Positions 1 through 64,000 of a stretch of DNA of 64,000 nucleotides are shown in pieces. A program made the position numbers and the translations under genes. Source of the stretch: Candidatus Omnitrophota bacterium (GTDB lineage Bacteria > Omnitrophota > Gorgyraeia > Gygaellales > Profunditerraquicolaceae); contig JAHJCJ010000069.1 of NCBI GenBank assembly GCA_018812825.1, positions 3,825 to 67,824 of the forward strand, in the 5' to 3' direction. Below the pieces are notes generated by a model. The model worked only from the letters and a program-made list of their open reading frames with translations, was not told where the DNA came from and did no database searches. How positions within the stretch are numbered: position 1 is the first letter of the stretch; every line of letters begins with the position of its first letter.

Positions 1-326
1 CGGATTGCTGCGTACGGACAAACCATAACGCACATCCAGCAACCCACGCATCGATTCTCGTCATGCAGGACCATCCCGGTTGCAGCATCGCGCGTTAAGG
101 CCTTAGCCATACACGCAGACACGCATTTCTGTTCTTTGCAATGCCGGCAAGATACAGGATAATTCTCTCCCGTTGCTGCAAACACTGTGGTCCGGGGAAG
201 AGAAAGCTTTATTTCTTTAAGCGCCTCACTCAATTCACCGCTTTGCGAATGAGCAAGGGCACAGGATAACTCACAAGTCTTACACCCTACGCATTTTTTG
301 AAAACATAATATAAGTTTTTCATGGC
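1..326 (-). CDS. cooF: CooF-like 4Fe-4S ferredoxin of CO dehydrogenase, partial (C-terminus lies beyond the window start)
   Basis: Hand translation of the minus strand from the ATG at 326: MKNLYYVFKKCVGCKTCELSCALAHS...CRHCKEQKCVSACMAKAL...CVGCWMCVMVCPYAA. It shows CxxCxxCxxxC ferredoxin motifs. The frame stays open to the window edge, and the start codon sits immediately downstream of the cooS stop on the same strand. Confidence 0.6.
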
Positions 327-2231
327 TTACGGATACATCATGGGTTTAAGTTTTAACGCCTGACGTTTCTTATCGATATGTTCAATTATAATCTTTGCCA
401 TTTGTATAGGGTCAGGCTCAAACGCCCATTTCCCTCCGGTAACAGATTCCACCTCTTCGGTTACAAACTTAGTCAGGTTATGTGAACCATGCAAAGGATA
501 GGGATTGCCGAAAACCACCATTGCCCCGGAGGCAACAAAATACCAGCCAATAGCAATAGCCTTCTCAGACATCCATTCGGGTGCAGCGCCCGCCACCGGT
601 AATTCATCAAGACTTTTTCCGATACCGCCTTCTTTTACCATCTCGCAACAAGCAGTAAGTATGCGGGAGTTATCCACGCATGGCCCCAGATGCAGCACCG
701 GCGGACAACCCACAGCCGCGCAAATCTCCTGCAACCCTTTACCCGCGTATTTAAATGCGGCCTCAGGCACCAATAATCCTTCCTTGGCACAGGCAGTTGC
801 TGCACAGCCGGTCTGAACCACCAAAACATCTTTCCTGATAAGCTCTTTTACCAGGGTAATATGCGTTTCGCCGCTTTTTAGCTTAGGGTTATCGCACCCT
901 ACTACGCCGGCCACCCCGCGGATCCTTCCGGAAATAATTGCCTCATTTAACGGACTAAAAGTAGACCTATAGTTTCCGCCCAACATCTTAAAGATATATT
1001 CCGTGGTAAAACCGCCGACCAAATCGCGCGATTCTTTAGGAATATGCACGCGGGATTTATCGCGCTTGGGGAAATTCTCAATGGCCATAGTAATAATATT
1101 CCGGGCAATTTCCATCCCTTTTTCCTCATGGAACTCGATGTACACCGATCCGGGAAAATGCGCGCGGGGATTAGTAGAAACTACCTTCGTATGAAAACAA
1201 GAGGCGATACTCGGAAGAGAGGGCATGACGCACTGAAGATCAACGATCATCAGGTCTACTGCGCCGGTAATCAAAGCAAGCTCCTGCTGCAGGAAATTCC
1301 CGGCTACGCTAACTCCCTTTCGGCTTAATACCTCAAGAGCAGTACAACAAATCCCGGCGAGGTTAATACCGGAGGCACCCTTATCTTTGGCCAGTTGAAT
1401 AAGAGCAGGATCGACACTGGCAGTTGCAATAGCATCGGACAATATGGGCACGTGCCCATGGACAATAATATTTACCTGGTCATCTTTTAATACCCCTAGG
1501 TTTGCTTTTGCACGCAGCGGCTCAGGAGAACCAAAAAGAATATCGGATAAATCCGTGGCAATCATCGAACCGCCCCAACCATCGCTTAACGCCGTACGCA
1601 TCCCTTGCATCATGATAGAACGATAATCATTGTCAACGCCTATATTGGTACGGGCCAACGCCTCTGTCACTTCCCGGTCGATGCCCCGGGGCATGAGGTT
1701 ATTTACGCGCCAGATATCAATCTGCTTTTTAGGCGCCCGATTGGTAAGCATAAGCTCTCCGCTCTGCTGACCATACTCCTTAAAGAGACGCTCTGCTAAT
1801 TCCTCTGCGAGTTTATTGACATCTTTACCCGAGGTTTCCAAGCCATATTCTTTAGCAAAGCGCTCTAATTTTACCGCATCATTGATCTTATACCCTGGCG
1901 CTTTGCCGGTACTGGCTAAGAGCAGCGTTTTAATTATTTCGCGGCCATGATCATTATGACAAGCTGATCCGGCGGCAATATGACGCAAGAGGTTGCGCGC
2001 AGCAATTACATCGGCATCCGCTCCGCATACCCCACACTGCGCTCCCTCACCGAACGGATCAATCCTGCAAGGACCAAGATTACAGTTTTTACAGCATATA
2101 CCCAGCGTCCCAAAACCGCAGTGTGGCTCCTGTTTAAGTTTGCGGTCCCAAATAGTCTGGATAGAAGAATCTTCCGCAATCGCACGCATTTCTTTAGTCG
2201 CTAAATCTCCGGTAAAAATACGCTTGCTCAT
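327..2231 (-). CDS. cooS: Anaerobic Ni-dependent carbon monoxide dehydrogenase catalytic subunit
   Basis: 634 aa. The N-terminal cysteine cluster HCGFGTLGICCKNCNLGPCRI is typical of CooS/AcsA, and the length matches the family. It overlaps cooC by 4 bp, which suggests an operon. Confidence 0.9.
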   Translation of the reverse strand: MSKRIFTGDLATKEMRAIAEDSSIQTIWDRKLKQEPHCGFGTLGICCKNCNLGPCRIDPFGEGAQCGVCGADADVIAARNLLRHIAAGSACHNDHGREIIKTLLLASTGKAPGYKINDAVKLERFAKEYGLETSGKDVNKLAEELAERLFKEYGQQSGELMLTNRAPKKQIDIWRVNNLMPRGIDREVTEALARTNIGVDNDYRSIMMQGMRTALSDGWGGSMIATDLSDILFGSPEPLRAKANLGVLKDDQVNIIVHGHVPILSDAIATASVDPALIQLAKDKGASGINLAGICCTALEVLSRKGVSVAGNFLQQELALITGAVDLMIVDLQCVMPSLPSIASCFHTKVVSTNPRAHFPGSVYIEFHEEKGMEIARNIITMAIENFPKRDKSRVHIPKESRDLVGGFTTEYIFKMLGGNYRSTFSPLNEAIISGRIRGVAGVVGCDNPKLKSGETHITLVKELIRKDVLVVQTGCAATACAKEGLLVPEAAFKYAGKGLQEICAAVGCPPVLHLGPCVDNSRILTACCEMVKEGGIGKSLDELPVAGAAPEWMSEKAIAIGWYFVASGAMVVFGNPYPLHGSHNLTKFVTEEVESVTGGKWAFEPDPIQMAKIIIEHIDKKRQALKLKPMMYP

Positions 2232-2980
2232 TTAAGCCTCCGATTTAACTCCTTATAAATACCTAATAATTCTTTTTTAAGTTTATCGTCAAACACAAAT
2301 TTACCCCGGGCAGCCAAAAGATTCTGGCTAAACGACAAAAACCCTAAAGGTTCTGCGTTTAAATTCTTGCGCAAAAAATCCTCGTCCGCCTTATGTTGCA
2401 CTTTATTACCAATAAACCAGATCTTTTTTATCCCTAAAGCGCAGGCCAAAGAATACACATGTAAACCAGTACTAACTCCCAATTGCGTAGGCTCGGTAAT
2501 GATGAGAAAGGCATCTACCGCCTGCGCTGTCCCTCTTCCCAGATGCTCTGTGCCGGCGACCATATCCAAAAGCACCACTTCTTCATTTACCACCAAGTGA
2601 CTGATCAGGCGCTTGATAAATGCATTCTCCGGGCACAAACAACCGCCTTCCGCCTTTTGCACCTTCCCCATAACGATGAGCCTGATATTATTGTGCTGGG
2701 GGCAAAATTTTCCCGGGATATCTTCGACCTCGGGATTCAGCTTAAAATACCCGCTTGATTGAGTATCAACGGATGAAGTGCGTTTGGCAATTAATTCTTT
2801 CATTGCGCTTATGGGAACAATTTTTCCCGGCTCGGGAAAATCCAAAGCATACCCCAAATTCATGTCAGGGTCGCAATCAACGGCAATAACTGTTTTTTTA
2901 TCCTGCCCAAATAAAAGCGCTAGCCCGGCGGTGACTGTTGTTTTTCCTGAGCCGCCTTTTCCGGCTAAAGCAATTTTCAT
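2228..2980 (-). CDS. cooC: CODH nickel-insertion accessory ATPase (CooC/AcsF, MinD-like P-loop)
   Basis: 250 aa with the MinD-like Walker A motif KGGSGKTT. Adjacent to cooS, and its 3' end is coupled to fhs by a 4-bp overlap. Confidence 0.85.
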   Translation of the reverse strand: MKIALAGKGGSGKTTVTAGLALLFGQDKKTVIAVDCDPDMNLGYALDFPEPGKIVPISAMKELIAKRTSSVDTQSSGYFKLNPEVEDIPGKFCPQHNNIRLIVMGKVQKAEGGCLCPENAFIKRLISHLVVNEEVVLLDMVAGTEHLGRGTAQAVDAFLIITEPTQLGVSTGLHVYSLACALGIKKIWFIGNKVQHKADEDFLRKNLNAEPLGFLSFSQNLLAARGKFVFDDKLKKELLGIYKELNRRLK

Positions 2981-4671
2981 GATAACCCCACTATCCTACC
3001 TTCAGAATCTATGTCCATCTTCTCGCCAGCCGGATGCGATGGAAGCCCCGGCATCGTACGCATCTGTCCGCACAAAGGATATAAGAAACCCGCTCCCGCA
3101 GCCACCCGTATATCGCGGATGGGAATAGTAAATCCTGTGGGCCTGCCTTTTAATTCGGGATCATGGGAAAGAGATAAATGAGTCTTTGCCATGCAAATAG
3201 GAAATTTATTATAACCCAGTTTAGTATAAAGTTCAATCTTTTTCGTTGCCTCAGGAGAATATTCAACCTTTGCTGCCCCGTATATACTCTTGGCTATGCT
3301 TTCAATCTTTTGCATAATGGGCTCGTCTAGCGAATATAGGCATTTGAACTGACAGGGCTTGCTTGCAGCTTTTATCACTGCCCGGGCCAAGTCTATCCCA
3401 CCCTCTCCGCCTCTTGCCCAAACTTCGCTTACCACTGCATCATCACAGCCGGCAGCTAGAGCTTTTTTTCGCACCGCCTCTATTTCTTTATCCGTATCTG
3501 TGGTAAATTTGTTTATCGCCACTACTACAGGCAGACCAAACAACTTTATATTTTCAATATGTTTCTCCAAGTTTACCGCGCCCTGTTCAACCGCATCAAT
3601 ATTTTCCTTCAACAAATCTTCGCTCAACGGCTTTCCTGCTACCACTTTGAAACGCCCGCTATGCATCTTCAGTGCGCGGATAGAACAAACGATTACCGCT
3701 ACATTGGGCACTAATCCGCTAATACGGCATTTAATATTAAAAGCTTTTTCTGCGCCGCAATCAGCGCCAAAACCGCTCTCGGTAACCACATACTCGCTCA
3801 ATCTAAATGCGATCTTATCGGCAATGATAGAATTATTTCCGTGGGCTATGTTTGCAAACGGCCCTGCATGCACAAAACACGGGGTATGTTCAGTCGTCTG
3901 CATCAACGTAGGTTTGATTGCGTCTTTTAAAAGCACTGCCATTGCTCCGGCAACTTTTAAATCCTCGGTAGTAACCGGTTTTCCGTCATAGGTAAAAGCA
4001 ACCACAATCCTGCCTAAGCGCTGCCGTAAATCTTTGAAATCACTGGCAAGAGCAAGAATAGCCATTACCTCCGATGCCACGGTAATATCAAAACCACTTT
4101 GGCGCACGATACCATCTTCCGCAGACCCCTGGCCAATAGTAATATTACGTAAAGATCTGTCGCTGACATCCACAACTCTTCGCCAGAGTATCTCCGAAGG
4201 GTCTATATTTAATTTATTGCCCCTATAAAGAGAATTATCCATGAAAGCCGCGCAGAGATTATGCGCTAGGCCGACCGCATGCACATCGCCGGTCAAATGC
4301 AGGTTGAAATCCTCCATTGGCACAACCTGAGAATACCCGCCACCTGCAGCGCCGCCTTTTATGCCAAATACAGGCCCCAGCGATGGCTGCCGTATGCAGG
4401 TAGAAACCTTTTTGCCTAACTTGGCCAATCCTAGCGACAAACCAATCGTAGTAACAGTCTTGCCTTCGCCAAGCGGCGTTGGGGTTATGGCAGTGACATA
4501 TATATATTTGCCTTCGGGATTATCTTTTAACCGCTGTAAAACAGAAAGCTCAACCTTCGCCTTATACTTACCATAAAGCTCTAGCTCGTCCTCGCGAATA
4601 CCAATTTTCTCAGCGATCTCTAAAATAGGCCTTAGTTTTATTTCTCGGGAGATCTCGATATCAGTCTTCAT
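2977..4671 (-). CDS. fhs: Formate--tetrahydrofolate ligase (formyl-THF synthetase)
   Basis: 564 aa. The motif PTPLGEGKTVTTIGL and the length are diagnostic for Fhs. Confidence 0.95.
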   Translation of the reverse strand: MKTDIEISREIKLRPILEIAEKIGIREDELELYGKYKAKVELSVLQRLKDNPEGKYIYVTAITPTPLGEGKTVTTIGLSLGLAKLGKKVSTCIRQPSLGPVFGIKGGAAGGGYSQVVPMEDFNLHLTGDVHAVGLAHNLCAAFMDNSLYRGNKLNIDPSEILWRRVVDVSDRSLRNITIGQGSAEDGIVRQSGFDITVASEVMAILALASDFKDLRQRLGRIVVAFTYDGKPVTTEDLKVAGAMAVLLKDAIKPTLMQTTEHTPCFVHAGPFANIAHGNNSIIADKIAFRLSEYVVTESGFGADCGAEKAFNIKCRISGLVPNVAVIVCSIRALKMHSGRFKVVAGKPLSEDLLKENIDAVEQGAVNLEKHIENIKLFGLPVVVAINKFTTDTDKEIEAVRKKALAAGCDDAVVSEVWARGGEGGIDLARAVIKAASKPCQFKCLYSLDEPIMQKIESIAKSIYGAAKVEYSPEATKKIELYTKLGYNKFPICMAKTHLSLSHDPELKGRPTGFTIPIRDIRVAAGAGFLYPLCGQMRTMPGLPSHPAGEKMDIDSEGRIVGLS

Positions 4672-5235
4672 ACCTTACCTTTCTTTCCTAAAGTTTCTTG
4701 GGAATAACAGGAGCGATTGATAGTATAAAACTGCACCTAATCCAATCTGAGCAAACCAGCCCAGATGGGCTAAATTAGAAATTATCTTTCTATTTTTTAT
4801 TGTTTTATCCGCTTCGCCGAAATCGCAAGAAGAGGCGATGCAAAAAAACTTTATGTGTTGCGCTTCAGCTTTACTAAGACTCTTTCACTTACTGCATATT
4901 ATTATACCATATAACTTTAGTTTTTTTAACAAATTTCAGTTAAGCATATCAAGTATACATACAATTTATGTAATTATTGCATTTTATTGTAAAACAAATC
5001 CAGATTAATTCCTAAAAAAATCTGCATTTTCATAAGACTAAGGTATGTGCAAGAATATAACAAAATATTTTTGTTCATGAAACTGATTTGTTATATAACT
5101 TGATTAAAATGCAATCTTAAAATAAACCGTCTATTTCTTTTTTCTACCGATAATGAGTGCGGTGCCGAATTCATCGGCTGCCTAAGATGAAGATTTGCTT
5201 TTCTTGCCGATTACCGTAGAAATTCCTGACTCGTA

Positions 5236-5260
5236 AGCCGTAAAAAAATACGGCTTTTTT
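5236..5260 (+). terminator. Candidate rho-independent terminator oriented on the plus strand (agccgta-aaaaaaa-tacggct followed by T6)
   Basis: A 7-bp GC-containing stem is followed by TTTTTT on the plus strand. No plus-strand gene of 60 aa or more lies upstream, so this may terminate an unannotated small transcript. Confidence 0.3.
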
Positions 5261-5310
5261 GAAACGATAATACCAATCCCATAAGATCTTGAGATTTCAT
5301 CATAATTTTC

Positions 5311-5766
5311 TTAGAGGACCTTCATTTTAGCGCCGACCTTGACTATGCCACCTTTTAAAACTTTTGCGAAGACGCCCTCGCGAGGCATAATACAATCTCC
5401 TGTTTTATAATAGATAGCGCATCTGGAGACACAAGCTTTACCGATCTGGACTATCTCTAGGATTACGCTTCTACCAATCTTTATTTTTGTAGCAAGCGAT
5501 AAACTTTTTAAATCTATGCCTTCGCTGACAATATTCTCAGCAAAATCTCCAGAACCAACACTTAGTCCTCGGGCTCTCATCTTTTCTATAGACTCTTCTG
5601 CCAATAAGCTCACCTGCCGAGGACTACCTGCATGGGCATCATTTTCTATTCCGAAATTTTCCTTAAAAATAGCTACCTTGATGTTTTCTTTCTTAGTTCC
5701 TTTCTCTTTTGACATACAGAGCGCTTTAACCCTGCCGATAATATTATTTCCTCTTATAATGCCCAC
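5311..5766 (-). CDS. MOSC-domain protein (Moco sulfurase C-terminal domain family)
   Basis: 151 aa, the size of a standalone MOSC beta-barrel. It is the last gene of the moa operon. The start may be the internal Met (MSKEKG...) at about 5715, which would remove the overlap with moaC. Confidence 0.6.
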   Translation of the reverse strand: MGIIRGNNIIGRVKALCMSKEKGTKKENIKVAIFKENFGIENDAHAGSPRQVSLLAEESIEKMRARGLSVGSGDFAENIVSEGIDLKSLSLATKIKIGRSVILEIVQIGKACVSRCAIYYKTGDCIMPREGVFAKVLKGGIVKVGAKMKVL

Positions 5767-6196
5767 TTCTGCCGCCTGTTTTTTCTATCAATCTTATTTG
5801 ATTAATCATTGCGCTCCTATCAATGGATTTACACATATCATAAATTGTCAGGGCCGACATACAAGATGCAACCATTGCCTCCATTTCAACACCTGTCTTG
5901 GCTTTTGTTTTACATCTTGCTGTAATTAAAATACTTTTTCTTTCTAATTTAAAATCTATCTCCACATGCTCCAAAAGCAAAGGATGGCACAGGGGAATAA
6001 GTTCATCAACCTTCTTAGCAGCTAAAATCCCGGCGCATTTTGCTATAGTCAATACATCGCCTTTGGCGACTTTCTTATTTGCTATAAGTTTTATAGTTTG
6101 CGGCCGAAGGTAAATGCTCGCCTGCACAACTGCCTCTCTTAAGGTTGCCGGTTTCTTACCTATATCCACCATCTTAACGCCATTAATAATGCGCAT
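5744..6196 (-). CDS. moaC: Cyclic pyranopterin monophosphate synthase
   Basis: 150 aa with the LIPLCHPL and TGVEMEA motifs characteristic of MoaC. Confidence 0.9.
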   Translation of the reverse strand: MRIINGVKMVDIGKKPATLREAVVQASIYLRPQTIKLIANKKVAKGDVLTIAKCAGILAAKKVDELIPLCHPLLLEHVEIDFKLERKSILITARCKTKAKTGVEMEAMVASCMSALTIYDMCKSIDRSAMINQIRLIEKTGGRSGHYKRK

Positions 6197-6198
6197 TT

Positions 6199-6720
6199 TT
6201 ATCTCCAGATAGCCCCCATTACTCCAAACAGTATAATCACTATTGCCGGATGTATCTTTGTATAAATAAATATAAGAAATGACGAAATAATTATTAGCAG
6301 GATCTTAGCTTGCATTAAATGCCGGATATTAATGGTCTGGAATGCCACTGCAATAATCATCGCAAATACAGCAGGCCGGATTGCATCAAAAGCGCTTTTT
6401 ACCGCCGGTAAATCTTTGTAACGCGCGTAAATTACTGCCGCAAAGATCACAGCCAGCGCGGGAGCTAAAATATTACCCAAGTTTGCGCATACCGCACCAG
6501 AGATTCCTGCTATCTTATATCCCGTATATGTCGCGTATTGAATCGAAATCGCTCCCGGACAAATCTTGACTAACCCTCCGACATTTAGAAATTCCTCCCT
6601 GCTCAGCCAATGGTATTTTTCCACCACTTCCTTTTCGATCAATGGAAAAAAAGAATACGCTCCCCCTATGGCAAATAAGCCTATCCTCAAAAAAGCTAGA
6701 AATAAACTGATCAAAACCAT
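6199..6720 (-). CDS. Chromate-ion-transporter (ChrA) family protein, short single-domain form
   Basis: 173 aa, hydrophobic throughout. The LRIGLFAIGGAYSFFPLIE-type motif is typical of CHR family halves. Embedded between moaB and moaC. Confidence 0.65.
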   Translation of the reverse strand: MVLISLFLAFLRIGLFAIGGAYSFFPLIEKEVVEKYHWLSREEFLNVGGLVKICPGAISIQYATYTGYKIAGISGAVCANLGNILAPALAVIFAAVIYARYKDLPAVKSAFDAIRPAVFAMIIAVAFQTINIRHLMQAKILLIIISSFLIFIYTKIHPAIVIILFGVMGAIWR

Positions 6721-7221
6721 CTAATGCTCCTTATTGGCCAACATCTCTAGCCCATGAGCTAAGCCATCGAGTATCGCTTCTAAAGATTCCTCTGCGCCCT
6801 TAGTACTTCCTGGCAGGTTGATTATCAAGGTTTTCCCACGGATACCGGCAACCGCCCGAGAGAGCATCGCCCTTTTCGTAAACTTCAAACATTCTACGCG
6901 CATGGCCTCGGGGATCCCGGGAACCTCTCTTTCGATTATTTCTCTAGTTGCTTCGGGTGTCAGGTCCCGGGCAGTAAAACCAGTCCCGCCATTTGTCAGC
7001 ACCAGGTCAACTTTAAGGTTATCAGCGTAACTTTTCAGCTTCTCCTTAATTATTTCCGGCTCATCAGGAACAATCTCGTAAATTACTACCTCAGCCGGAA
7101 GATTACGGATAATATCCTGCACCACCTTACCACTCTTATCTTCTCTTTTGCCTTCGTGACATCTGTCACTTATGGTTAAAACTGCTACTTTATACATAGT
7201 TTTCAACCCCCAATAGAACAC
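6721..7221 (-). CDS. moaB: Molybdenum cofactor biosynthesis protein B (MogA/MoaB family)
   Basis: MogA/MoaB fold motifs LTNGGTGFTARD and INLPGS. The likely true start is the Met at about 7197 (MYKVAVLTISD), which removes the overlap with moaA. Confidence 0.85.
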   Translation of the reverse strand: MFYWGLKTMYKVAVLTISDRCHEGKREDKSGKVVQDIIRNLPAEVVIYEIVPDEPEIIKEKLKSYADNLKVDLVLTNGGTGFTARDLTPEATREIIEREVPGIPEAMRVECLKFTKRAMLSRAVAGIRGKTLIINLPGSTKGAEESLEAILDGLAHGLEMLANKEH

Positions 7222-8186
7222 ATGAAGAAATCTGATTGCGTTTTTGACTTTTTCTTATCCAAAGCATGCTCCTTAGGTTTCAACTTTACTGCTTCCTCAA
7301 TGATCTGCCTTATTTCTTCTTCGTCTCTGCCCTGCCTTAAAGGCTGGCGCAAATCCACCTTACTGTCCGAATGCAAACAAGGCCTTAAGATTCCGTCCGA
7401 AGAAAGCCTAAGCCTGTTGCAGGAAGAGCAGAATTTATTGCTCATCGGGCTGATAAACCCAAAACTGCCCAAGGCATGTTTAAATTTAAACACCTCTGCC
7501 GGGCCTGCCCCGAAAACCCGGATTTCTTCTATGGGAAAGATTTTTTCCGCTATTTCCATAACTATGGCAGAAGAGATAAATTTATCCTGCAGATAAAAAG
7601 AAGTAACCGGCATAAGTTCCAGGAAACGCACGCAAAGGGAATTTTCAATGGTCAGCCTTAAAAAATCAACAATCTCCTTTTTTTCAATATCGCCTAATAG
7701 CAGCACATTTATCTTAAGCGGAGTAAAACCGGCTTTGATGGCCTCTTCAATACCGTCTATGACTTCCTTTAAATCTCCGCCCCGGCTGATCCTTCTGTAT
7801 CTTGCTTCTTTTAAACTGTCTAAGCTGACATTAATGCGTTTCAGGCCTGCATTTTTTAAAGCCTGCGCGTATTCTTTTAAAAGAATACCATTGGTGGTAA
7901 GAGAAATATCCTTTAACCCCTTGATCACACTTAAGGCGCTGACCAGATCAACCAGACCTTCCCTGACTAATGGCTCTCCGCCGGTAAGACGGATCTTATC
8001 GATCCCCAGAAAAACCCCTGCCTCAACTATTCTGATAATCTCTTCAAAGGTAAGTATATCTTCGTGCGGCTTATGGAGTATGCCGGCCTCAGGCATGCAA
8101 TATAAACAGCGCAGATTACAGCGGTCAGTAACCGATATCCTTAAATAATCTATTTTACGGCCAAAGCCATCAATCAATGACCCCAT
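7203..8186 (-). CDS. moaA: GTP 3',8-cyclase (radical SAM)
   Basis: 327 aa. The N-terminal CNLRCLYC radical-SAM motif and the C-terminal cysteine cluster are typical of MoaA. Confidence 0.9.
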   Translation of the reverse strand: MGSLIDGFGRKIDYLRISVTDRCNLRCLYCMPEAGILHKPHEDILTFEEIIRIVEAGVFLGIDKIRLTGGEPLVREGLVDLVSALSVIKGLKDISLTTNGILLKEYAQALKNAGLKRINVSLDSLKEARYRRISRGGDLKEVIDGIEEAIKAGFTPLKINVLLLGDIEKKEIVDFLRLTIENSLCVRFLELMPVTSFYLQDKFISSAIVMEIAEKIFPIEEIRVFGAGPAEVFKFKHALGSFGFISPMSNKFCSSCNRLRLSSDGILRPCLHSDSKVDLRQPLRQGRDEEEIRQIIEEAVKLKPKEHALDKKKSKTQSDFFMCSIGG

Positions 8187-8187
8187 A

Positions 8188-10902
8188 TCAACCTGCCTTT
8201 TTAAAACCTACAGCACAAACCTTAAAAGCCGGTGTCTTGGTATAACGATCCAGGGCATTTATGGTCAGCACGTTCACCGGCGCTTCAGCGTAATGTAAAG
8301 GTATAAACACCACTCCCGGCCTTACCCTATCTGTTATCTTTGCTGAAATGGTTATTCCTCCCCGGCGGGAATAAACATATACCAGACCCTTATCTTTTAT
8401 ACCGTGTAGAGAGGCATCCTGCGGATTTATCTCAATATAAGGCGGCCCTGAGAGATCATTTAATCCCTTGGTCTTAGAGGTCATAATAATATGATAATGG
8501 TACAGGTTCCTGCCCGTAGTAAGTAAGAATGGAAAATCCTTATCTGTTTCTTCCGGTAAAGCAGAATGCTTGATAGGATGAAATTTTCCTAATCCCCGGA
8601 TGAATTTATCTTTATGGAGATATTTTGTCCCCGGATGATCAACAGACGTGCACGGCCACTGCAGGCCTTCATCATCTAAACGCGAATAATTTATCCCGCA
8701 AAAAATAGGAGCCAAGGAAGCTATCTCCTGCATAATTTCATTGGGCGCAACAGAACCTAAATCGTACCCCATCCGCTTAGAAACCTCAGCGATAATTTCC
8801 GTATCCAGCCGCGCCTCTGCCGGAGGCTCAACTACCTTGCGCACTCTTTGGATCCTTCGTTCTGTATTGGTAAACGTACCCTCTTTTTCCGCAAAACAGG
8901 TAGCAGGAAACACTACATCAGCCATAGCTGCTGTTTCGGTCAGAAATATTTCCTGCACTACCAAAAATTCCAGCGCCCCAAAGGCCTGCCTAACTCCGCT
9001 CACACAAGCATCTGTCAAGAGAGGATCCATGCCCATGACATACATCGCCTTGACAGCGCCACGGGTGATCTCGTCATACATCTCGGTAAGCATTAAACCT
9101 TTTTTTCCGGAAAGCTTGGCCTTCCAGGTTACGGAAAACTTCTCTTGTACCGCAGGATTATCTACCGCCTGATAACCAGGATAGACATTGGGTAGGGTGG
9201 CCATATCGCAGGCGCCCTGCACATTGTTCTGCCCCCTTAGAGGATTTACCCCGCAGGATTCTCTCCCCACCTTACCACAAAGCATGGCCAGATTCGCCAG
9301 GCTCATCACATTTTCCGTTCCGCAGATATGCTCGGTGATCCCCAGCGTATAGATAATCGTTGATTTGTCGCAGCTGGCGTAGGTTACTGCTGCATCAATA
9401 ATCTTCTGTTTGTCTACACCAGTGATTCCTTCTGCCAATGCCGGAGTATATTCCAGAGCGGTTTCGCGAAATTCCTTAAAACCTTCCGTGCGCGTCTCTA
9501 TGAATTTCTTATCCTCTAAACCGGCCCTTATAATCACCTCCATCATCGCATTAAGCAAAGCAATGTCCGTCCCAGGCTTAAGCTGCAGAAAAACATCGGC
9601 AAACTGCGCGATCTCCGTGTAGCGCGGATCAATCACAATAAGCTTTGCGCCTTTAGCCTTGGCCTTCTTAACCTCCAAACCGATTACCGGATGCGCCTCG
9701 CTAACGTTTGAACCGATAATTAAAATACAATCCGCATCCTTTATCTCGTAAATAGGATTAGTCATAGCGCCACTGCCAAAACTCATCCCTAGGCCGCTTA
9801 CTGAAGGAGCATGGCAAAGCCTTGCGCAGTGGTCAACATTATTTGTGCCGATAGCCGCGCGCATGAATTTCTGAAAAATATAATTATCTTCATTTGTCCC
9901 GCGCGCCGAGGAAACGCCGGCAAAAGAATCTGGGCCGTATGTTGCCTTGATTTCGTTAAAACGTTTAGCCACAAGATTCAGTGCCTCTTCCCAGGTTGCC
10001 GGACGGAATACCTGATTAAGATTATTTTCATTGACCCTGATCAGGCGATCAGGATTAGTGCGGATTAATGGGACCTTAAGGCGCTGACGGCTGGCAACAA
10101 AATCAAGGATCCCAAACCTACCCTTCACACACAGCTGGCCGTTATTAGCCTGGCCATTTTTATCGGGAGTGGCTCTTACGATCTTATTATCTTTTACTTC
10201 AAGATTTATTTGACATCCCACCCCGCAATAAGGACAGACCGTAGTCACGGTCTTTTGAGTATTGTTCGATTCGCGGAAATCCTTTTCAATCAACGCCCCG
10301 GTAGGGCAAACATCTACGCATGCGCCACAGAATTCACAGTTAGAATCCTGCAGTTTTCTATTAAAAGCGGTAGCAGGCAACACGTCTATCCCCCTGTTAA
10401 CAAAATCAACCGCGCCTCTTGACCTTATCTGGTCACAAACACGCACGCACCTTCCGCAGAGTATGCAAAGATTATAATCGCGATCAAAAAACGGCTCGTC
10501 CGCAAAAACCGGTAAGTTTTTCTCGATCGCGGGAAAAGTGAGCTTTTCTACTCCCAGGTAAGCGGCAAGCGCCTGCAACTCGCACCTCAAATCCTTAACA
10601 CAGGTAGTACAAGTCTTGGTATGAGTAGACAAAAGTAACTCAAACACCTTGCGGCGAAGAAGAACGAGCTCTTCGGTATTCGTGCGCACCACCATTTTTT
10701 CTTTAATAACGGTTGCGCAGGACGCCGGGAAACCCTTCATTCCTTCAACCTCTACTATGCATAATCTACAGGCGCCAAAAGGAGCAATACCGGAATAATT
10801 ACACAATGAAGGAATATAGATACCGTTGAGCCGTGCCGCCTCTAGGATCGTCACTCCCTCTTCTACCTGTATCTCTTTTGAATCTATGGTTAATCGTATC
10901 AT
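8188..10902 (-). CDS. fdhA: Formate dehydrogenase catalytic (alpha) subunit, molybdopterin type with an N-terminal 2Fe-2S/4Fe-4S ferredoxin module; cysteine (not selenocysteine) at the active site
   Basis: 904 aa. It has an N-terminal NuoG-like Fe-S domain followed by a MopB catalytic domain. The active-site stretch is VDHCARLCHAPSV, with Cys where FdhF carries Sec. The ORF is continuous with no in-frame TGA. Confidence 0.9.
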   Translation of the reverse strand: MIRLTIDSKEIQVEEGVTILEAARLNGIYIPSLCNYSGIAPFGACRLCIVEVEGMKGFPASCATVIKEKMVVRTNTEELVLLRRKVFELLLSTHTKTCTTCVKDLRCELQALAAYLGVEKLTFPAIEKNLPVFADEPFFDRDYNLCILCGRCVRVCDQIRSRGAVDFVNRGIDVLPATAFNRKLQDSNCEFCGACVDVCPTGALIEKDFRESNNTQKTVTTVCPYCGVGCQINLEVKDNKIVRATPDKNGQANNGQLCVKGRFGILDFVASRQRLKVPLIRTNPDRLIRVNENNLNQVFRPATWEEALNLVAKRFNEIKATYGPDSFAGVSSARGTNEDNYIFQKFMRAAIGTNNVDHCARLCHAPSVSGLGMSFGSGAMTNPIYEIKDADCILIIGSNVSEAHPVIGLEVKKAKAKGAKLIVIDPRYTEIAQFADVFLQLKPGTDIALLNAMMEVIIRAGLEDKKFIETRTEGFKEFRETALEYTPALAEGITGVDKQKIIDAAVTYASCDKSTIIYTLGITEHICGTENVMSLANLAMLCGKVGRESCGVNPLRGQNNVQGACDMATLPNVYPGYQAVDNPAVQEKFSVTWKAKLSGKKGLMLTEMYDEITRGAVKAMYVMGMDPLLTDACVSGVRQAFGALEFLVVQEIFLTETAAMADVVFPATCFAEKEGTFTNTERRIQRVRKVVEPPAEARLDTEIIAEVSKRMGYDLGSVAPNEIMQEIASLAPIFCGINYSRLDDEGLQWPCTSVDHPGTKYLHKDKFIRGLGKFHPIKHSALPEETDKDFPFLLTTGRNLYHYHIIMTSKTKGLNDLSGPPYIEINPQDASLHGIKDKGLVYVYSRRGGITISAKITDRVRPGVVFIPLHYAEAPVNVLTINALDRYTKTPAFKVCAVGFKKAG

Positions 10903-10905
10903 TTT

Positions 10906-13900
10906 TTATCTGTCTGGCTTACCGATATCACACCTCAGGCATCGCCTGCTTTCTGAAAAAGCTTGTTTGGCAGTATATCCGCATTCAGCCTTAACGCGTT
11001 TCACTTTCTTCTGGTTATCCGTTGGGATATCCGATCTGCGCTTGGCAAAAGATAATACCCGATCAATTACTCCATCTCCTCCCAGATATTTATCTATTGA
11101 ACACGCTGCCTGCCTTCCGTCGGCAATTGCATCTATTACTGAACTCGGCCCGCGCACAAAATCACCTCCGGCATATACGCCGTTTATGTTGGTTGAAAGC
11201 GAGCGCCTGCAAATCTCTTTAATATCAATGCCGAAATCATTCTCCATCTCTTGGCCAATAGCCACAATAATTGTATCTGCCGATAATCTTATCGTGCTCT
11301 CAGGCTGAGCAACAACGCCCCTTCTTCCCGAACGGTCAACCTCAACCAACTGCATCTTTAAACATTCTAACTCTAGCTTTCCGTTAACACCTCCAATGCT
11401 ATGCGGAGAAAGCAGATATGAAATCTTTACCTTTTCCTTGAGCGCCAGTATAACCTCTTCGTTATGGACGGGCATTTCCTTCCTTGTCCTTCTGTAAATA
11501 ATATTGACGTCCTTTGCCCCGCATCTCCTGGCTGTGCGCGCCGCATCTATGGCGACATTTCCGCCGCCGATAACCAGCACTTTTTTACCTATGCGAAACT
11601 TTTTTCCTGAATTTATCTTGCGCAGAAAATCCAATGAATTAACCACTCCTTCTTTGTCAGCACTGGTAATCTTTAATTCTGAATTTTTCTGCCTGCCGCT
11701 AGCCACAAATACCGCGTCAAAACCTTCGGCAAATAATTCCTGCGGATGGTTCATAGTAACATTTGTTTTTATGGTAAAGGCAATTTTGCTTATGTAATTT
11801 ATTTCTTTGCGCAGAATACTTTTGGGTAGCCTGTAATCAGGAATGAGCGAAAGCATGCCTCCGGGTTTTTTCTGCGCCTCAAAAACAACAACCTCATGGC
11901 CTTTGAGGCCCAGAAAATAGGCTGCGGTCAATCCTGCAGGCCCAGCCCCAATTACCGCAACTTTTTTGCCCGTGGAAGGGGATTTATGAATATGCCTCTT
12001 CCATCCTGCGTCATCACATTCAGCTGCAAAACGTTTTAAGTCCCTAATGGCTATCGGTTCCTCCAAATCCTTTCTCAAACATTTCGCCTCGCAAGGATGA
12101 TAACAAACCCTGCCCAATACGCCCGGAAAAGGAACTTTCTCCCTGATCACAGCACATGCCTCAGTAGGCATACCGTCACTGAGCAATCCGACGTAATGAG
12201 GGACATCTATCCCTGCAGGACAGGTATCACAACAAGCAGCTTTGACTAAATCCTGACAAACCAACGCAGGGCATTTCTTATCTAAAATATGCGCGTGATA
12301 ATCTTCAATAAAATATTTAAGCGTAGTTAAGACAGGATTGGCTGCAGTCTGGCCCAAACCGCACAACGAAGCCTGTTTTACGGTTAAGGCAAGCTCTTTG
12401 AGCTGGGATAAGGTGTTCATATCGGCTTTACCCTGCGTGATTTTTTCCAGTATATTCAACAATTGTTTTGTACCCACGCGGCAGGGAGTGCATTTGCCGC
12501 AGGACTCTTTCTGCGTAAAACTTGAGAAATATTTTACCAGATCGACAACACAATTATCCTCATCGATGACAACCATGCCTCCGGAACCCATAATCGCACC
12601 TACACCCGTAAGCGAATCATAATCAATAGGCAAGTCCAATAATTCAGCAGGCAGGCATCCTCCGGAAGGCCCTCCAATTTGGAGCGCCTTGAACCTTTTG
12701 TCGTCTTTTATCCCGCCGCCGATATCATAAATAAGCTGTTTTAAAGTCATACCTAAAGGTATTTCAACTAAACCGGTATTCTTTATTTTACCAGTCAAGC
12801 AGAATGTCTTAGTGCCTTTGCTTTTTTCTGTCCCATACTGAGCAAACCACTCTGCGGAATTCTGCAGTATATGCGAGATATTAGCCAAAGTCTCTGCGTT
12901 ATTGATTACCGTGGGTTTACCCCTATATCCTTTTTCAATCGGAAAGGGCGGCCTAGGACGAGGCATGCCCCTTTTACCCTCAAGAGACGCAATCAGCGCG
13001 GTTTCTTCACCGCAGACAAAGGCACCCGCGCCTTCTTTGATCTGAATATCAAAAGAAAACTGCGACCCCAATATATTCTTACCCAGTAAATTAAATTCCT
13101 GCATTTGTTTAAGCGCGGCCCTTATTATCTCCAATGCCAGGGGGTATTCCGTGCGACAATAAACAAACCCTTCCTGGGCGCCGATGGCAAAACCGGCAAT
13201 AACCATTCCTTCTAAAACGGAATGCGGGTCACTTTCCAAGAGCGTGCGGTTCATAAATGCCCCGGGATCACCTTCATCGGCATTGCAGACTATATATTTA
13301 GACACTGCCTTTTCTTGCCGGCACATCTGCCATTTTAATCCCGTGGGAAAACCCGCCCCTCCTCTGCCGCGTAAACCCGAATTTTTTGCTTCCTCAATAA
13401 CCTTCTCCGGATCAAGAGCCAGCGCTTTATTCAATCCAGAATAACCTCCATGCGCTACATAATGATATAGATCCTGGGGATTTATAAGCCCGCAACGCTT
13501 GAGGATCCTTCTTACCTGAAGTTTCATAAAAGGTATCTCAGATAAGCGCGGGATATTGCCAAAGCCCTTACTACCGACAGTGCCAATAGTCAATCCTCTT
13601 GGCAGATTGCCGCTTGTAATATATTTTATAATTAGGGGGATATTCTTAGGTAAGACACTGCCGAAAGAGACGCGAGGATTTCCTGGCTTAATCACATCTA
13701 CTAAGGGTTCTAAATAACAAAGCCCCGCACAACCAACCGGGATTATGCTGAATTTAATCTTCTTGGCTATGAGCGCTTTTTCTATCTGGCTGCATATTGT
13801 ATCGGCGCCGGCGGATTTACCACAGGTAGCCATACCAAGGAAGACTAAAACCTTATCTGGCTCTTCAATCTTCCTCCAAGTCTCCAGGGCGATTTTTTCT

Positions 13901-13917
13901 AGCTCGGGAAAATTCAT
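10906..13917 (-). CDS. Fusion protein: thioredoxin-like 2Fe-2S domain + NuoF-like FMN/NADH 51-kDa module + 4Fe-4S ferredoxin + GltD/NfnB-like FAD/NAD(P)H oxidoreductase domain (FDH diaphorase beta subunit)
   Basis: 1003 aa. The NuoF-type motifs GRGGAGFPTG, CNADEGDPGAF and ESCGKCTPCR are present. The C-terminal half carries two Rossmann motifs: VAVIGAGPAGLTAAY (FAD) and VLVIGGGNVAIDAART (NAD(P)H). Confidence 0.85.
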   Translation of the reverse strand: MNFPELEKIALETWRKIEEPDKVLVFLGMATCGKSAGADTICSQIEKALIAKKIKFSIIPVGCAGLCYLEPLVDVIKPGNPRVSFGSVLPKNIPLIIKYITSGNLPRGLTIGTVGSKGFGNIPRLSEIPFMKLQVRRILKRCGLINPQDLYHYVAHGGYSGLNKALALDPEKVIEEAKNSGLRGRGGAGFPTGLKWQMCRQEKAVSKYIVCNADEGDPGAFMNRTLLESDPHSVLEGMVIAGFAIGAQEGFVYCRTEYPLALEIIRAALKQMQEFNLLGKNILGSQFSFDIQIKEGAGAFVCGEETALIASLEGKRGMPRPRPPFPIEKGYRGKPTVINNAETLANISHILQNSAEWFAQYGTEKSKGTKTFCLTGKIKNTGLVEIPLGMTLKQLIYDIGGGIKDDKRFKALQIGGPSGGCLPAELLDLPIDYDSLTGVGAIMGSGGMVVIDEDNCVVDLVKYFSSFTQKESCGKCTPCRVGTKQLLNILEKITQGKADMNTLSQLKELALTVKQASLCGLGQTAANPVLTTLKYFIEDYHAHILDKKCPALVCQDLVKAACCDTCPAGIDVPHYVGLLSDGMPTEACAVIREKVPFPGVLGRVCYHPCEAKCLRKDLEEPIAIRDLKRFAAECDDAGWKRHIHKSPSTGKKVAVIGAGPAGLTAAYFLGLKGHEVVVFEAQKKPGGMLSLIPDYRLPKSILRKEINYISKIAFTIKTNVTMNHPQELFAEGFDAVFVASGRQKNSELKITSADKEGVVNSLDFLRKINSGKKFRIGKKVLVIGGGNVAIDAARTARRCGAKDVNIIYRRTRKEMPVHNEEVILALKEKVKISYLLSPHSIGGVNGKLELECLKMQLVEVDRSGRRGVVAQPESTIRLSADTIIVAIGQEMENDFGIDIKEICRRSLSTNINGVYAGGDFVRGPSSVIDAIADGRQAACSIDKYLGGDGVIDRVLSFAKRRSDIPTDNQKKVKRVKAECGYTAKQAFSESRRCLRCDIGKPDR

Positions 13918-14333
13918 TTTATTTTTCTCAGAAGCAACAGGGCTTTCTTAGGCGTCGTTCTGCTATAGACCTTACTGTTGATAACAATAATAGGCCCCAA
14001 GGCACAACAGCCAAAACAGGCAACCCGCTCCAACCCAAACTTATTATCGCTGCTTACGCCTCCGCAACCAATACCCAGTTCATTCTCCAATGTCTCAAGG
14101 ACCTTTTCTGCGCCGCGCACATGACAAGCGGTGCCCAAACAAACCTTGATGCAATGTTTAGGCGCAGGGGTAAATCTGAATTGCGTATAGAATGTGGCAA
14201 CGCCGTAAATCTTACTCTTGGATATATCGAACTGGCTGGAGATCCGCGCTATGGCATGCTCAGTGATATATCCGGTATTTGCCTGGACCTCTTGCAATTT
14301 CGATATCAAATTAACCTGTGTTTTTTCGTCCAT
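13914..14333 (-). CDS. NuoE/HndA-like 24-kDa thioredoxin-fold 2Fe-2S subunit
   Basis: 139 aa with the NuoE-family cysteine pattern CLGTACHVRG...CFGCCALGP. It overlaps the NuoF fusion by 4 bp. Confidence 0.85.
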   Translation of the reverse strand: MDEKTQVNLISKLQEVQANTGYITEHAIARISSQFDISKSKIYGVATFYTQFRFTPAPKHCIKVCLGTACHVRGAEKVLETLENELGIGCGGVSSDNKFGLERVACFGCCALGPIIVINSKVYSRTTPKKALLLLRKIK

Positions 14334-14921
14334 TTAACTAGATTTTCCTCTGATTATTTCCAAGTCTCTTACGGTGTTGATATTGTAACATAACCACGGT
14401 GACAAAAATAATCTTTCTATCTGTCTCCGGGTTAAGAAAACCGTGCTGATGTATCTAAACAAACCCGAGACCCTCAATTTATTCTCTTTCAATCTGGCTT
14501 TTAAAACGGGAATGCATCTTTTAGAATATATTGCATGGAGATACTGGTATCTTTTATTTATAAAAGGCACGACTGCATCAGTGTTCTTGTCAATCTTTGA
14601 TTTCATATATTTAATTAAAGAGATACTTAAAAAAGGAATATCGCAGGCAGCTATAAAATTGTACCGGCCTTTAGAGCAAAGCAGCCCGGAGTATATCCCC
14701 CCCAGCGGGCCAAGATAAGGCATAATGTCAGTAATAACCTTTACCCCCTTAATGTGTTTAAATTTATCCGGCTTGTTCGTAACAATGATTATTTCTTTAA
14801 AATATCTTCTTAGCAGCCCAAGCTGTATTTCTATCAAATGGCGGCGGTTTATTTTCAGAAAGGCCTTATCCCGGCCGTGCATACGGCTGGCTTTCCCGCC
14901 GGCAAGAATTATCGCAGTCAT
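14334..14921 (-). CDS. mobA: Molybdenum cofactor guanylyltransferase
   Basis: 195 aa. The N-terminal ILAGGKASRMHGRDKAFL motif is the MobA nucleotide-binding signature. Confidence 0.85.
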   Translation of the reverse strand: MTAIILAGGKASRMHGRDKAFLKINRRHLIEIQLGLLRRYFKEIIIVTNKPDKFKHIKGVKVITDIMPYLGPLGGIYSGLLCSKGRYNFIAACDIPFLSISLIKYMKSKIDKNTDAVVPFINKRYQYLHAIYSKRCIPVLKARLKENKLRVSGLFRYISTVFLTRRQIERLFLSPWLCYNINTVRDLEIIRGKSS

Positions 14922-14922
14922 A

Positions 14923-16158
14923 TTAGTCTAAGAATCTAACTTTTACCTTTGAGCCCTTCTTAAAGAAAACTTGGCTTTCGCCTAAGATTACCAGGCTGTT
15001 TGCCAAAGACATAGGCTTTAACAAGGCTGAACCTTGCGGACCGGATAACCTGCTTAAGTAACGGCCATTCTGCCATCGAGTCCGTGCCCTTAAGAAATAA
15101 CGCATACCTTTTTTCTTTTGGATATCTTCTTCCAAGACCGCTTCTATCTCAATTTGTCTATCTTGTCTTTGACCGGTCATCTTCAATAAAACAGGGCGCA
15201 CGAATACCTCAAAGCTAATCATTCCGGAAACTGGATTTCCCGGAAGGCCGAAGATAAGTATTTTGCCGATATTGCCGAAAACCAATGGTTTGCCCGGACG
15301 CATAGCTACCTGCCAAAACTTTATCTTTGTCCCGATCTTAGCCAAGACATCTTTGACTAAATCAAACTCTCCTACTGAAACTCCGCCTGAAGTGAGTATT
15401 ATATCGCAATCAAACCCACGCCTAATCTTCTTTTCTAATTGACTGGGGATATCCTTGGCAATCCCTAAGTTCTTGGGGATACACCCGCATTTTACAATCT
15501 GGCTATATAATGTATAAGTATTAGAGCTTCTGACTTTTCCCGGAGCCAATCTTTGGCCTACGCCAACTAACTCATCCCCCGTAGCTAAAATAGCTATTTT
15601 TGGCCTGCGCACTACCTGAATCTTCGGTCTTCCCAGGCTTGCTAATATTCCAATATGACCACAGTTTAGCAGCGTACCCCTGGATATTATTAACTCTCCT
15701 TTTTTAATATCCTCTGCCTTCTTTCTTATATTTTCTCCTGCGGCTAACTCCTTATATACTTCTATCGATTCCCTCGGTTTATTTTGTATCTTCTTTGTAT
15801 ACTCAACCATAATAACGCTGTCAGCGCCTTTTGGAATGGTAGCGCCGGTCATGATTCTAATTGCCTGATTGTGGTCTATTGTCTTTTTGGCTATATCGCC
15901 TGCTTTAATGTCCTCAATCACTTCTAAAACTTTTGCATTATCGCTTGATGCGCAAATAGTATCAGACGACCTGACCGCGAATCCATCCATTGCAGAATTA
16001 TCAAATCCGGGGATATCAGTATCAGAATAAATATCTTCAGCCAAAACTCTTCCTAAGGCACCAGTCAGCCTTACGCTTTCTGATTCAATAGGTTCCACAG
16101 AATCAATAATTTTTTCTAATGCAGCATTAAACTTAATCATGTTTAATAAAAACCACAA
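14923..16158 (-). CDS. moeA: Molybdopterin molybdenumtransferase
   Basis: 411 aa with MoeA N-terminal and MoCF-biosynthesis-domain motifs (SAMDGFAV, GGVSVGEFD). Confidence 0.9.
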   Translation of the reverse strand: MWFLLNMIKFNAALEKIIDSVEPIESESVRLTGALGRVLAEDIYSDTDIPGFDNSAMDGFAVRSSDTICASSDNAKVLEVIEDIKAGDIAKKTIDHNQAIRIMTGATIPKGADSVIMVEYTKKIQNKPRESIEVYKELAAGENIRKKAEDIKKGELIISRGTLLNCGHIGILASLGRPKIQVVRRPKIAILATGDELVGVGQRLAPGKVRSSNTYTLYSQIVKCGCIPKNLGIAKDIPSQLEKKIRRGFDCDIILTSGGVSVGEFDLVKDVLAKIGTKIKFWQVAMRPGKPLVFGNIGKILIFGLPGNPVSGMISFEVFVRPVLLKMTGQRQDRQIEIEAVLEEDIQKKKGMRYFLRARTRWQNGRYLSRLSGPQGSALLKPMSLANSLVILGESQVFFKKGSKVKVRFLD

Positions 16159-16300
16159 CTCATTTACAACATTAAATTGGAGGGGAATTAAAATCCGGAG
16201 TTACCCGGAAGAAGTATCTTAACAGTCCAAGTCAGATGGGTTGCATTAGAGAATTAAAGGTTATTTTTTCATACTTATATGTACCAGCGTTTCGGTTTTA

Positions 16301-16699
16301 CTAAGACTCTGCCCCTTTTAATCCAAGTTGCATAAGTAGTTCGGCAATCTTTTCTCCATTATCAACGAATAAAACCAAACATACACCCACTGCTTTTCCG
16401 TCTTTAAATTTAACTGCTTCCGCCCTGCCCTCGCCTACGATCTCCTGAATTGGGCTGTCTATTATCTCAATATCCGCAGGAAGCTCTTTATCGGACTTGT
16501 CTAAACTTACAACCTTAACCCCAACTTTATATTTCTCATAAATAAATTCAGCCAAGCTAAAGGCTAATTTAGCTGGGCCATCAATACAAACAGTATCATT
16601 AATAAGATAATCATCTAATTTCTTAAAATCCTCCTCAGAGTTTAGTAAGACTACCCCTTTTTTCCTGGCTCCGGGTATCTGCGGTAAATTGGGCATCAT
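16301..16699 (-). CDS. Hypothetical protein (132 aa) between metF and moeA
   Basis: Intact ORF with an Ala-, Gly- and Val-rich segment, unlikely to be a shadow ORF. I recognise no family. It lacks the Cys4 zinc-ribbon pattern of the MetF partner protein MetV. Confidence 0.4.
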   Translation of the reverse strand: MMPNLPQIPGARKKGVVLLNSEEDFKKLDDYLINDTVCIDGPAKLAFSLAEFIYEKYKVGVKVVSLDKSDKELPADIEIIDSPIQEIVGEGRAEAVKFKDGKAVGVCLVLFVDNGEKIAELLMQLGLKGAES

Positions 16700-16772
16700 A
16701 TGTTTTTATTTAGTGAAATCATTGCACAAAGCGCAAGGGCCCTGCGGGTATTAGTAAACAGGGGTAAACCTT

Positions 16773-17645
16773 TTATATTAATCCACTGGCCTCTAAAACT
16801 CTAGGCACAACTTTATCCCAGCCAATAGACATGATATGGATGCCATTGCACATGGGTTTTAATTCCTTGATTAATCTTGCCGCGATTTCTACGGAAGTGG
16901 CTACTTTGTCTTTAGTTCCTTCCATCTCTTTTATCAGATTATCCGGTACATATACTCCCGCAACATTCTTATTCATATACCTTGCCATGCCGGCTGATTT
17001 TAATAAAACGATGCCAGCCAAAATCGTAGTCTTAAGATGTCTTATCTTGCTTAAGAAATTCTCAAATGTCTTTAAGTCGTAAACGGCTTGTGTTTGGAAA
17101 AAATCCGCTCCTGCTGCTATTTTCTTTTCCATCTTCATAATCTGCGGCTCTAATGGTTCTGAACCCGGATTAACTACTGCTCCCAAGCAGAATTTCGGCA
17201 GTGCTCCGTTTAATTTATTCCCTTTCATATCCAAACCAGATTCTAATTTCCTGGCTACCTGCAATAATTGTACTGAATCTAAATCGAAAACCGGCTTGGC
17301 TTCCGGATGGTCTCCTAAGCTTGGGTGGTCTCCGGTTAAAATTAAAACATTTTCGATTCCTAATGCTGCCGCGGATAATAAATCTGATTGCAGAGCTAGG
17401 CGGTTACGATCACGGCAGGTCAACTGGTAAATTGGCTCAAAGCCTTTTTGCTTAAGTAGGCAACTTACCGCTAAAGATCCCAATCGCATTACTGAACTCT
17501 GTAAATCAGTTACATTTATCGCATCTACCCGGGTACGAATAAGTTCTGCATCTTGAAGCAACTCATTAGTCTCGATCCCCTTGGCCGGGCCGACCTCAGA
17601 GGTAAGTAAAAATTTTCCTGCCTGAATTTTCTCTTTAAATGTCAT
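16773..17645 (-). CDS. metF: 5,10-methylenetetrahydrofolate reductase
   Basis: 290 aa TIM-barrel MTHFR family. Sits in the C1 cluster next to folD and fchA. Confidence 0.85.
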   Translation of the reverse strand: MTFKEKIQAGKFLLTSEVGPAKGIETNELLQDAELIRTRVDAINVTDLQSSVMRLGSLAVSCLLKQKGFEPIYQLTCRDRNRLALQSDLLSAAALGIENVLILTGDHPSLGDHPEAKPVFDLDSVQLLQVARKLESGLDMKGNKLNGALPKFCLGAVVNPGSEPLEPQIMKMEKKIAAGADFFQTQAVYDLKTFENFLSKIRHLKTTILAGIVLLKSAGMARYMNKNVAGVYVPDNLIKEMEGTKDKVATSVEIAARLIKELKPMCNGIHIMSIGWDKVVPRVLEASGLI

Positions 17646-17802
17646 TATATTTTAAATCCTAACGCGTCTGCCCTGCCTTATTTCTCGCAGGGTCCCTTGC
17701 TCAAACCAAAATAAACCATCCGCTAAATATCAATTTCTTAAAATATAAACTTGGTATTCTTTGAGCAGGCATAATCCCGAGAGCAAAATATCAAAATGGC
17801 AC

Positions 17803-18651
17803 CTATTGCCGCGCTTTAGCCGCCTCAACTAAATTACGCATTAACATTGTTACGGTTAAAGGCCCCACGCCTCCAGGGACAGGCGTAATGTAGCTTGCGC
17901 GTTTTTCAGCAGCCTCAAATTCTACATCACCCACGATTTTATCTGCGACTCTATTTATACCTACATCAATAACAACGGCTCCTTCTTTAATCCATTCGCC
18001 TTTAACGAGGCCGGCCTTGCCTACAGCTACAATCAAAATCTCAGCGCCCCTTACATGCTCTTCCAATTTTCCTGCTTTACTAGTTCCAATATGGCATACC
18101 GTAACTGTCGCAAATTTATCCAGCAATAAAAGCGCCAAAGGCTTACCCACTATTTCACTATGCCCCACAACTACAACCTCTTTGCCATATAAATCAATCC
18201 CGCCAGAATTGATCAGTTCCATTATCGAAGCCACAGTACATGGAATAAGTTTTGCCTTGCCGAATAAAATCTTTCCAATATTTTCCGGATGCATGCCTTC
18301 AATATCTTTCTCAGGAGCAATAAATTGGCTGATCTTTTTATAATCTATTGCCGCTGGAAGCGGCATCTGAATAATAATACCATCCACGGCCTTATCTACG
18401 TTAAGCTTAAGAATAAGATCTATCAAAACCTGTTCAGTAATATCCTTGTCCAGCTGGAACAGTTTATAAACTATGCTCAGATTCTCAGCGGCTTTAGCCT
18501 GAGACTTCACATAAGCAGCTGCAGCGGAATTATCTCCTACCAAAATACTGGCTAAAACCGGAGCTTGCTTTAAATCTTGTACCTGGTTCTTTATCTTTTT
18601 TTTAATTTCTTCAGCAACAGCTTTACCCTCTAATAATTTTGCCAACGCCAA
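17803..18651 (-). CDS. folD: Bifunctional methylene-THF dehydrogenase / methenyl-THF cyclohydrolase
   Basis: 282 aa with typical FolD motifs (ILVGDNSAAAAYV, IIQMPLP, VVVGHSEIVGKP). Confidence 0.9.
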   Translation of the reverse strand: MALAKLLEGKAVAEEIKKKIKNQVQDLKQAPVLASILVGDNSAAAAYVKSQAKAAENLSIVYKLFQLDKDITEQVLIDLILKLNVDKAVDGIIIQMPLPAAIDYKKISQFIAPEKDIEGMHPENIGKILFGKAKLIPCTVASIMELINSGGIDLYGKEVVVVGHSEIVGKPLALLLLDKFATVTVCHIGTSKAGKLEEHVRGAEILIVAVGKAGLVKGEWIKEGAVVIDVGINRVADKIVGDVEFEAAEKRASYITPVPGGVGPLTVTMLMRNLVEAAKARQ

Positions 18652-19186
18652 CCTCCATATTCTTACGAATCTTCTGAATAACCTTATTCCTCTGATCTAA
18701 CTCTTTATTTATTACTTTAGTTAGCTTCTCCTGACCCAGCCTCTTTAAATTAATCTCTACATTAAAACAAGCGGAAACAAAAGCTGACTCTAGAAAAACC
18801 GCCGCTACAGCAACATCGCTGATTAAATTGGTGTTACCTTTTTTTATTAATGGCGGGCATAATTTTGCTGCTTCGCAACAGAGCCTCGCCAACATCAACG
18901 GGACATCCAATGCCTTACGTATATCCTTGCTTCGATAGGCAACTACATCTAAATCCACCAGTCCCAGGAAATCTTTTTTTAATTTATCTGACTTTGTTAA
19001 AATTTCCTTTAACTCTGGCTCAAATGCAGTATATTTAGACTTACCCAAAGTAAAGTTAACCACCATGCTGATCAGGCTTGCTCCCATCGCCGCATTCAAT
19101 GCTGCGGCAGATCCTCCTCCGGGAGCAGCAAGCTTAGCGGAAAGATCATCCAGATATTTAGTTAGATTTTGATTTTTATATTCCAT
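18623..19186 (-). CDS. fchA: Methenyltetrahydrofolate cyclohydrolase (FchA / cyclodeaminase-type)
   Basis: 187 aa. The PGGGSAAALNAAMGASL motif belongs to the formiminotransferase-cyclodeaminase / FchA family. Overlaps folD by 29 bp. Confidence 0.75.
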   Translation of the reverse strand: MEYKNQNLTKYLDDLSAKLAAPGGGSAAALNAAMGASLISMVVNFTLGKSKYTAFEPELKEILTKSDKLKKDFLGLVDLDVVAYRSKDIRKALDVPLMLARLCCEAAKLCPPLIKKGNTNLISDVAVAAVFLESAFVSACFNVEINLKRLGQEKLTKVINKELDQRNKVIQKIRKNMEVGVGKIIRG

Positions 19187-19191
19187 AGCCT

Positions 19192-19572
19192 TTAAATGGT
19201 AAAATCAGAGCTTAATTCAAAAGCGTCTTTAATTAAATCAATTTCCGGTAAATCTTGCGCATACAAAAGCGACACTACATCAAAACGTGCCGAATGTTCT
19301 AAGAAATTATTTTCTTTTAAATAACAAATTGCAACTTTAGAAATCTGCCTTTGTTTCAGGGGAGAGACTGCTTCGCCAGGCCCTCCGAATAACTTTGAAT
19401 GCCGCGCCTTTACCTCCACAAAGCAAATAACGCCTTTATCTTCTGCGATTATATCTATTTCGCCAAACTTTGTTTTATAGTTACGCCTGATAATCTTATA
19501 ACCCTGAACCTTTAGGAATTTTACTGCTGCATCTTCAGCTTGTTTGCCAAATTCTAGGTTTTTTCCAGGCAC
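19192..19572 (-). CDS. yraN: YraN-family (UPF0102) endonuclease
   Basis: 126 aa. The motif GEIDIIAEDKGVICFVEVKAR is typical of YraN. Confidence 0.8.
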   Translation of the reverse strand: MPGKNLEFGKQAEDAAVKFLKVQGYKIIRRNYKTKFGEIDIIAEDKGVICFVEVKARHSKLFGGPGEAVSPLKQRQISKVAICYLKENNFLEHSARFDVVSLLYAQDLPEIDLIKDAFELSSDFTI

Positions 19573-20168
19573 TTTAAAAAACTTTTCCGGTGAATGGCCG
19601 ATGGTCCGATCCTTCTTAAAATCATGCGATGCTCGGCCGTAGGGTAACCCTTATGTTTATCAAAACCATAATCAGGATAAATCTTATGGTATTTTTCCAT
19701 AAGGCCATCTCTATACACTTTAGCCAAAATGGAAGAAGCAGCAATGCTTAAGGATTTTGCATCCCCCTTAACAATACTCTGATAAGGAAGAGCTAATTTA
19801 AATCGCATATTGCCGTCAATAAGTATGAATACGCGCTTTAGCTCACTAGGCCCTAGTTCCATGGCTAATCTAGATATCGCCCTTCGCATAGCTAAAATTG
19901 TAGCTTGCAGGATATTTATCCGATCAATCTGTTTATGACCTACTACTGCAATGGCGTACAAAGACTTGTTTTTTATTTCAAAGAACGCATTTCTTCTTTT
20001 TATGGGGCTTAATTTCTTGGAATCATCAATCCGGTTACTGAAACAAAAATCCTTTAACAGCACTGCCGCAGCTACTACCGGGCCGGCTAACGGCCCTCTA
20101 CCTGCCTCGTCTACACCAATAACTAAATCATAGCCTTTTTCTTTTAGTTTTCTTTCGTATCGCAGCAC
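19554..20168 (-). CDS. rnhB: Ribonuclease HII
   Basis: 204 aa. The N-terminal motif GVDEAGRGPLAGPVVAAAV is diagnostic. Confidence 0.9.
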   Translation of the reverse strand: MLRYERKLKEKGYDLVIGVDEAGRGPLAGPVVAAAVLLKDFCFSNRIDDSKKLSPIKRRNAFFEIKNKSLYAIAVVGHKQIDRINILQATILAMRRAISRLAMELGPSELKRVFILIDGNMRFKLALPYQSIVKGDAKSLSIAASSILAKVYRDGLMEKYHKIYPDYGFDKHKGYPTAEHRMILRRIGPSAIHRKSFLKCLEKT

Positions 20169-20524
20169 TAGTTTGCTTTTTCTTCTTTGCTCTCTATCTT
20201 AGTGGCATGTTTGCCAATTTTACTTCTTAAGTAATAAAGCTTGGCCCTTCTTACCTTTCCCGAACGGAGAATTTCAATACGCTCAATACTCGGAGAATAT
20301 AGCGGAAATACGCGCTCGATCCCCTCGCCGAACGAAACTTTTCTTACCGTAAAATTAAGTTTTATCCCCGAACCGCTTTTTGCAATTACCACGCCCTCGA
20401 ATGGATGTAAACGGAATTTATCCGCTCCTTCCGAGATCTTGGTAAGCACCTTCACCGTATCTCCGACATTAAACTGCGGCATCTCTTTCTTCGTAAACCC
20501 TGACTCAATTGTTTTAATATCCAT
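20168..20524 (-). CDS. rplS: 50S ribosomal protein L19
   Basis: 118 aa, L19 family by sequence and length. A Shine-Dalgarno sequence (aaaggagg) lies upstream. Confidence 0.95.
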
Positions 20525-20534
20525 TACTGCTGCC

Positions 20535-20627
20535 TCCTTTAAATGAGCGCTTAACTTACGAACACGATAGTGTGAGTAAGTTAATGCGCGAATTTGAGCA
20601 CCTTATGCTCTTGTTTAGCGAAATCCC
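20535..20627 (-). promoter_or_regulatory. Conserved structured 5' leader element (copy 1) upstream of rplS; the main hairpin lies at 20547..20589
   Basis: About 90 nt, roughly 90% identical to a second copy at 47188..47277 upstream of purA. Both copies sit at the same distance from the SD and start codon. The 17-bp stem carries compensatory substitutions between the two copies. Confidence 0.5.
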
Positions 20628-20683
20628 GCCGAATATGCCAAAATTATCGTAGAGAATTTTGGCATAGCCTCTGAGACGGGATC

Positions 20684-22479
<1,796 letters not shown>

Positions 22480-22504
22480 TTATCTTAACAGGTCCTGTCG
22501 AGGC

Positions 22505-22645
22505 TTGCCTCTCGCATCACCGCTTGCTCGCCCCAGCGTGGCTCGCTGCGCTCCGGCAAAAATTTCGCTCTGCCTAAACATGTATTATGGGCAACCGTGC
22601 CCGCTCAATTTTTGAGATGCTGCTCGAGTTCAAGCCTCGCCACCC
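22505..22645 (+). repeat. Left arm of an imperfect inverted repeat (about 140 bp) flanking the low-GC HEPN gene; contains the hairpin gggca-accg-tgccc
   Basis: The reverse complement of 23517..23665 aligns to this segment at roughly 70-75% identity. Shared blocks include caccgct, ccccagcg, gcgctctgcct, ggcaaccgtgcccgc and aacaagcc. Confidence 0.55.
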
Positions 22646-22808
22646 GTTAACAAAATTAGAACCCCCACCTTTATTTATTAGAATATACTGTTCTAAATCA
22701 ACAATTTATTATTGACTGCGAAACAGATATTTACGCCCTAGCTTATGGTCTATTGTGCCCAAAACGTACCCATTTTATTTCTATGACAGGGAACAATTAT
22801 AAAAACTT

Positions 22809-23405
22809 TTATTTAATAATATCGTTTTCCCGAATATACTCGTTTAACTTCCGTAAATGTTTATCTAAAAAAGTGTATTTATCTTTAAATGATCGCATAA
22901 AACTGTCATCGAATTTATCTTCTTTTTTTCGACCTTCGTAGTATTCTATATAAAAGGCTTCTCTATCACCATCATAAAATATAGAACCATGCGCTACTTT
23001 GTTTCTAATTAAAATAAGGTCATTTAGATCTTTCCTGACTTGCTTAAAAATGTCGGAAGAAATTACAGATAATTTATCTTTAAAAAAATCAGTGATATCG
23101 GATAGCAATTTTCTTTTCAGCATAAAATTAAAGAATTCTTTCTCCAGAATTAGTCCTTTAAACCAGCCATGCCTCTTGTAATCTTTCCCAAAAAATAAAT
23201 GACATACGCATATGTTGAGGGAATTTTCTAAATCAAGAGAGTCTGCAATAATTATGCTTCTACGATTATTTAATTTATTATAGTCCTCTAAAATCTTTTT
23301 AATATTCTTCGAACACTTTTCATTGGAGTTATGTATTATTACCCCTCCCACATTGTATTCTGATACCGTTTTTGCAGATACAGCAGATCTATTATTTTTC
23401 TTCAT
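22809..23405 (-). CDS. HEPN-domain protein, Abi-like (candidate abortive-infection / RNase-toxin type)
   Basis: 198 aa, Lys- and Asn-rich, low GC. The C-terminal Rx4H motif (IRNKVAHGS) is the HEPN signature seen in the Abi_2/AbiD-F-like families. It has its own SD (aaaggtgag). No cognate MNT or antitoxin ORF is apparent. Confidence 0.5.
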   Translation of the reverse strand: MKKNNRSAVSAKTVSEYNVGGVIIHNSNEKCSKNIKKILEDYNKLNNRRSIIIADSLDLENSLNICVCHLFFGKDYKRHGWFKGLILEKEFFNFMLKRKLLSDITDFFKDKLSVISSDIFKQVRKDLNDLILIRNKVAHGSIFYDGDREAFYIEYYEGRKKEDKFDDSFMRSFKDKYTFLDKHLRKLNEYIRENDIIK

Positions 23406-23516
23406 CGTATACTCACCTTTCTAATTGGAACTAATGAAGTTACTTTGGTGATACATGTATTTCTTAATTAGAGCACCTTGCCCTACGCCTGTTGAATGTA
23501 CTATTCAGCGGATGAC

Positions 23517-23665
23517 TTGGCTTGTTCCGGAGCGCACGTGAGAATTTTGCGCGGGCACGGTTGCCCCGCTAAAAACATCAGGCAGAGCGCAAAATTCTGG
23601 CCGAGCGAAGATTTTCCTCGCTGGGGAAAATCGAGCGGTGCGCGGAGGAACAAGACAAGGCAGAC
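23517..23665 (+). repeat. Right arm of the imperfect inverted repeat flanking the HEPN gene; contains the hairpin gggca-cggt-tgccc
   Basis: See the left arm. It ends 1-2 bp before the queA stop codon. Confidence 0.55.
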
Positions 23666-23666
23666 G

Positions 23667-24659
23667 CTAAATAATCAGCATTGCGTCGCCATAACTGTAA
23701 AATCTATATTTTTTCTCAACTGCTTCCTGATAAGCCTGCTTCATCAGCTTCTCGCCGCCAAAAGCGCAGGCCAGCATAAAAAGCGTAGTCATCGGTAAAT
23801 GAAAGTTAGTTAACAGGCAATCGGTTAATTTAAACTTATACCCTGGATATATAAATAAATCTGTGTTGCCTTCTTTCCGGCCATCAGCATAAGTCTCCAG
23901 CGTCCTTAAAGCAGTCGTACCAACAGCAATAATCCGTCTTTTATCAACTTTAGCCTGTTTAAGTTTAGCAATGGTTTCATCAGGCACTAAAAAATACTCC
24001 GGCTCCATCTTATGTTCGGCAATGTTTTCGCATCTTACCGGCCTAAACGTCCCTAATCCAACATGCAAAGTTACATAAACCAGCTTAATGCCTTTGGAGC
24101 AAATGTCTTCAAGCAACTTTTCAGTAAAATGCAGCCCGGCAGTCGGCGAGGCAAGCGCGCCTTCATTTTTTGCGTAAACCGTCTGATAATAAACTTTATC
24201 TGAATCAACGGACGGGCGTTTTATGTAAGGCGGCAAAGGTACAACGCCATAACTGTAAATTATATCCGCATCAGGTTGTTTAAAGCTGATTTGCCCCCGG
24301 GCGCTCAAAACCCCGACGACATTTCCGCCGGCGAAAATAACCTTTTCGCCGATCTTCGTCCGGCTGGGCTGAACCAGACAGGAGAATGTTGCGCCGTTTA
24401 AACGCCGGGTCAGCAGAATCTCAACCCTGCCCCCGGTAGTTTTATTACCCATTAAACGACAATGCAGAACCTTGGTATCATTAAGAACTAGTAAGTCATT
24501 TTCTTTAAAAAAATTACCGATATCTTTAAATACGCCGTGGGAGATATTACAGGTTTGCCGATTTACAACCAAGAGCCTGGCCTCTTCTCTATTTTCCAAA
24601 GGATACTGAGCAACCAACTCTTTAGGAAGCGGATAATCAAATCCGGAGAGTCTAAGCAT
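23667..24659 (-). CDS. queA: S-adenosylmethionine:tRNA ribosyltransferase-isomerase
   Basis: 330 aa. The N-terminal motif FDYPLPKELVAQYPLENREEARLLVV and the length match QueA. Confidence 0.9.
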   Translation of the reverse strand: MLRLSGFDYPLPKELVAQYPLENREEARLLVVNRQTCNISHGVFKDIGNFFKENDLLVLNDTKVLHCRLMGNKTTGGRVEILLTRRLNGATFSCLVQPSRTKIGEKVIFAGGNVVGVLSARGQISFKQPDADIIYSYGVVPLPPYIKRPSVDSDKVYYQTVYAKNEGALASPTAGLHFTEKLLEDICSKGIKLVYVTLHVGLGTFRPVRCENIAEHKMEPEYFLVPDETIAKLKQAKVDKRRIIAVGTTALRTLETYADGRKEGNTDLFIYPGYKFKLTDCLLTNFHLPMTTLFMLACAFGGEKLMKQAYQEAVEKKYRFYSYGDAMLII

Positions 24660-24704
24660 TACTGATATAAAGGCTGGGTAAAATTAGAATTCAAGATACG
24701 CTTT

Positions 24705-25883
24705 TTAATTCAGATAACCGATTATCTGGTCGGTTAAATCATCAATCGAGAAAAAGACTATGCCGTCAGGAGCAAAATCAGCAATCATGCGGTATTGATT
24801 AAAGAACAGGTCCGGGCTATTTTTCATTAAAAATAGGCCTATACCGATATATACCTTTCCTTTACCGCGGTGGCCCAGGCTGGATTTAACTATCTCTTTT
24901 GCGAATTGATTATCTTTAGTATAAGACATTAATACAACATAGTCTATTATACCTTCCTCCAGCCAGGCTGACCAATCTTGGAAGGCATTGGCATATGCGC
25001 GTTCGGTTAGCGGTATAACCGCGCAGGAGACTACCAAATCCGCGGATTTAACCTTAACTAAATTTGAAATTTTACGCACTAAATCCGTTACCTGCTGACG
25101 CTTCCAATTGTCCCAAGCCAAATACTCATCTTCATTATTCAGTGTATCCAAAGGATTAAGCCCAGTCTTATCTTTAAAGCGTTCCACATTCTTCGGCCCA
25201 TAACCATAAGTTAAACCAAATTTCTTGAATCTTGATCCTGGGACAAACGGCACAGGCGACGGATAACGGATATAATCTAAGTGCACCCCGCTGATCAGCG
25301 GATAGCGGTTGATAATTTCATTTATAATCGTTAAGATATACTCCTCTATCCTGGGATCTCCGGGCTCTAAAAATATCTGATCCTCCCTTAGATAATACTT
25401 GTCCAATTCCGTGATAGACTCAGTCTTTGATCCCCTTTGATATTGGTCCAAGGTTAAAATAGAACTGCCGTATTTCTTTAGAATACCCGCTTTGTCATTC
25501 TTGCCTAAACTCAAAATGTTTACCCATGCAAAGACCTTGATATTATTCTCCTGAGCCTCTCTGAGCAATAAATCTAAGGTATCCATTCCTGCTGCCTTGA
25601 CCATAGCGTCATACTTAGTTTTATCGCAAATCTTAGAATCATAATAGGCATTTCCTGACTGAAAAAATTGCAGGTAAATCTCATTTATCTTTGCCTTCTT
25701 GCACAAGGCAATCAAGTTATTTACTCCATCCTTTGTATAAAGAACTTTTCTGTTTGAGAATACCGAAACCCAGATTCCCCGCGCCGGGCATGCATTAACC
25801 AAGGCTTCTTTATTTTGAGCAAAAACCAAACTTAAACTAAACAAATAACCTGCCAACAATAAGACTAATATTTTCTTTTTCAT
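24705..25883 (-). CDS. Secreted glycoside-hydrolase-like family 10 (GHL10 / DUF4015-type TIM barrel) protein
   Basis: 392 aa with an N-terminal signal peptide. The TIM-barrel-like motifs (GVHLDYIRYP, VVLMSY) resemble the YngK/GHL10 family. Family assignment is from memory only. Confidence 0.5.
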   Translation of the reverse strand: MKKKILVLLLAGYLFSLSLVFAQNKEALVNACPARGIWVSVFSNRKVLYTKDGVNNLIALCKKAKINEIYLQFFQSGNAYYDSKICDKTKYDAMVKAAGMDTLDLLLREAQENNIKVFAWVNILSLGKNDKAGILKKYGSSILTLDQYQRGSKTESITELDKYYLREDQIFLEPGDPRIEEYILTIINEIINRYPLISGVHLDYIRYPSPVPFVPGSRFKKFGLTYGYGPKNVERFKDKTGLNPLDTLNNEDEYLAWDNWKRQQVTDLVRKISNLVKVKSADLVVSCAVIPLTERAYANAFQDWSAWLEEGIIDYVVLMSYTKDNQFAKEIVKSSLGHRGKGKVYIGIGLFLMKNSPDLFFNQYRMIADFAPDGIVFFSIDDLTDQIIGYLN

Positions 25884-26422
25884 TTTTCTATTTTCATAGT
25901 ATACCGTTCGAGCTTAGAATAATTACACCCGCAATATTTTTGACAATAGATCCCCTTGTTTCTAGCCTCTTCATGAGCCTGCTTAAACCCAACACGAAAA
26001 TCTTCGTAATAAAAATCTATCCCTGATTCCTTAGCAACCTGAATGCCTAATTGCTTAAGTAATTCCTGATTCTGATATGGACTGACTAACAAGGTTGAGC
26101 TGAATGTGTTAAAGCCATTTTCTTTGGCATAAAGAGCTGTCTTCTGCAGACGCAATCTCCAACAGCTTACGCAGCGCTCTGGCGCTTCATTATTAGCATT
26201 GATTGCCTGAGAAAATTCAGATGGCAGATACTCAGGACACCTCACTTCAAATTGCAGGTCCTTACTTAAAACCATAACTGCCTCTTGGCGCCTGCTATAT
26301 TCACTAATAGGACAAATGTTAGGATTATAATAAAATCCTTTTACCTCAAAACCTTGATCATTTAGCCTTTTTAAAGGATAAATCAGGCATGGACCGCAGC
26401 AGATATGCAGTAGGATTTTCAT
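25880..26422 (-). CDS. queH: Epoxyqueuosine reductase QueH (DUF208)
   Basis: 180 aa with the N-terminal HICCGPC motif and conserved cysteines. Sits in a queuosine gene context. Confidence 0.85.
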   Translation of the reverse strand: MKILLHICCGPCLIYPLKRLNDQGFEVKGFYYNPNICPISEYSRRQEAVMVLSKDLQFEVRCPEYLPSEFSQAINANNEAPERCVSCWRLRLQKTALYAKENGFNTFSSTLLVSPYQNQELLKQLGIQVAKESGIDFYYEDFRVGFKQAHEEARNKGIYCQKYCGCNYSKLERYTMKIEK

Positions 26423-26433
26423 TGCGAAAACAA

Positions 26434-27504
26434 CTAAAAAATCTCTTCCTGATGCTCTTTATTAAACCCAAAGTTCGGGTCCAACTTTAAACCAAAATGT
26501 TCAAATGCCTTCCTCGTAACTAATCTGCCCCGGGCAGTGCGTTTTAAATACCCTGCCTTTAAAAGATATGGCTCAACTGTATCGGCGATAGTATCCACTT
26601 CTTCATTTAAACTGGCCGCCAGAGACTCAATCCCCACCGGCCCTCCGCCAAACGACTCAAGAATAAGTTTTAAGACTTTACGGTCTAAATCATCGAAACC
26701 CGCCTGGTCTATACCTAATTCATTAAGGATTTTTGAGGCTGACAGCTGATCCACTTGCTTAATCTTAAGCACCTGGGCATAGTCGCGTACCCGGCGCAAA
26801 AGACGGTTAGCAATACGCGGAGTCCCTCTGGCGCGCCGGGCAATCTCCAAACAAGCATCTTCATCAATTTGCACTGCCAATAACGCGCTTGAGTTCTTTA
26901 TAATCTTAGCTAACTCTTCTATTTTATAGAAATCAAGGCTGTAAAATATACCAAACCTTCCTCTAAGCGGAGCAGCCAAAAGCCCTGTGCGCGTAGTCGC
27001 GCCGATTAAAGTAAAAGGCTTGAGATTAAACTTGATAGTCTTAGCGTATGGGCCCTTATCAATCACAAAATCAATCTGGAAACTTTCCATCGCCGGATAC
27101 AAAAACTCCTCAACTACCTTGGACATGCGGTGTATTTCATCAATAAAGAGGATATCTCCAACTTCTAGGTTAGTCAGAATTCCAATTAGGTCTCCGGCGC
27201 GCTCAATAGCCGGACCACTAGTAGCAGTAATCTTAGCGCCCATTTCATGCGAAATAATATGCGCCAAAGAAGTCTTGCCCAACCCCGGAGGTCCGCTCAA
27301 AAGTACATGCTCTAACGGCTCTTTCCTCTGCTTGGTTGCTTGTATCGCTATTTTTAAGTTATCCACGATATCTTTATGGCCGACAAACTCGGTAAATTTC
27401 TTTGGCCTAAGGGATATGTTTAAAACTACATCCTCTTCGGATTCCTTAATATCAGCAATAATTGAATTAGCCTTAAGCAGTGTCCGCCTGGTCTCTTCGC
27501 TCAT
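26434..27504 (-). CDS. ruvB: Holliday junction branch-migration helicase
   Basis: 356 aa. Walker A motif LSGPPGLGKTSLAHII within a RuvB AAA+ architecture. Confidence 0.95.
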   Translation of the reverse strand: MSEETRRTLLKANSIIADIKESEEDVVLNISLRPKKFTEFVGHKDIVDNLKIAIQATKQRKEPLEHVLLSGPPGLGKTSLAHIISHEMGAKITATSGPAIERAGDLIGILTNLEVGDILFIDEIHRMSKVVEEFLYPAMESFQIDFVIDKGPYAKTIKFNLKPFTLIGATTRTGLLAAPLRGRFGIFYSLDFYKIEELAKIIKNSSALLAVQIDEDACLEIARRARGTPRIANRLLRRVRDYAQVLKIKQVDQLSASKILNELGIDQAGFDDLDRKVLKLILESFGGGPVGIESLAASLNEEVDTIADTVEPYLLKAGYLKRTARGRLVTRKAFEHFGLKLDPNFGFNKEHQEEIF

Positions 27505-28240
27505 AAGGTATGATATTTTCTTTATTCCTTGATATAATTATATCTTCAAATGCCGCATCCTGGTGAGTAATGATTTCTCTCATTTTTGCCAACTCCAATA
27601 TTGCCAGGAAGATTACGATTATTTCCATTTTATCTTTTGACTTATTAAACAACTCTGAAAGTTTAACCTTTGCCTGGATTAACAACAAGTGCAGGATATC
27701 ATGCACCTTCTGCTCAACGGTAAACTGATCTTTAATTACCTCATAAAAAACTTCTCTTGGGACATCTTTTAAGGCCTGAGAAAAAGCATTGATTAAATCA
27801 AATATGCTGGCTTCAAAATACACTTCCTCTTCCTTGGACTGCGCCTGGACGTCCAAAGGCACCTCTGTCTTTTGCCGCTTAAAAACATCTTGCTGGCTGA
27901 GCTCCCTTTCTCTTAAGTTCTCTGCGATCTGTTTAAATTTCTCATACTCCAGGAGCCTTTTTATCAGTTCGGCGCGCGGATCCTCCTGTTCTTCTTCCAC
28001 CGGTGTCTCGCTTGCCGGAAGCAGCATCTTTGATTTTATCTGCATAAGGGTAGCTGCCATCACTAGAAAATCTCCTACGATGTCCAGATCCAAAAGTTGC
28101 ATAAAATTAATATATTCCAAATACTGCTGGGTAACTTTGGCAATAGGAATATCGTAAATATTAAGATGGTCTTTTTTTACTAGGTACAACAACAGGTCTA
28201 GCGGCCCTTCAAACATCTCTAAGTGTATTTTATAATTCAT
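27473..28240 (-). CDS. scpA: Segregation and condensation protein A
   Basis: 255 aa. The N-terminal motif FEGPLDLLLYLVKKDHLNIYDIPIAKVTQQY is typical of ScpA. Confidence 0.85.
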   Translation of the reverse strand: MNYKIHLEMFEGPLDLLLYLVKKDHLNIYDIPIAKVTQQYLEYINFMQLLDLDIVGDFLVMAATLMQIKSKMLLPASETPVEEEQEDPRAELIKRLLEYEKFKQIAENLRERELSQQDVFKRQKTEVPLDVQAQSKEEEVYFEASIFDLINAFSQALKDVPREVFYEVIKDQFTVEQKVHDILHLLLIQAKVKLSELFNKSKDKMEIIVIFLAILELAKMREIITHQDAAFEDIIISRNKENIIPYERRDQADTA

Positions 28241-28241
28241 T

Positions 28242-29222
28242 TTATAATTTAAGTAAACTCCTTACTTCGGAGATAGTTTTTTTGGCAAAGCTTGATGCCT
28301 TTAACCTGCCTGCAGACAGAATATCCTGGATATGTTTTTTATCTTTCAGCAATACCCGCCTTTTTTCCTGGATAGGAGCCAATAAACCAATTATTTTATC
28401 TGCAAATTCCTTTTTACAAACGGTGCAACCGATTAATGATTTAACGCAACGATGCTCTGCCTCTTGCTTCAGCTCCGGGAAAAATATAGCATAATAACTA
28501 AAGACATTGCATTTATGCGGATGGCCCGGATCGCTTAAACGTATACGCTGCGCATCAGTAATCATATTTTGTACTTTTTTGCGGATTATTTCTGGTTCTT
28601 CGGATAACCCAATATAATTATCATAGCTTTTGCTCATCTTGCGGCCATCTAATCCCAAAAGACGGGTAGTTTCGGTAAGCAAGGCCTTTGGTTCGGGGAA
28701 ACAATCTGTCTTATAAAGATGGTTGAATTTACGCACGATCTGACGGGTTAATTCCAAATGCGGCAACTGGTCCTCTCCTACTGGCACAGCATCAGCCTTA
28801 TAAAGCAAGATATCCGCAGCCTGTAAAACCGGATAACCCAAAAAAGCATAGGTGCTTAAATCCCGGTTAGTTAACTCACGTAACTGTTCTTTATAGGTAG
28901 GACAACGTTCCAGCAACCCAAGCGGAGTAACCAAGGAAAGGATAAAATAAAGCTCGAGGTGTTCCGGTACCTGCGACTGGACAAAAATTGTGGATTTCCC
29001 GGGATCTATGCCGCAAGAAAGCCAATCAATAATATTATCCAACATGTTTGCCTTAAGGTTTCCCGAATTTTCATACTCTGACATAAGCGCATGCCAATCC
29101 GCGACCATAAAGAAACAATCATATTCATTTTGAAGCTTTGTCCAGTTGGCTAATGCGCCAACCAGATGGCCTAGGTGTAACTTGCCCGTAGGCCGCATCC
29201 CGCTTAATATTATTTTTTTCAT
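28242..29222 (-). CDS. trpS: Tryptophan--tRNA ligase
   Basis: 326 aa with the class I motifs GKLHLGHLVG (HIGH) and KMSKS. Confidence 0.9.
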   Translation of the reverse strand: MKKIILSGMRPTGKLHLGHLVGALANWTKLQNEYDCFFMVADWHALMSEYENSGNLKANMLDNIIDWLSCGIDPGKSTIFVQSQVPEHLELYFILSLVTPLGLLERCPTYKEQLRELTNRDLSTYAFLGYPVLQAADILLYKADAVPVGEDQLPHLELTRQIVRKFNHLYKTDCFPEPKALLTETTRLLGLDGRKMSKSYDNYIGLSEEPEIIRKKVQNMITDAQRIRLSDPGHPHKCNVFSYYAIFFPELKQEAEHRCVKSLIGCTVCKKEFADKIIGLLAPIQEKRRVLLKDKKHIQDILSAGRLKASSFAKKTISEVRSLLKL

Positions 29223-31372
29223 AGCTTCCTAGCAATCTTTTCTATTTCATAAGCCTCGATAATATCCCCCTCCATCAACTGATCAAACCCGCTGATAGCA
29301 ATACCGCACTCAACCCCTTCGGAGACATCACGCACATCATCTTTGAAACGCTTTAGGCTTGAAAGTTTTCCTTCAAAAGCAATCTGACCATTACGCACCA
29401 GCGTAACCATGCTATTGCGAATAAGCTTACCTTTAGTTACTATACAGCCGGCGATCAATCCGGAACGGGAAAGCTTAAACATTTTCTTAACCTCAGCCTC
29501 ACCTAAAAACACTCTCTTGAGCTTAGGGTCAAGCATGCCTTCAACTGCGGCTTTTATATCATTAGCCAGCTCATAAATTATATTATATATTTTTACTTCA
29601 ATACCTTCTTTAGAAATCAGCTCTTTGGCCAATTCATCAGCGCTGACATTAAAACCTACAATCAAGGCATCAGAAGCTACTGCTAAAATTACATCTGAAT
29701 TGTTAATATTACCTACTCCTATATGAATCACATCAATTTTTATCTCAGAGACATTTAATTTCTCCAGAGTGTCTTTAATTGCCTCCAGCGACCCTTGAAC
29801 ATCAGCCTTAATAATCAATTTTAACTCTTTTATTTTTCCTTCGGCAATTTGAGCATGCAGATCTTCCAGGCTTACCCTTTTTACGCTCTTTATCTGTTGC
29901 TGCCTTTCTTTTTCCACGCGCGCCTGGACTAAATCTTTTGCCTGCTTTTCATCTTCAATCACAAAGAATTGTTCGCCCACCTGCGGGATTCCGCTTATCC
30001 CCAGTATCTCTACGGGAGAAGCAGGGCCAACAGCAGTCACTGAGTGGGCCCGGTCATTAAGCATCGCCCGGATCTTTCCGTACAAGTTACCCACAATTAT
30101 ATTTTGGTTGAGATGCAACGTGCCGTTTTGCACAAGAAGCGTAGCCACCGGGCCCCTGCCTTTAGCCATCCTTGCCTCTACAACCACTCCGTTTGCAAGG
30201 CGATTAGGATTTGCCTTTAATTCCATTACTTCTGCCTGCAGCAAAATCATCTCAAGTAAGCTATCTATTCCTGCACCGGTCTTAGCAGAAACCAAAACAG
30301 TAATAGTTTTTCCACCCCAGTCCTCAGCAGTTAGGCCGACTTGCGATAGCTGCTTTTTAACCATATCAATATTTGCCTGCGGTTTATCTATTTTATTTAT
30401 GGCAACAATAATGGTTACTCCGGCAGCAGCCGCATGGTCAATTGCTTCCTGGGTCTGCGGCATAATTCCATCGTCAGCGGCAACCACTAAAACCACAATA
30501 TCGGTAATCCGTGCGCCCCGGGCACGCATAGCGGTAAATGCTTCATGGCCAGGCGTATCCAAAAAGGTAATTTCACCCTCAGGAAGACTAACCCGATAAG
30601 CACCAATATGCTGAGTAATTCCTCCATGCTCTTCTTCTGTGACCTTGGTCTTACGTATGGCATCAAGAAGAGAAGTCTTACCGTGATCAACATGACCCAT
30701 AAAAGTAACTATGGGCGAACGTTTCTTAAGCGCATCGAGTTTATCTTTTTCCTTATGTTCCTGCAATGCTGTATCTTCGGCGTTAAGAGCTTTCTTAATC
30801 GCAAAGTTATACTTTAAACACAGCTTATTAACGGCCTCCTCGTTGAGAAACTGGTTAATTCCAACCATCACTCCCATGCTCATAAAATGTTTTATGAGAA
30901 CGCTTGATTTTTCCTGTAATTTTACCGCTAAATCTTTTAGCGTAATCGGAAGTTCTATTTCAATCTCTTTACTCGGAGCAACTTCAGCTTTTGCCTCAGG
31001 AATAAGAGCTGATTTTTCCTCATGGATTACTTTAGTTTTAACCTCAAGCTCATGGACAGGTTTTGTTACAGGTTTGATTACAGGTTTTATTTCAGGCATT
31101 GCTTCATGCTTTAGCGCAGGCTTAATTACCGGCTTGACTTCTTCTTTTTTACTTTTTGCCACAGCCTTAGACTTCAAGGCATGAACCTTAGAAATGGCCT
31201 TCTTCGTTTTCACCTCAACTTTACCCGGCTCGATCGGACGAGCCGGTACGCGCTCCGCGCGCTTATGCGCAGCAACCCGCTTTATCGTAGGAACCGATAC
31301 GCGCTTATGCGCGGCAACTTTAGGTTTAGCCGCTTTCTTTACAACTGTCTTTTCTTTCTTTACCTTGGGCAT
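29219..31372 (-). CDS. infB: Translation initiation factor IF-2
   Basis: 717 aa. Lys-rich N-terminus and a GTPase domain with GHVDHGKTSLLD. Confidence 0.95.
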   Translation of the reverse strand: MPKVKKEKTVVKKAAKPKVAAHKRVSVPTIKRVAAHKRAERVPARPIEPGKVEVKTKKAISKVHALKSKAVAKSKKEEVKPVIKPALKHEAMPEIKPVIKPVTKPVHELEVKTKVIHEEKSALIPEAKAEVAPSKEIEIELPITLKDLAVKLQEKSSVLIKHFMSMGVMVGINQFLNEEAVNKLCLKYNFAIKKALNAEDTALQEHKEKDKLDALKKRSPIVTFMGHVDHGKTSLLDAIRKTKVTEEEHGGITQHIGAYRVSLPEGEITFLDTPGHEAFTAMRARGARITDIVVLVVAADDGIMPQTQEAIDHAAAAGVTIIVAINKIDKPQANIDMVKKQLSQVGLTAEDWGGKTITVLVSAKTGAGIDSLLEMILLQAEVMELKANPNRLANGVVVEARMAKGRGPVATLLVQNGTLHLNQNIIVGNLYGKIRAMLNDRAHSVTAVGPASPVEILGISGIPQVGEQFFVIEDEKQAKDLVQARVEKERQQQIKSVKRVSLEDLHAQIAEGKIKELKLIIKADVQGSLEAIKDTLEKLNVSEIKIDVIHIGVGNINNSDVILAVASDALIVGFNVSADELAKELISKEGIEVKIYNIIYELANDIKAAVEGMLDPKLKRVFLGEAEVKKMFKLSRSGLIAGCIVTKGKLIRNSMVTLVRNGQIAFEGKLSSLKRFKDDVRDVSEGVECGIAISGFDQLMEGDIIEAYEIEKIARKL

Positions 31373-31417
31373 AATCTCTCTCCCTGACCGCCTACAGGCA
31401 GGCTTTTATATTAAAAA

Positions 31418-32689
31418 CTAAGCTATTTTCTTTGCCTCTACAACTATCTTTTTAGCTTTCTTCTCTCCAATACCTTTAATCTTTACCAACCCCTCTTCCT
31501 TAATCTTGATTATATCATCAATACTATTAATCCCTGCTTCTTTTAAGCTCTCAATAATTTTATCTCCTACACCAGTAAGATCTTCTAAAGAAACCCCTTC
31601 ATTCTTAGTTATTTTCTTGGCTTCTTTCTTGGCTTCTTTTTTAACTTCTTTCTTGGCTTTCTTTGCTTTGGGTTCATCCCGTTGAGCATCTTTTGACTCT
31701 ATTTGGGCAACCTTGGTTTCCTCTTTTCCTCCCAGCGCCTCGGCAGCAATCATGCTCTTGGTGCGAATATCCAGTTCCCAACCCACGAGCTTAGAAGCCA
31801 AACGCACATTCTGGCCATGTTTACCAATGCTCAAAGAAAGCTGATCATCATCCACAATAACCCCGGCCTTCATCTTCTCCCTATCCAGTTTTATCTCGGA
31901 AACCTTAGCCGGAGAAAGGGCAGCTTTGATATATTCACGCACATCATCATTAAAACGCACAATATCAATCTTCTCACCTTGTAGCTCATTGACAATATTC
32001 CTTACACGGTTTCCGCGCATACCTACACAAGCGCCTACTGAATCGACTTTATCATTCTTTGAGCAAACCGAAATTTTGGTGCGCTCGCCTGCCTGGCGGG
32101 ATATAGCCTTTATCTCAACGATCCCCTCGTAAATCTCAGGTACCTCTAATTCAAATAACTCCTTAACTAGGTTAGGATGCGCACGCGACAAAATAATCTG
32201 CGGCCCCTTAACATCCTTTTTTACCTCAACAACATAAGCGCGGATACGTTGCCCCTGTTTAAACTCTTCTTTAGGAGATTGCTCGCGTTTAAGCAAAATA
32301 CCCTCGGTTTTACCCAACAGGTCAACAATTACATTGCCTTTTTCAAAACGGTAAACCGTACCACTAACAATCTCCCCTACACGGCTCTGAAACTCACCAA
32401 AAACTACATCTTTCTCCGCTTCGCGCATCTTCTGGATAATTACCTGGCGCGCAGTAGATGCGGCAATACGCCCAAAATCAATATTAGTTACCTTTTCGTT
32501 ATTGCGAAAAGCACAAATCTCCCCCGTAGAACGATCAATCTTAACTTTAAATTCCTCATCCGGTTTTAGATCAATCACTCTTTTGGCAGCGCTAAGCATA
32601 GCACTTTCTACTGCTTCAAGCATAACCTCTTTCTTGATCCCTTTTTCACGTTCAATCTGCTCAATAATTGCTAAAAGTTCATGACTCAT
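31418..32689 (-). CDS. nusA: Transcription termination/antitermination factor NusA
   Basis: NusA N-terminal, S1 and KH domains. The ORF extends to 32737, but a Met at 32689 (MSHELLAIIEQ...) preceded by ggagag is the likely start. Confidence 0.88.
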   Translation of the reverse strand: MSHELLAIIEQIEREKGIKKEVMLEAVESAMLSAAKRVIDLKPDEEFKVKIDRSTGEICAFRNNEKVTNIDFGRIAASTARQVIIQKMREAEKDVVFGEFQSRVGEIVSGTVYRFEKGNVIVDLLGKTEGILLKREQSPKEEFKQGQRIRAYVVEVKKDVKGPQIILSRAHPNLVKELFELEVPEIYEGIVEIKAISRQAGERTKISVCSKNDKVDSVGACVGMRGNRVRNIVNELQGEKIDIVRFNDDVREYIKAALSPAKVSEIKLDREKMKAGVIVDDDQLSLSIGKHGQNVRLASKLVGWELDIRTKSMIAAEALGGKEETKVAQIESKDAQRDEPKAKKAKKEVKKEAKKEAKKITKNEGVSLEDLTGVGDKIIESLKEAGINSIDDIIKIKEEGLVKIKGIGEKKAKKIVVEAKKIA

Positions 32690-32750
32690 TTTTAACTCTC
32701 CAGTTTTATTTATGGTATAAACACCATGCCACTGCAAAAAACATAGTTAG

Positions 32751-33230
32751 TTATTGCCAAAGACGCTCTTCTTGAATTACCAGCTTTGCCTTGTTTATTT
32801 TAATTAAGGGAATCTCCAAAACCTCCCCTGCATGATCGATAAATACGGCTGCTTCATTAACCCTGCTGATTGCCCCTTTACACTCACATTTCCCGTTTAC
32901 TAAACCAATGAGAAAAAATACCGCCTGTTTATTCAAACAACGCATAAAATCTTCCCTTGTCTTTAACGGCCTGTCAAGGCCGGGGGAAGAAATCTCTAAA
33001 CTATACTGGTCGGAAAATATATTCTTTTCATCCAACACTTGACGCACCAAACGGTTTAGTAAACCGCATTCTTCTAAGCTAATCCCTCCCTGCGACTTAT
33101 CCACAAGCAGGCTCAATAATAATCCGGAACCATCATGCCTAAAAATAATATCCACCAAGACAAAACCTTGCGCAGCAAACAAATCCCTAACTAATAAACT
33201 TATTTCTTGCTTTAGAACTTCTCGATTCAT
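32751..33230 (-). CDS. rimP: Ribosome maturation factor RimP
   Basis: 159 aa. The classic rimP-nusA-infB arrangement supports the call. Confidence 0.85.
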   Translation of the reverse strand: MNREVLKQEISLLVRDLFAAQGFVLVDIIFRHDGSGLLLSLLVDKSQGGISLEECGLLNRLVRQVLDEKNIFSDQYSLEISSPGLDRPLKTREDFMRCLNKQAVFFLIGLVNGKCECKGAISRVNEAAVFIDHAGEVLEIPLIKINKAKLVIQEERLWQ

Positions 33231-33261
33231 AGATATCTACACAAACCTATCTATCGAACAT

Positions 33262-34527
33262 CTACCCTTCAAGTTGATTATTAGTATAACCCGTTCTCGC
33301 CTTAATCTTATTATAACAACGCAAAGAAAATCCAGTGGCCTTTAATTCAGTAGGCCCATTATCACCCTGGCCAACAATAAAAATATCATCAAGCCCGTAA
33401 TCCTCGCCTTTTCTAACCTCGCTGACCTGCATCAGGCGACGCGAGCCATCAGATAATCTGACCATATGAATAACCAGGTCCACTGCGGATATAAACTGCC
33501 TCCTGACTACATCGCTTGAGACATTCGGATTACCTAAAAGCGCCAACATCTCAAGGCGGTCCATGGCATCATAAGTTGAATTAGCATGCAATGTAGTCAT
33601 AGAGCCGTCATGGCCGGTATTCATCGCCTGGACCATATCCCAGACCTCCTCAGCGCGTACCTCTCCTATAATAATTCGATCAGGCCGCATATGCAGGGCA
33701 TTTCTTAATAAAGTGCGCATAGAAATCTCACCCTTACCTTCAATATTTGGAATTCGTGTTTCAAGCGGCACAAAATGCTTATGGTTAAAATTAAGCTCCC
33801 GAGTATCTTCAATGGTAACGATTCTTTCTTTATCTGAAATATACCTGGCCAAGGCATTAAGCATGGTAGTCTTACCAGAGCCTGCCCCTCCGCAGATTAA
33901 AATATTTAGTCTGGCAGCAACACAGGCCTTCAAGAAATCTGCCACCATAAGGTTAAGCGTCTTTAAGCGCACTTGATCATCCAGGGTTAATAACTGATAA
34001 GACATCTTCCTAATAGTAAGCAATGAGCCAATAGAAGAAATAGGGCTTTTAACAATATTTATCCTTGAACCGTCTTTTAAACACGCATCCACGCACGGCT
34101 CTAAGCTGTTAACCCTTCTGCCGGAATAATCCAAAATACGTTCAATAAAATAGGCAAGCTGTGCTTCATCAGTAAAGACAATTTCAGTCAATTCTATTTT
34201 TCCGTTACGCTCTACATAAATCTGCTTGGGGCCGTTAATCATAATCTCCGAAATACTCGGATCCCTGAGCAGCATACCAATTGGCCCAAGTTCAATAAAA
34301 TGGGCAACTACCTCGTTTAAGAGCTCCTCTTCCTGGACGTGAGATAATTGAATTTTGTTATTACTGGCTATTTCTTTAATAACACAGGCGACAGAGGCCA
34401 CAAAAGCCTGGTCTTTTGCTATTAAGAAATCAAATTTTTTCCCGCTCTGATTATCAGTTAATTTTTCCAGCACCTGTTCAAACAAATCGTTTTGCTTTCT
34501 TACGCCTGCGGTTTTTTCCATTAACAA
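33262..34527 (-). CDS. CpaF/TadA-family type II/IV secretion-system ATPase (paralog 1)
   Basis: 421 aa. Walker A GGAGSGKTT, Asp box, Walker B DRIIIGEVR and His box GHDGSMTTLHANS. Confidence 0.8.
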   Translation of the reverse strand: MLMEKTAGVRKQNDLFEQVLEKLTDNQSGKKFDFLIAKDQAFVASVACVIKEIASNNKIQLSHVQEEELLNEVVAHFIELGPIGMLLRDPSISEIMINGPKQIYVERNGKIELTEIVFTDEAQLAYFIERILDYSGRRVNSLEPCVDACLKDGSRINIVKSPISSIGSLLTIRKMSYQLLTLDDQVRLKTLNLMVADFLKACVAARLNILICGGAGSGKTTMLNALARYISDKERIVTIEDTRELNFNHKHFVPLETRIPNIEGKGEISMRTLLRNALHMRPDRIIIGEVRAEEVWDMVQAMNTGHDGSMTTLHANSTYDAMDRLEMLALLGNPNVSSDVVRRQFISAVDLVIHMVRLSDGSRRLMQVSEVRKGEDYGLDDIFIVGQGDNGPTELKATGFSLRCYNKIKARTGYTNNQLEG

Positions 34528-34536
34528 TTCTTCCTT

Positions 34537-35796
34537 TCAATTAATATTAGCTAAACGTTTTATCTCTGCCAGAACCTGGTCCTTAGGACAGATTATTTTT
34601 TCTTTACTACTACTGCTTCGCAGTTTTATTTCAACAGTATTATCCTTAAGGTAAGAACGACCTATAATCACCTGCACAGGGATCCCTAAAAGGTCGGCGT
34701 CTTTGAATTTAATTCCCGCTCTTTCGTCGCGGTCATCCAAAAGTACTTCTTTGCCCGCATCAATAATCTGACGATAAATATCCTTGGCTAAATTTATAAT
34801 AGAGGCGTCCGCCACATCTAAAGGAAGAATAATCACGCTAAAAGGCGCTACCTCAAGCGGCCAGATAATCCCTCCGCTATCGTTATTCTGCTCAATAATT
34901 GCCGAAACTAGGCGCGAGACACCAATACCATAACAACCCATGATTATCGGTTTAAGCTGCCCCTTAGCGTCAGAGAAATTAGCCTGGATTGCCTGGCTAT
35001 ATTTTGTTCCTAACTTAAAAATGTGGCCGACCTCAATACAATTGAGTTTCTCCATTTTGGTTTTACATTTCGGACAATCCTGGCTATCTACCTCATTAAA
35101 AGTTCTGGCCCCTGCGCACTTTGGACATGATAAAACTACATCTTCCCCGTCCTGGCTGGGAACCATGAATTCATGTGAGACCTTGCCTCCCATAACTCCC
35201 GAATCCGCCTCAGTAATCATAATTTTTAGACCCAATCGTAAAAATATATTTTTATAGGCGCTAAACATCGCCTCATAATTCTTATTTAAACCTGCCTCAT
35301 CCTGGTCAAAGCTATAAGCATCTTTCATAATAAACTCACAGGCGCGGATCAAACCGAAACGCGGACGGATCTCATCGCGGAATTTAGTCTGGATCTGGTA
35401 TAAAACCAAAGGAAGCTGCCTATAACTGGAGACATGGCTTCTTACCAGATCCGTAATCGCCTCTTCATGGGTCGGGCCCAAACAGATACTCCTGCCCCGG
35501 CGGTCCTTAAAACTAAACATCACCTGGCCTAAATCTTTATCCCGATTGGTTTTCTGCCAAAGCTCCAAAGGCTGTAAAGCTGGAAGTAATAATTCATTTG
35601 CGCCGCAAGCATGCATCTCCTGACGAATAATCTCCTGAATATTCCCCAGGACCTTTAACCCTAAAGGAAGGTAAGAATACACGCCAGACATAAGCATGCG
35701 TACCAATCCGGCGCGCAACAGTAACTTATGGCTAGTTGATTCTGCCTCCTGCGGGTCTTCTTTTAATGTCGGGATAAAACTTCCACTCCAAAACAT
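34537..35796 (-). CDS. proS: Proline--tRNA ligase, short form lacking the INS editing domain, with a Cys4 zinc-ribbon insertion
   Basis: 419 aa with class II motifs. An insertion CPKCAGAR...CPKCKTKM replaces the editing domain. Sits in the conserved ispG-proS position. Confidence 0.85.
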   Translation of the reverse strand: MFWSGSFIPTLKEDPQEAESTSHKLLLRAGLVRMLMSGVYSYLPLGLKVLGNIQEIIRQEMHACGANELLLPALQPLELWQKTNRDKDLGQVMFSFKDRRGRSICLGPTHEEAITDLVRSHVSSYRQLPLVLYQIQTKFRDEIRPRFGLIRACEFIMKDAYSFDQDEAGLNKNYEAMFSAYKNIFLRLGLKIMITEADSGVMGGKVSHEFMVPSQDGEDVVLSCPKCAGARTFNEVDSQDCPKCKTKMEKLNCIEVGHIFKLGTKYSQAIQANFSDAKGQLKPIIMGCYGIGVSRLVSAIIEQNNDSGGIIWPLEVAPFSVIILPLDVADASIINLAKDIYRQIIDAGKEVLLDDRDERAGIKFKDADLLGIPVQVIIGRSYLKDNTVEIKLRSSSSKEKIICPKDQVLAEIKRLANIN

Positions 35797-35797
35797 A

Positions 35798-37060
35798 TTA
35801 ATCCTTATTAAAAGTTTCTTTTGATAAAACTACCCCTCTTTTAGCTAAAAGTGAATAGAATACCGGCTGAACTCCCGTAGCCCTAAAACGGCCGCTCACC
35901 TTGCCATGCTCAACAACATCATTTATCTCATAAAAGAAAATATCTTCAAGATTTACCCATCCATTCTTGAGCCCATTTATCTGGGTAACCCGGGTTATCT
36001 TACGTGAACCATCGACAAGTTGGTCCTGTTGAATAATTAAATTTAAAGATGCGGCAATCTGGCGGTGAATCGCTTCTAAGGATATAGGAATACCCGACAT
36101 CAAGATCATTGTCTCTATGCGGTGCAGGACCTCTTGAGGAGAGTTTGCGTGGATTACCGAAAGGGCTCCGTTATGTCCGGAGCACATCGCTTGAAGCATA
36201 TCCAGGGCCTCGGCGCTTCTGATCTCTCCCAAAATAATCCTCTGAGGCCGCATACGCAAAGAGTTCCTAAAAAGATCCCTAATACCGATCTCGCCTTTTC
36301 CTTCAATATTAGGCGGTTTAGTCTCAAGCCTGACTACATGATCCTGCGCCAGATGCAGCTCAGCCGTATCCTCAATAACAATGGTACGCTCATCATTATC
36401 AATGTAGCTGGAAAGCACGCCCACGGTAGTGGTCTTACCGCTTCCTGTTGCGCCGGCAAACATCATATTCACTTTACTTTTAATGCAAGCAACTAGAAAA
36501 TCCGCCATTCTTTTATCTAATGTATCCAGGTTGATAAGATCCTCTACCCTTTGGATTACCTTAAGAAACTTACGGATAGTTATTGTCGGGCCATCCAGAG
36601 CTAATGGCGGAATAATGATATTTACTCGCGAACCATCCGGCAAACAAATATCCGTATAGGGCTGGGTCTCATCTACGCGCCTTCTGGTAGGCGCCAAGAT
36701 CTTTTGGATAACATACATAAGCTGCTGATCGCTGTCAAATTTGATATCAGTCATCAGTTTTTTTCCACATTTCTCTACATATACATTATGCGTGCCATTG
36801 ATCATAATTTCCGTAACTTCATGATCCATCATCATTTTTTCAATAGGGCCAAAACCGACAAATTCATCAACCAATTCATTAATAATCGTGTCTCTCTCCT
36901 GTTCTTTAAGCACGCTACGCGGCTGATTAAGAATTCCTTCAAGTATCTGCCTGATTGTAGCCGCTACTTCTATTTTATTTCCGGCACTTTTAGATAGAAT
37001 ACTGCTGAATCGAGTAATGAAATCTTCGCGTACCCTGCCTTTTAGCGTTTGATGAGTCAC
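35798..37060 (-). CDS. CpaF/TadA-family type II/IV secretion-system ATPase (paralog 2)
   Basis: 420 aa. Walker A GATGSGKTT, Walker B QRIILGEIR and His box GHNGALSVIHANS. About 40-45% identical to paralog 1 by eye. Confidence 0.8.
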   Translation of the reverse strand: MTHQTLKGRVREDFITRFSSILSKSAGNKIEVAATIRQILEGILNQPRSVLKEQERDTIINELVDEFVGFGPIEKMMMDHEVTEIMINGTHNVYVEKCGKKLMTDIKFDSDQQLMYVIQKILAPTRRRVDETQPYTDICLPDGSRVNIIIPPLALDGPTITIRKFLKVIQRVEDLINLDTLDKRMADFLVACIKSKVNMMFAGATGSGKTTTVGVLSSYIDNDERTIVIEDTAELHLAQDHVVRLETKPPNIEGKGEIGIRDLFRNSLRMRPQRIILGEIRSAEALDMLQAMCSGHNGALSVIHANSPQEVLHRIETMILMSGIPISLEAIHRQIAASLNLIIQQDQLVDGSRKITRVTQINGLKNGWVNLEDIFFYEINDVVEHGKVSGRFRATGVQPVFYSLLAKRGVVLSKETFNKD

Positions 37061-38130
37061 GTCTTCTCCTTGGTTTTAAGTTCCTGTAATACAATCCGCA
37101 CACAATCGCCTGGAGATATTTTTCTCACTACTTTACCGTGTTTAAATAAAACACCTTCGCTTTTACCAAAAGCAACTCCAATATCCGCTTCTTTAGCCTC
37201 ACCCGGGCCGTTAACCACGCAACCCATTATAGCCAATTTCATCGGCCGAACCAATGGTCTATAGTCAGTAGCCGATAATTTATTTTCCAGGTCTTTTACT
37301 ATACTAATTAAGTTCACCTTGCAACGACCGCAAGTAGGACAGCTAATAACCTGCGGCCCGAAACCACGCAGGCCTAAAGACTCTAATATACATTTAGCTG
37401 CTCTGACCTCTTCTATCGGCTGCTCAGTCAAAGACACTCTTATTGTATCACCAATACCCTCCAGAAGTAAAGCCCCTAAAGCCACGCTAGATTTAATAAT
37501 CCCGCTGTAAACAGGGCCGGTAGCAGTCAAACCAAGGTGTAAAGGATAGCTGCAAACCTTGGAAATTTTACGATAAGCAGCAAGCGTATCCAAAACATTG
37601 TTGGCCTTAAGCGAAATCACTATATTGTTAAATTTAAGCTTTTCAATCATCTTTACATAATTCATGCAGGCAACCACTAATTTATCACCCATCGCATATT
37701 TTCTTAACCCGGCATATTTTACTGATCCGGAATTAAGTCCGATACGCAGAGGAATTCTGGCTGTTTTTAAAGCCGATACAACCGCTTCTATCTCATTTTT
37801 TTTATCAATATTGCCCGGATTTAATCTTATTTTATCCGCCCCATTTTCAATAGCGGAAATTGCCAGGCGCCAGTTAAAATGGATATCCGCTACAAGCGGC
37901 AGCTTCACTTTCGCCTTAATCCTCCTTAAGGCCGCGGCATCATTAAAGTCATTAATTGCCAGGCGCACAATTTGGCATCCCGCATCTCTTAATTGATTAA
38001 TCTGAATAACGGTATTTTCTACATCAGAAGTCCGGGTCTTAGTCATTGATTGGATCGTCACCGGGTTTGCTCCTCCTATCAAAACATCACCGATCTTTAT
38101 AACCTTACATTTTCTTCTTACGGTATCCAT
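37057..38130 (-). CDS. ispG: 4-hydroxy-3-methylbut-2-enyl diphosphate synthase
   Basis: 357 aa GcpE family, with the C-terminal cysteine motifs CPTCGRC and GCVVNGPGE. Confidence 0.9.
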   Translation of the reverse strand: MDTVRRKCKVIKIGDVLIGGANPVTIQSMTKTRTSDVENTVIQINQLRDAGCQIVRLAINDFNDAAALRRIKAKVKLPLVADIHFNWRLAISAIENGADKIRLNPGNIDKKNEIEAVVSALKTARIPLRIGLNSGSVKYAGLRKYAMGDKLVVACMNYVKMIEKLKFNNIVISLKANNVLDTLAAYRKISKVCSYPLHLGLTATGPVYSGIIKSSVALGALLLEGIGDTIRVSLTEQPIEEVRAAKCILESLGLRGFGPQVISCPTCGRCKVNLISIVKDLENKLSATDYRPLVRPMKLAIMGCVVNGPGEAKEADIGVAFGKSEGVLFKHGKVVRKISPGDCVRIVLQELKTKEKT

Positions 38131-38131
38131 A

Positions 38132-39214
38132 TTACTTCGTCATAAATTTGCTAATTTTATCACCATAAAGTCTCGATATATCATTGTAAGTAACTAATAA
38201 AGCTATTGTGATTATAAGAGTAAAACCAACATTATTAATTACACGCTCTGCCTTAATTCCCAGCGCCTTTTTCCTGAGTTTTTCCAGGCCCAGAAAAAAT
38301 ATATGCCCACCGTCAAGGATAGGTAGAGGCAAAAGATTAAATATTGCCAGGCTCACACTTAATACCGCAATCAAATGCATAACTGCAACTAAACCCAACT
38401 TTGCTGTTTTGGAAGTGATAAAGAATATTCCCAGTGGTCCAGTCATAGAATCACGCATAGACATCTTTCCGCTAACCAATCTCCATAACCCCCTATAGGT
38501 CATAACGGTTAAATCAACGGTTTTCTTAAAACCCAGATAGGCCGACTCAAAAAAACCGTGCCTGACTTCAATAACTTCATCAAAAGGGGAAACACCGATA
38601 ATGCCTAAGGAGCGTTTCTCCCCTAATTCATCGCCCAAAATCTTATCCTTAATTAATACCCTGAATTTCAATTCCTGATTATCACGCAAAACCTCCAGCT
38701 CTACGCTTTCTTTTACTTTTCTTTTCTGGATCTGGCGCTGCAGATCCTCCCATAAATATACCCTCTTACCATCTACAACGACAACTTTATCCCCTACCGC
38801 CAAACCAGCCTCTTTAGCGCCGTAACCATCAATTAACCCGCCAACCTTAGTAGTCAGGCTGGGATAACCCACAAAAAGAATGCACCAAAAAAATAAGAAA
38901 CCAAGCACATAATTTAAAAACGGTCCAAAGAAAATAATTTGGAAACGCCTGCCAATGCTTTTAGTAAGATACTCATCATCCTTGCCTTTATATTCTAACC
39001 GGCTATCTCCTGCCATCTTTACGTAGCCGCCTAAAGGTATAAGGCTTATGCTATATTCAGTATCATTTTTCTTTTTCTTAAAGACCTGCGGCCCAAACCC
39101 CAAAGAAAAATTCTCAACGCGTACGCCATTTCTCCGCGCGGCAAAAAAATGCCCAAATTCATGCACAATAATAAGCAGGCTTAAGATAAAGATAAAAATA
39201 AGTATACCAATCAT
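38132..39214 (-). CDS. rseP: Site-2 zinc metalloprotease RseP
   Basis: 360 aa. HEFGH zinc motif, a PDZ region and multiple transmembrane segments. Confidence 0.85.
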   Translation of the reverse strand: MIGILIFIFILSLLIIVHEFGHFFAARRNGVRVENFSLGFGPQVFKKKKNDTEYSISLIPLGGYVKMAGDSRLEYKGKDDEYLTKSIGRRFQIIFFGPFLNYVLGFLFFWCILFVGYPSLTTKVGGLIDGYGAKEAGLAVGDKVVVVDGKRVYLWEDLQRQIQKRKVKESVELEVLRDNQELKFRVLIKDKILGDELGEKRSLGIIGVSPFDEVIEVRHGFFESAYLGFKKTVDLTVMTYRGLWRLVSGKMSMRDSMTGPLGIFFITSKTAKLGLVAVMHLIAVLSVSLAIFNLLPLPILDGGHIFFLGLEKLRKKALGIKAERVINNVGFTLIITIALLVTYNDISRLYGDKISKFMTK

Positions 39215-39227
39215 GTCTAATTTAAAG

Positions 39228-40532
39228 TTAGCCGCCTATACAGACAGCCTCTTCCCTGGCCCAAACATCAGCAGCCATTATATCCGATAGATCCGGATTA
39301 ACTACTCTTGTGTGGCGCCGCATTACTTTTTCTACTATTTTTGGTATGGCTAAAAAATCAATCCGATTGTTTAAAAAATTATTTACACTAACCTCGTTCG
39401 CCGCATTCAAAACTGCTGGCATTGTCCCTAACTGCCTGGCTGCCTGATACGCAAGACTAAGGCAAGGAAACTTTCCCAGATCAGGTTTTCCAAAATGTAG
39501 TTTTTTTAGACGGTAAAAATCTATTCCCGGAAACTTATTAACCAGTCTCTGCGGATAAGTTAAAGCATATTGTATGGGTATACGCATATCCGCCTCTGAA
39601 AGTTGCGCCATGATTACGCCGTCATTGAACTCAACCATAGAATGGATCAAGGCCTCAGGATGAATCAATACCTTAATTTTTTCTACTCCTAAATTAAATA
39701 AAAACATCGCCTCAAGCAGCTCTAAACCTTTATTCATCAAAGTTGCCGAATCAACCGTTATCTTTCTACCCATCTTCCAACGGGGATGCCGCAATATTTT
39801 CTCCAAACCAACCCTTTTGAATTTACTGCGCGGTAAGCTCCTTAAAGGTCCTCCGGAAGCAGTCAGATATACCCGCCTGACATCGGATTGCCGAAAACCT
39901 CCCAGGCTCTGCCAGATCGCTGATTGCTCACTATCAACCGGCAGAACCCTAACCTTGTGTTTCTTTGCCAAACGCATAACCAAAGGACCGGCCATTACCA
40001 AAGCTTCCTTATTAGCCAAAGCAATATCTTTATTACTTCTAATCGCGGCAAGTAAAGGCTTAAGCGCAGCCGAACCGGTAATAGCGAACATTGCCAGATC
40101 GATTCTCTTATCTTTAACCATTTCGCTCAAGCCATCTTCTGCGCAAAAAACCTTTATTGATGAACTTAGATCGGCGCGTAGTTTACGGGCTGATTGTTCA
40201 TCTCTTACGCACACCAGTCGCGGCTTAAATTCTTTTATCTGCTGTTTTAATTTAACAATATCTGAATTAACGCTTAAAGCCTCAACCTTAAATTGCTGCG
40301 GCAGACTTCTAACCACCAAAAGCGTACTCTGTCCTATTGATCCGCTAGAACCTAACACCGCAATTCTCTTCACCCCGCACCTTCCTCTGTTAATTAATTT
40401 AAATCTAAATTTAATGCTTGAATAATAAGAAGACGCGGGATTTACCCCTTTTACACCTTCTCCTTTATTCATTTTTAAGCCAAACCCTATGCCCCTTCTA
40501 GCCATTAAACATAAAGAAGGCATAGGGTTCAT
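39228..40532 (-). CDS. dxr: 1-deoxy-D-xylulose 5-phosphate reductoisomerase
   Basis: The Dxr core begins at VKRIAVLGSSGSIG (GTG at 40373). The longer ORF, with its ATG at 40532 overlapping the cdsA stop, adds about 53 non-conserved residues, so the true start is uncertain. Confidence 0.85.
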   Translation of the reverse strand: MNPMPSLCLMARRGIGFGLKMNKGEGVKGVNPASSYYSSIKFRFKLINRGRCGVKRIAVLGSSGSIGQSTLLVVRSLPQQFKVEALSVNSDIVKLKQQIKEFKPRLVCVRDEQSARKLRADLSSSIKVFCAEDGLSEMVKDKRIDLAMFAITGSAALKPLLAAIRSNKDIALANKEALVMAGPLVMRLAKKHKVRVLPVDSEQSAIWQSLGGFRQSDVRRVYLTASGGPLRSLPRSKFKRVGLEKILRHPRWKMGRKITVDSATLMNKGLELLEAMFLFNLGVEKIKVLIHPEALIHSMVEFNDGVIMAQLSEADMRIPIQYALTYPQRLVNKFPGIDFYRLKKLHFGKPDLGKFPCLSLAYQAARQLGTMPAVLNAANEVSVNNFLNNRIDFLAIPKIVEKVMRRHTRVVNPDLSDIMAADVWAREEAVCIGG

Positions 40533-41323
40533 CTTACGATTACGCTAAGATAAAAATAAAATACCGGGGCAGTAAATAATAAACTATCAATCTGATCTAA
40601 TACCCCACCCATGCCCGGAAAAATACTTCCTGAATCCTTAATCTGACAGTCCCGCTTAAGCAGTGATTCAGAAAGATCACCCAATTGGCCAAGTACCCCT
40701 AAACAAATTGCAGTTAACAACAGCTGCCCATAACCAAAAGGCAAGAACGATTTACTGATTAACGCGCCTAAAACACTAAATAATAATCCGCCAAGCGCTC
40801 CTTCAATGGTCTTCTTTGGGCTTATATGCTGCATTAAAGGTCTTTTTCCCCAACGGCTTCCCACTAAATATGCCCCAATATCCCCCAATTTAACAATTAA
40901 CAATAAAGCCACCAGAAAACCAAATCCTCCTGAAAGATAGCGTATCTTTATGATAAAACTAAAAAACCAGGAAACATAAAGTATGCCAAAAAGCGTAGTC
41001 GAGATATCTACAATCACTCCAGAACTGTCCCGGCGTTTAAATTGCATAAGCAGAATAAAAAACAAAGCCAGGACAATAAAGAGCAACTCCCAGCTTTTAG
41101 TTGGCTCAAACCTGAACATGATAGATAGAGGAATAACCGCTCCCATGCCAATACCGAAATATTTATAGATATTTATCCCTTTTTTTTCAAGCATCATAAA
41201 ATATTCATATAATCCAACAATAATGAAAATAGTAGCTATTAATCCACAGAGCCAGTCAAAAAAAATCACTACTGAAATAACACTGATAAGTATGCCAGAA
41301 CTGATTATTCTTTTAACGAGCAT
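40529..41323 (-). CDS. cdsA: Phosphatidate cytidylyltransferase
   Basis: 264 aa polytopic membrane protein with the C-terminal CdsA signature. Sits in the conserved uppS-cdsA-dxr order. Confidence 0.8.
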   Translation of the reverse strand: MLVKRIISSGILISVISVVIFFDWLCGLIATIFIIVGLYEYFMMLEKKGINIYKYFGIGMGAVIPLSIMFRFEPTKSWELLFIVLALFFILLMQFKRRDSSGVIVDISTTLFGILYVSWFFSFIIKIRYLSGGFGFLVALLLIVKLGDIGAYLVGSRWGKRPLMQHISPKKTIEGALGGLLFSVLGALISKSFLPFGYGQLLLTAICLGVLGQLGDLSESLLKRDCQIKDSGSIFPGMGGVLDQIDSLLFTAPVFYFYLSVIVR

Positions 41324-42032
41324 CTAAGCCTCCAAACCTACGCTCTCTTTTTTGGTATTCTTTAATTGCTTCCCTTAATTCTTCCATCCCGAAATCCGGC
41401 CAGTATTCTTTAGAAAAATAAAACTCAGAATAAGAAAGCTGCCAGAGCAAGAAATTGCTGATACGCATCTCTTCGCTGGTGCGAATTAAAAGATCGGGAT
41501 CAGGAATATCCGCGGTATAAAAATAACGGCTAAATTGCTCCGACTCCAGGCTCTCAAGATCAGCCTTGCCAGTTAATACATCTTTTGCAAACTTCTTGGC
41601 AGCATCTACAATCTCCTGTCTGCCACCATAATTTAAAGCCAAAACAACCTTTAGGCCGGTATTACCACTGGTCTTTTCCTGTGCTTTTTTAATCTTTACT
41701 TGGAGATACTGAGGAATAGGATCATTTCTTCCGATAACCAAAAAGCGCATGTTATTCTTATGTAATTCAATAATCTCTTTATCCAGGAAATTACCCAGAT
41801 AGCGCATTAAGACATTAACTTCATTTTTTGGCCGGGACCAATTCTCTGTTGAAAAAGCAAAAAAAGTAACCGTCTGTATCCCTAATTGGCTTGCGCCACG
41901 GATAATCTCTTTTACGCGCTTTATCCCCTCCCGATGCCCGACAGTACGGCTCATGCCTTTTTCTTTTGCCCAGCGGCCGTTACCATCCATAATAAAAGCT
42001 ATATGCTTAGGGGTTTTAAGATTGTCCTGCAT
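41313..42032 (-). CDS. uppS: Undecaprenyl diphosphate synthase
   Basis: 239 aa. HIAFIMDGNGRWAK motif. Confidence 0.9.
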   Translation of the reverse strand: MQDNLKTPKHIAFIMDGNGRWAKEKGMSRTVGHREGIKRVKEIIRGASQLGIQTVTFFAFSTENWSRPKNEVNVLMRYLGNFLDKEIIELHKNNMRFLVIGRNDPIPQYLQVKIKKAQEKTSGNTGLKVVLALNYGGRQEIVDAAKKFAKDVLTGKADLESLESEQFSRYFYTADIPDPDLLIRTSEEMRISNFLLWQLSYSEFYFSKEYWPDFGMEELREAIKEYQKRERRFGGLDAR

Positions 42033-42033
42033 A

Positions 42034-43614
42034 CTACTGATGCACCTGATAATCTATATTAGGGAAGAGGTTGTCCTTATATTCAATATCTGAAAGCCAG
42101 TTCTCGTTAATATTATTAGACTTGACATCTTCATAAATCCGACTAAATCTTAATAGATGGTCCTTGGTGCGACGCACCGCATAGCTGGTATGCGTGCCCG
42201 TTCCCAGGATAAAAGCCCAATCAGAACTTTGCGCCAGAAGCAACTCGCGCAAGGCCTGGTTTAACGCCCGACGCAATAAGCCTTGGGCACCAGGATGGCT
42301 CCTGGTTAACTCGCTCATCCGGTCTGAAGCCATATGCAAGTGTCGATAGATCCAGTCATTTGCCCCTTGCAACCACATTTCCGAATACCCTTTATAACCC
42401 CAACTGGAAAGTGATGGGGTAATTACCTGATTACGTGGATTCTCCTCTAAATATTCCGAAGGGGTAATCATACGTATTTCATTCTGATCGCAGGCAATTT
42501 TGCGGAAAAGAAAATCCAGCCACATCGGCCCCTCATACCACCAATGCCCAAAAAGCTCAGCGTCATACGGCGAGACAATAATCGGCGGTTTATTCATAAG
42601 GTCGTTAAGATAGCTCGCCTGTTTTTGGCGATTAAACATAAAATTACCAGCATGCTCTGCTACACGCTCCCTTGCCCATTCCGGAACATAGGGCTCCTTA
42701 TGATTGCCAGTACCGCTAATGCGATAATATTTTATCCCCGTATTAATACGCACTCCGTCGGGATGAATATATGGCTTAATATAATCAAACTCCAAGTCAA
42801 AACCAACATCACGGTAAAATTCTCTATAGTTATAATCTCCAGGATAACCTTCAATAGAAGACCAAACCTGTTTTGATGATTCCAGATCCCTGCCAAAACA
42901 AGCTACTCCTGTACCTTTACAATAAACCGGAGCAAAAACTCCATATTTAGGACGCGGCGTCCCATGCAGCAGGCCATGAGAATCAGTAAAAAAATAACGT
43001 ATACCGGCCTCGCGAAATATCTCATCATGTCCGGGGAAAAACCCGCATTCCGGCAGCCAAATACCCCGCGGCCTTCTATCAAAGACGCTTTCATAATGAT
43101 CTGCTGCCACTCTTACTTGTGCGCGCACCGAATCCCGGCAAACATCCATAAGCGGAAAGAACCCATGCGTAGCACCACAGGTAATTATCTCAACCTTACC
43201 TAGATCCTGAAATTTCTTAAAGGCATACACTAGATTACAACTATACTTTTGGAAGGTATCCCGGGCATGCGAAAATCTGTTAAAATACATCTCTGCCAGG
43301 CGCCTGAATGCCTCCTGCCACTTAGTCCTTTCCATTTCTTTTTGGGATAACTCAATAAGTTTATTTATATGCTTTAAATAACGCTCCTGCAACAGAGGAT
43401 CTGCAAGCATAGAGATAAGCGTGGGGCTTAAAGTCATGGTAATCCGAAAGTCTACCCCGTCGGCAACCAGGCCTTCAAAAACAGAAATCAGCGGTACATA
43501 AGTCTCAGTGATTGCCTCATAAAGCCAATCTTCTTCCAAGAAATCTTCATGTTCCGGGTGGCGCACAAAAGGCAAGTGGCCATGTAAAACTAAACAAAGA
43601 TATCCTTTAGGCAT
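42034..43614 (-). CDS. Glycoside hydrolase family 57 alpha-glucan branching-type enzyme
   Basis: 526 aa. The N-terminal motif YLCLVLHGHLPFVRHPE is typical of GH57 branching enzymes and amylopullulanases. Confidence 0.75.
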   Translation of the reverse strand: MPKGYLCLVLHGHLPFVRHPEHEDFLEEDWLYEAITETYVPLISVFEGLVADGVDFRITMTLSPTLISMLADPLLQERYLKHINKLIELSQKEMERTKWQEAFRRLAEMYFNRFSHARDTFQKYSCNLVYAFKKFQDLGKVEIITCGATHGFFPLMDVCRDSVRAQVRVAADHYESVFDRRPRGIWLPECGFFPGHDEIFREAGIRYFFTDSHGLLHGTPRPKYGVFAPVYCKGTGVACFGRDLESSKQVWSSIEGYPGDYNYREFYRDVGFDLEFDYIKPYIHPDGVRINTGIKYYRISGTGNHKEPYVPEWARERVAEHAGNFMFNRQKQASYLNDLMNKPPIIVSPYDAELFGHWWYEGPMWLDFLFRKIACDQNEIRMITPSEYLEENPRNQVITPSLSSWGYKGYSEMWLQGANDWIYRHLHMASDRMSELTRSHPGAQGLLRRALNQALRELLLAQSSDWAFILGTGTHTSYAVRRTKDHLLRFSRIYEDVKSNNINENWLSDIEYKDNLFPNIDYQVHQ

Positions 43615-43618
43615 GGGT

Positions 43619-44596
43619 TTATTTGGTTTCTCGCATTACGATTGGAGTAATAACACGCTCTTCTAATTTATCCGCGGAGGTCGCTTTAACCGGGATTATC
43701 TGCTTGCCATCCGGCAAATAATAGCGCAAGGTAAAAGTACCATCAGGCCTTAAATTAATCGGCATCCCCTGCACCGTAACTTTAGCGTCGGGCTGAGTCG
43801 CTCCATAAACAATTAGTTCACAATCTACTTTCATCCAAAAGCTTCTCTCCTTAACCTCTTTTCTTACCGGGCTGGAGGAGATCCCGGAGCTGAACAAACC
43901 CTGTTTAATACGTTCCTGCCAGCCGCGGCCTACCAAAGAACTCCTACCTAAACCAAAACCCATCCCATAAAGCCTGGCAAATACATCATCCGGGATCATC
44001 CATTCTTCATCAGTAACCCATGACGGGCCATCCAAAGGAGTCGCAACGACATTAGAACGTAAAATAGTAATGAATCTGCCATCGGTTAACATTAACCCGA
44101 GATCCACGCACCAGGAACGCCCAGGCCCTGCCGTATCAATATACCAGCTATTGGCGAAATCATTGTATTGGATATCAAAAAAACTATTGGCATTAAAACC
44201 ATTAAAGATAATATTAGTAACATCGTAAACCCTTAAAATTTTTTTTGCGCGGTAGAAATCATCTCCTAATTTACTTTTCAGGCTTTCAATGGTCTGATTC
44301 CTTAACTCCCAGTACGCATGCAACCAACGCGGATCACGCACCTGCAAAATAATCTTATCCTGATCATAAAAAGAGGGAATATCCTGAGGCATAGCGCTCC
44401 TGGCGCGCGTATTTTCCGGATGAGAAAATTTTGTATTAACGGCAATGGTCTCCTGAAAACCAGGAATATCTTTGGTTATAAAAACCCCTGCTGGGTCAGC
44501 AATAAACGATTTCTTTTTCTTTGGCTTTAGAGAAACAAGCTTAATAGGAATAATCTTCTTTAGCTTATCTTTTACTTTATTTAATATTCTCATCAA
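43619..44596 (-). CDS. DUF4912-family protein (commonly paired with GH57 genes)
   Basis: 325 aa. The conserved block DPRWLHAYWEL is recalled as characteristic of DUF4912. Adjacent and co-directional with the GH57 gene. Confidence 0.55.
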   Translation of the reverse strand: MMRILNKVKDKLKKIIPIKLVSLKPKKKKSFIADPAGVFITKDIPGFQETIAVNTKFSHPENTRARSAMPQDIPSFYDQDKIILQVRDPRWLHAYWELRNQTIESLKSKLGDDFYRAKKILRVYDVTNIIFNGFNANSFFDIQYNDFANSWYIDTAGPGRSWCVDLGLMLTDGRFITILRSNVVATPLDGPSWVTDEEWMIPDDVFARLYGMGFGLGRSSLVGRGWQERIKQGLFSSGISSSPVRKEVKERSFWMKVDCELIVYGATQPDAKVTVQGMPINLRPDGTFTLRYYLPDGKQIIPVKATSADKLEERVITPIVMRETK

Positions 44597-44612
44597 CCCA
44601 CCTCCCTTTAAT

Positions 44613-44637
44613 AAAAACGGGGATTATCTCCCCTTTT
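44613..44637 (-). terminator. Rho-independent terminator (minus-strand RNA: ggggagauaaucccc followed by GUUUUUAUU)
   Basis: 5-bp G/C stem with a U-run on the minus strand. Located between the 113-aa gene and the DUF4912 RBS. Confidence 0.45.
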
Positions 44638-44719
44638 CACAGAACAATTGCTGCGTTCATTTGAACTCCCCTTATTTCATTTATAGGATTATTACCCGCT
44701 TAGCGATACCCTTTTTAAA

Positions 44720-45061
44720 TCATTTTCCAGGGGCCTCTTTAAGCTTAGTTACATTTTTCAGCTCTTCTTTGAGGCCTTGGTTTACCAACTGCTCTTGGAC
44801 TAAAATTCCTTTGGTTTCTTCAAGCGCTGTCCTTACCTCTTCAGCCTCTTTTTCCTTTGCCTTGGCCCTTTCCTCTAAAGCTGACCTCTCCTGGGAGAAT
44901 TTGTTAATCTTTTCTTCTAACTGAAGACGCACAGCCATTTCTTTATCACGGCCGGATTTTTGGCGCATCGCGCTGTTATAAAAACTAAGTGTACCGAAAA
45001 AGAATATCGTCGTGCTTATCGCTAAAATAATAACTATGCGGTTCTTTAAAGCATCTTCCAT
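44720..45061 (-). CDS. Small membrane-anchored coiled-coil protein
   Basis: 113 aa: one N-terminal transmembrane helix followed by a Glu/Lys-rich coiled-coil. Confidence 0.4.
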   Translation of the reverse strand: MEDALKNRIVIILAISTTIFFFGTLSFYNSAMRQKSGRDKEMAVRLQLEEKINKFSQERSALEERAKAKEKEAEEVRTALEETKGILVQEQLVNQGLKEELKNVTKLKEAPGK

Positions 45062-45102
45062 TTTTTAGTCTAAATTCCCCATCGCTTAAACACTACCTTG
45101 GC

Positions 45103-45795
45103 TTATTTAAGATTATCTTCAGATTCTTTGAGCTCAAATGAATCCGTATTAAGATTATCCTCAGGGGCCTTCAATCCAGAGGACCCCTTGAAACCACCTT
45201 TAACTTTAGAAATATTAGGCAAGATGACTATCTCTACCCTGCGGTTCTGCTTACGGCCATCTATAGTTTCATTAGAATCTACCGGCCGGTATTCTCCGTA
45301 ACCAATTGCAGACAAACGTTCAGGCGCGATTCCCTGGTTATTGACTAAATAGTGCAAGACACTTAAGGCCCGAGCAGTAGAAAGCTCCCAATTAGACTTC
45401 CAACCGGAAAGCTTAATCGGGACATTATCGGTATGACCTTCAATACCCACGTTAAACTGCCCCATATCGTCTTTTAATATCGCCGCTACCTTATCTAATA
45501 AAGGATAGGCCTCAAGCCTGATCTTGGATTTTCCGGAATCAAACAAAAGGTCTCCAACCACGGTAATGACCAGCCCCTTCTCCATCATCTGGAGCTTTAT
45601 CTGTTTATCATTTATCTCCTGCCCGAGCTTCTGTTCAAGCATACTCTTGGAGCGCAAAAGTTCATCCAGCTGAGCATTTAATTCCTCAATTTTCTGGGCA
45701 TCAGAGCGCCTGCCTTTCTGGAAAACAAAACTACACCCTGCCAGGCTTAAAGTTATAAATAAAACTAATGTAAATTTAAGCAAATTATTTCTCAT
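45103..45795 (-). CDS. OmpA/MotB-family peptidoglycan-associated lipoprotein
   Basis: 230 aa. Signal peptide with lipobox LAGC, a coiled-coil, and an OmpA C-terminal domain (TDNVPIKLSGWKSNWELSTARA). Confidence 0.8.
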   Translation of the reverse strand: MRNNLLKFTLVLFITLSLAGCSFVFQKGRRSDAQKIEELNAQLDELLRSKSMLEQKLGQEINDKQIKLQMMEKGLVITVVGDLLFDSGKSKIRLEAYPLLDKVAAILKDDMGQFNVGIEGHTDNVPIKLSGWKSNWELSTARALSVLHYLVNNQGIAPERLSAIGYGEYRPVDSNETIDGRKQNRRVEIVILPNISKVKGGFKGSSGLKAPEDNLNTDSFELKESEDNLK

Positions 45796-45912
45796 CTTGA
45801 CTCTCCTTGGTTTTGGTTATCGGTAACCAAACTACGGCCCCTACCTGTTTAATTGAAATTTAAATATAACATAACCTCTTCTTGTAGTCAAGGGTTTTAT
45901 CCAGTCTACGGC

Positions 45913-47277
<1,365 letters not shown>

Positions 47278-47334
47278 GAGCTTATCACGAAAATATAAAG
47301 ATATTTTCGTGATACCTAAGCGAAGGATCTTTTT

Positions 47335-48573
47335 CTATGGTGTCATTGTAAAAATCTTATGCGCGATATCCGGATACCTTGCAATAAAATTCAACTCATC
47401 ATCAACCAACGGCTTCTGATTATGCACATTAGCATACCGGACCAGTTCCAATATGCGCGTAGCCTCGGCATCATCCTTAAAAGCCACCTCTAATTTTTCA
47501 TAAACATTGCGGAACCCCTTAATCCCGGAATATTCACCGGCAGTAATCTTCCTGCCCGTCTCAATTATCTCCGGCTCTCCGCGGCCAAGCTCCTCGTAAT
47601 CATAAAGCTCATAATTACGCCTGTCTTTTAATGCCCCGTCGGCATGGATCCCGGATTCATGGGCAAAGGCATTAGCCCCCACCCCAGGCTGGTTAATAGG
47701 AATAGGCACGCCAAAAGCATAAGAAGCATATTTACAAATCTTCCAGGCCATCTTTAAATCCACTTTTTCATCTAAATGATAATCCTGCATTCCCTGGCCG
47801 AATTTAATCGCTAAAATTACCGAAACCAGATCCGCATTACCCGCACGCTCACCCATACCATTAACACAGGTGTTAATATATGCATCTACCCCGGCATCAT
47901 TGGCTGCTTTGGCTCCGGCAATAGAATTAGCCACTACCAAACCCAAATCATTATGACAATGCACCTCGATAGGAATCCCCACTGCTTCGGCCAATAATTT
48001 TATACGTTCGTATATACTAAAAGGAATATCGCATCCTAATGTATCGCAGTAACGGATCCTGTTGGCTCCTGCCTTTTTTGCCTTAACAGCAAACTCGACG
48101 AGATATTCTATGTCGGTACGCGAGGCATCTTCAGAATTTACTCCGATAGTCTCTGCTCCTAATTTTATCGCCTCGCCTACCGCATCCTCCATCTCCTGGA
48201 TTACCGATTGGTGATCCAGCTTGCCTTTAAATTTATGAATAATCATCTGATCACTGGTTGAGATGGAAAGATTAATGTACTTTAAATGCGGCACTAGCGC
48301 AAAAGCAGCCCTTACATCTTCTTTTGTCGCGCGTAACCAACCGCTTAGCCTGATATTAGAAAATCCACCTAATTTAACCAGCTCTAAATTGGCATTCAGG
48401 TAATTTGTTTCATGACGCGTAAGTGGAAAACCAAACTCCGACTGAAAAACCCCCATCTTGTCCAGATACCAGTTAATCATAGTCTTTTGCAGTTTAGACA
48501 AACAAATACGCGAAGTCTGCACCCCGTCGCGATTAGTTACATCGAACAAATAAATCTTCGGTTTATGCGCCAT
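47335..48573 (-). CDS. HMGL-like acyltransferase of the 2-isopropylmalate / homocitrate / citramalate synthase family (short form without the LeuA regulatory domain)
   Basis: 412 aa. Motifs FDVTNRDGVQT (a DTTLRDGEQ variant) and HCHNDLGLVVANSIAGAKAANDAG (HxH metal site). Substrate specificity cannot be decided from sequence. Confidence 0.7.
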   Translation of the reverse strand: MAHKPKIYLFDVTNRDGVQTSRICLSKLQKTMINWYLDKMGVFQSEFGFPLTRHETNYLNANLELVKLGGFSNIRLSGWLRATKEDVRAAFALVPHLKYINLSISTSDQMIIHKFKGKLDHQSVIQEMEDAVGEAIKLGAETIGVNSEDASRTDIEYLVEFAVKAKKAGANRIRYCDTLGCDIPFSIYERIKLLAEAVGIPIEVHCHNDLGLVVANSIAGAKAANDAGVDAYINTCVNGMGERAGNADLVSVILAIKFGQGMQDYHLDEKVDLKMAWKICKYASYAFGVPIPINQPGVGANAFAHESGIHADGALKDRRNYELYDYEELGRGEPEIIETGRKITAGEYSGIKGFRNVYEKLEVAFKDDAEATRILELVRYANVHNQKPLVDDELNFIARYPDIAHKIFTMTP

Positions 48574-48592
48574 ATTTTTTCTCCTACGTTGC

Positions 48593-50314
48593 TTACTTTT
48601 TTATTATTTTCCTGAGCTCTTCTTTATTCGGCACCCCACGTGAAGAAAATATCTGATAGTTATCCAAAAGATAACTCAGGCCAAAACTAACCTGGAGTTC
48701 TTTATTTAAAGCAATATTTTCTCTAAGCAATTCTGCCCCCTCAGGGCCCCTGGCACAGGTTTTAATTTTAAGCGCATCGGCTTCGTTAAAACAATCCTCC
48801 CACCATGAACTATTAATATTCTTTGCGCGGCAAATTAAATAATCCCAGAACTTCTGCGGATAATACTTCTGCACGCATACCCCACGCAGACATTCTTCTA
48901 TTTCAAGCGCGCCGTTCTTAGCATCAAACCCCTTATCATTTTCTATTGCCAGGAAATGCAAGCTTGGGCTAAATTCTCTTAACACCGTAAGAATCCCGGC
49001 AGCGTCTTTATCAAATATGCTGAAAAATAAATCCAAATTCCCTTTTTTAACCTGACGGTCAATAAAATAAGATACGCCGCTTACCTGCGGCTTAAGTAAA
49101 TACAATTCGCCAATTAATTCCAGGTTATTCTTGAACCCGTCGAAGTTCTTTTCTTTTTCTACTTCCCTACCGATAATGTAAGCAGGTAAAACCTTAATAG
49201 ATAAATTCTTAATCATATTCTGCGCCCGTTTTTTATCAACATATTCAGCGCAAATGCCGGGGAATTGTTTTTTCAGCAACTCCAGGACCGGCCCTGTATT
49301 ACAAACAACACAGTCCTTTGCATTTATTACAGTCAACTTTAACTTATTCGGTTCAGTGAACAAGCAACTGGCGCTAAGCTTACCTGGATTCTGACAGCTA
49401 CCAGTCAACTCATCCTTCTTGCAGTTGGTATCGGAATAGCAACGCGGTAGTATTGCAAGTACATCAGGATCATCGGCGATCTTATCTGAGAGCCGGATCT
49501 CTTCAGTCTTACAGTTTAAAAGCTTGCCATTCTCAATTTCCAGTGACAATTTTCCAAGCTTGCGACCCTGCCAAGACGGGCGCACAATAAAAGTAGAACC
49601 CACTTTAACTTCCAGATCTTCTTTAGTCAAATTATGCCCCATAAAGAGTATATCTATACCCTTGACCTTAGAAATTAAATCTAAATCTTCTTTTTTGCCC
49701 AAAGTGCTTAAAACGATCACCACTTCTACACCTTCATTCTTAAGCCGGCTGACCAGCTGATTTATCGCCCTAGGTTGGCTAACCTTTAAACCTTCTGATT
49801 TTTGACTGGCAGCTAAATTAGTTAAACCAATAATCCCTATCTTTACCCCGGAAACCTGTTTAACAATATAAGGCTTCACTTTATCCGACTCTAAATTAAC
49901 ACTTAAGAAAACAGGATTATTCTTTCTGGCATTCTTTAAAAAGAAATCTTTGCCAAAATTAAACTCATCGCTGCTTATGCCTACGGCATCATATTGCATC
50001 AACTCCATGGCCTTAAGGTTTACTTCACTGCGCTGCATATCTAACTGGGTATTCTGGGTATATTCATCCATCAGCCCGCCGGCTGTAAAGCTACCACAGT
50101 CTAAAAGCAAGAGCCCCGGGTGTTTCTTTCTTAATTCTTTTACCAGTGAAACTCGACGGCTAATCCCGCCATCCTGCTCAATAGGACAACTACAGGGATA
50201 AAGCATGGCGTGAGTGTTTCCGGAATAAAGGATAATTATTTCTTTAGCGTAAAGATTGCCAGTTGTTAATACAGCTAGCACAAAAAAAAGCAAAATGGTT
50301 TTAATGTTTTTCAT
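48593..50314 (-). CDS. Secreted two-domain hypothetical protein, Cys-rich, possibly with a C-terminal thioredoxin/DsbA-like fold
   Basis: 573 aa with a signal peptide, 14 cysteines and no confidently recognised family. Overlaps the serA stop by 4 bp. Confidence 0.35.
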   Translation of the reverse strand: MKNIKTILLFFVLAVLTTGNLYAKEIIILYSGNTHAMLYPCSCPIEQDGGISRRVSLVKELRKKHPGLLLLDCGSFTAGGLMDEYTQNTQLDMQRSEVNLKAMELMQYDAVGISSDEFNFGKDFFLKNARKNNPVFLSVNLESDKVKPYIVKQVSGVKIGIIGLTNLAASQKSEGLKVSQPRAINQLVSRLKNEGVEVVIVLSTLGKKEDLDLISKVKGIDILFMGHNLTKEDLEVKVGSTFIVRPSWQGRKLGKLSLEIENGKLLNCKTEEIRLSDKIADDPDVLAILPRCYSDTNCKKDELTGSCQNPGKLSASCLFTEPNKLKLTVINAKDCVVCNTGPVLELLKKQFPGICAEYVDKKRAQNMIKNLSIKVLPAYIIGREVEKEKNFDGFKNNLELIGELYLLKPQVSGVSYFIDRQVKKGNLDLFFSIFDKDAAGILTVLREFSPSLHFLAIENDKGFDAKNGALEIEECLRGVCVQKYYPQKFWDYLICRAKNINSSWWEDCFNEADALKIKTCARGPEGAELLRENIALNKELQVSFGLSYLLDNYQIFSSRGVPNKEELRKIIKK

Positions 50315-51927
50315 GTCCTAATAACTTTTACGGTTAAAATGTTTTCTAATTCCCTTATCTTATCCTGAATATCCGGACCGACCTGGCTATCTACGTTTAA
50401 TACGCTGATTGCCTTTCCTCCCGGTTTATCCCGGCCAAAGGTCATGGCGGCAATATTAATACCGTTCTTACCCATAAAGGTTCCTAAACTTCCGATTAAA
50501 CCGGGCCTATCCCAGTTACGGATAAAAACCATCTCGCCAATTGGGTACAATTCAAGATAATAGTCGTCAATCTTTACAATGCGCGGCTGCTTATTACTGG
50601 AAAGCGTTCCAAGGACTTTTTTGACTTCCTTATCTGTCTTGATCTCTAATTGTATCAGGTTAACAAATTCCCCCTCTTGTGCAGATTTTGATTCACGTAA
50701 CTTTATTCCTCTTTCCTTAAGTAAGGATACGGCATTGACAAAATTTACCGTTTCCTTTAATATCGGCTCAAGCACCCCTTTGGCCAAAGCCATGGTTACC
50801 GGGCTTAAATCATATTTAGTAATCTCACCGCTGTAATTTATAACTAACTCCTGAAACCTTCCTTCTACAAGCTGGGCGGTAAACATCCCCAGTTTTTCCC
50901 CTAAATTAATATAAGGGTTAAGAATTTTGCAAACCTCCGCTTCTAAACACGGATAATTAGCGGCATTGCGTATACCCCTGCCTAAAAGGGCATCGCGCAC
51001 AATCTCCGCTACTTCAATTGCCACATTAACCTGCGCCTCCTCGGTAGAAGCACCCAGATGCGGAGTAATAATTACATTATCAAGTTTTAAAAGCTCGTTC
51101 TCTGCGGAAAGCGGCTCGTTTTCAAAAACATCCATTGCTGCGCCAGCAACTTTAAGTTCTTTTAATGCCTTAACTAAAGCTACTTCATCAATTATTCCAC
51201 CGCGGGCGCAATTTATTACACGCACTCCTTTTTTCATAAGAGCAAACTCTTTATCTGAAATAATATGCCTGGTTTCATCAGTTAACGGAGTATGCACGGT
51301 AATATAATCAGCTTCCTGCAGCACTTTCTTTAATTCTGCAATCTCCACACCGATACTCTCCGCAACCTCAGCCGATAGGAATGGGTCATATGCTAAAATC
51401 TTCATCCCGAATGGCAAAGCGCGCTTAGCCACTTCAGAGCCGATACGGCCAAAACCTACTATACCAAGGGTTTTCCCATAGAGCTCTACTCCCATAAACT
51501 TTGAGCGTTTCCATTCCCCTTTTTTCGTCGATGCATTAGCCTGCGGGATATTCCTGGAAAGGGCAAGAATCATACTAAAGGTATGCTCGGCGGTAGAAAT
51601 AGTATTTCCTGCCGGAGTATTCATCACGATAATCCCCTTTTGCGTAGCTGCCTCCAAATCCACATTATCCAGGCCAACGCCGGCGCGTCCAATAACCTTT
51701 AGCTTTTTAGCTGCCTGGATTATCTCGCTAGTTACCTTAGTTGCGCTGCGCACTACCAGCCCATCATAATCTTTAATTATCTCTTTCAAAACATCAGGTT
51801 TTAAATCAATTTTTACATCCACAGTAAGTTCTTTAGCCTCTTTAAATACCTTAAGCCCTTCTTCAGATAAAGCGTCGCTAACTAATATCTTGATCATTTT
51901 ACTTGCTCCTTGTCCAGTAGGACACAC
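50311..51927 (-). CDS. serA: D-3-phosphoglycerate dehydrogenase with a C-terminal ACT domain
   Basis: The Rossmann motif GIVGFGRIGSEVAK of 2-hydroxyacid dehydrogenases, plus an ACT tail. The likely start is MIKILVSD at about 51897. Confidence 0.9.
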   Translation of the reverse strand: MCPTGQGASKMIKILVSDALSEEGLKVFKEAKELTVDVKIDLKPDVLKEIIKDYDGLVVRSATKVTSEIIQAAKKLKVIGRAGVGLDNVDLEAATQKGIIVMNTPAGNTISTAEHTFSMILALSRNIPQANASTKKGEWKRSKFMGVELYGKTLGIVGFGRIGSEVAKRALPFGMKILAYDPFLSAEVAESIGVEIAELKKVLQEADYITVHTPLTDETRHIISDKEFALMKKGVRVINCARGGIIDEVALVKALKELKVAGAAMDVFENEPLSAENELLKLDNVIITPHLGASTEEAQVNVAIEVAEIVRDALLGRGIRNAANYPCLEAEVCKILNPYINLGEKLGMFTAQLVEGRFQELVINYSGEITKYDLSPVTMALAKGVLEPILKETVNFVNAVSLLKERGIKLRESKSAQEGEFVNLIQLEIKTDKEVKKVLGTLSSNKQPRIVKIDDYYLELYPIGEMVFIRNWDRPGLIGSLGTFMGKNGINIAAMTFGRDKPGGKAISVLNVDSQVGPDIQDKIRELENILTVKVIRT

Positions 51928-51939
51928 CCGCGTAATTCT

Positions 51940-53091
51940 TTATAAACGCGGGGTGTTATTTAAAAAAACCTCTTCGGCTGCCCTGACCCCTGTTCCCAAC
52001 TCAAAAGAATACCCTAATTTCTTTAAAACTCTTTCAAGACAAACAATACCCGCAAGAATATCAAATTCTTCGATAAAACCCATATGAGCGAACCTGAATA
52101 CCTTGCCTTTTAATTCTGCCTGTCCTCCGGCAATGGTTACTCCGTAAACATCACGCATGGTCTTGACAATTTTCTCCCCGTCAATACCCGCGGGGGCTTT
52201 TACCGCAGTCACTACATCTGAAGCAGCAGCAGGGGCAAATAGTTCTAAGCCCAACGCCTTCATGGCAGCCCTAGTGGCAGAAGCCATAACTCTATGGCGA
52301 TTGAATATGTTTTCCAGGCTATCCTGTTTCATCATTTTTAAAACTTCCACCAACGCGATTATCAGTGAAATGGCTGGCGTAAAAGGTGTATCCACGCTTT
52401 GAATTGCTTTTTTAGCTGCCTTTAAATCAAAATAATACCGCGGGCTTTTGGAAACAGCAATTGCCTCCCAGGCCTTCTTACTTACAGATATAAAAGCAAG
52501 ACCCGGAGGAAGCATAAAACCTTTCTGTGATCCTGAAACACACACATCAACACACCAGGCATCGGTTTTCAAATCAATAGCCCCCAAACCACTGATCGCA
52601 TCTACAACTAAAACTGCCTTGTATTTATTAACCACCTCACCAATCGCCTCAATATCGCTCACTACGCCAGTAGAAGTTTCGCAAAGTGTGGTAAAAACGG
52701 CTTTTATATTAGGGTTGGCCTTAAGCCGTTTTTCAATCTCTCCGGGATCTACTGCTTTGCCCCACTCAACATTAATGACTTCCGTATGAATTCCGTAAGC
52801 TGCGCATAACTCCGTCCAACGCTCTCCGAATTTACCGCCTTGAACAGTAATCGCAGTATCCTGCGCTGAAAGCAGGTTAACTACCGCTGCCTCCATTGCT
52901 CCAGTACCGGAAGAAGTAAGAATAAATACGTCACCTTGCGTCTGAAATATATACTTTAATCCCTCAGTTGCCTCTTTCAGTATTGCCTGAAACTGCGGGG
53001 TGCGATGATGGATAATCGGTTTACCCAACGCCTGACATACCTCAGGCGGCAGCGGAGTCGGGCCGGGTGTTAACAAATAGTTTTTCCTCAT
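51940..53091 (-). CDS. Class V aminotransferase (phosphoserine aminotransferase or serine-glyoxylate aminotransferase type)
   Basis: 383 aa with the PLP-lysine region SGSQKGFMLPPGLAF. Adjacent to serA, which suggests a SerC role. Confidence 0.75.
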   Translation of the reverse strand: MRKNYLLTPGPTPLPPEVCQALGKPIIHHRTPQFQAILKEATEGLKYIFQTQGDVFILTSSGTGAMEAAVVNLLSAQDTAITVQGGKFGERWTELCAAYGIHTEVINVEWGKAVDPGEIEKRLKANPNIKAVFTTLCETSTGVVSDIEAIGEVVNKYKAVLVVDAISGLGAIDLKTDAWCVDVCVSGSQKGFMLPPGLAFISVSKKAWEAIAVSKSPRYYFDLKAAKKAIQSVDTPFTPAISLIIALVEVLKMMKQDSLENIFNRHRVMASATRAAMKALGLELFAPAAASDVVTAVKAPAGIDGEKIVKTMRDVYGVTIAGGQAELKGKVFRFAHMGFIEEFDILAGIVCLERVLKKLGYSFELGTGVRAAEEVFLNNTPRL

Positions 53092-53102
53092 TTTCTCACC
53101 CC

Positions 53103-53747
53103 TTATTTTAATTTCTTGTTGTTTAACACCACTTCATCTATTATTCCATAATCCTTTGCTTCTTGAGCAGACATAAAATAGTCTCTGTCAGTATCCTTTT
53201 GGATTTTCTCCAGCGTCTGAGACGTATGACGCGCGAGGATCTCATTAATTTTATCGCGCAGGTTTAAAATTTCCTTAGCTTGGATAGATATATCAGCAGC
53301 TACCCCCTGTACCCCACCCCACGGCTGATGAATCATTACCCGTGAATTAGGGAGCACGAAACGTTTCCCCTTGGTTCCCGCTGCCAACAAAAGCGCTCCC
53401 ATACTGGCTGCTTGGCCCACACAATAGGTTGCCACATCGCATTTTATAAACTGCATAGTATCGTATATCGCAAGGCCAGCGGTAACCGAACCCCCGGGTG
53501 AGTTAATATAAACATTGATATCTTTGTCCTTCTCTTCCATCTGTAAAAAAAGCATTTGGGCAATCACAAGATTTGCCACATAATCATCGATAGGCGTGCC
53601 GATAAAGACAATGCGGTCTTTTAAAAGACGTGAGTAAATATCATAAGCACGTTCATAGCCCCGAGGAGTCTGCTCAATTACCATAGGAACCAATGTCTGC
53701 ATTCTTATCTCCATCTTATCCTCCATTTCTAATAAACCTCCTGCCAA
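53103..53747 (-). CDS. clpP: ATP-dependent Clp protease proteolytic subunit
   Basis: ClpP Ser-His-Asp triad motifs ([11 protein letters not shown]). The likely start is a downstream Met near 53726 or 53699. Confidence 0.95.
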
Positions 53748-54607
53748 TCTGCTTCTCTTAATAAAAATTCCATTACCTTAGCCAACATATGCTCATCTAT
53801 AGGAATGCCCTCTTTTCTGGCAATCTGAGCTAAAACTAAATAAACCTTAACCTGCTTTTTAGCCTGTGGCTGGATCCCTTCCAAAATCACCTTTTCCTCT
53901 TCCTCAATTTTATCCCGAGGTATGCCCTTCATCGCCAAATCCAATTTTGTCTGCCGCAGCATATCCTGAGCCTGTCGACTAACCAGGCTCTCCGGTAGTT
54001 TAAATTCTAAATCCTTTAGGAGATTATCAATCAATTCATTTTCAATACGCTGGCGTTCCTGATTTTCCTTAGTAATAAAAATCTGCCTCTCCACCGCCTT
54101 CTCAAATTCCGCCAGATTAGGATACCCCAGAGAACGGCTAAACTTATCATCTAACGTTTCTGTCTTGCGCGACTGCTTAACAGAATCAATCTGCTTTTTT
54201 ATCTCGTCGGCAGTTACCGTCGTTACTTTATAATTTATCTTCTGCTTCTTATAATCCTTAATCGCAATCTCCGGAGTCACCTCTACAACCGCTTTAAAAG
54301 AAAGATTATTGCGGTCCAGCTTCACATCAGCTATCTGCGGCAATTCGATTACATCAAGCTTTTCTGCCGTAATTGCCTGGTTATACACATCAGGGACCAG
54401 CTCCTTTAATACCTGTTCATGGACCGAAGCGGCGTAATGCTTCTCTAAAACATCCCGCGGAGCCTTACCCGGACGAAAACCCGGTACTTTAGCCTCTTTG
54501 GCAATTTGAGAAAAAACCTCTTCAAATTTATTTTTTACTAGTTCACCGCTCACCGCTACGCTTAATTCACATTTAATACTATCTAACTTCTTTACTTCGG
54601 TTTTCAT
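53729..54607 (-). CDS. tig: Trigger factor, short form lacking the PPIase domain
   Basis: 292 aa. The N-terminal ribosome-binding signature GFRPGKAP joins directly to the C-terminal chaperone arm. The roughly 100-aa FKBP insert is absent. Confidence 0.8.
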
Positions 54608-54705
54608 AACAATCCTTTCATATATTAATTATGCGATATCCCCGCTGTACTGATTATCAAATCCTTCGCTTGACTCCTTTACTACTTAAAGCTGAGTGAA
54701 CAAGA

Positions 54706-54808
54706 TACCCGCTCAGATACTGTGTAAAAAATTTTTAAAAAATTTTTTACACATTCGCGGGTATGAGTTCGGCCAAACGATTTAGCTTCGCTTTCGCTCG
54801 CTAAATCG
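54706..54808. promoter_or_regulatory. Nested inverted repeats between lptB and tig: atacccgc...gcgggtat enclosing a 33-nt A6T5A6T6 palindrome (54721..54753), plus a 9-bp stem hairpin cgatttagc/gctaaatcg (54778..54808)
   Basis: Read directly from the sequence. Candidate terminator, operator or bent-DNA element. Confidence 0.4.
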
Positions 54809-54817
54809 TGGCCTCAC

Positions 54818-55540
54818 TCACATTCTGAACTTCTCGCCTAAATAAATCTGGCGCGCACGCGGATGGTTAATCAGTTCATGCGCCGAACCTGAGATAAGGA
54901 TAGAACCATCAGCGATCAAATAAGCCCGGTCAGTTATAGCCAAGGTCTCGCGCACATTATGATCAGTTAATAAAATCCCCAGCCCCTTTGCCTTTAGTTC
55001 TTTAATGATCTCCTGGGCTTCATTGACTACTATAGGGTCAATGCCGGAAAAAGGCTCATCCAAAAGTATAAAAGAAGGGTTGGTTACCAACGCGCGGGTA
55101 ATCTCAAGACGCCTTCTTTCCCCTCCGCTTAAAGTATATGCCTTATTTTTCGCTAAATGCGCGATATTCAATTCTTCAAGCAGAGAAACCAGCCTGCGCT
55201 TTCTCTGTGAATGGCTCAAAGGTAGAGTTTCCAAGATTGCGTTTATATTTTCCGCAACCGTCAGTTTGCGAAATATCGAGGCTTCCTGGGATAGATATCC
55301 TATGCCAAAACGCGCGCGCTCATGAATAGGAAGATTCGTAATTTCATGATTGTCAAAAACAATCGTTCCCTTATTAGGCGCAACTATGCCTACGATCATA
55401 TAGAAAGTCGTGGTCTTTCCCGCGCCATTAGGCCCCAATAAGCCAACAATCTCTCCCCGCTTAACCGTAATATCTACGCCATTAACAACAATACGGCCAT
55501 CATATGATTTAGCTAAACCCTTAGTTTCTAAAAGCTGCAT
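54818..55540 (-). CDS. lptB: LPS export ABC transporter ATP-binding protein
   Basis: 240 aa. Walker A GPNGAGKTT and ABC signature LSGGERRR. Sits in the conserved kdsD-kdsC-lptA-lptB context. Confidence 0.9.
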   Translation of the reverse strand: MQLLETKGLAKSYDGRIVVNGVDITVKRGEIVGLLGPNGAGKTTTFYMIVGIVAPNKGTIVFDNHEITNLPIHERARFGIGYLSQEASIFRKLTVAENINAILETLPLSHSQRKRRLVSLLEELNIAHLAKNKAYTLSGGERRRLEITRALVTNPSFILLDEPFSGIDPIVVNEAQEIIKELKAKGLGILLTDHNVRETLAITDRAYLIADGSILISGSAHELINHPRARQIYLGEKFRM

Positions 55541-56417
55541 TCATATTCTCCGTCTGATAAATCTCTATCTGAGGCCTGCCGGTCAAGACTATCCTCTTAT
55601 CCACAGCAGTATAGACCGCTTCCTGGCTATAAGAAATATTCTCTCCACGCAATATACGCACATTCCCCAAAGCAACAATCTTATTAATAGAACTAGACAT
55701 CACCACAGATCCCTGCCCCTTCTTGATCCCTTCCTGTTTCGCTGTAAAATAAACCTGCATCTTATCGCTGTACATAATTAAATCCGGCGTTTCTACTTTA
55801 ACATTATTATTAAATATGGCAATATTTTTCTCGTAATCTACTTCCAGGGGGCCATCGCAAATAACGATAATCTTCTCTTTTTTACCCTTTTGCTTATCTA
55901 AAGGCTCGATATCCAAACGCACATTTTTCTCTAGCGCAACCTGCTTAAGCGCAGTCTGCCCCCTTGCCCCTTCTCCGGTAAGATTCATGTCTGAACGCTG
56001 AAGACTAATTTTATCCAATGTGCTGACTATCTGTTGCTTACGGTCCCAATCCAGAGAATCAGTAGTCAATTTTGCGCCGCTAGAGGTGGTAATTACTACA
56101 TTATTTTCTAAATGCACAACTCCGCTATTCTTATTAAAATCACCGTTGTCGGCGGTAAGATTTACATTATCCTTATCTGCATAATGATTACCTACTACCT
56201 CTTTAAGCTTAACTACTTCATTAAATATATCCGCGGATTTTCCGGACAGATCCCAGGATTTTTTCCCCTTCTCACCGTACCCAGAGAGAGAAAAGTCACC
56301 GATCTGCTGGTCAGAATCATTTGCCTCTGTTGTTGTCTTGGTAGTTTCAACTGCGAAAGAACTACCAGAGAAAAATATAAACGCGAAAATTAAGAATACA
56401 AGCTTCTTAAACTTCAT
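55521..56417 (-). CDS. lptA: LptA/OstA-family periplasmic LPS transport protein (possibly a tandem OstA-like fold)
   Basis: 298 aa with a signal peptide. Called from its position between kdsC and lptB and its beta-rich composition. Confidence 0.6.
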   Translation of the reverse strand: MKFKKLVFLIFAFIFFSGSSFAVETTKTTTEANDSDQQIGDFSLSGYGEKGKKSWDLSGKSADIFNEVVKLKEVVGNHYADKDNVNLTADNGDFNKNSGVVHLENNVVITTSSGAKLTTDSLDWDRKQQIVSTLDKISLQRSDMNLTGEGARGQTALKQVALEKNVRLDIEPLDKQKGKKEKIIVICDGPLEVDYEKNIAIFNNNVKVETPDLIMYSDKMQVYFTAKQEGIKKGQGSVVMSSSINKIVALGNVRILRGENISYSQEAVYTAVDKRIVLTGRPQIEIYQTENMNAAFRN

Positions 56418-56949
56418 AAATTTTTAAGATTTTTTCCCATTTACCCTGCGATTTAAGGATCATCTCGGCGATTTCCCTGACAGCACCGCGGCCACCCACA
56501 TGCTTCGTTATATAAGCTGCGGTTTTTCTTATTTCGCTGGAAGCGTTAGCCACCGCTATCGGCAAGCCCACTTTATGCATAAGTGACAAATCCACCAGAT
56601 CATCACCTACAAAACAAATTTCATCTATGGAAACATTGTATTTCTCGAGGATCTTGCCTAAAACCTTAGTTTTCGGAAAAACACCAGCGAAAATTTTAAC
56701 CACTCGCATATCCTTAGCGCGCGGCTGAATAGTCTTAGAACTTTTAGCTGTAATCAAAATAGTGGGAATCCCGGCTTCACGTAAAACATAAACCCCTAAA
56801 CCATCATGTACATCAAAAAACTTAAGCTCACCTCCCCGGGAATCATAAACAATCCTGCCATCAGTCAAAACTCCGTCTACATCCAACAAGAATAACTTGA
56901 TTTTCCGCAGGCGGCTGTTTAAATCTTTTTTTGTTATTTCATTATACAT
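56407..56949 (-). CDS. kdsC: 3-deoxy-D-manno-octulosonate 8-phosphate phosphatase
   Basis: 180 aa HAD-family protein with LLDVDGVLTDG. Confidence 0.85.
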   Translation of the reverse strand: MYNEITKKDLNSRLRKIKLFLLDVDGVLTDGRIVYDSRGGELKFFDVHDGLGVYVLREAGIPTILITAKSSKTIQPRAKDMRVVKIFAGVFPKTKVLGKILEKYNVSIDEICFVGDDLVDLSLMHKVGLPIAVANASSEIRKTAAYITKHVGGRGAVREIAEMILKSQGKWEKILKIYEV

Positions 56950-56951
56950 AA

Positions 56952-57920
56952 TTAAGCCAACCCTGCCTTAAGCAGATCCTGCACATCCAATAAACCCACC
57001 GGCCGCATGAACTTATCTATTACAGGAACCTCATCTATTTTCTTAGCCTGTAATATACGCATTGCCTCGGCAGCCAACATATCTTTATTTACTACAGTAG
57101 GATTCTTAGTCATTACCTCTTTAATTGGCCGCAGCGTCAAATTCTTGTCACTCTCCAGATGCCGGCGCAAATCTCCATCGGTAAAAATCCCTTTTAGCTT
57201 TCCGCTTTTATCCACAACTATCGCTGAACCTGCCCTGGCGCGGGTAATAGCACATAGGACCTGCGAAACTTTTTTATTTTCATCTACCACGGCATTGGCG
57301 CCCGCCCGGCGCATAATATCCTCAACCTTTAAAAGCAGCCGCTTACCTAAAGCCCCTCCGGGATGAAAAAAAGCAAAATCTTTTTCTTTAAAACCTTTTA
57401 GCTCCAACAAACACACTGCCAAAGCATCTGCCATAGCCAAAGTAGCAGTAGTTGAAGCAGTAGGAGCAAGGCCTAATGGACAGGCCTCTTTTTTAACCGA
57501 AACATCCAAAACTGCATCGCTGTATTTAGCGAGAATTGATTTTAAATTTCCGGTAAGCGAAATAATCGGCGAACCTATCTTTTTAAGTAAAGGCAGTAGC
57601 TGTTTCATCTCTTCGGTCGAGCCGCTGTTAGAAAGAATGACCACAATATCATCTGCAGTGACTTTACCTAAATCGCCATGGATCGCCTCTGCCGTATGCA
57701 TAAATAAACTTGGGGTCCCAGTGGAAGCAAGGGTTGCGGAGAGTTTTTGCGCGATAATCCCCGTCTTACCCATTCCACTAACTACAACCCTGCCCTTATT
57801 CTTAAGGATTAATTCAATAGCCTTAACAAAACCCTTACCCAACCGGACCTTCAGCAGTTTTATTGCCTGTGCCTCAATATCCAAAACCTCTTTTGCGCGC
57901 TTAATCACATTTATTTTCAT
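56952..57920 (-). CDS. kdsD: Arabinose 5-phosphate isomerase (SIS + tandem CBS)
   Basis: 322 aa KpsF/GutQ architecture. Confidence 0.9.
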   Translation of the reverse strand: MKINVIKRAKEVLDIEAQAIKLLKVRLGKGFVKAIELILKNKGRVVVSGMGKTGIIAQKLSATLASTGTPSLFMHTAEAIHGDLGKVTADDIVVILSNSGSTEEMKQLLPLLKKIGSPIISLTGNLKSILAKYSDAVLDVSVKKEACPLGLAPTASTTATLAMADALAVCLLELKGFKEKDFAFFHPGGALGKRLLLKVEDIMRRAGANAVVDENKKVSQVLCAITRARAGSAIVVDKSGKLKGIFTDGDLRRHLESDKNLTLRPIKEVMTKNPTVVNKDMLAAEAMRILQAKKIDEVPVIDKFMRPVGLLDVQDLLKAGLA

Positions 57921-58729
57921 AGTGCGCGCTCAATCTTTTTGATTTGTTTTAACAGACTTTCTAATTCTTTAAAATTAATCATATTCGCTCCATCGCAAAA
58001 CGCATTCTTCGGATCAATATGCACCTCTAAAAACAAACCATCGCAGCCAAAAGCTACGGCGGCCCTGGATAACCCTGCGACAAATTCACTCTGGCCTCCT
58101 GAACAAGCGCCCTTGCCACCGGGAAGCTGCACGCTATGCGTAGCATCGTAAATTATAGGATAGCCAAACTCGCGCATAATCGCCAGACTCCGATAATCCG
58201 TAACCAAATTATTATACCCAAAACTTACTCCTCTTTCCGTAATCAAAATCTTTTTATTCCCTGCAGATTCAACCTTTTTGATTATAGGCAAAATATCCCA
58301 AGGAGCAAGAAACTGGCCTTTTTTAATATTGACAACCTTGCCGGTTTTTGCGGCTGCCAGCACGATATCTGTCTGACGGCACAAAAATGCCGGAATCTGA
58401 ATAATATCCAGCACCTTAGCTGCCGTAGCCATATCTTTTGCGCAATGCACATCACTTAAAATAGGAATTTTAAGCTGCTGTTTTACCTTTTTTAAAATAG
58501 CTAATCCTTTATTTAATCCTGGGCCGCGATAAGAATCAACAGAAAGCCGATTAGCCTTATCAAAGCTGGATTTAAAGATAAACGGAACACCGCTTGCCGC
58601 TGCGATACCCTTAATCTTCCTGGCAGCTTCAAGACAAGAACCTTCCGATTCAATAACGCAAGGGCCGGCAATGAGTACGAGCGGATTTTTATCCCCAAAT
58701 CTTATATTTCCTACGTTAAGCTGACGCAT
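57917..58729 (-). CDS. kdsA: 3-deoxy-8-phosphooctulonate synthase
   Basis: 270 aa. KDO8P synthase motifs. Confidence 0.9.
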   Translation of the reverse strand: MRQLNVGNIRFGDKNPLVLIAGPCVIESEGSCLEAARKIKGIAAASGVPFIFKSSFDKANRLSVDSYRGPGLNKGLAILKKVKQQLKIPILSDVHCAKDMATAAKVLDIIQIPAFLCRQTDIVLAAAKTGKVVNIKKGQFLAPWDILPIIKKVESAGNKKILITERGVSFGYNNLVTDYRSLAIMREFGYPIIYDATHSVQLPGGKGACSGGQSEFVAGLSRAAVAFGCDGLFLEVHIDPKNAFCDGANMINFKELESLLKQIKKIERAL

Positions 58730-59468
58730 TAGGTATTCCTTTTTGCAATAAAGCTCTGAGCTTCTCTAAATCTTCCAGGGTATCCACGCTCATAGTGTCA
58801 AATTTAGTTTCGATCACCTTAATTTTAAAACCTTCAGCCAAAACACGCAACTGCTCCAATTTCTCCGTCTTCTCAAGATTAGAAACAGGCAGGTTCTTAT
58901 AGGTAAAAAGGAAATCCTTGGTATAACCGTAAAGGCCGATATGTTTATAATAAGTTGCCTCTTTAATCTCGGCATTCGGTGCTAAATACGGGATGGGCGC
59001 GCGTGAAAAATACAAGGCAAGGTTATTTTTGTCCACCACTACTTTTACCACGTTTGGATCAACAATCTGCTCCGGGTCTTCGATTTTCTTCATAATTGTT
59101 GCCATGCTGAGAGACTTATCTTCTAATAATGCCCGCGCGACATTATCAATCATCATCGGATTAATCAACGGTTCGTCTCCTTGAATATTGATCACAACCT
59201 TTACATCCAAAGGATTAACCACCTCGCTGATCCTATCAGTACCACAAGTATGCTCTTTGGAAGTCATCACGGTTTTAGCCCCGAACTCAATAGCTGCCTT
59301 TTGGATTATTTCATTATCACAAGCAATAATCAGATCATCGAGCATACGGCTTGCCTTAGCCCGTTCCCAGACATGCTGCAGCATAGGCTTACCCATAATA
59401 TCAGCCAGCACCTTTGCTTGGAATCTAGTCGATAAATACCTCGCGGGTATAACTCCGATTACATCCAT
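58716..59468 (-). CDS. kdsB: 3-deoxy-manno-octulosonate cytidylyltransferase
   Basis: 250 aa. The N-terminal motif GVIPARYLSTRFQAKVL is typical of KdsB. Confidence 0.9.
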   Translation of the reverse strand: MDVIGVIPARYLSTRFQAKVLADIMGKPMLQHVWERAKASRMLDDLIIACDNEIIQKAAIEFGAKTVMTSKEHTCGTDRISEVVNPLDVKVVINIQGDEPLINPMMIDNVARALLEDKSLSMATIMKKIEDPEQIVDPNVVKVVVDKNNLALYFSRAPIPYLAPNAEIKEATYYKHIGLYGYTKDFLFTYKNLPVSNLEKTEKLEQLRVLAEGFKIKVIETKFDTMSVDTLEDLEKLRALLQKGIPNASA

Positions 59469-59469
59469 T

Positions 59470-60483
59470 TTATTTGATCCTCTCTAAAAGTTCCCGGGAA
59501 TTTGTTACCGCCGTTCCCAATTTGCCTACGACAATGCCTGCGGCGAAATTAGCAATATGCGCTGCCTCTAGCTTTGAGGCACCCACGCAAAGAGCCAAAG
59601 TAAAACTGCTAATTACCGTATCCCCTGCCCCCGATACATCAAAAACCTCCTGGGCTACAGTTGAGATATGCGTCAGAAGGCCATTTTTCTCAAGTAATTT
59701 CATCCCCTGTTCGCCTAAAGTCACTAAAATAGAATCCAAATTTAAATACTCCATAATCTGCCGGGCCGCTGAATCGATATCTTTATCCGTAAACAACCTG
59801 TCAGCATTAATCTTAAACCTGTTATTTGTATCTTTTATCTTAAGATTCCTGATGGCATTCTCCAGTTCCTTGCGATTAGGCGTTATTGAAGTCACCCCGC
59901 AATAATACTGAAAATTCTCTTCTTTAGGATCCACAGTAATAATTTTCTTATGCATCCTGGCTAAAGAAACAAGCTTGCCAATAAGCTCCGCATTAACTAC
60001 TCCTTTACCGTAATCTTCAATAATAACCGCGTCAAATAACCTGATATTCTTTTCAATATATTTTAAAATTTTTAAATTCAATTCTTCCGGAAGGTCATGC
60101 GTATGTTCCCAATCCACCCTTACTACCTGCTGATGCCCGGCAAGGATGCGCGTCTTTACAGTAGTGTGCCTTTTACCCTCTATAAAAATACCCTGCGTAT
60201 TAATCTTTCTTTTCTTTAACTCAGCGAATAATATTTTGGAATTAGCATCATTACCCGCAACTCCCAACAAAGAAACCTCTGCGCCTAAAGAACGGATATT
60301 ATTAGCAACATTGGCCGTGCCTCCAGGTAAAAATGTACGTTTGTTTGCCCAAAGCACAGGTACCGGGGCTTCCGGAGAAATCCTCTCAACGCTACCCCAT
60401 ATATATTCATCCAGGATCAGATCCCCAATAACTAAAATCTTTGCTTTATTAAATTTTCTGATTATTTTTCTTAGATTCCTCAT
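59470..60483 (-). CDS. hldE: D-glycero-beta-D-manno-heptose 7-phosphate kinase (RfaE/HldE domain I, PfkB family)
   Basis: 337 aa. PfkB carbohydrate kinase motifs (DVSGAGDTV). No adenylyltransferase domain II is attached. Confidence 0.8.
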   Translation of the reverse strand: MRNLRKIIRKFNKAKILVIGDLILDEYIWGSVERISPEAPVPVLWANKRTFLPGGTANVANNIRSLGAEVSLLGVAGNDANSKILFAELKKRKINTQGIFIEGKRHTTVKTRILAGHQQVVRVDWEHTHDLPEELNLKILKYIEKNIRLFDAVIIEDYGKGVVNAELIGKLVSLARMHKKIITVDPKEENFQYYCGVTSITPNRKELENAIRNLKIKDTNNRFKINADRLFTDKDIDSAARQIMEYLNLDSILVTLGEQGMKLLEKNGLLTHISTVAQEVFDVSGAGDTVISSFTLALCVGASKLEAAHIANFAAGIVVGKLGTAVTNSRELLERIK

Positions 60484-61409
60484 ATCTTTTCAATTATGGC
60501 CTGCGCCAAAAGCGGAAGCATTATCTCATGATGACCAATAATGTAATACCCCCGGCCTCCTGAATTTGTCGGACGATTTACCACGTTCTGCGCAGGGCGG
60601 TACTGATAAATCATATCAAAATTAGCAGTAGTAAAATCCTTAACCTTATTCCCAAGGTTACGCGCTAAATTAAGCGCTTTTAAAAATACTTCGGGTAAAA
60701 GCACCGCCGAACCAAAATTTAAGACCACTCCCCCCTGATTTAACGAACAGATATTCTCGGTAAGAGTATGAAAATCACGTAATGAACCTTCGGCGGTTGA
60801 GCAGGCATCAAATGAAGGATGCTGGTGAATTATATCCGTACCAATTCCCACAAAAACACACACCGGAACTTTATATTTATAAGCATTATAAAGTAGGCTT
60901 AAGTTCTTATATGCTAACTCCCCTTCGGAAATCTTTTTGGCCACCGCGCTTCCTAAACCTAAACCTTCGGCTACCCCCTCCTTAACCGCCTGATTAATAA
61001 AATCCGCAGTTTCTTTACCCATGCCAAAACTACCGTTTTTAAGGTTTGCCGCAACATCTTCGGAGGTCTTGCCCTGAAAAGCAATCTCAAAATCATGGAT
61101 GATCCCGGCGCCATTAAGGCAGATACAGCGGATCACTTTTTTCTTGATTAACTCAATCAACACCGGGTTGAGTCCGCACTTAATTACATGCGCGCCAGCC
61201 ATAAAAATTACTGCCTTATTTTTCTTACGGGCTAAGGCAATATCCGAAGCAACCGCGCGTAAGTCTTTAGCCTTTAAGATATCCGGCAAGGAGCTTAAGA
61301 AACCACGAAAGCTCTTAAGCTTAGCCGGGGCAAGCGCGAAATCCCCTTTATTCACCTTGCTCAGCCGCGTTTTAATAGAATACCTTTTTACCTTATTTAG
61401 ATTAATCAT
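60480..61409 (-). CDS. Uncharacterised protein, tentatively deoxyhypusine-synthase-like (DHS-like NAD-binding fold)
   Basis: 309 aa. Gly-rich loops and a C-terminal GHHE segment loosely resemble the DHS family. Assignment is from memory and weak. Confidence 0.3.
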   Translation of the reverse strand: MINLNKVKRYSIKTRLSKVNKGDFALAPAKLKSFRGFLSSLPDILKAKDLRAVASDIALARKKNKAVIFMAGAHVIKCGLNPVLIELIKKKVIRCICLNGAGIIHDFEIAFQGKTSEDVAANLKNGSFGMGKETADFINQAVKEGVAEGLGLGSAVAKKISEGELAYKNLSLLYNAYKYKVPVCVFVGIGTDIIHQHPSFDACSTAEGSLRDFHTLTENICSLNQGGVVLNFGSAVLLPEVFLKALNLARNLGNKVKDFTTANFDMIYQYRPAQNVVNRPTNSGGRGYYIIGHHEIMLPLLAQAIIEKI

Positions 61410-61581
61410 TACAGAGATCCTTCGCTTCGCTCAGGACATTAAGCCCTTGATCTTTAATGCCAAAGGCTTAATAATTTTATCACAATTAAAGATTAATTCA
61501 AGCACCTTATAGTCTTTATCTAGCGCAGTCCCTGTGAGCGTAAGCGAACAGGGACAAACCTAGTCATCAACGTTATAAAAT

Positions 61582-63603
61582 CTATTTAATTTTCAAAATT
61601 GATTCAGCGGCTGAGAGCACATCCTCAACACTGATTGCCCTAAGACAGGCAAACTCTTTCTTACAATTATGCGCCAGGCATTGAACGCAACCTACGTCTT
61701 TATGCAGGTATTTATCCTGCCTGCCTAACGGCCCCCAGCGCCGCGGGCTAAGCCCAGGTTGATTACGCCCGAAAATAGAAATAACCGGAATGCCTAAGCT
61801 TGAAGCAATATGCACTGGCCCGGAATCATTAGAGATAAATAAAACACATCTCTTAAGAATACTAGCCAACTGGTTTACTGAGGTCTTGCCAGATAAATTT
61901 ATTGCTTTATCGCCTATTTTATGGGCAATCATGTTTGCAAGGGGGATATCTTTAGGTCCGCTTACAACTAGAATCTTAAAATTATGCCGTCTGGCTAATA
62001 TTTCGCTCGCCTGTGCAAAATTACTTGCCGGCCAGATTTTTGAAGGACAGCTTGCCCCTGGATTAATCGCTAATAACTTATCCGTTTCTTTAATGCTGTG
62101 GCTGGCGAATAAGTCCTTAACCCACTGTTCTGATTCCGGTCTTGTAGGCATAAATAGCTCCTGCGCATTGCCGTTTACGCCTAAATCACAAAGTAAATCC
62201 AAGTTATATTCCGCCTCATGCTTGAGACCTTCTTGCTTTGTATGTGCCTTTACAAGATTATTCAAGAAACCAAACTTACGGTTATAACCTAAGCGCCTGG
62301 GGATACCCGCCAAAAAAATTAGCAGGTGCACACGGTTAGTAGGATGTAAAATTACCGCTAAATCAAATTTCCTCTTTTTTAGCCTGCTGGCAAATTTAAG
62401 GCTACGCATCCAACTCTTATGTTTAATATCTTTATCATAAATTATAACCTCATCCAAATATGGGTTGCCTTCCACTATGTCCCGGGCATAAGGAGAAACC
62501 ATCATAGAGATATAAGCCTGGGGATACTTCTGCCTTAAGGCCTTAATTACCGGAGTAGATAACAATACGTCTCCTATGCGGTCAGTGCGCACGATAAGAA
62601 TGCGCCGATAGATATTTTGACAGGTATCCTGGACGCTCTCATTTTCTTTGCCTGTAAGTAAATAACTTATTTGGCCAAGCACGTCATCAACCTTCAGGCA
62701 AGATAAGCATGTAAGGCTAGAGAAACGGCATAAGGCCTTTTCGCACGGCCGGCAAAATATATCTTTTTTAATAACTATTTTTTCTTGTGACCACGGCCCG
62801 TATTTATTTTCATCCGTCGGCCCAAATATAGCACCAACCGGCACATTCAAATAACTGGCTAAATGCATTACCGCACTATCATTAGTAATTAAAAGTCTGG
62901 ATTTTCTTAACAAAGCAGCCAATTGGCTAATTGAAGTTTTAGCGCAAAGATTAAGTATCTTTTCCGAAGTTGCCTGACAAATATATGTACATATAGGCTC
63001 ATCGGTTTTATCTCCTACCAAAACTACATCCCAGTTTTCTTTGATAAGCCGGTTGCAAAGCTGGCTAAAATTCTGTTTATCCCAACGCTTAATCTGGCTT
63101 CTTGCTCCGGGAGCAATCACTATTATTTTAGCGCTATCAGATAACTTTTTTTGGTTTAAAATACCTTCAATATATATTACATCTTCGGTCATAATAACTA
63201 ACGATTGCTGTTTTTTGCTCCGTAAAGGATAGTCGGCAAAACAGGCCCAAAACAAATGTTTGTCTTTCATATGCTTGAACTTACCGGGTATAAAACGTAA
63301 CGCTGAACTTCTTTTTTTAGCAGGCAGGAAAGCCCCAAATAAGCTGTTGCGTAAATCAACGACTATATCAAACTCTTCTTTGCCTAAAGAAAAAAACAAT
63401 TTTATCTTATCTATTAACTTAGCATGTTTATCAAAAACGATTATCTTTTCTACTGCAGGATTATTAATAAATATCTCTTTAGGCCGTTCAGGCACAAGGC
63501 AGCTAATCCTGGCTTGCGGGTATTCATTACACAATGCGTCTAAAACCGGAAGAGTCAAAATACAGTCGCCTATATTGCTTAAGGTTATAAAAAGTATCTT
63601 CAT
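61582..63603 (-). CDS. Tandem-fused glycosyltransferase family 9 (two heptosyltransferase-like modules in one polypeptide)
   Basis: 673 aa. Two successive GT9 N-terminal signatures (ILFITLSNIGDCILTLPVLDAL at residue 1; ILIVRTDRIGDVLLSTPVIKAL at about residue 335), each followed by a GT-B C-terminal half. Confidence 0.75.
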   Translation of the reverse strand: MKILFITLSNIGDCILTLPVLDALCNEYPQARISCLVPERPKEIFINNPAVEKIIVFDKHAKLIDKIKLFFSLGKEEFDIVVDLRNSLFGAFLPAKKRSSALRFIPGKFKHMKDKHLFWACFADYPLRSKKQQSLVIMTEDVIYIEGILNQKKLSDSAKIIVIAPGARSQIKRWDKQNFSQLCNRLIKENWDVVLVGDKTDEPICTYICQATSEKILNLCAKTSISQLAALLRKSRLLITNDSAVMHLASYLNVPVGAIFGPTDENKYGPWSQEKIVIKKDIFCRPCEKALCRFSSLTCLSCLKVDDVLGQISYLLTGKENESVQDTCQNIYRRILIVRTDRIGDVLLSTPVIKALRQKYPQAYISMMVSPYARDIVEGNPYLDEVIIYDKDIKHKSWMRSLKFASRLKKRKFDLAVILHPTNRVHLLIFLAGIPRRLGYNRKFGFLNNLVKAHTKQEGLKHEAEYNLDLLCDLGVNGNAQELFMPTRPESEQWVKDLFASHSIKETDKLLAINPGASCPSKIWPASNFAQASEILARRHNFKILVVSGPKDIPLANMIAHKIGDKAINLSGKTSVNQLASILKRCVLFISNDSGPVHIASSLGIPVISIFGRNQPGLSPRRWGPLGRQDKYLHKDVGCVQCLAHNCKKEFACLRAISVEDVLSAAESILKIK

Positions 63604-64000
63604 AATTTCCTGGTTTTCCTGACTTCTACCAAAACATCATCAGGAACAACTGCTTTCATGCAACGATTATCCTGACAATTTACTTTATAACATGGAATCA
63701 GGCAACCAGTATCTTTCTGTAAAATAACCACATTGGTATCCGGATACGGCCCGGTAATTTCTTTGGCTGTCGGGCCAAAGATTGCTATTATCTTTTTAGC
63801 TCCCACGGCATTGGCAATATGCATTGGCCCGGTATCCGCGGTAATAAACAGATCCGCCCTCCTGGCTAGCGCGCCTAAATGTTTTATATTAAAAACTCCG
63901 CAGGCAACTAAAGGCTTCTCTTTCATTCTTTCTTTTATCTGATTAGCCAACGGTAGATCAGAGATACTGCCGGTAATAATTACCTTTGCGCTCATTGCAC
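63600..64000 (-). CDS. GT9 heptosyltransferase, C-terminal half only (gene continues beyond the window end)
   Basis: A GT9 C-terminal region (ADLFITADTGPMHIANAVGAKKIIAIFGPT) reaches the window edge. The Met at 63995 is unlikely to be the true start, given a typical GT9 length of about 340 aa. Confidence 0.6.
   Translation of the reverse strand, partial: AMSAKVIITGSISDLPLANQIKERMKEKPLVACGVFNIKHLGALARRADLFITADTGPMHIANAVGAKKIIAIFGPTAKEITGPYPDTNVVILQKDTGCLIPCYKVNCQDNRCMKAVVPDDVLVEVRKTRKL

Follow-up and report, generated by a model that had tools for sequence, protein, structure and literature searches.

Why do two motor ATPases of the type II/IV secretion family flank a prolyl-tRNA synthetase gene inside a compact run of isoprenoid and translation genes, and what might they drive? 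The window, i.e., the whole stretch of 64,000 nucleotides analysed from the Omnitrophota contig, places them in the following setting, listed in the direction of reading of the array.

26434..42032, minus strand: co-directional, tightly packed array uppS-cdsA-dxr-rseP-ispG-U-proS-D-rimP-nusA-infB-trpS-scpA-ruvB
37057..38130, minus strand: ispG (GcpE; Pfam GcpE, E 1e-131)
35798..37060, minus strand: ATPase U, a CpaF/TadA-clade secretion ATPase of 420 aa with a GTG start (Pfam T2SSE, E 1e-55)
34537..35796, minus strand: proS, between U and D, a bacterial-type prolyl-tRNA synthetase of 419 aa without the INS editing domain
33262..34527, minus strand: ATPase D, a second CpaF/TadA-clade ATPase, 421 aa if read from TTG (Pfam T2SSE, E 1e-52)
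32751..33230, minus strand: rimP (Pfam RimP_N and RimP C-terminal domain), 31 bp downstream of D

The two ORFs on either side of proS belong to the T2SSE family (Pfam PF00437), and the ORF list, Pfam and NCBIfam agree with the original prediction that two CpaF/TadA-type ATPases flank proS within the uppS to infB array. The ORF between them carries tRNA-synt_2b and HGTP_anticodon domains and is a proline--tRNA ligase (NCBIfam PRK09194, 579 bits against a cut-off of 558); as the match falls into two stretches (residues 3-235 and the C-terminal part), the INS domain is missing. The genes uppS, cdsA, dxr, rseP and ispG lie upstream of U, and rimP, nusA and infB downstream of D. Junctions in the array range from -32 to +45 bp, those around U, proS and D measuring -4, +1, +9 and +31 bp; the expected 4-bp overlap of the ispG stop and the U start is present as GTGA at 37057-37060. 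A Shine-Dalgarno sequence precedes each ATPase gene, every one of the 61 ORFs of the window points the same way, and promoter-like and terminator-like matches within the array show no excess over shuffled sequence. The predicted sizes of 421 and 420 aa hold for U (420 aa), but the start of D is most likely the ATG at 34521 rather than the TTG, giving 419 aa; a public record (P0121) 100% identical to D is also 419 aa long.

All close matches to the U and D proteins are from Omnitrophota, the nearest genome, UBA6253, being Amyimicrobium, while GWA2_41_15 represents Gorgyraia. The host belongs to the class Velamenicoccia, order Gygaellales, family Profunditerraquicolaceae, near Amyimicrobium. The same array gene order is found in relatives: in this uncultured nanobacterium of the Omnitrophota, U and D belong to an operon of essential housekeeping genes, and the arrangement is kept across the class.

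Both proteins are genuine secretion ATPases of the CpaF/TadA clade (Tad, type IVc pilus). Among PDB entries, U matches Caulobacter CpaF with 354 bits (E 6e-105), compared with 129 bits for FlaI and 94 bits for VirB11, and D matches CpaF with 288 bits (E 1e-84). Identity to the Caulobacter protein is 45% for U (over 349 aa, with one gap) and 42% for D. The AF2 model of D (pLDDT 79.8) superposes best, among PDB folds, on CpaF 8rkd (E 1e-39, 411 columns). U and D are 40% identical over 359 aa and form two clean orthologous groups, as far from each other as either is from CpaFs of other phyla; D is an ancient paralog of U.

The best solved relative of both is accordingly CpaF/TadA, the single bifunctional motor of the Tad/type IVc system of Caulobacter crescentus (PDB 8RKD, 8RJF, 9E24). 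U and D have the length of the CpaF construct devoid of its disordered region, the N-terminal disordered region being absent from both, and the D model shows the 3HB-NTD-CAD fold. They differ from CpaF in being two ancient paralogs instead of one gene and in lying not in a tad locus but within uppS...ispG-[U]-proS-[D]-rimP-nusA-infB in every relative. The second-best PDB matches (117-138 bits), far more remote than CpaF, are the archaeal FlaI/GspE2 ATPases of archaellum and Epd-type systems (PDB 4IHQ, 4II7, 2OAP); they are of the same superfamily and likewise consist of three domains. VirB11/TrbB have the PilT/VirB11-like core in common with U and D (94-120 bits in the PDB search), but are shorter and lack the three-helix bundle; no conjugation genes occur near U or D. 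These scores assign both ATPases to CpaF/TadA, with FlaI and VirB11 far behind. Membership in FlaI (192-208 bits against a cut-off of 550), VirB11 (219 against 250) and TrbB (203 against 305) was rejected on the NCBIfam models. The top NCBIfam model of both proteins, TIGR03819 (‘TadA family conjugal transfer-associated (helicase/secretion neighbourhood) ATPase’), was likewise rejected, with 306.8 and 280.7 bits below the curated cut-off of 373.15; U and D have no helicase or TadE-like neighbourhood.

The residues that distinguish these proteins from an ordinary CpaF are the following.

36644..36646, minus strand: codon of U Cys139, at R217, the cis arginine finger in Caulobacter CpaF, where the alignment is ungapped
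36254..36256, minus strand: codon of U Arg269, the retained trans arginine finger (Caulobacter R347)
33691..33693, minus strand: codon of D His279, where Caulobacter CpaF has its trans (interchain) arginine finger, R347
33349..33408 (approximate), minus strand: shortened beta13-beta14 hairpin of D on the retraction face, about residues 374-393

The motifs had been predicted to be complete, and for the Walker A, Asp, Walker B and His boxes this is correct in U and D and in 88 U and 140 D orthologues; the claim fails for the arginine fingers. At the R217 position all 88 sequences of the U family have C, S or A, and D of the window itself has Cys149, whereas this arginine is kept in 146/151 other CpaF representatives and in all 110 motif-matching Firmicutes CpaFs. 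With R217 missing and 97% of other CpaFs keeping it, U is not a textbook CpaF. At the position of R347, the trans (interchain) arginine finger of CpaF (PMC12019362, PMC11300603), the D family has His in 140/140 sequences. Arginine occupies this position in all U (88/88), Clostridia, Coriobacteriia, Caulobacter and X449 sequences, in 147/151 representatives and in 119/119 Firmicutes CpaFs, so that other CpaFs keep each of the two arginines in ~97% of cases. R223 and R359 are kept in both proteins. In the alignment, the beta13-beta14 hairpin of D has a deletion of 5-8 residues relative to both Caulobacter CpaF and U; D lacks P386/R387 and U has Q at position 387. Judged by the motif definition of bioRxiv 10.64898/2026.02.24.707734, the retraction-face motifs of D are degenerate. 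As for the residues predicted to contact a TadB/TadC-type platform, defined for CpaF in PMC12019362, loop 8 and the pore loop are among the best-conserved segments of both families, with R205, R206, E331 and G334 kept in both and D208 kept in U.

U is present in every species sampled and is fixed between ispG and proS as a core gene of the class, coming after ispG in 56/56 and before proS in 57/57 loci of related species. Its mean identity to the window protein (73.7%) lies among those of ispG (68%), proS (70%) and nusA (77%), and its dN/dS of 0.05-0.06 indicates constraint like that on nusA. U is thus universal, but the pair is not the rule. D fills the proS-rimP slot in 16/53 species; in the other 37 it is missing with no remnant in the slot, and rimP directly follows proS. 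In 36 of these 37 loci, proS and rimP are separated by -6 to 216 bp, and the 512-bp stretch in the remaining one (L021) is the unaligned end of proS. Mapped on the U tree, the presence or absence of D involves at least nine state changes (gains or losses). D is a fast-evolving, dispensable gene that has been passed on vertically in this slot, with many losses. The copies that remain are under purifying selection (dN/dS about 0.12, equal to ispG), and 93/409 columns of the D family are conserved at >=95%. A Gorgyraia genome (L062) has both genes, and in locus L004 a D-family gene lies directly beside a GspE2-like ATPase, X449.

No machine genes accompany the ATPases in the window, as originally predicted: Pfam scans of 56 of the 61 ORFs of at least 60 aa detected no T2SSF, Flp, Peptidase_A24, secretin or TadZ, and a six-frame motif scan revealed no Flp or type IV pilin leader. 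The sole ParA-like ORF is CooC, adjoining CooS. The orphan status of both ATPases extends to relatives, since at about 65 loci the 10 kb around U or D held no gene for a platform, a pilin, a secretin, TadZ or a prepilin peptidase. The closest CpaFs from outside Omnitrophota are encoded in canonical Tad loci (A24 peptidase, TadZ, CpaF, T2SSF, Flp).

According to the literature, TadBC and RcpA occur in 74/116 Velamenicoccia species and Tad complexes in ‘most genomes’ of Gygaellales and ‘some genomes’ of Amyimicrobium, but the distribution is patchy, with absence from some Profunditerraquicolaceae and most Gorgyraia; U appears more widespread than these complexes. The published survey scored TadB, TadC and RcpA only, leaving TadA unscored. 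The Tad locus of V. archaeovorus was described as ‘complete’ and expressed. The secretion locus beside the Omnitrophota giant genes reportedly carries a gspE-type ATPase of its own, and U and D may be surplus to that locus. A published KO table lists cpaF, but not cpaB, cpaC, cpaE, tadB or tadC, for genome 231, which is a hint at most, as KofamScan is weak on divergent TadB/C.

We tentatively favour, at a little under even confidence, the reading that U is the core motor of a Tad-like machine whose other genes lie elsewhere in the genome, with D as a dispensable, probably U-dependent accessory. An ordinary split locus, in which a Tad cluster elsewhere lacks its ATPase, U is the relocated tadA/cpaF of that cluster and D a redundant duplicate on its way out, is unlikely. 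It would agree with the orthodox CpaF length of U and its 45% identity to the Caulobacter protein, with Tad clusters reported for the same order and genus, with a published survey that covered TadB, TadC and RcpA without TadA, and with the repeated loss of D. Yet D shows no decay, its purifying selection, invariant His and conserved columns being those of a maintained gene; the V. archaeovorus locus is called ‘complete’ in print, a gspE-type ATPase is already reported within the giant-gene locus, and U seems to be spread more widely than the reported Tad clusters. Still less probable is a role with no connection to pili or a platform, which the original prediction offered as an option and which the predicted platform-contact residues kept in both proteins make less likely. 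Under it, U would have been recruited to a neighbour-linked housekeeping task in envelope, isoprenoid-lipid or ribosome/translation biology, or in DNA or protein translocation, and would work without a T2SSF platform. The universality, constraint and operon position of U are those of a core gene, not one of about 62 loci shows U linked to machine genes, D-family genes elsewhere also lie among housekeeping genes (dnaX-recR, accA, efp-accBC), and the arginine fingers are altered in both families. Against this stand the highly conserved loop 8 and pore loop, and gene order in streamlined one-strand genomes may say little about function. We know of no CpaF-clade ATPase that works without a T2SSF platform.

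The hetero-oligomeric motor of the original prediction requires a more divided answer. Because D is missing in 37/53 species, an obligatory hetero-oligomer cannot be the general mechanism, but the complementary losses of arginine fingers lend the idea unexpected support. It takes its concrete form in a mixed, alternating U3D3 ring that, like F1- or V1-type rings, would be catalytic at three sites and non-catalytic at the other three, which we consider quite unlikely, if slightly less so than the non-pilus role. The CpaF active site uses its own R217 and R223 and the R347 of its neighbour; a D-centred site would receive its own R217 (in most species) and R269 of U and be fully equipped, and a U-centred site would have neither a cis finger (C/S) nor a trans finger (His from D). 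Losses this rare are complementary and family-wide (R217 in 88/88 U, R347 in 140/140 D, against a background of ~97% retention each). Furthermore, U and D are one gene apart in the same tight array, syntenic D is accompanied by U wherever the upstream flank is present, the D-family gene of L004 directly adjoins another ATPase with an arginine finger, and covalently fused tandem CpaF modules occur in nature. However, D is absent even from close relatives with 90% U identity, and since species without D retain U, in which R217 is missing too, U works without D. The C149 at the R217 position makes the D-centred site of the window not fully canonical, lone D-family genes exist in L088 and L091 with no second ATPase within 10 kb, and two independent losses would share one interface half of the time by chance.

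A precedent for a core motor with an accessory comes from type IVa retraction, where the motor ATPases PilT and PilU are encoded away from the platform and assembly genes and PilU is a dispensable accessory paralog needing the core motor PilT. U and D resemble these in logic only, the analogy being drawn from location and dispensability: PilT/PilU belong to another clade (45-53 bits against D, failing the 1e-10 threshold for U) and lack the N-terminal three-helix bundle, and none of the evidence points to a PilT/PilU-like retraction role of U or D. In the favoured reading of a core motor with an accessory, D, lacking the trans arginine finger and having a degenerate retraction face, would more likely act as an accessory, either dependent on U in the way PilU is on PilT or modulating it, than as an independent motor, and U would be the principal motor.

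Altogether, the original observation was confirmed and its interpretation partly supported. U and D have each lost a different near-invariant catalytic arginine and may not be ordinary stand-alone pilus motors; as the hydrolysis boxes and most platform-contact residues are kept, the usual mechanism of the family is nevertheless the most likely one. Judging from the packing of the array, U almost certainly shares a transcript with the essential isoprenoid and translation genes and is coupled to them in translation; it would therefore be made whenever the cell grows. The ring ATPase would then dock beneath a polytopic T2SSF platform presumably encoded elsewhere in the genome, and the docked motor would power the building of a Tad-like filament or secretion apparatus such as these host-dependent nanobacteria are thought to use for attachment or predation.

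The original prediction of two ATPase genes sandwiching proS was borne out: Pfam and NCBIfam place both products in the T2SSE family. We refer to the two genes, and to their products, as U and D.

35798-37060, minus strand: U, between ispG and proS; 420 aa, T2SSE-family ATPase (Pfam PF00437, E 1e-55)
34537-35796, minus strand: proS; 419 aa, bacterial-type prolyl-tRNA synthetase (Pfam, NCBIfam)
33262-34527, minus strand: D, between proS and rimP; 421 aa, T2SSE-family ATPase (Pfam PF00437, E 1e-52)

Every one of the 61 window ORFs of at least 60 aa is encoded on the minus strand. The array of translation and isoprenoid genes claimed around the pair was recovered in full, with uppS, cdsA, dxr, rseP and ispG on the 5' side of U, and rimP, nusA and infB on the 3' side of D; trpS, scpA and ruvB come next. 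Its junctions are tight: ispG and U share the claimed 4-bp overlap (GTGA), and the gaps measure 1 bp (U/proS), 9 bp (proS/D) and 31 bp (D/rimP). A Shine-Dalgarno sequence precedes both U and D, and promoter-like and terminator-like matches around them showed no excess over shuffled sequence. D probably starts at ATG 34521, two codons inside its ORF, as in P0121, a public protein record identical to D in this 419-aa form. The proS product aligns to the bacterial model of 559 positions in two stretches only, so the INS editing domain is missing; the short form is a lineage trait, since proS products of relatives measure 412-431 aa. The longest ORF of dxr (39228-40532, minus strand) encodes 434 aa, and its true start is probably some 50 codons further in than the first start codon, because the Pfam match begins only at residue 54-57 and the proteins of relatives are shorter (381-390 aa).

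A comparison of both proteins with CpaF, FlaI and VirB11 had been proposed along with the prediction, and it left CpaF clearly nearest. In a search of all solved structures, Caulobacter CpaF was the closest match by a wide margin for U (354 bits, vs 117-129 for FlaI/GspE2 and 87-94 for VirB11) and for D (288 bits, vs 130-138 and 118-120, respectively); PilT, PilB and GspE were likewise more distant from both than CpaF. Identity to CpaF is 45% for U (349 residues aligned, one gap) and 42% for D (329 residues). The CpaF architecture of three-helix bundle, N-terminal domain and catalytic domain was found in both. For D it is seen in an AlphaFold2 model (pLDDT 79.8), which superposes on CpaF 8rkd over 411/423 columns (E 1e-39); for U it comes from the sequence alignment of residues 40-403 to CpaF 121-482, the pLDDT of the U model (65.5) being too low for use. 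Among NCBIfam models the top match was TIGR03819 (TadA family conjugal transfer-associated ATPase), with 306.8 bits for D and 280.7 bits for U, and with both values below the curated cut-off of 373.15 neither protein is assigned to that family; the FlaI, VirB11 and TrbB models also remained below their cut-offs. Because CpaF scores lead throughout and the FlaI, VirB11 and TrbB models do not reach threshold, we assign U and D, on their sequences, to the CpaF/TadA clade of PilT/VirB11-like secretion ATPases; the structure-search and NCBIfam scores exclude a FlaI or VirB11 identity.

Absence of a machine from the window, another element of the original prediction, held as well. Pfam detected no T2SSF, Flp, A24 prepilin peptidase, secretin or TadZ domain in 56/61 window ORFs, and a six-frame motif scan of the window returned no Flp or type IV pilin leaders. 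Across about 65 loci, neither U nor D clusters within 10 kb with tadB/tadC, tadZ, flp, prepilin peptidase or rcpA. The closest non-Omnitrophota CpaFs in the same scan, serving as positive controls (L071, L084), sit in canonical Tad loci, ordered A24 peptidase, TadZ-like, CpaF, T2SSF and Flp1-like in the Clostridiales locus, and ParA/TadZ-like, CpaF and T2SSF in that of Coriobacteriales. Machine genes were likewise lacking near D-family genes at other locations, namely beside an archaeal-GspE2-like ATPase and dnaX-recR (locus L004), between padR and marR with an adjoining RND pump (L088), and among efp and accBC genes (L091); no pilin-like small ORFs lie beside the D-like gene of L004. In both families the orphan state is stable.

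The L004 locus is a further platform-less ATPase pair, from a different Omnitrophota lineage. On its 1.19-Mb contig (ENA ERZ25039512 contig_50884), the D-family ATPase (L004:11270-12619) adjoins a 449-aa ATPase, followed by dnaX-recR. Of the solved structures, the archaeal GspE2 of Archaeoglobus is nearest to the 449-aa protein (178 bits), with CpaF and FlaI behind it.

Close homologues of the pair all derive from Omnitrophota MAGs. U is 93% identical in the nearest genome, UBA6253, and 57% identical in GWA2_41_15; in Seymour et al. 2023 the former is placed in Velamenicoccia; Gygaellales; Profunditerraquicolaceae; Amyimicrobium and the latter in Gorgyraia. Synteny in related genomes, which had been suggested as a check, was scanned with one genome per GTDB species, and U orthologues (54-93% identity) turned up in about 62 loci of Omnitrophota. 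The ispG gene precedes U in 56/56 assessable loci, and proS follows it in 57/57. Identity to the window averages 73.7% for U, 68% for ispG, 70% for proS and 77% for nusA, and the dN/dS of U against its two closest relatives (0.05-0.06) is the same as that of nusA; conservation of U is on a par with the surrounding housekeeping genes.

The slot between proS and rimP is far less constant, with D present in only 16/53 species. In the 37 D-less species proS abuts rimP, and no remnants of D were found there. On the U-sequence tree the distribution of D requires at least nine changes. Both a basal clade and scattered derived ones carry D, always in the same slot and at identities parallel to those of U, and the simplest history is an ancestral D followed by repeated loss. 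D changes at roughly double the rate of U (mean identity 56.8%), and its dN/dS where present, 0.12, equals that of ispG and indicates purifying selection, which together with the invariant catalytic residues excludes a pseudogene. The claim of divergent paralogs was upheld: U and D sequences separate cleanly into two orthologous groups; the two proteins share 40% identity, and each is 38-44% identical to CpaFs of Clostridia, Coriobacteriia and Caulobacter. They are ancient paralogs, since they are no closer to each other than to CpaFs of other phyla, a distance that also excludes a recent tandem duplication.

The active sites held a surprise. Both proteins had been credited with complete motifs, and this holds for the lysine, two glutamates and histidine of the Walker A, Asp, Walker B and His boxes, which do not vary across the 88 U and 140 D sequences, but each family lacks one arginine finger. 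According to two cryo-EM studies of Caulobacter CpaF (PMC12019362, PMC11300603), every site uses three arginines: R217 and R223 are supplied by the subunit's own N-terminal domain, and R347 contacts the gamma-phosphate from helix 9 of the adjacent subunit. R347 is described there as conserved across all type IV filament ATPases, and mutation of its equivalent in PilT abolished twitching (PMC12019362, PMC11300603). The alignment is gap-free at the R217 and R347 sites.

Residues at two arginine-finger sites (Caulobacter CpaF numbering)
U family: R217 site, C/S/A in 88/88 (window Cys139); R347 site, R in 88/88 (window Arg269)
D family: R217 site, R in 118/140 (window Cys149); R347 site, H in 140/140 (window His279)
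151 diverse CpaF representatives: R217 site, R in 146; R347 site, R in 147
Firmicutes CpaFs: R217 site, R in 110/110; R347 site, R in 119/119

Against this background, U and D therefore each carry a different family-wide change of a near-universal catalytic residue, and neither has the full set of R217, R223 and R347 typical of the CpaF/TadA clade. R223 and R359 are intact in both, as are the four classical boxes. The finger losses are a departure inside the CpaF clade and do not point to another clade. Histidine also occupies the trans-finger position in three CpaF representatives of 630-703 aa (P0319, P0345, P0358), and the arginine-to-histidine change may for this reason have arisen outside the Omnitrophota D family too.

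Predicted contacts with the platform were largely retained in both families. An AlphaFold3 model, rather than an experimental complex, predicts that CpaG/CpaH are contacted by G204, R205, R206 and D208 of loop 8 and by E331 and G334 of the pore loop (PMC12019362). At these sites U has R-R-R-x-D, E and G, and D has G-R-R-x-(S/T/N), E and G, each pattern being highly conserved within its family. The arginine at the loop-8 Gly204 position (U residue 126; 36683-36685, minus strand), where other CpaFs have a conserved glycine, occurs in 87/88 U sequences, giving 'RRRVD'. The retraction face of the motor differs between the families. CpaF has been argued to retract pili by docking via its C-terminal face, with three retraction motifs, namely P386/R387 at the alpha11 N-terminus, the beta13-beta14 turn and a C-terminal motif (Whitfield et al. 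2026, bioRxiv 10.64898/2026.02.24.707734). U keeps P386 in 88/88 sequences along with an intact turn ('EHGKVxGRF') and C-terminal motif, but at position 387 Q (49/88) is far commoner than R (8/88). In D, P386 is found in 71/140, position 387 is L or Y, and the turn is shorter by 5-8 residues, so that its retraction face resembles the 'single-orientation' motor class of the same study (10.64898/2026.02.24.707734).

The protein representatives also include predicted proteins with two to four tandem full CpaF modules each (P0241, 1156 aa; P0242, 1605 aa; P0243, P0244 and P0249). P0241 contains R217, Walker A and R347 three times over, and one module of P0242 has histidine at the R347 position. 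They could be artefacts of gene calling, or else real rings of covalently joined CpaF units. They were rejected as Rosetta-stone evidence for an interaction of U with D, their modules being generic CpaFs of other lineages and not U-like plus D-like.

In the reading we tentatively favour, with confidence a little short of even, U, made constitutively, serves as core CpaF motor to a Tad-like machine encoded elsewhere, and D is a dispensable accessory. U would drive a Tad-like filament or secretion machine with its T2SSF platform, pilins and secretin at other genomic sites, and its production would be constitutive because the gene is embedded in an essential, tightly coupled array. D would work together with U or act upon it; because it has neither the trans finger nor the retraction face, it could probably not run as a ring by itself. 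Such reliance would be analogous to the dependence of PilU on PilT. The literature supports U as core motor: Tad complexes are reported for 'most' genomes of Gygaellales and 'some' of Amyimicrobium, and the Tad locus of V. archaeovorus is described as complete and expressed. Counting against it, a platform was seen neither in the window nor in the 10-kb flanks of about 65 loci, U is apparently wider spread than the reported Tad clusters, the giant-gene secretion locus of Omnitrophota is reported with its own gspE-type ATPase, and one published KO list includes cpaF without other cpa/tad genes. Contigs with an exact match to P0121 extend to 18 kb at most, and no Omnitrophota Tad-locus ATPase was identified among the protein representatives compared with U, the members of 10 near-full-length hits or the homologues of P0253, a mainstream Firmicutes CpaF.

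Three other explanations were weighed against U as core motor with an accessory D. That U is an ordinary split-locus cpaF and D merely its decaying duplicate seems rather unlikely, as the selection acting on D contradicts decay. The complementary losses of R217 in U and R347 in D are striking, and would fall on the same interface of an alternating U3D3 ring, leaving three competent and three degenerate sites; yet D is missing in 70% of species and the D of the window has lost R217 too, so we regard such a ring as unlikely. No better are the prospects of the fuller proposal, in which U and D would form the first known hetero-hexameric motor of the PilT/VirB11 class, with D-centred sites competent and U-centred sites degenerate, inherited from a Koll11-class Omnitrophota ancestor, many lineages having later become U-only without R217. 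A platform-independent housekeeping role would fit the core-gene behaviour of U, but it is hard to reconcile with the conserved predicted platform-contact loops, we know of no precedent for it, and we consider it improbable.

The remainder of the window offers several separate observations. GC skew stays negative from end to end (-0.13 to -0.27), and the 64 kb contain no tRNA genes or Rfam families. A Wood-Ljungdahl/C1 gene set interleaved with molybdenum-cofactor genes occupies 327-4671 and 8188-18651 on the minus strand; it also includes MTHFR, FolD and an FTCD_C protein, and agrees with the acetogenic metabolism proposed for Profunditerraquicolaceae.

327-2231, minus strand: CooS-type CODH
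2228-2980, minus strand: CooC
2977-4671, minus strand: formate-THF ligase
8188-10902, minus strand: formate-dehydrogenase-like molybdopterin enzyme
10906-13917, minus strand: NuoF-like/pyridine-nucleotide-oxidoreductase fusion, 1003 aa

The trigger factor (53729-54607, minus strand; 292 aa) has Trigger_N and Trigger_C matches and no PPIase (FKBP) match. A single 298-aa ORF (55521-56417, minus strand) combines LptC-like and LptA/OstA-like domains, within an LPS cluster of lptB, kdsC, kdsD, kdsA, kdsB and a 673-aa double heptosyltransferase (61582-63603). Two further proteins are a cysteine-rich one of 573 aa with a signal peptide and no Pfam match (48593-50314, minus strand), and a conserved one of 113 aa with an N-terminal transmembrane segment and a coiled coil (44720-45061, minus strand), which adjoins an OmpA-family gene and has the same location in two relatives (L001, L002).

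Public records already name U and D 'CpaF family protein', and Tad systems of Omnitrophota have been published. In the literature searched we found no description of a class-wide CpaF between ispG and proS, of a second paralog in the proS-rimP slot with repeated loss, or of complementary arginine-finger substitutions. Omnitrophota are abundant, uncultured and ultra-small, and are thought to be predators or parasites; Tad-like machinery is a main genomic argument for this lifestyle, and published surveys scored the platform and secretin, leaving out the motor. Here a CpaF-type motor is a core gene, hard-wired in an essential operon, and it was found in every species sampled. Its distribution makes U a simple marker, and raises the question of what the motor drives where no Tad cluster has been reported. 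The two families are natural and strongly conserved, with different finger losses and, in D, a degenerate retraction face as well, and they provide natural material for testing models of extension and retraction by one ring, as well as mixed rings.
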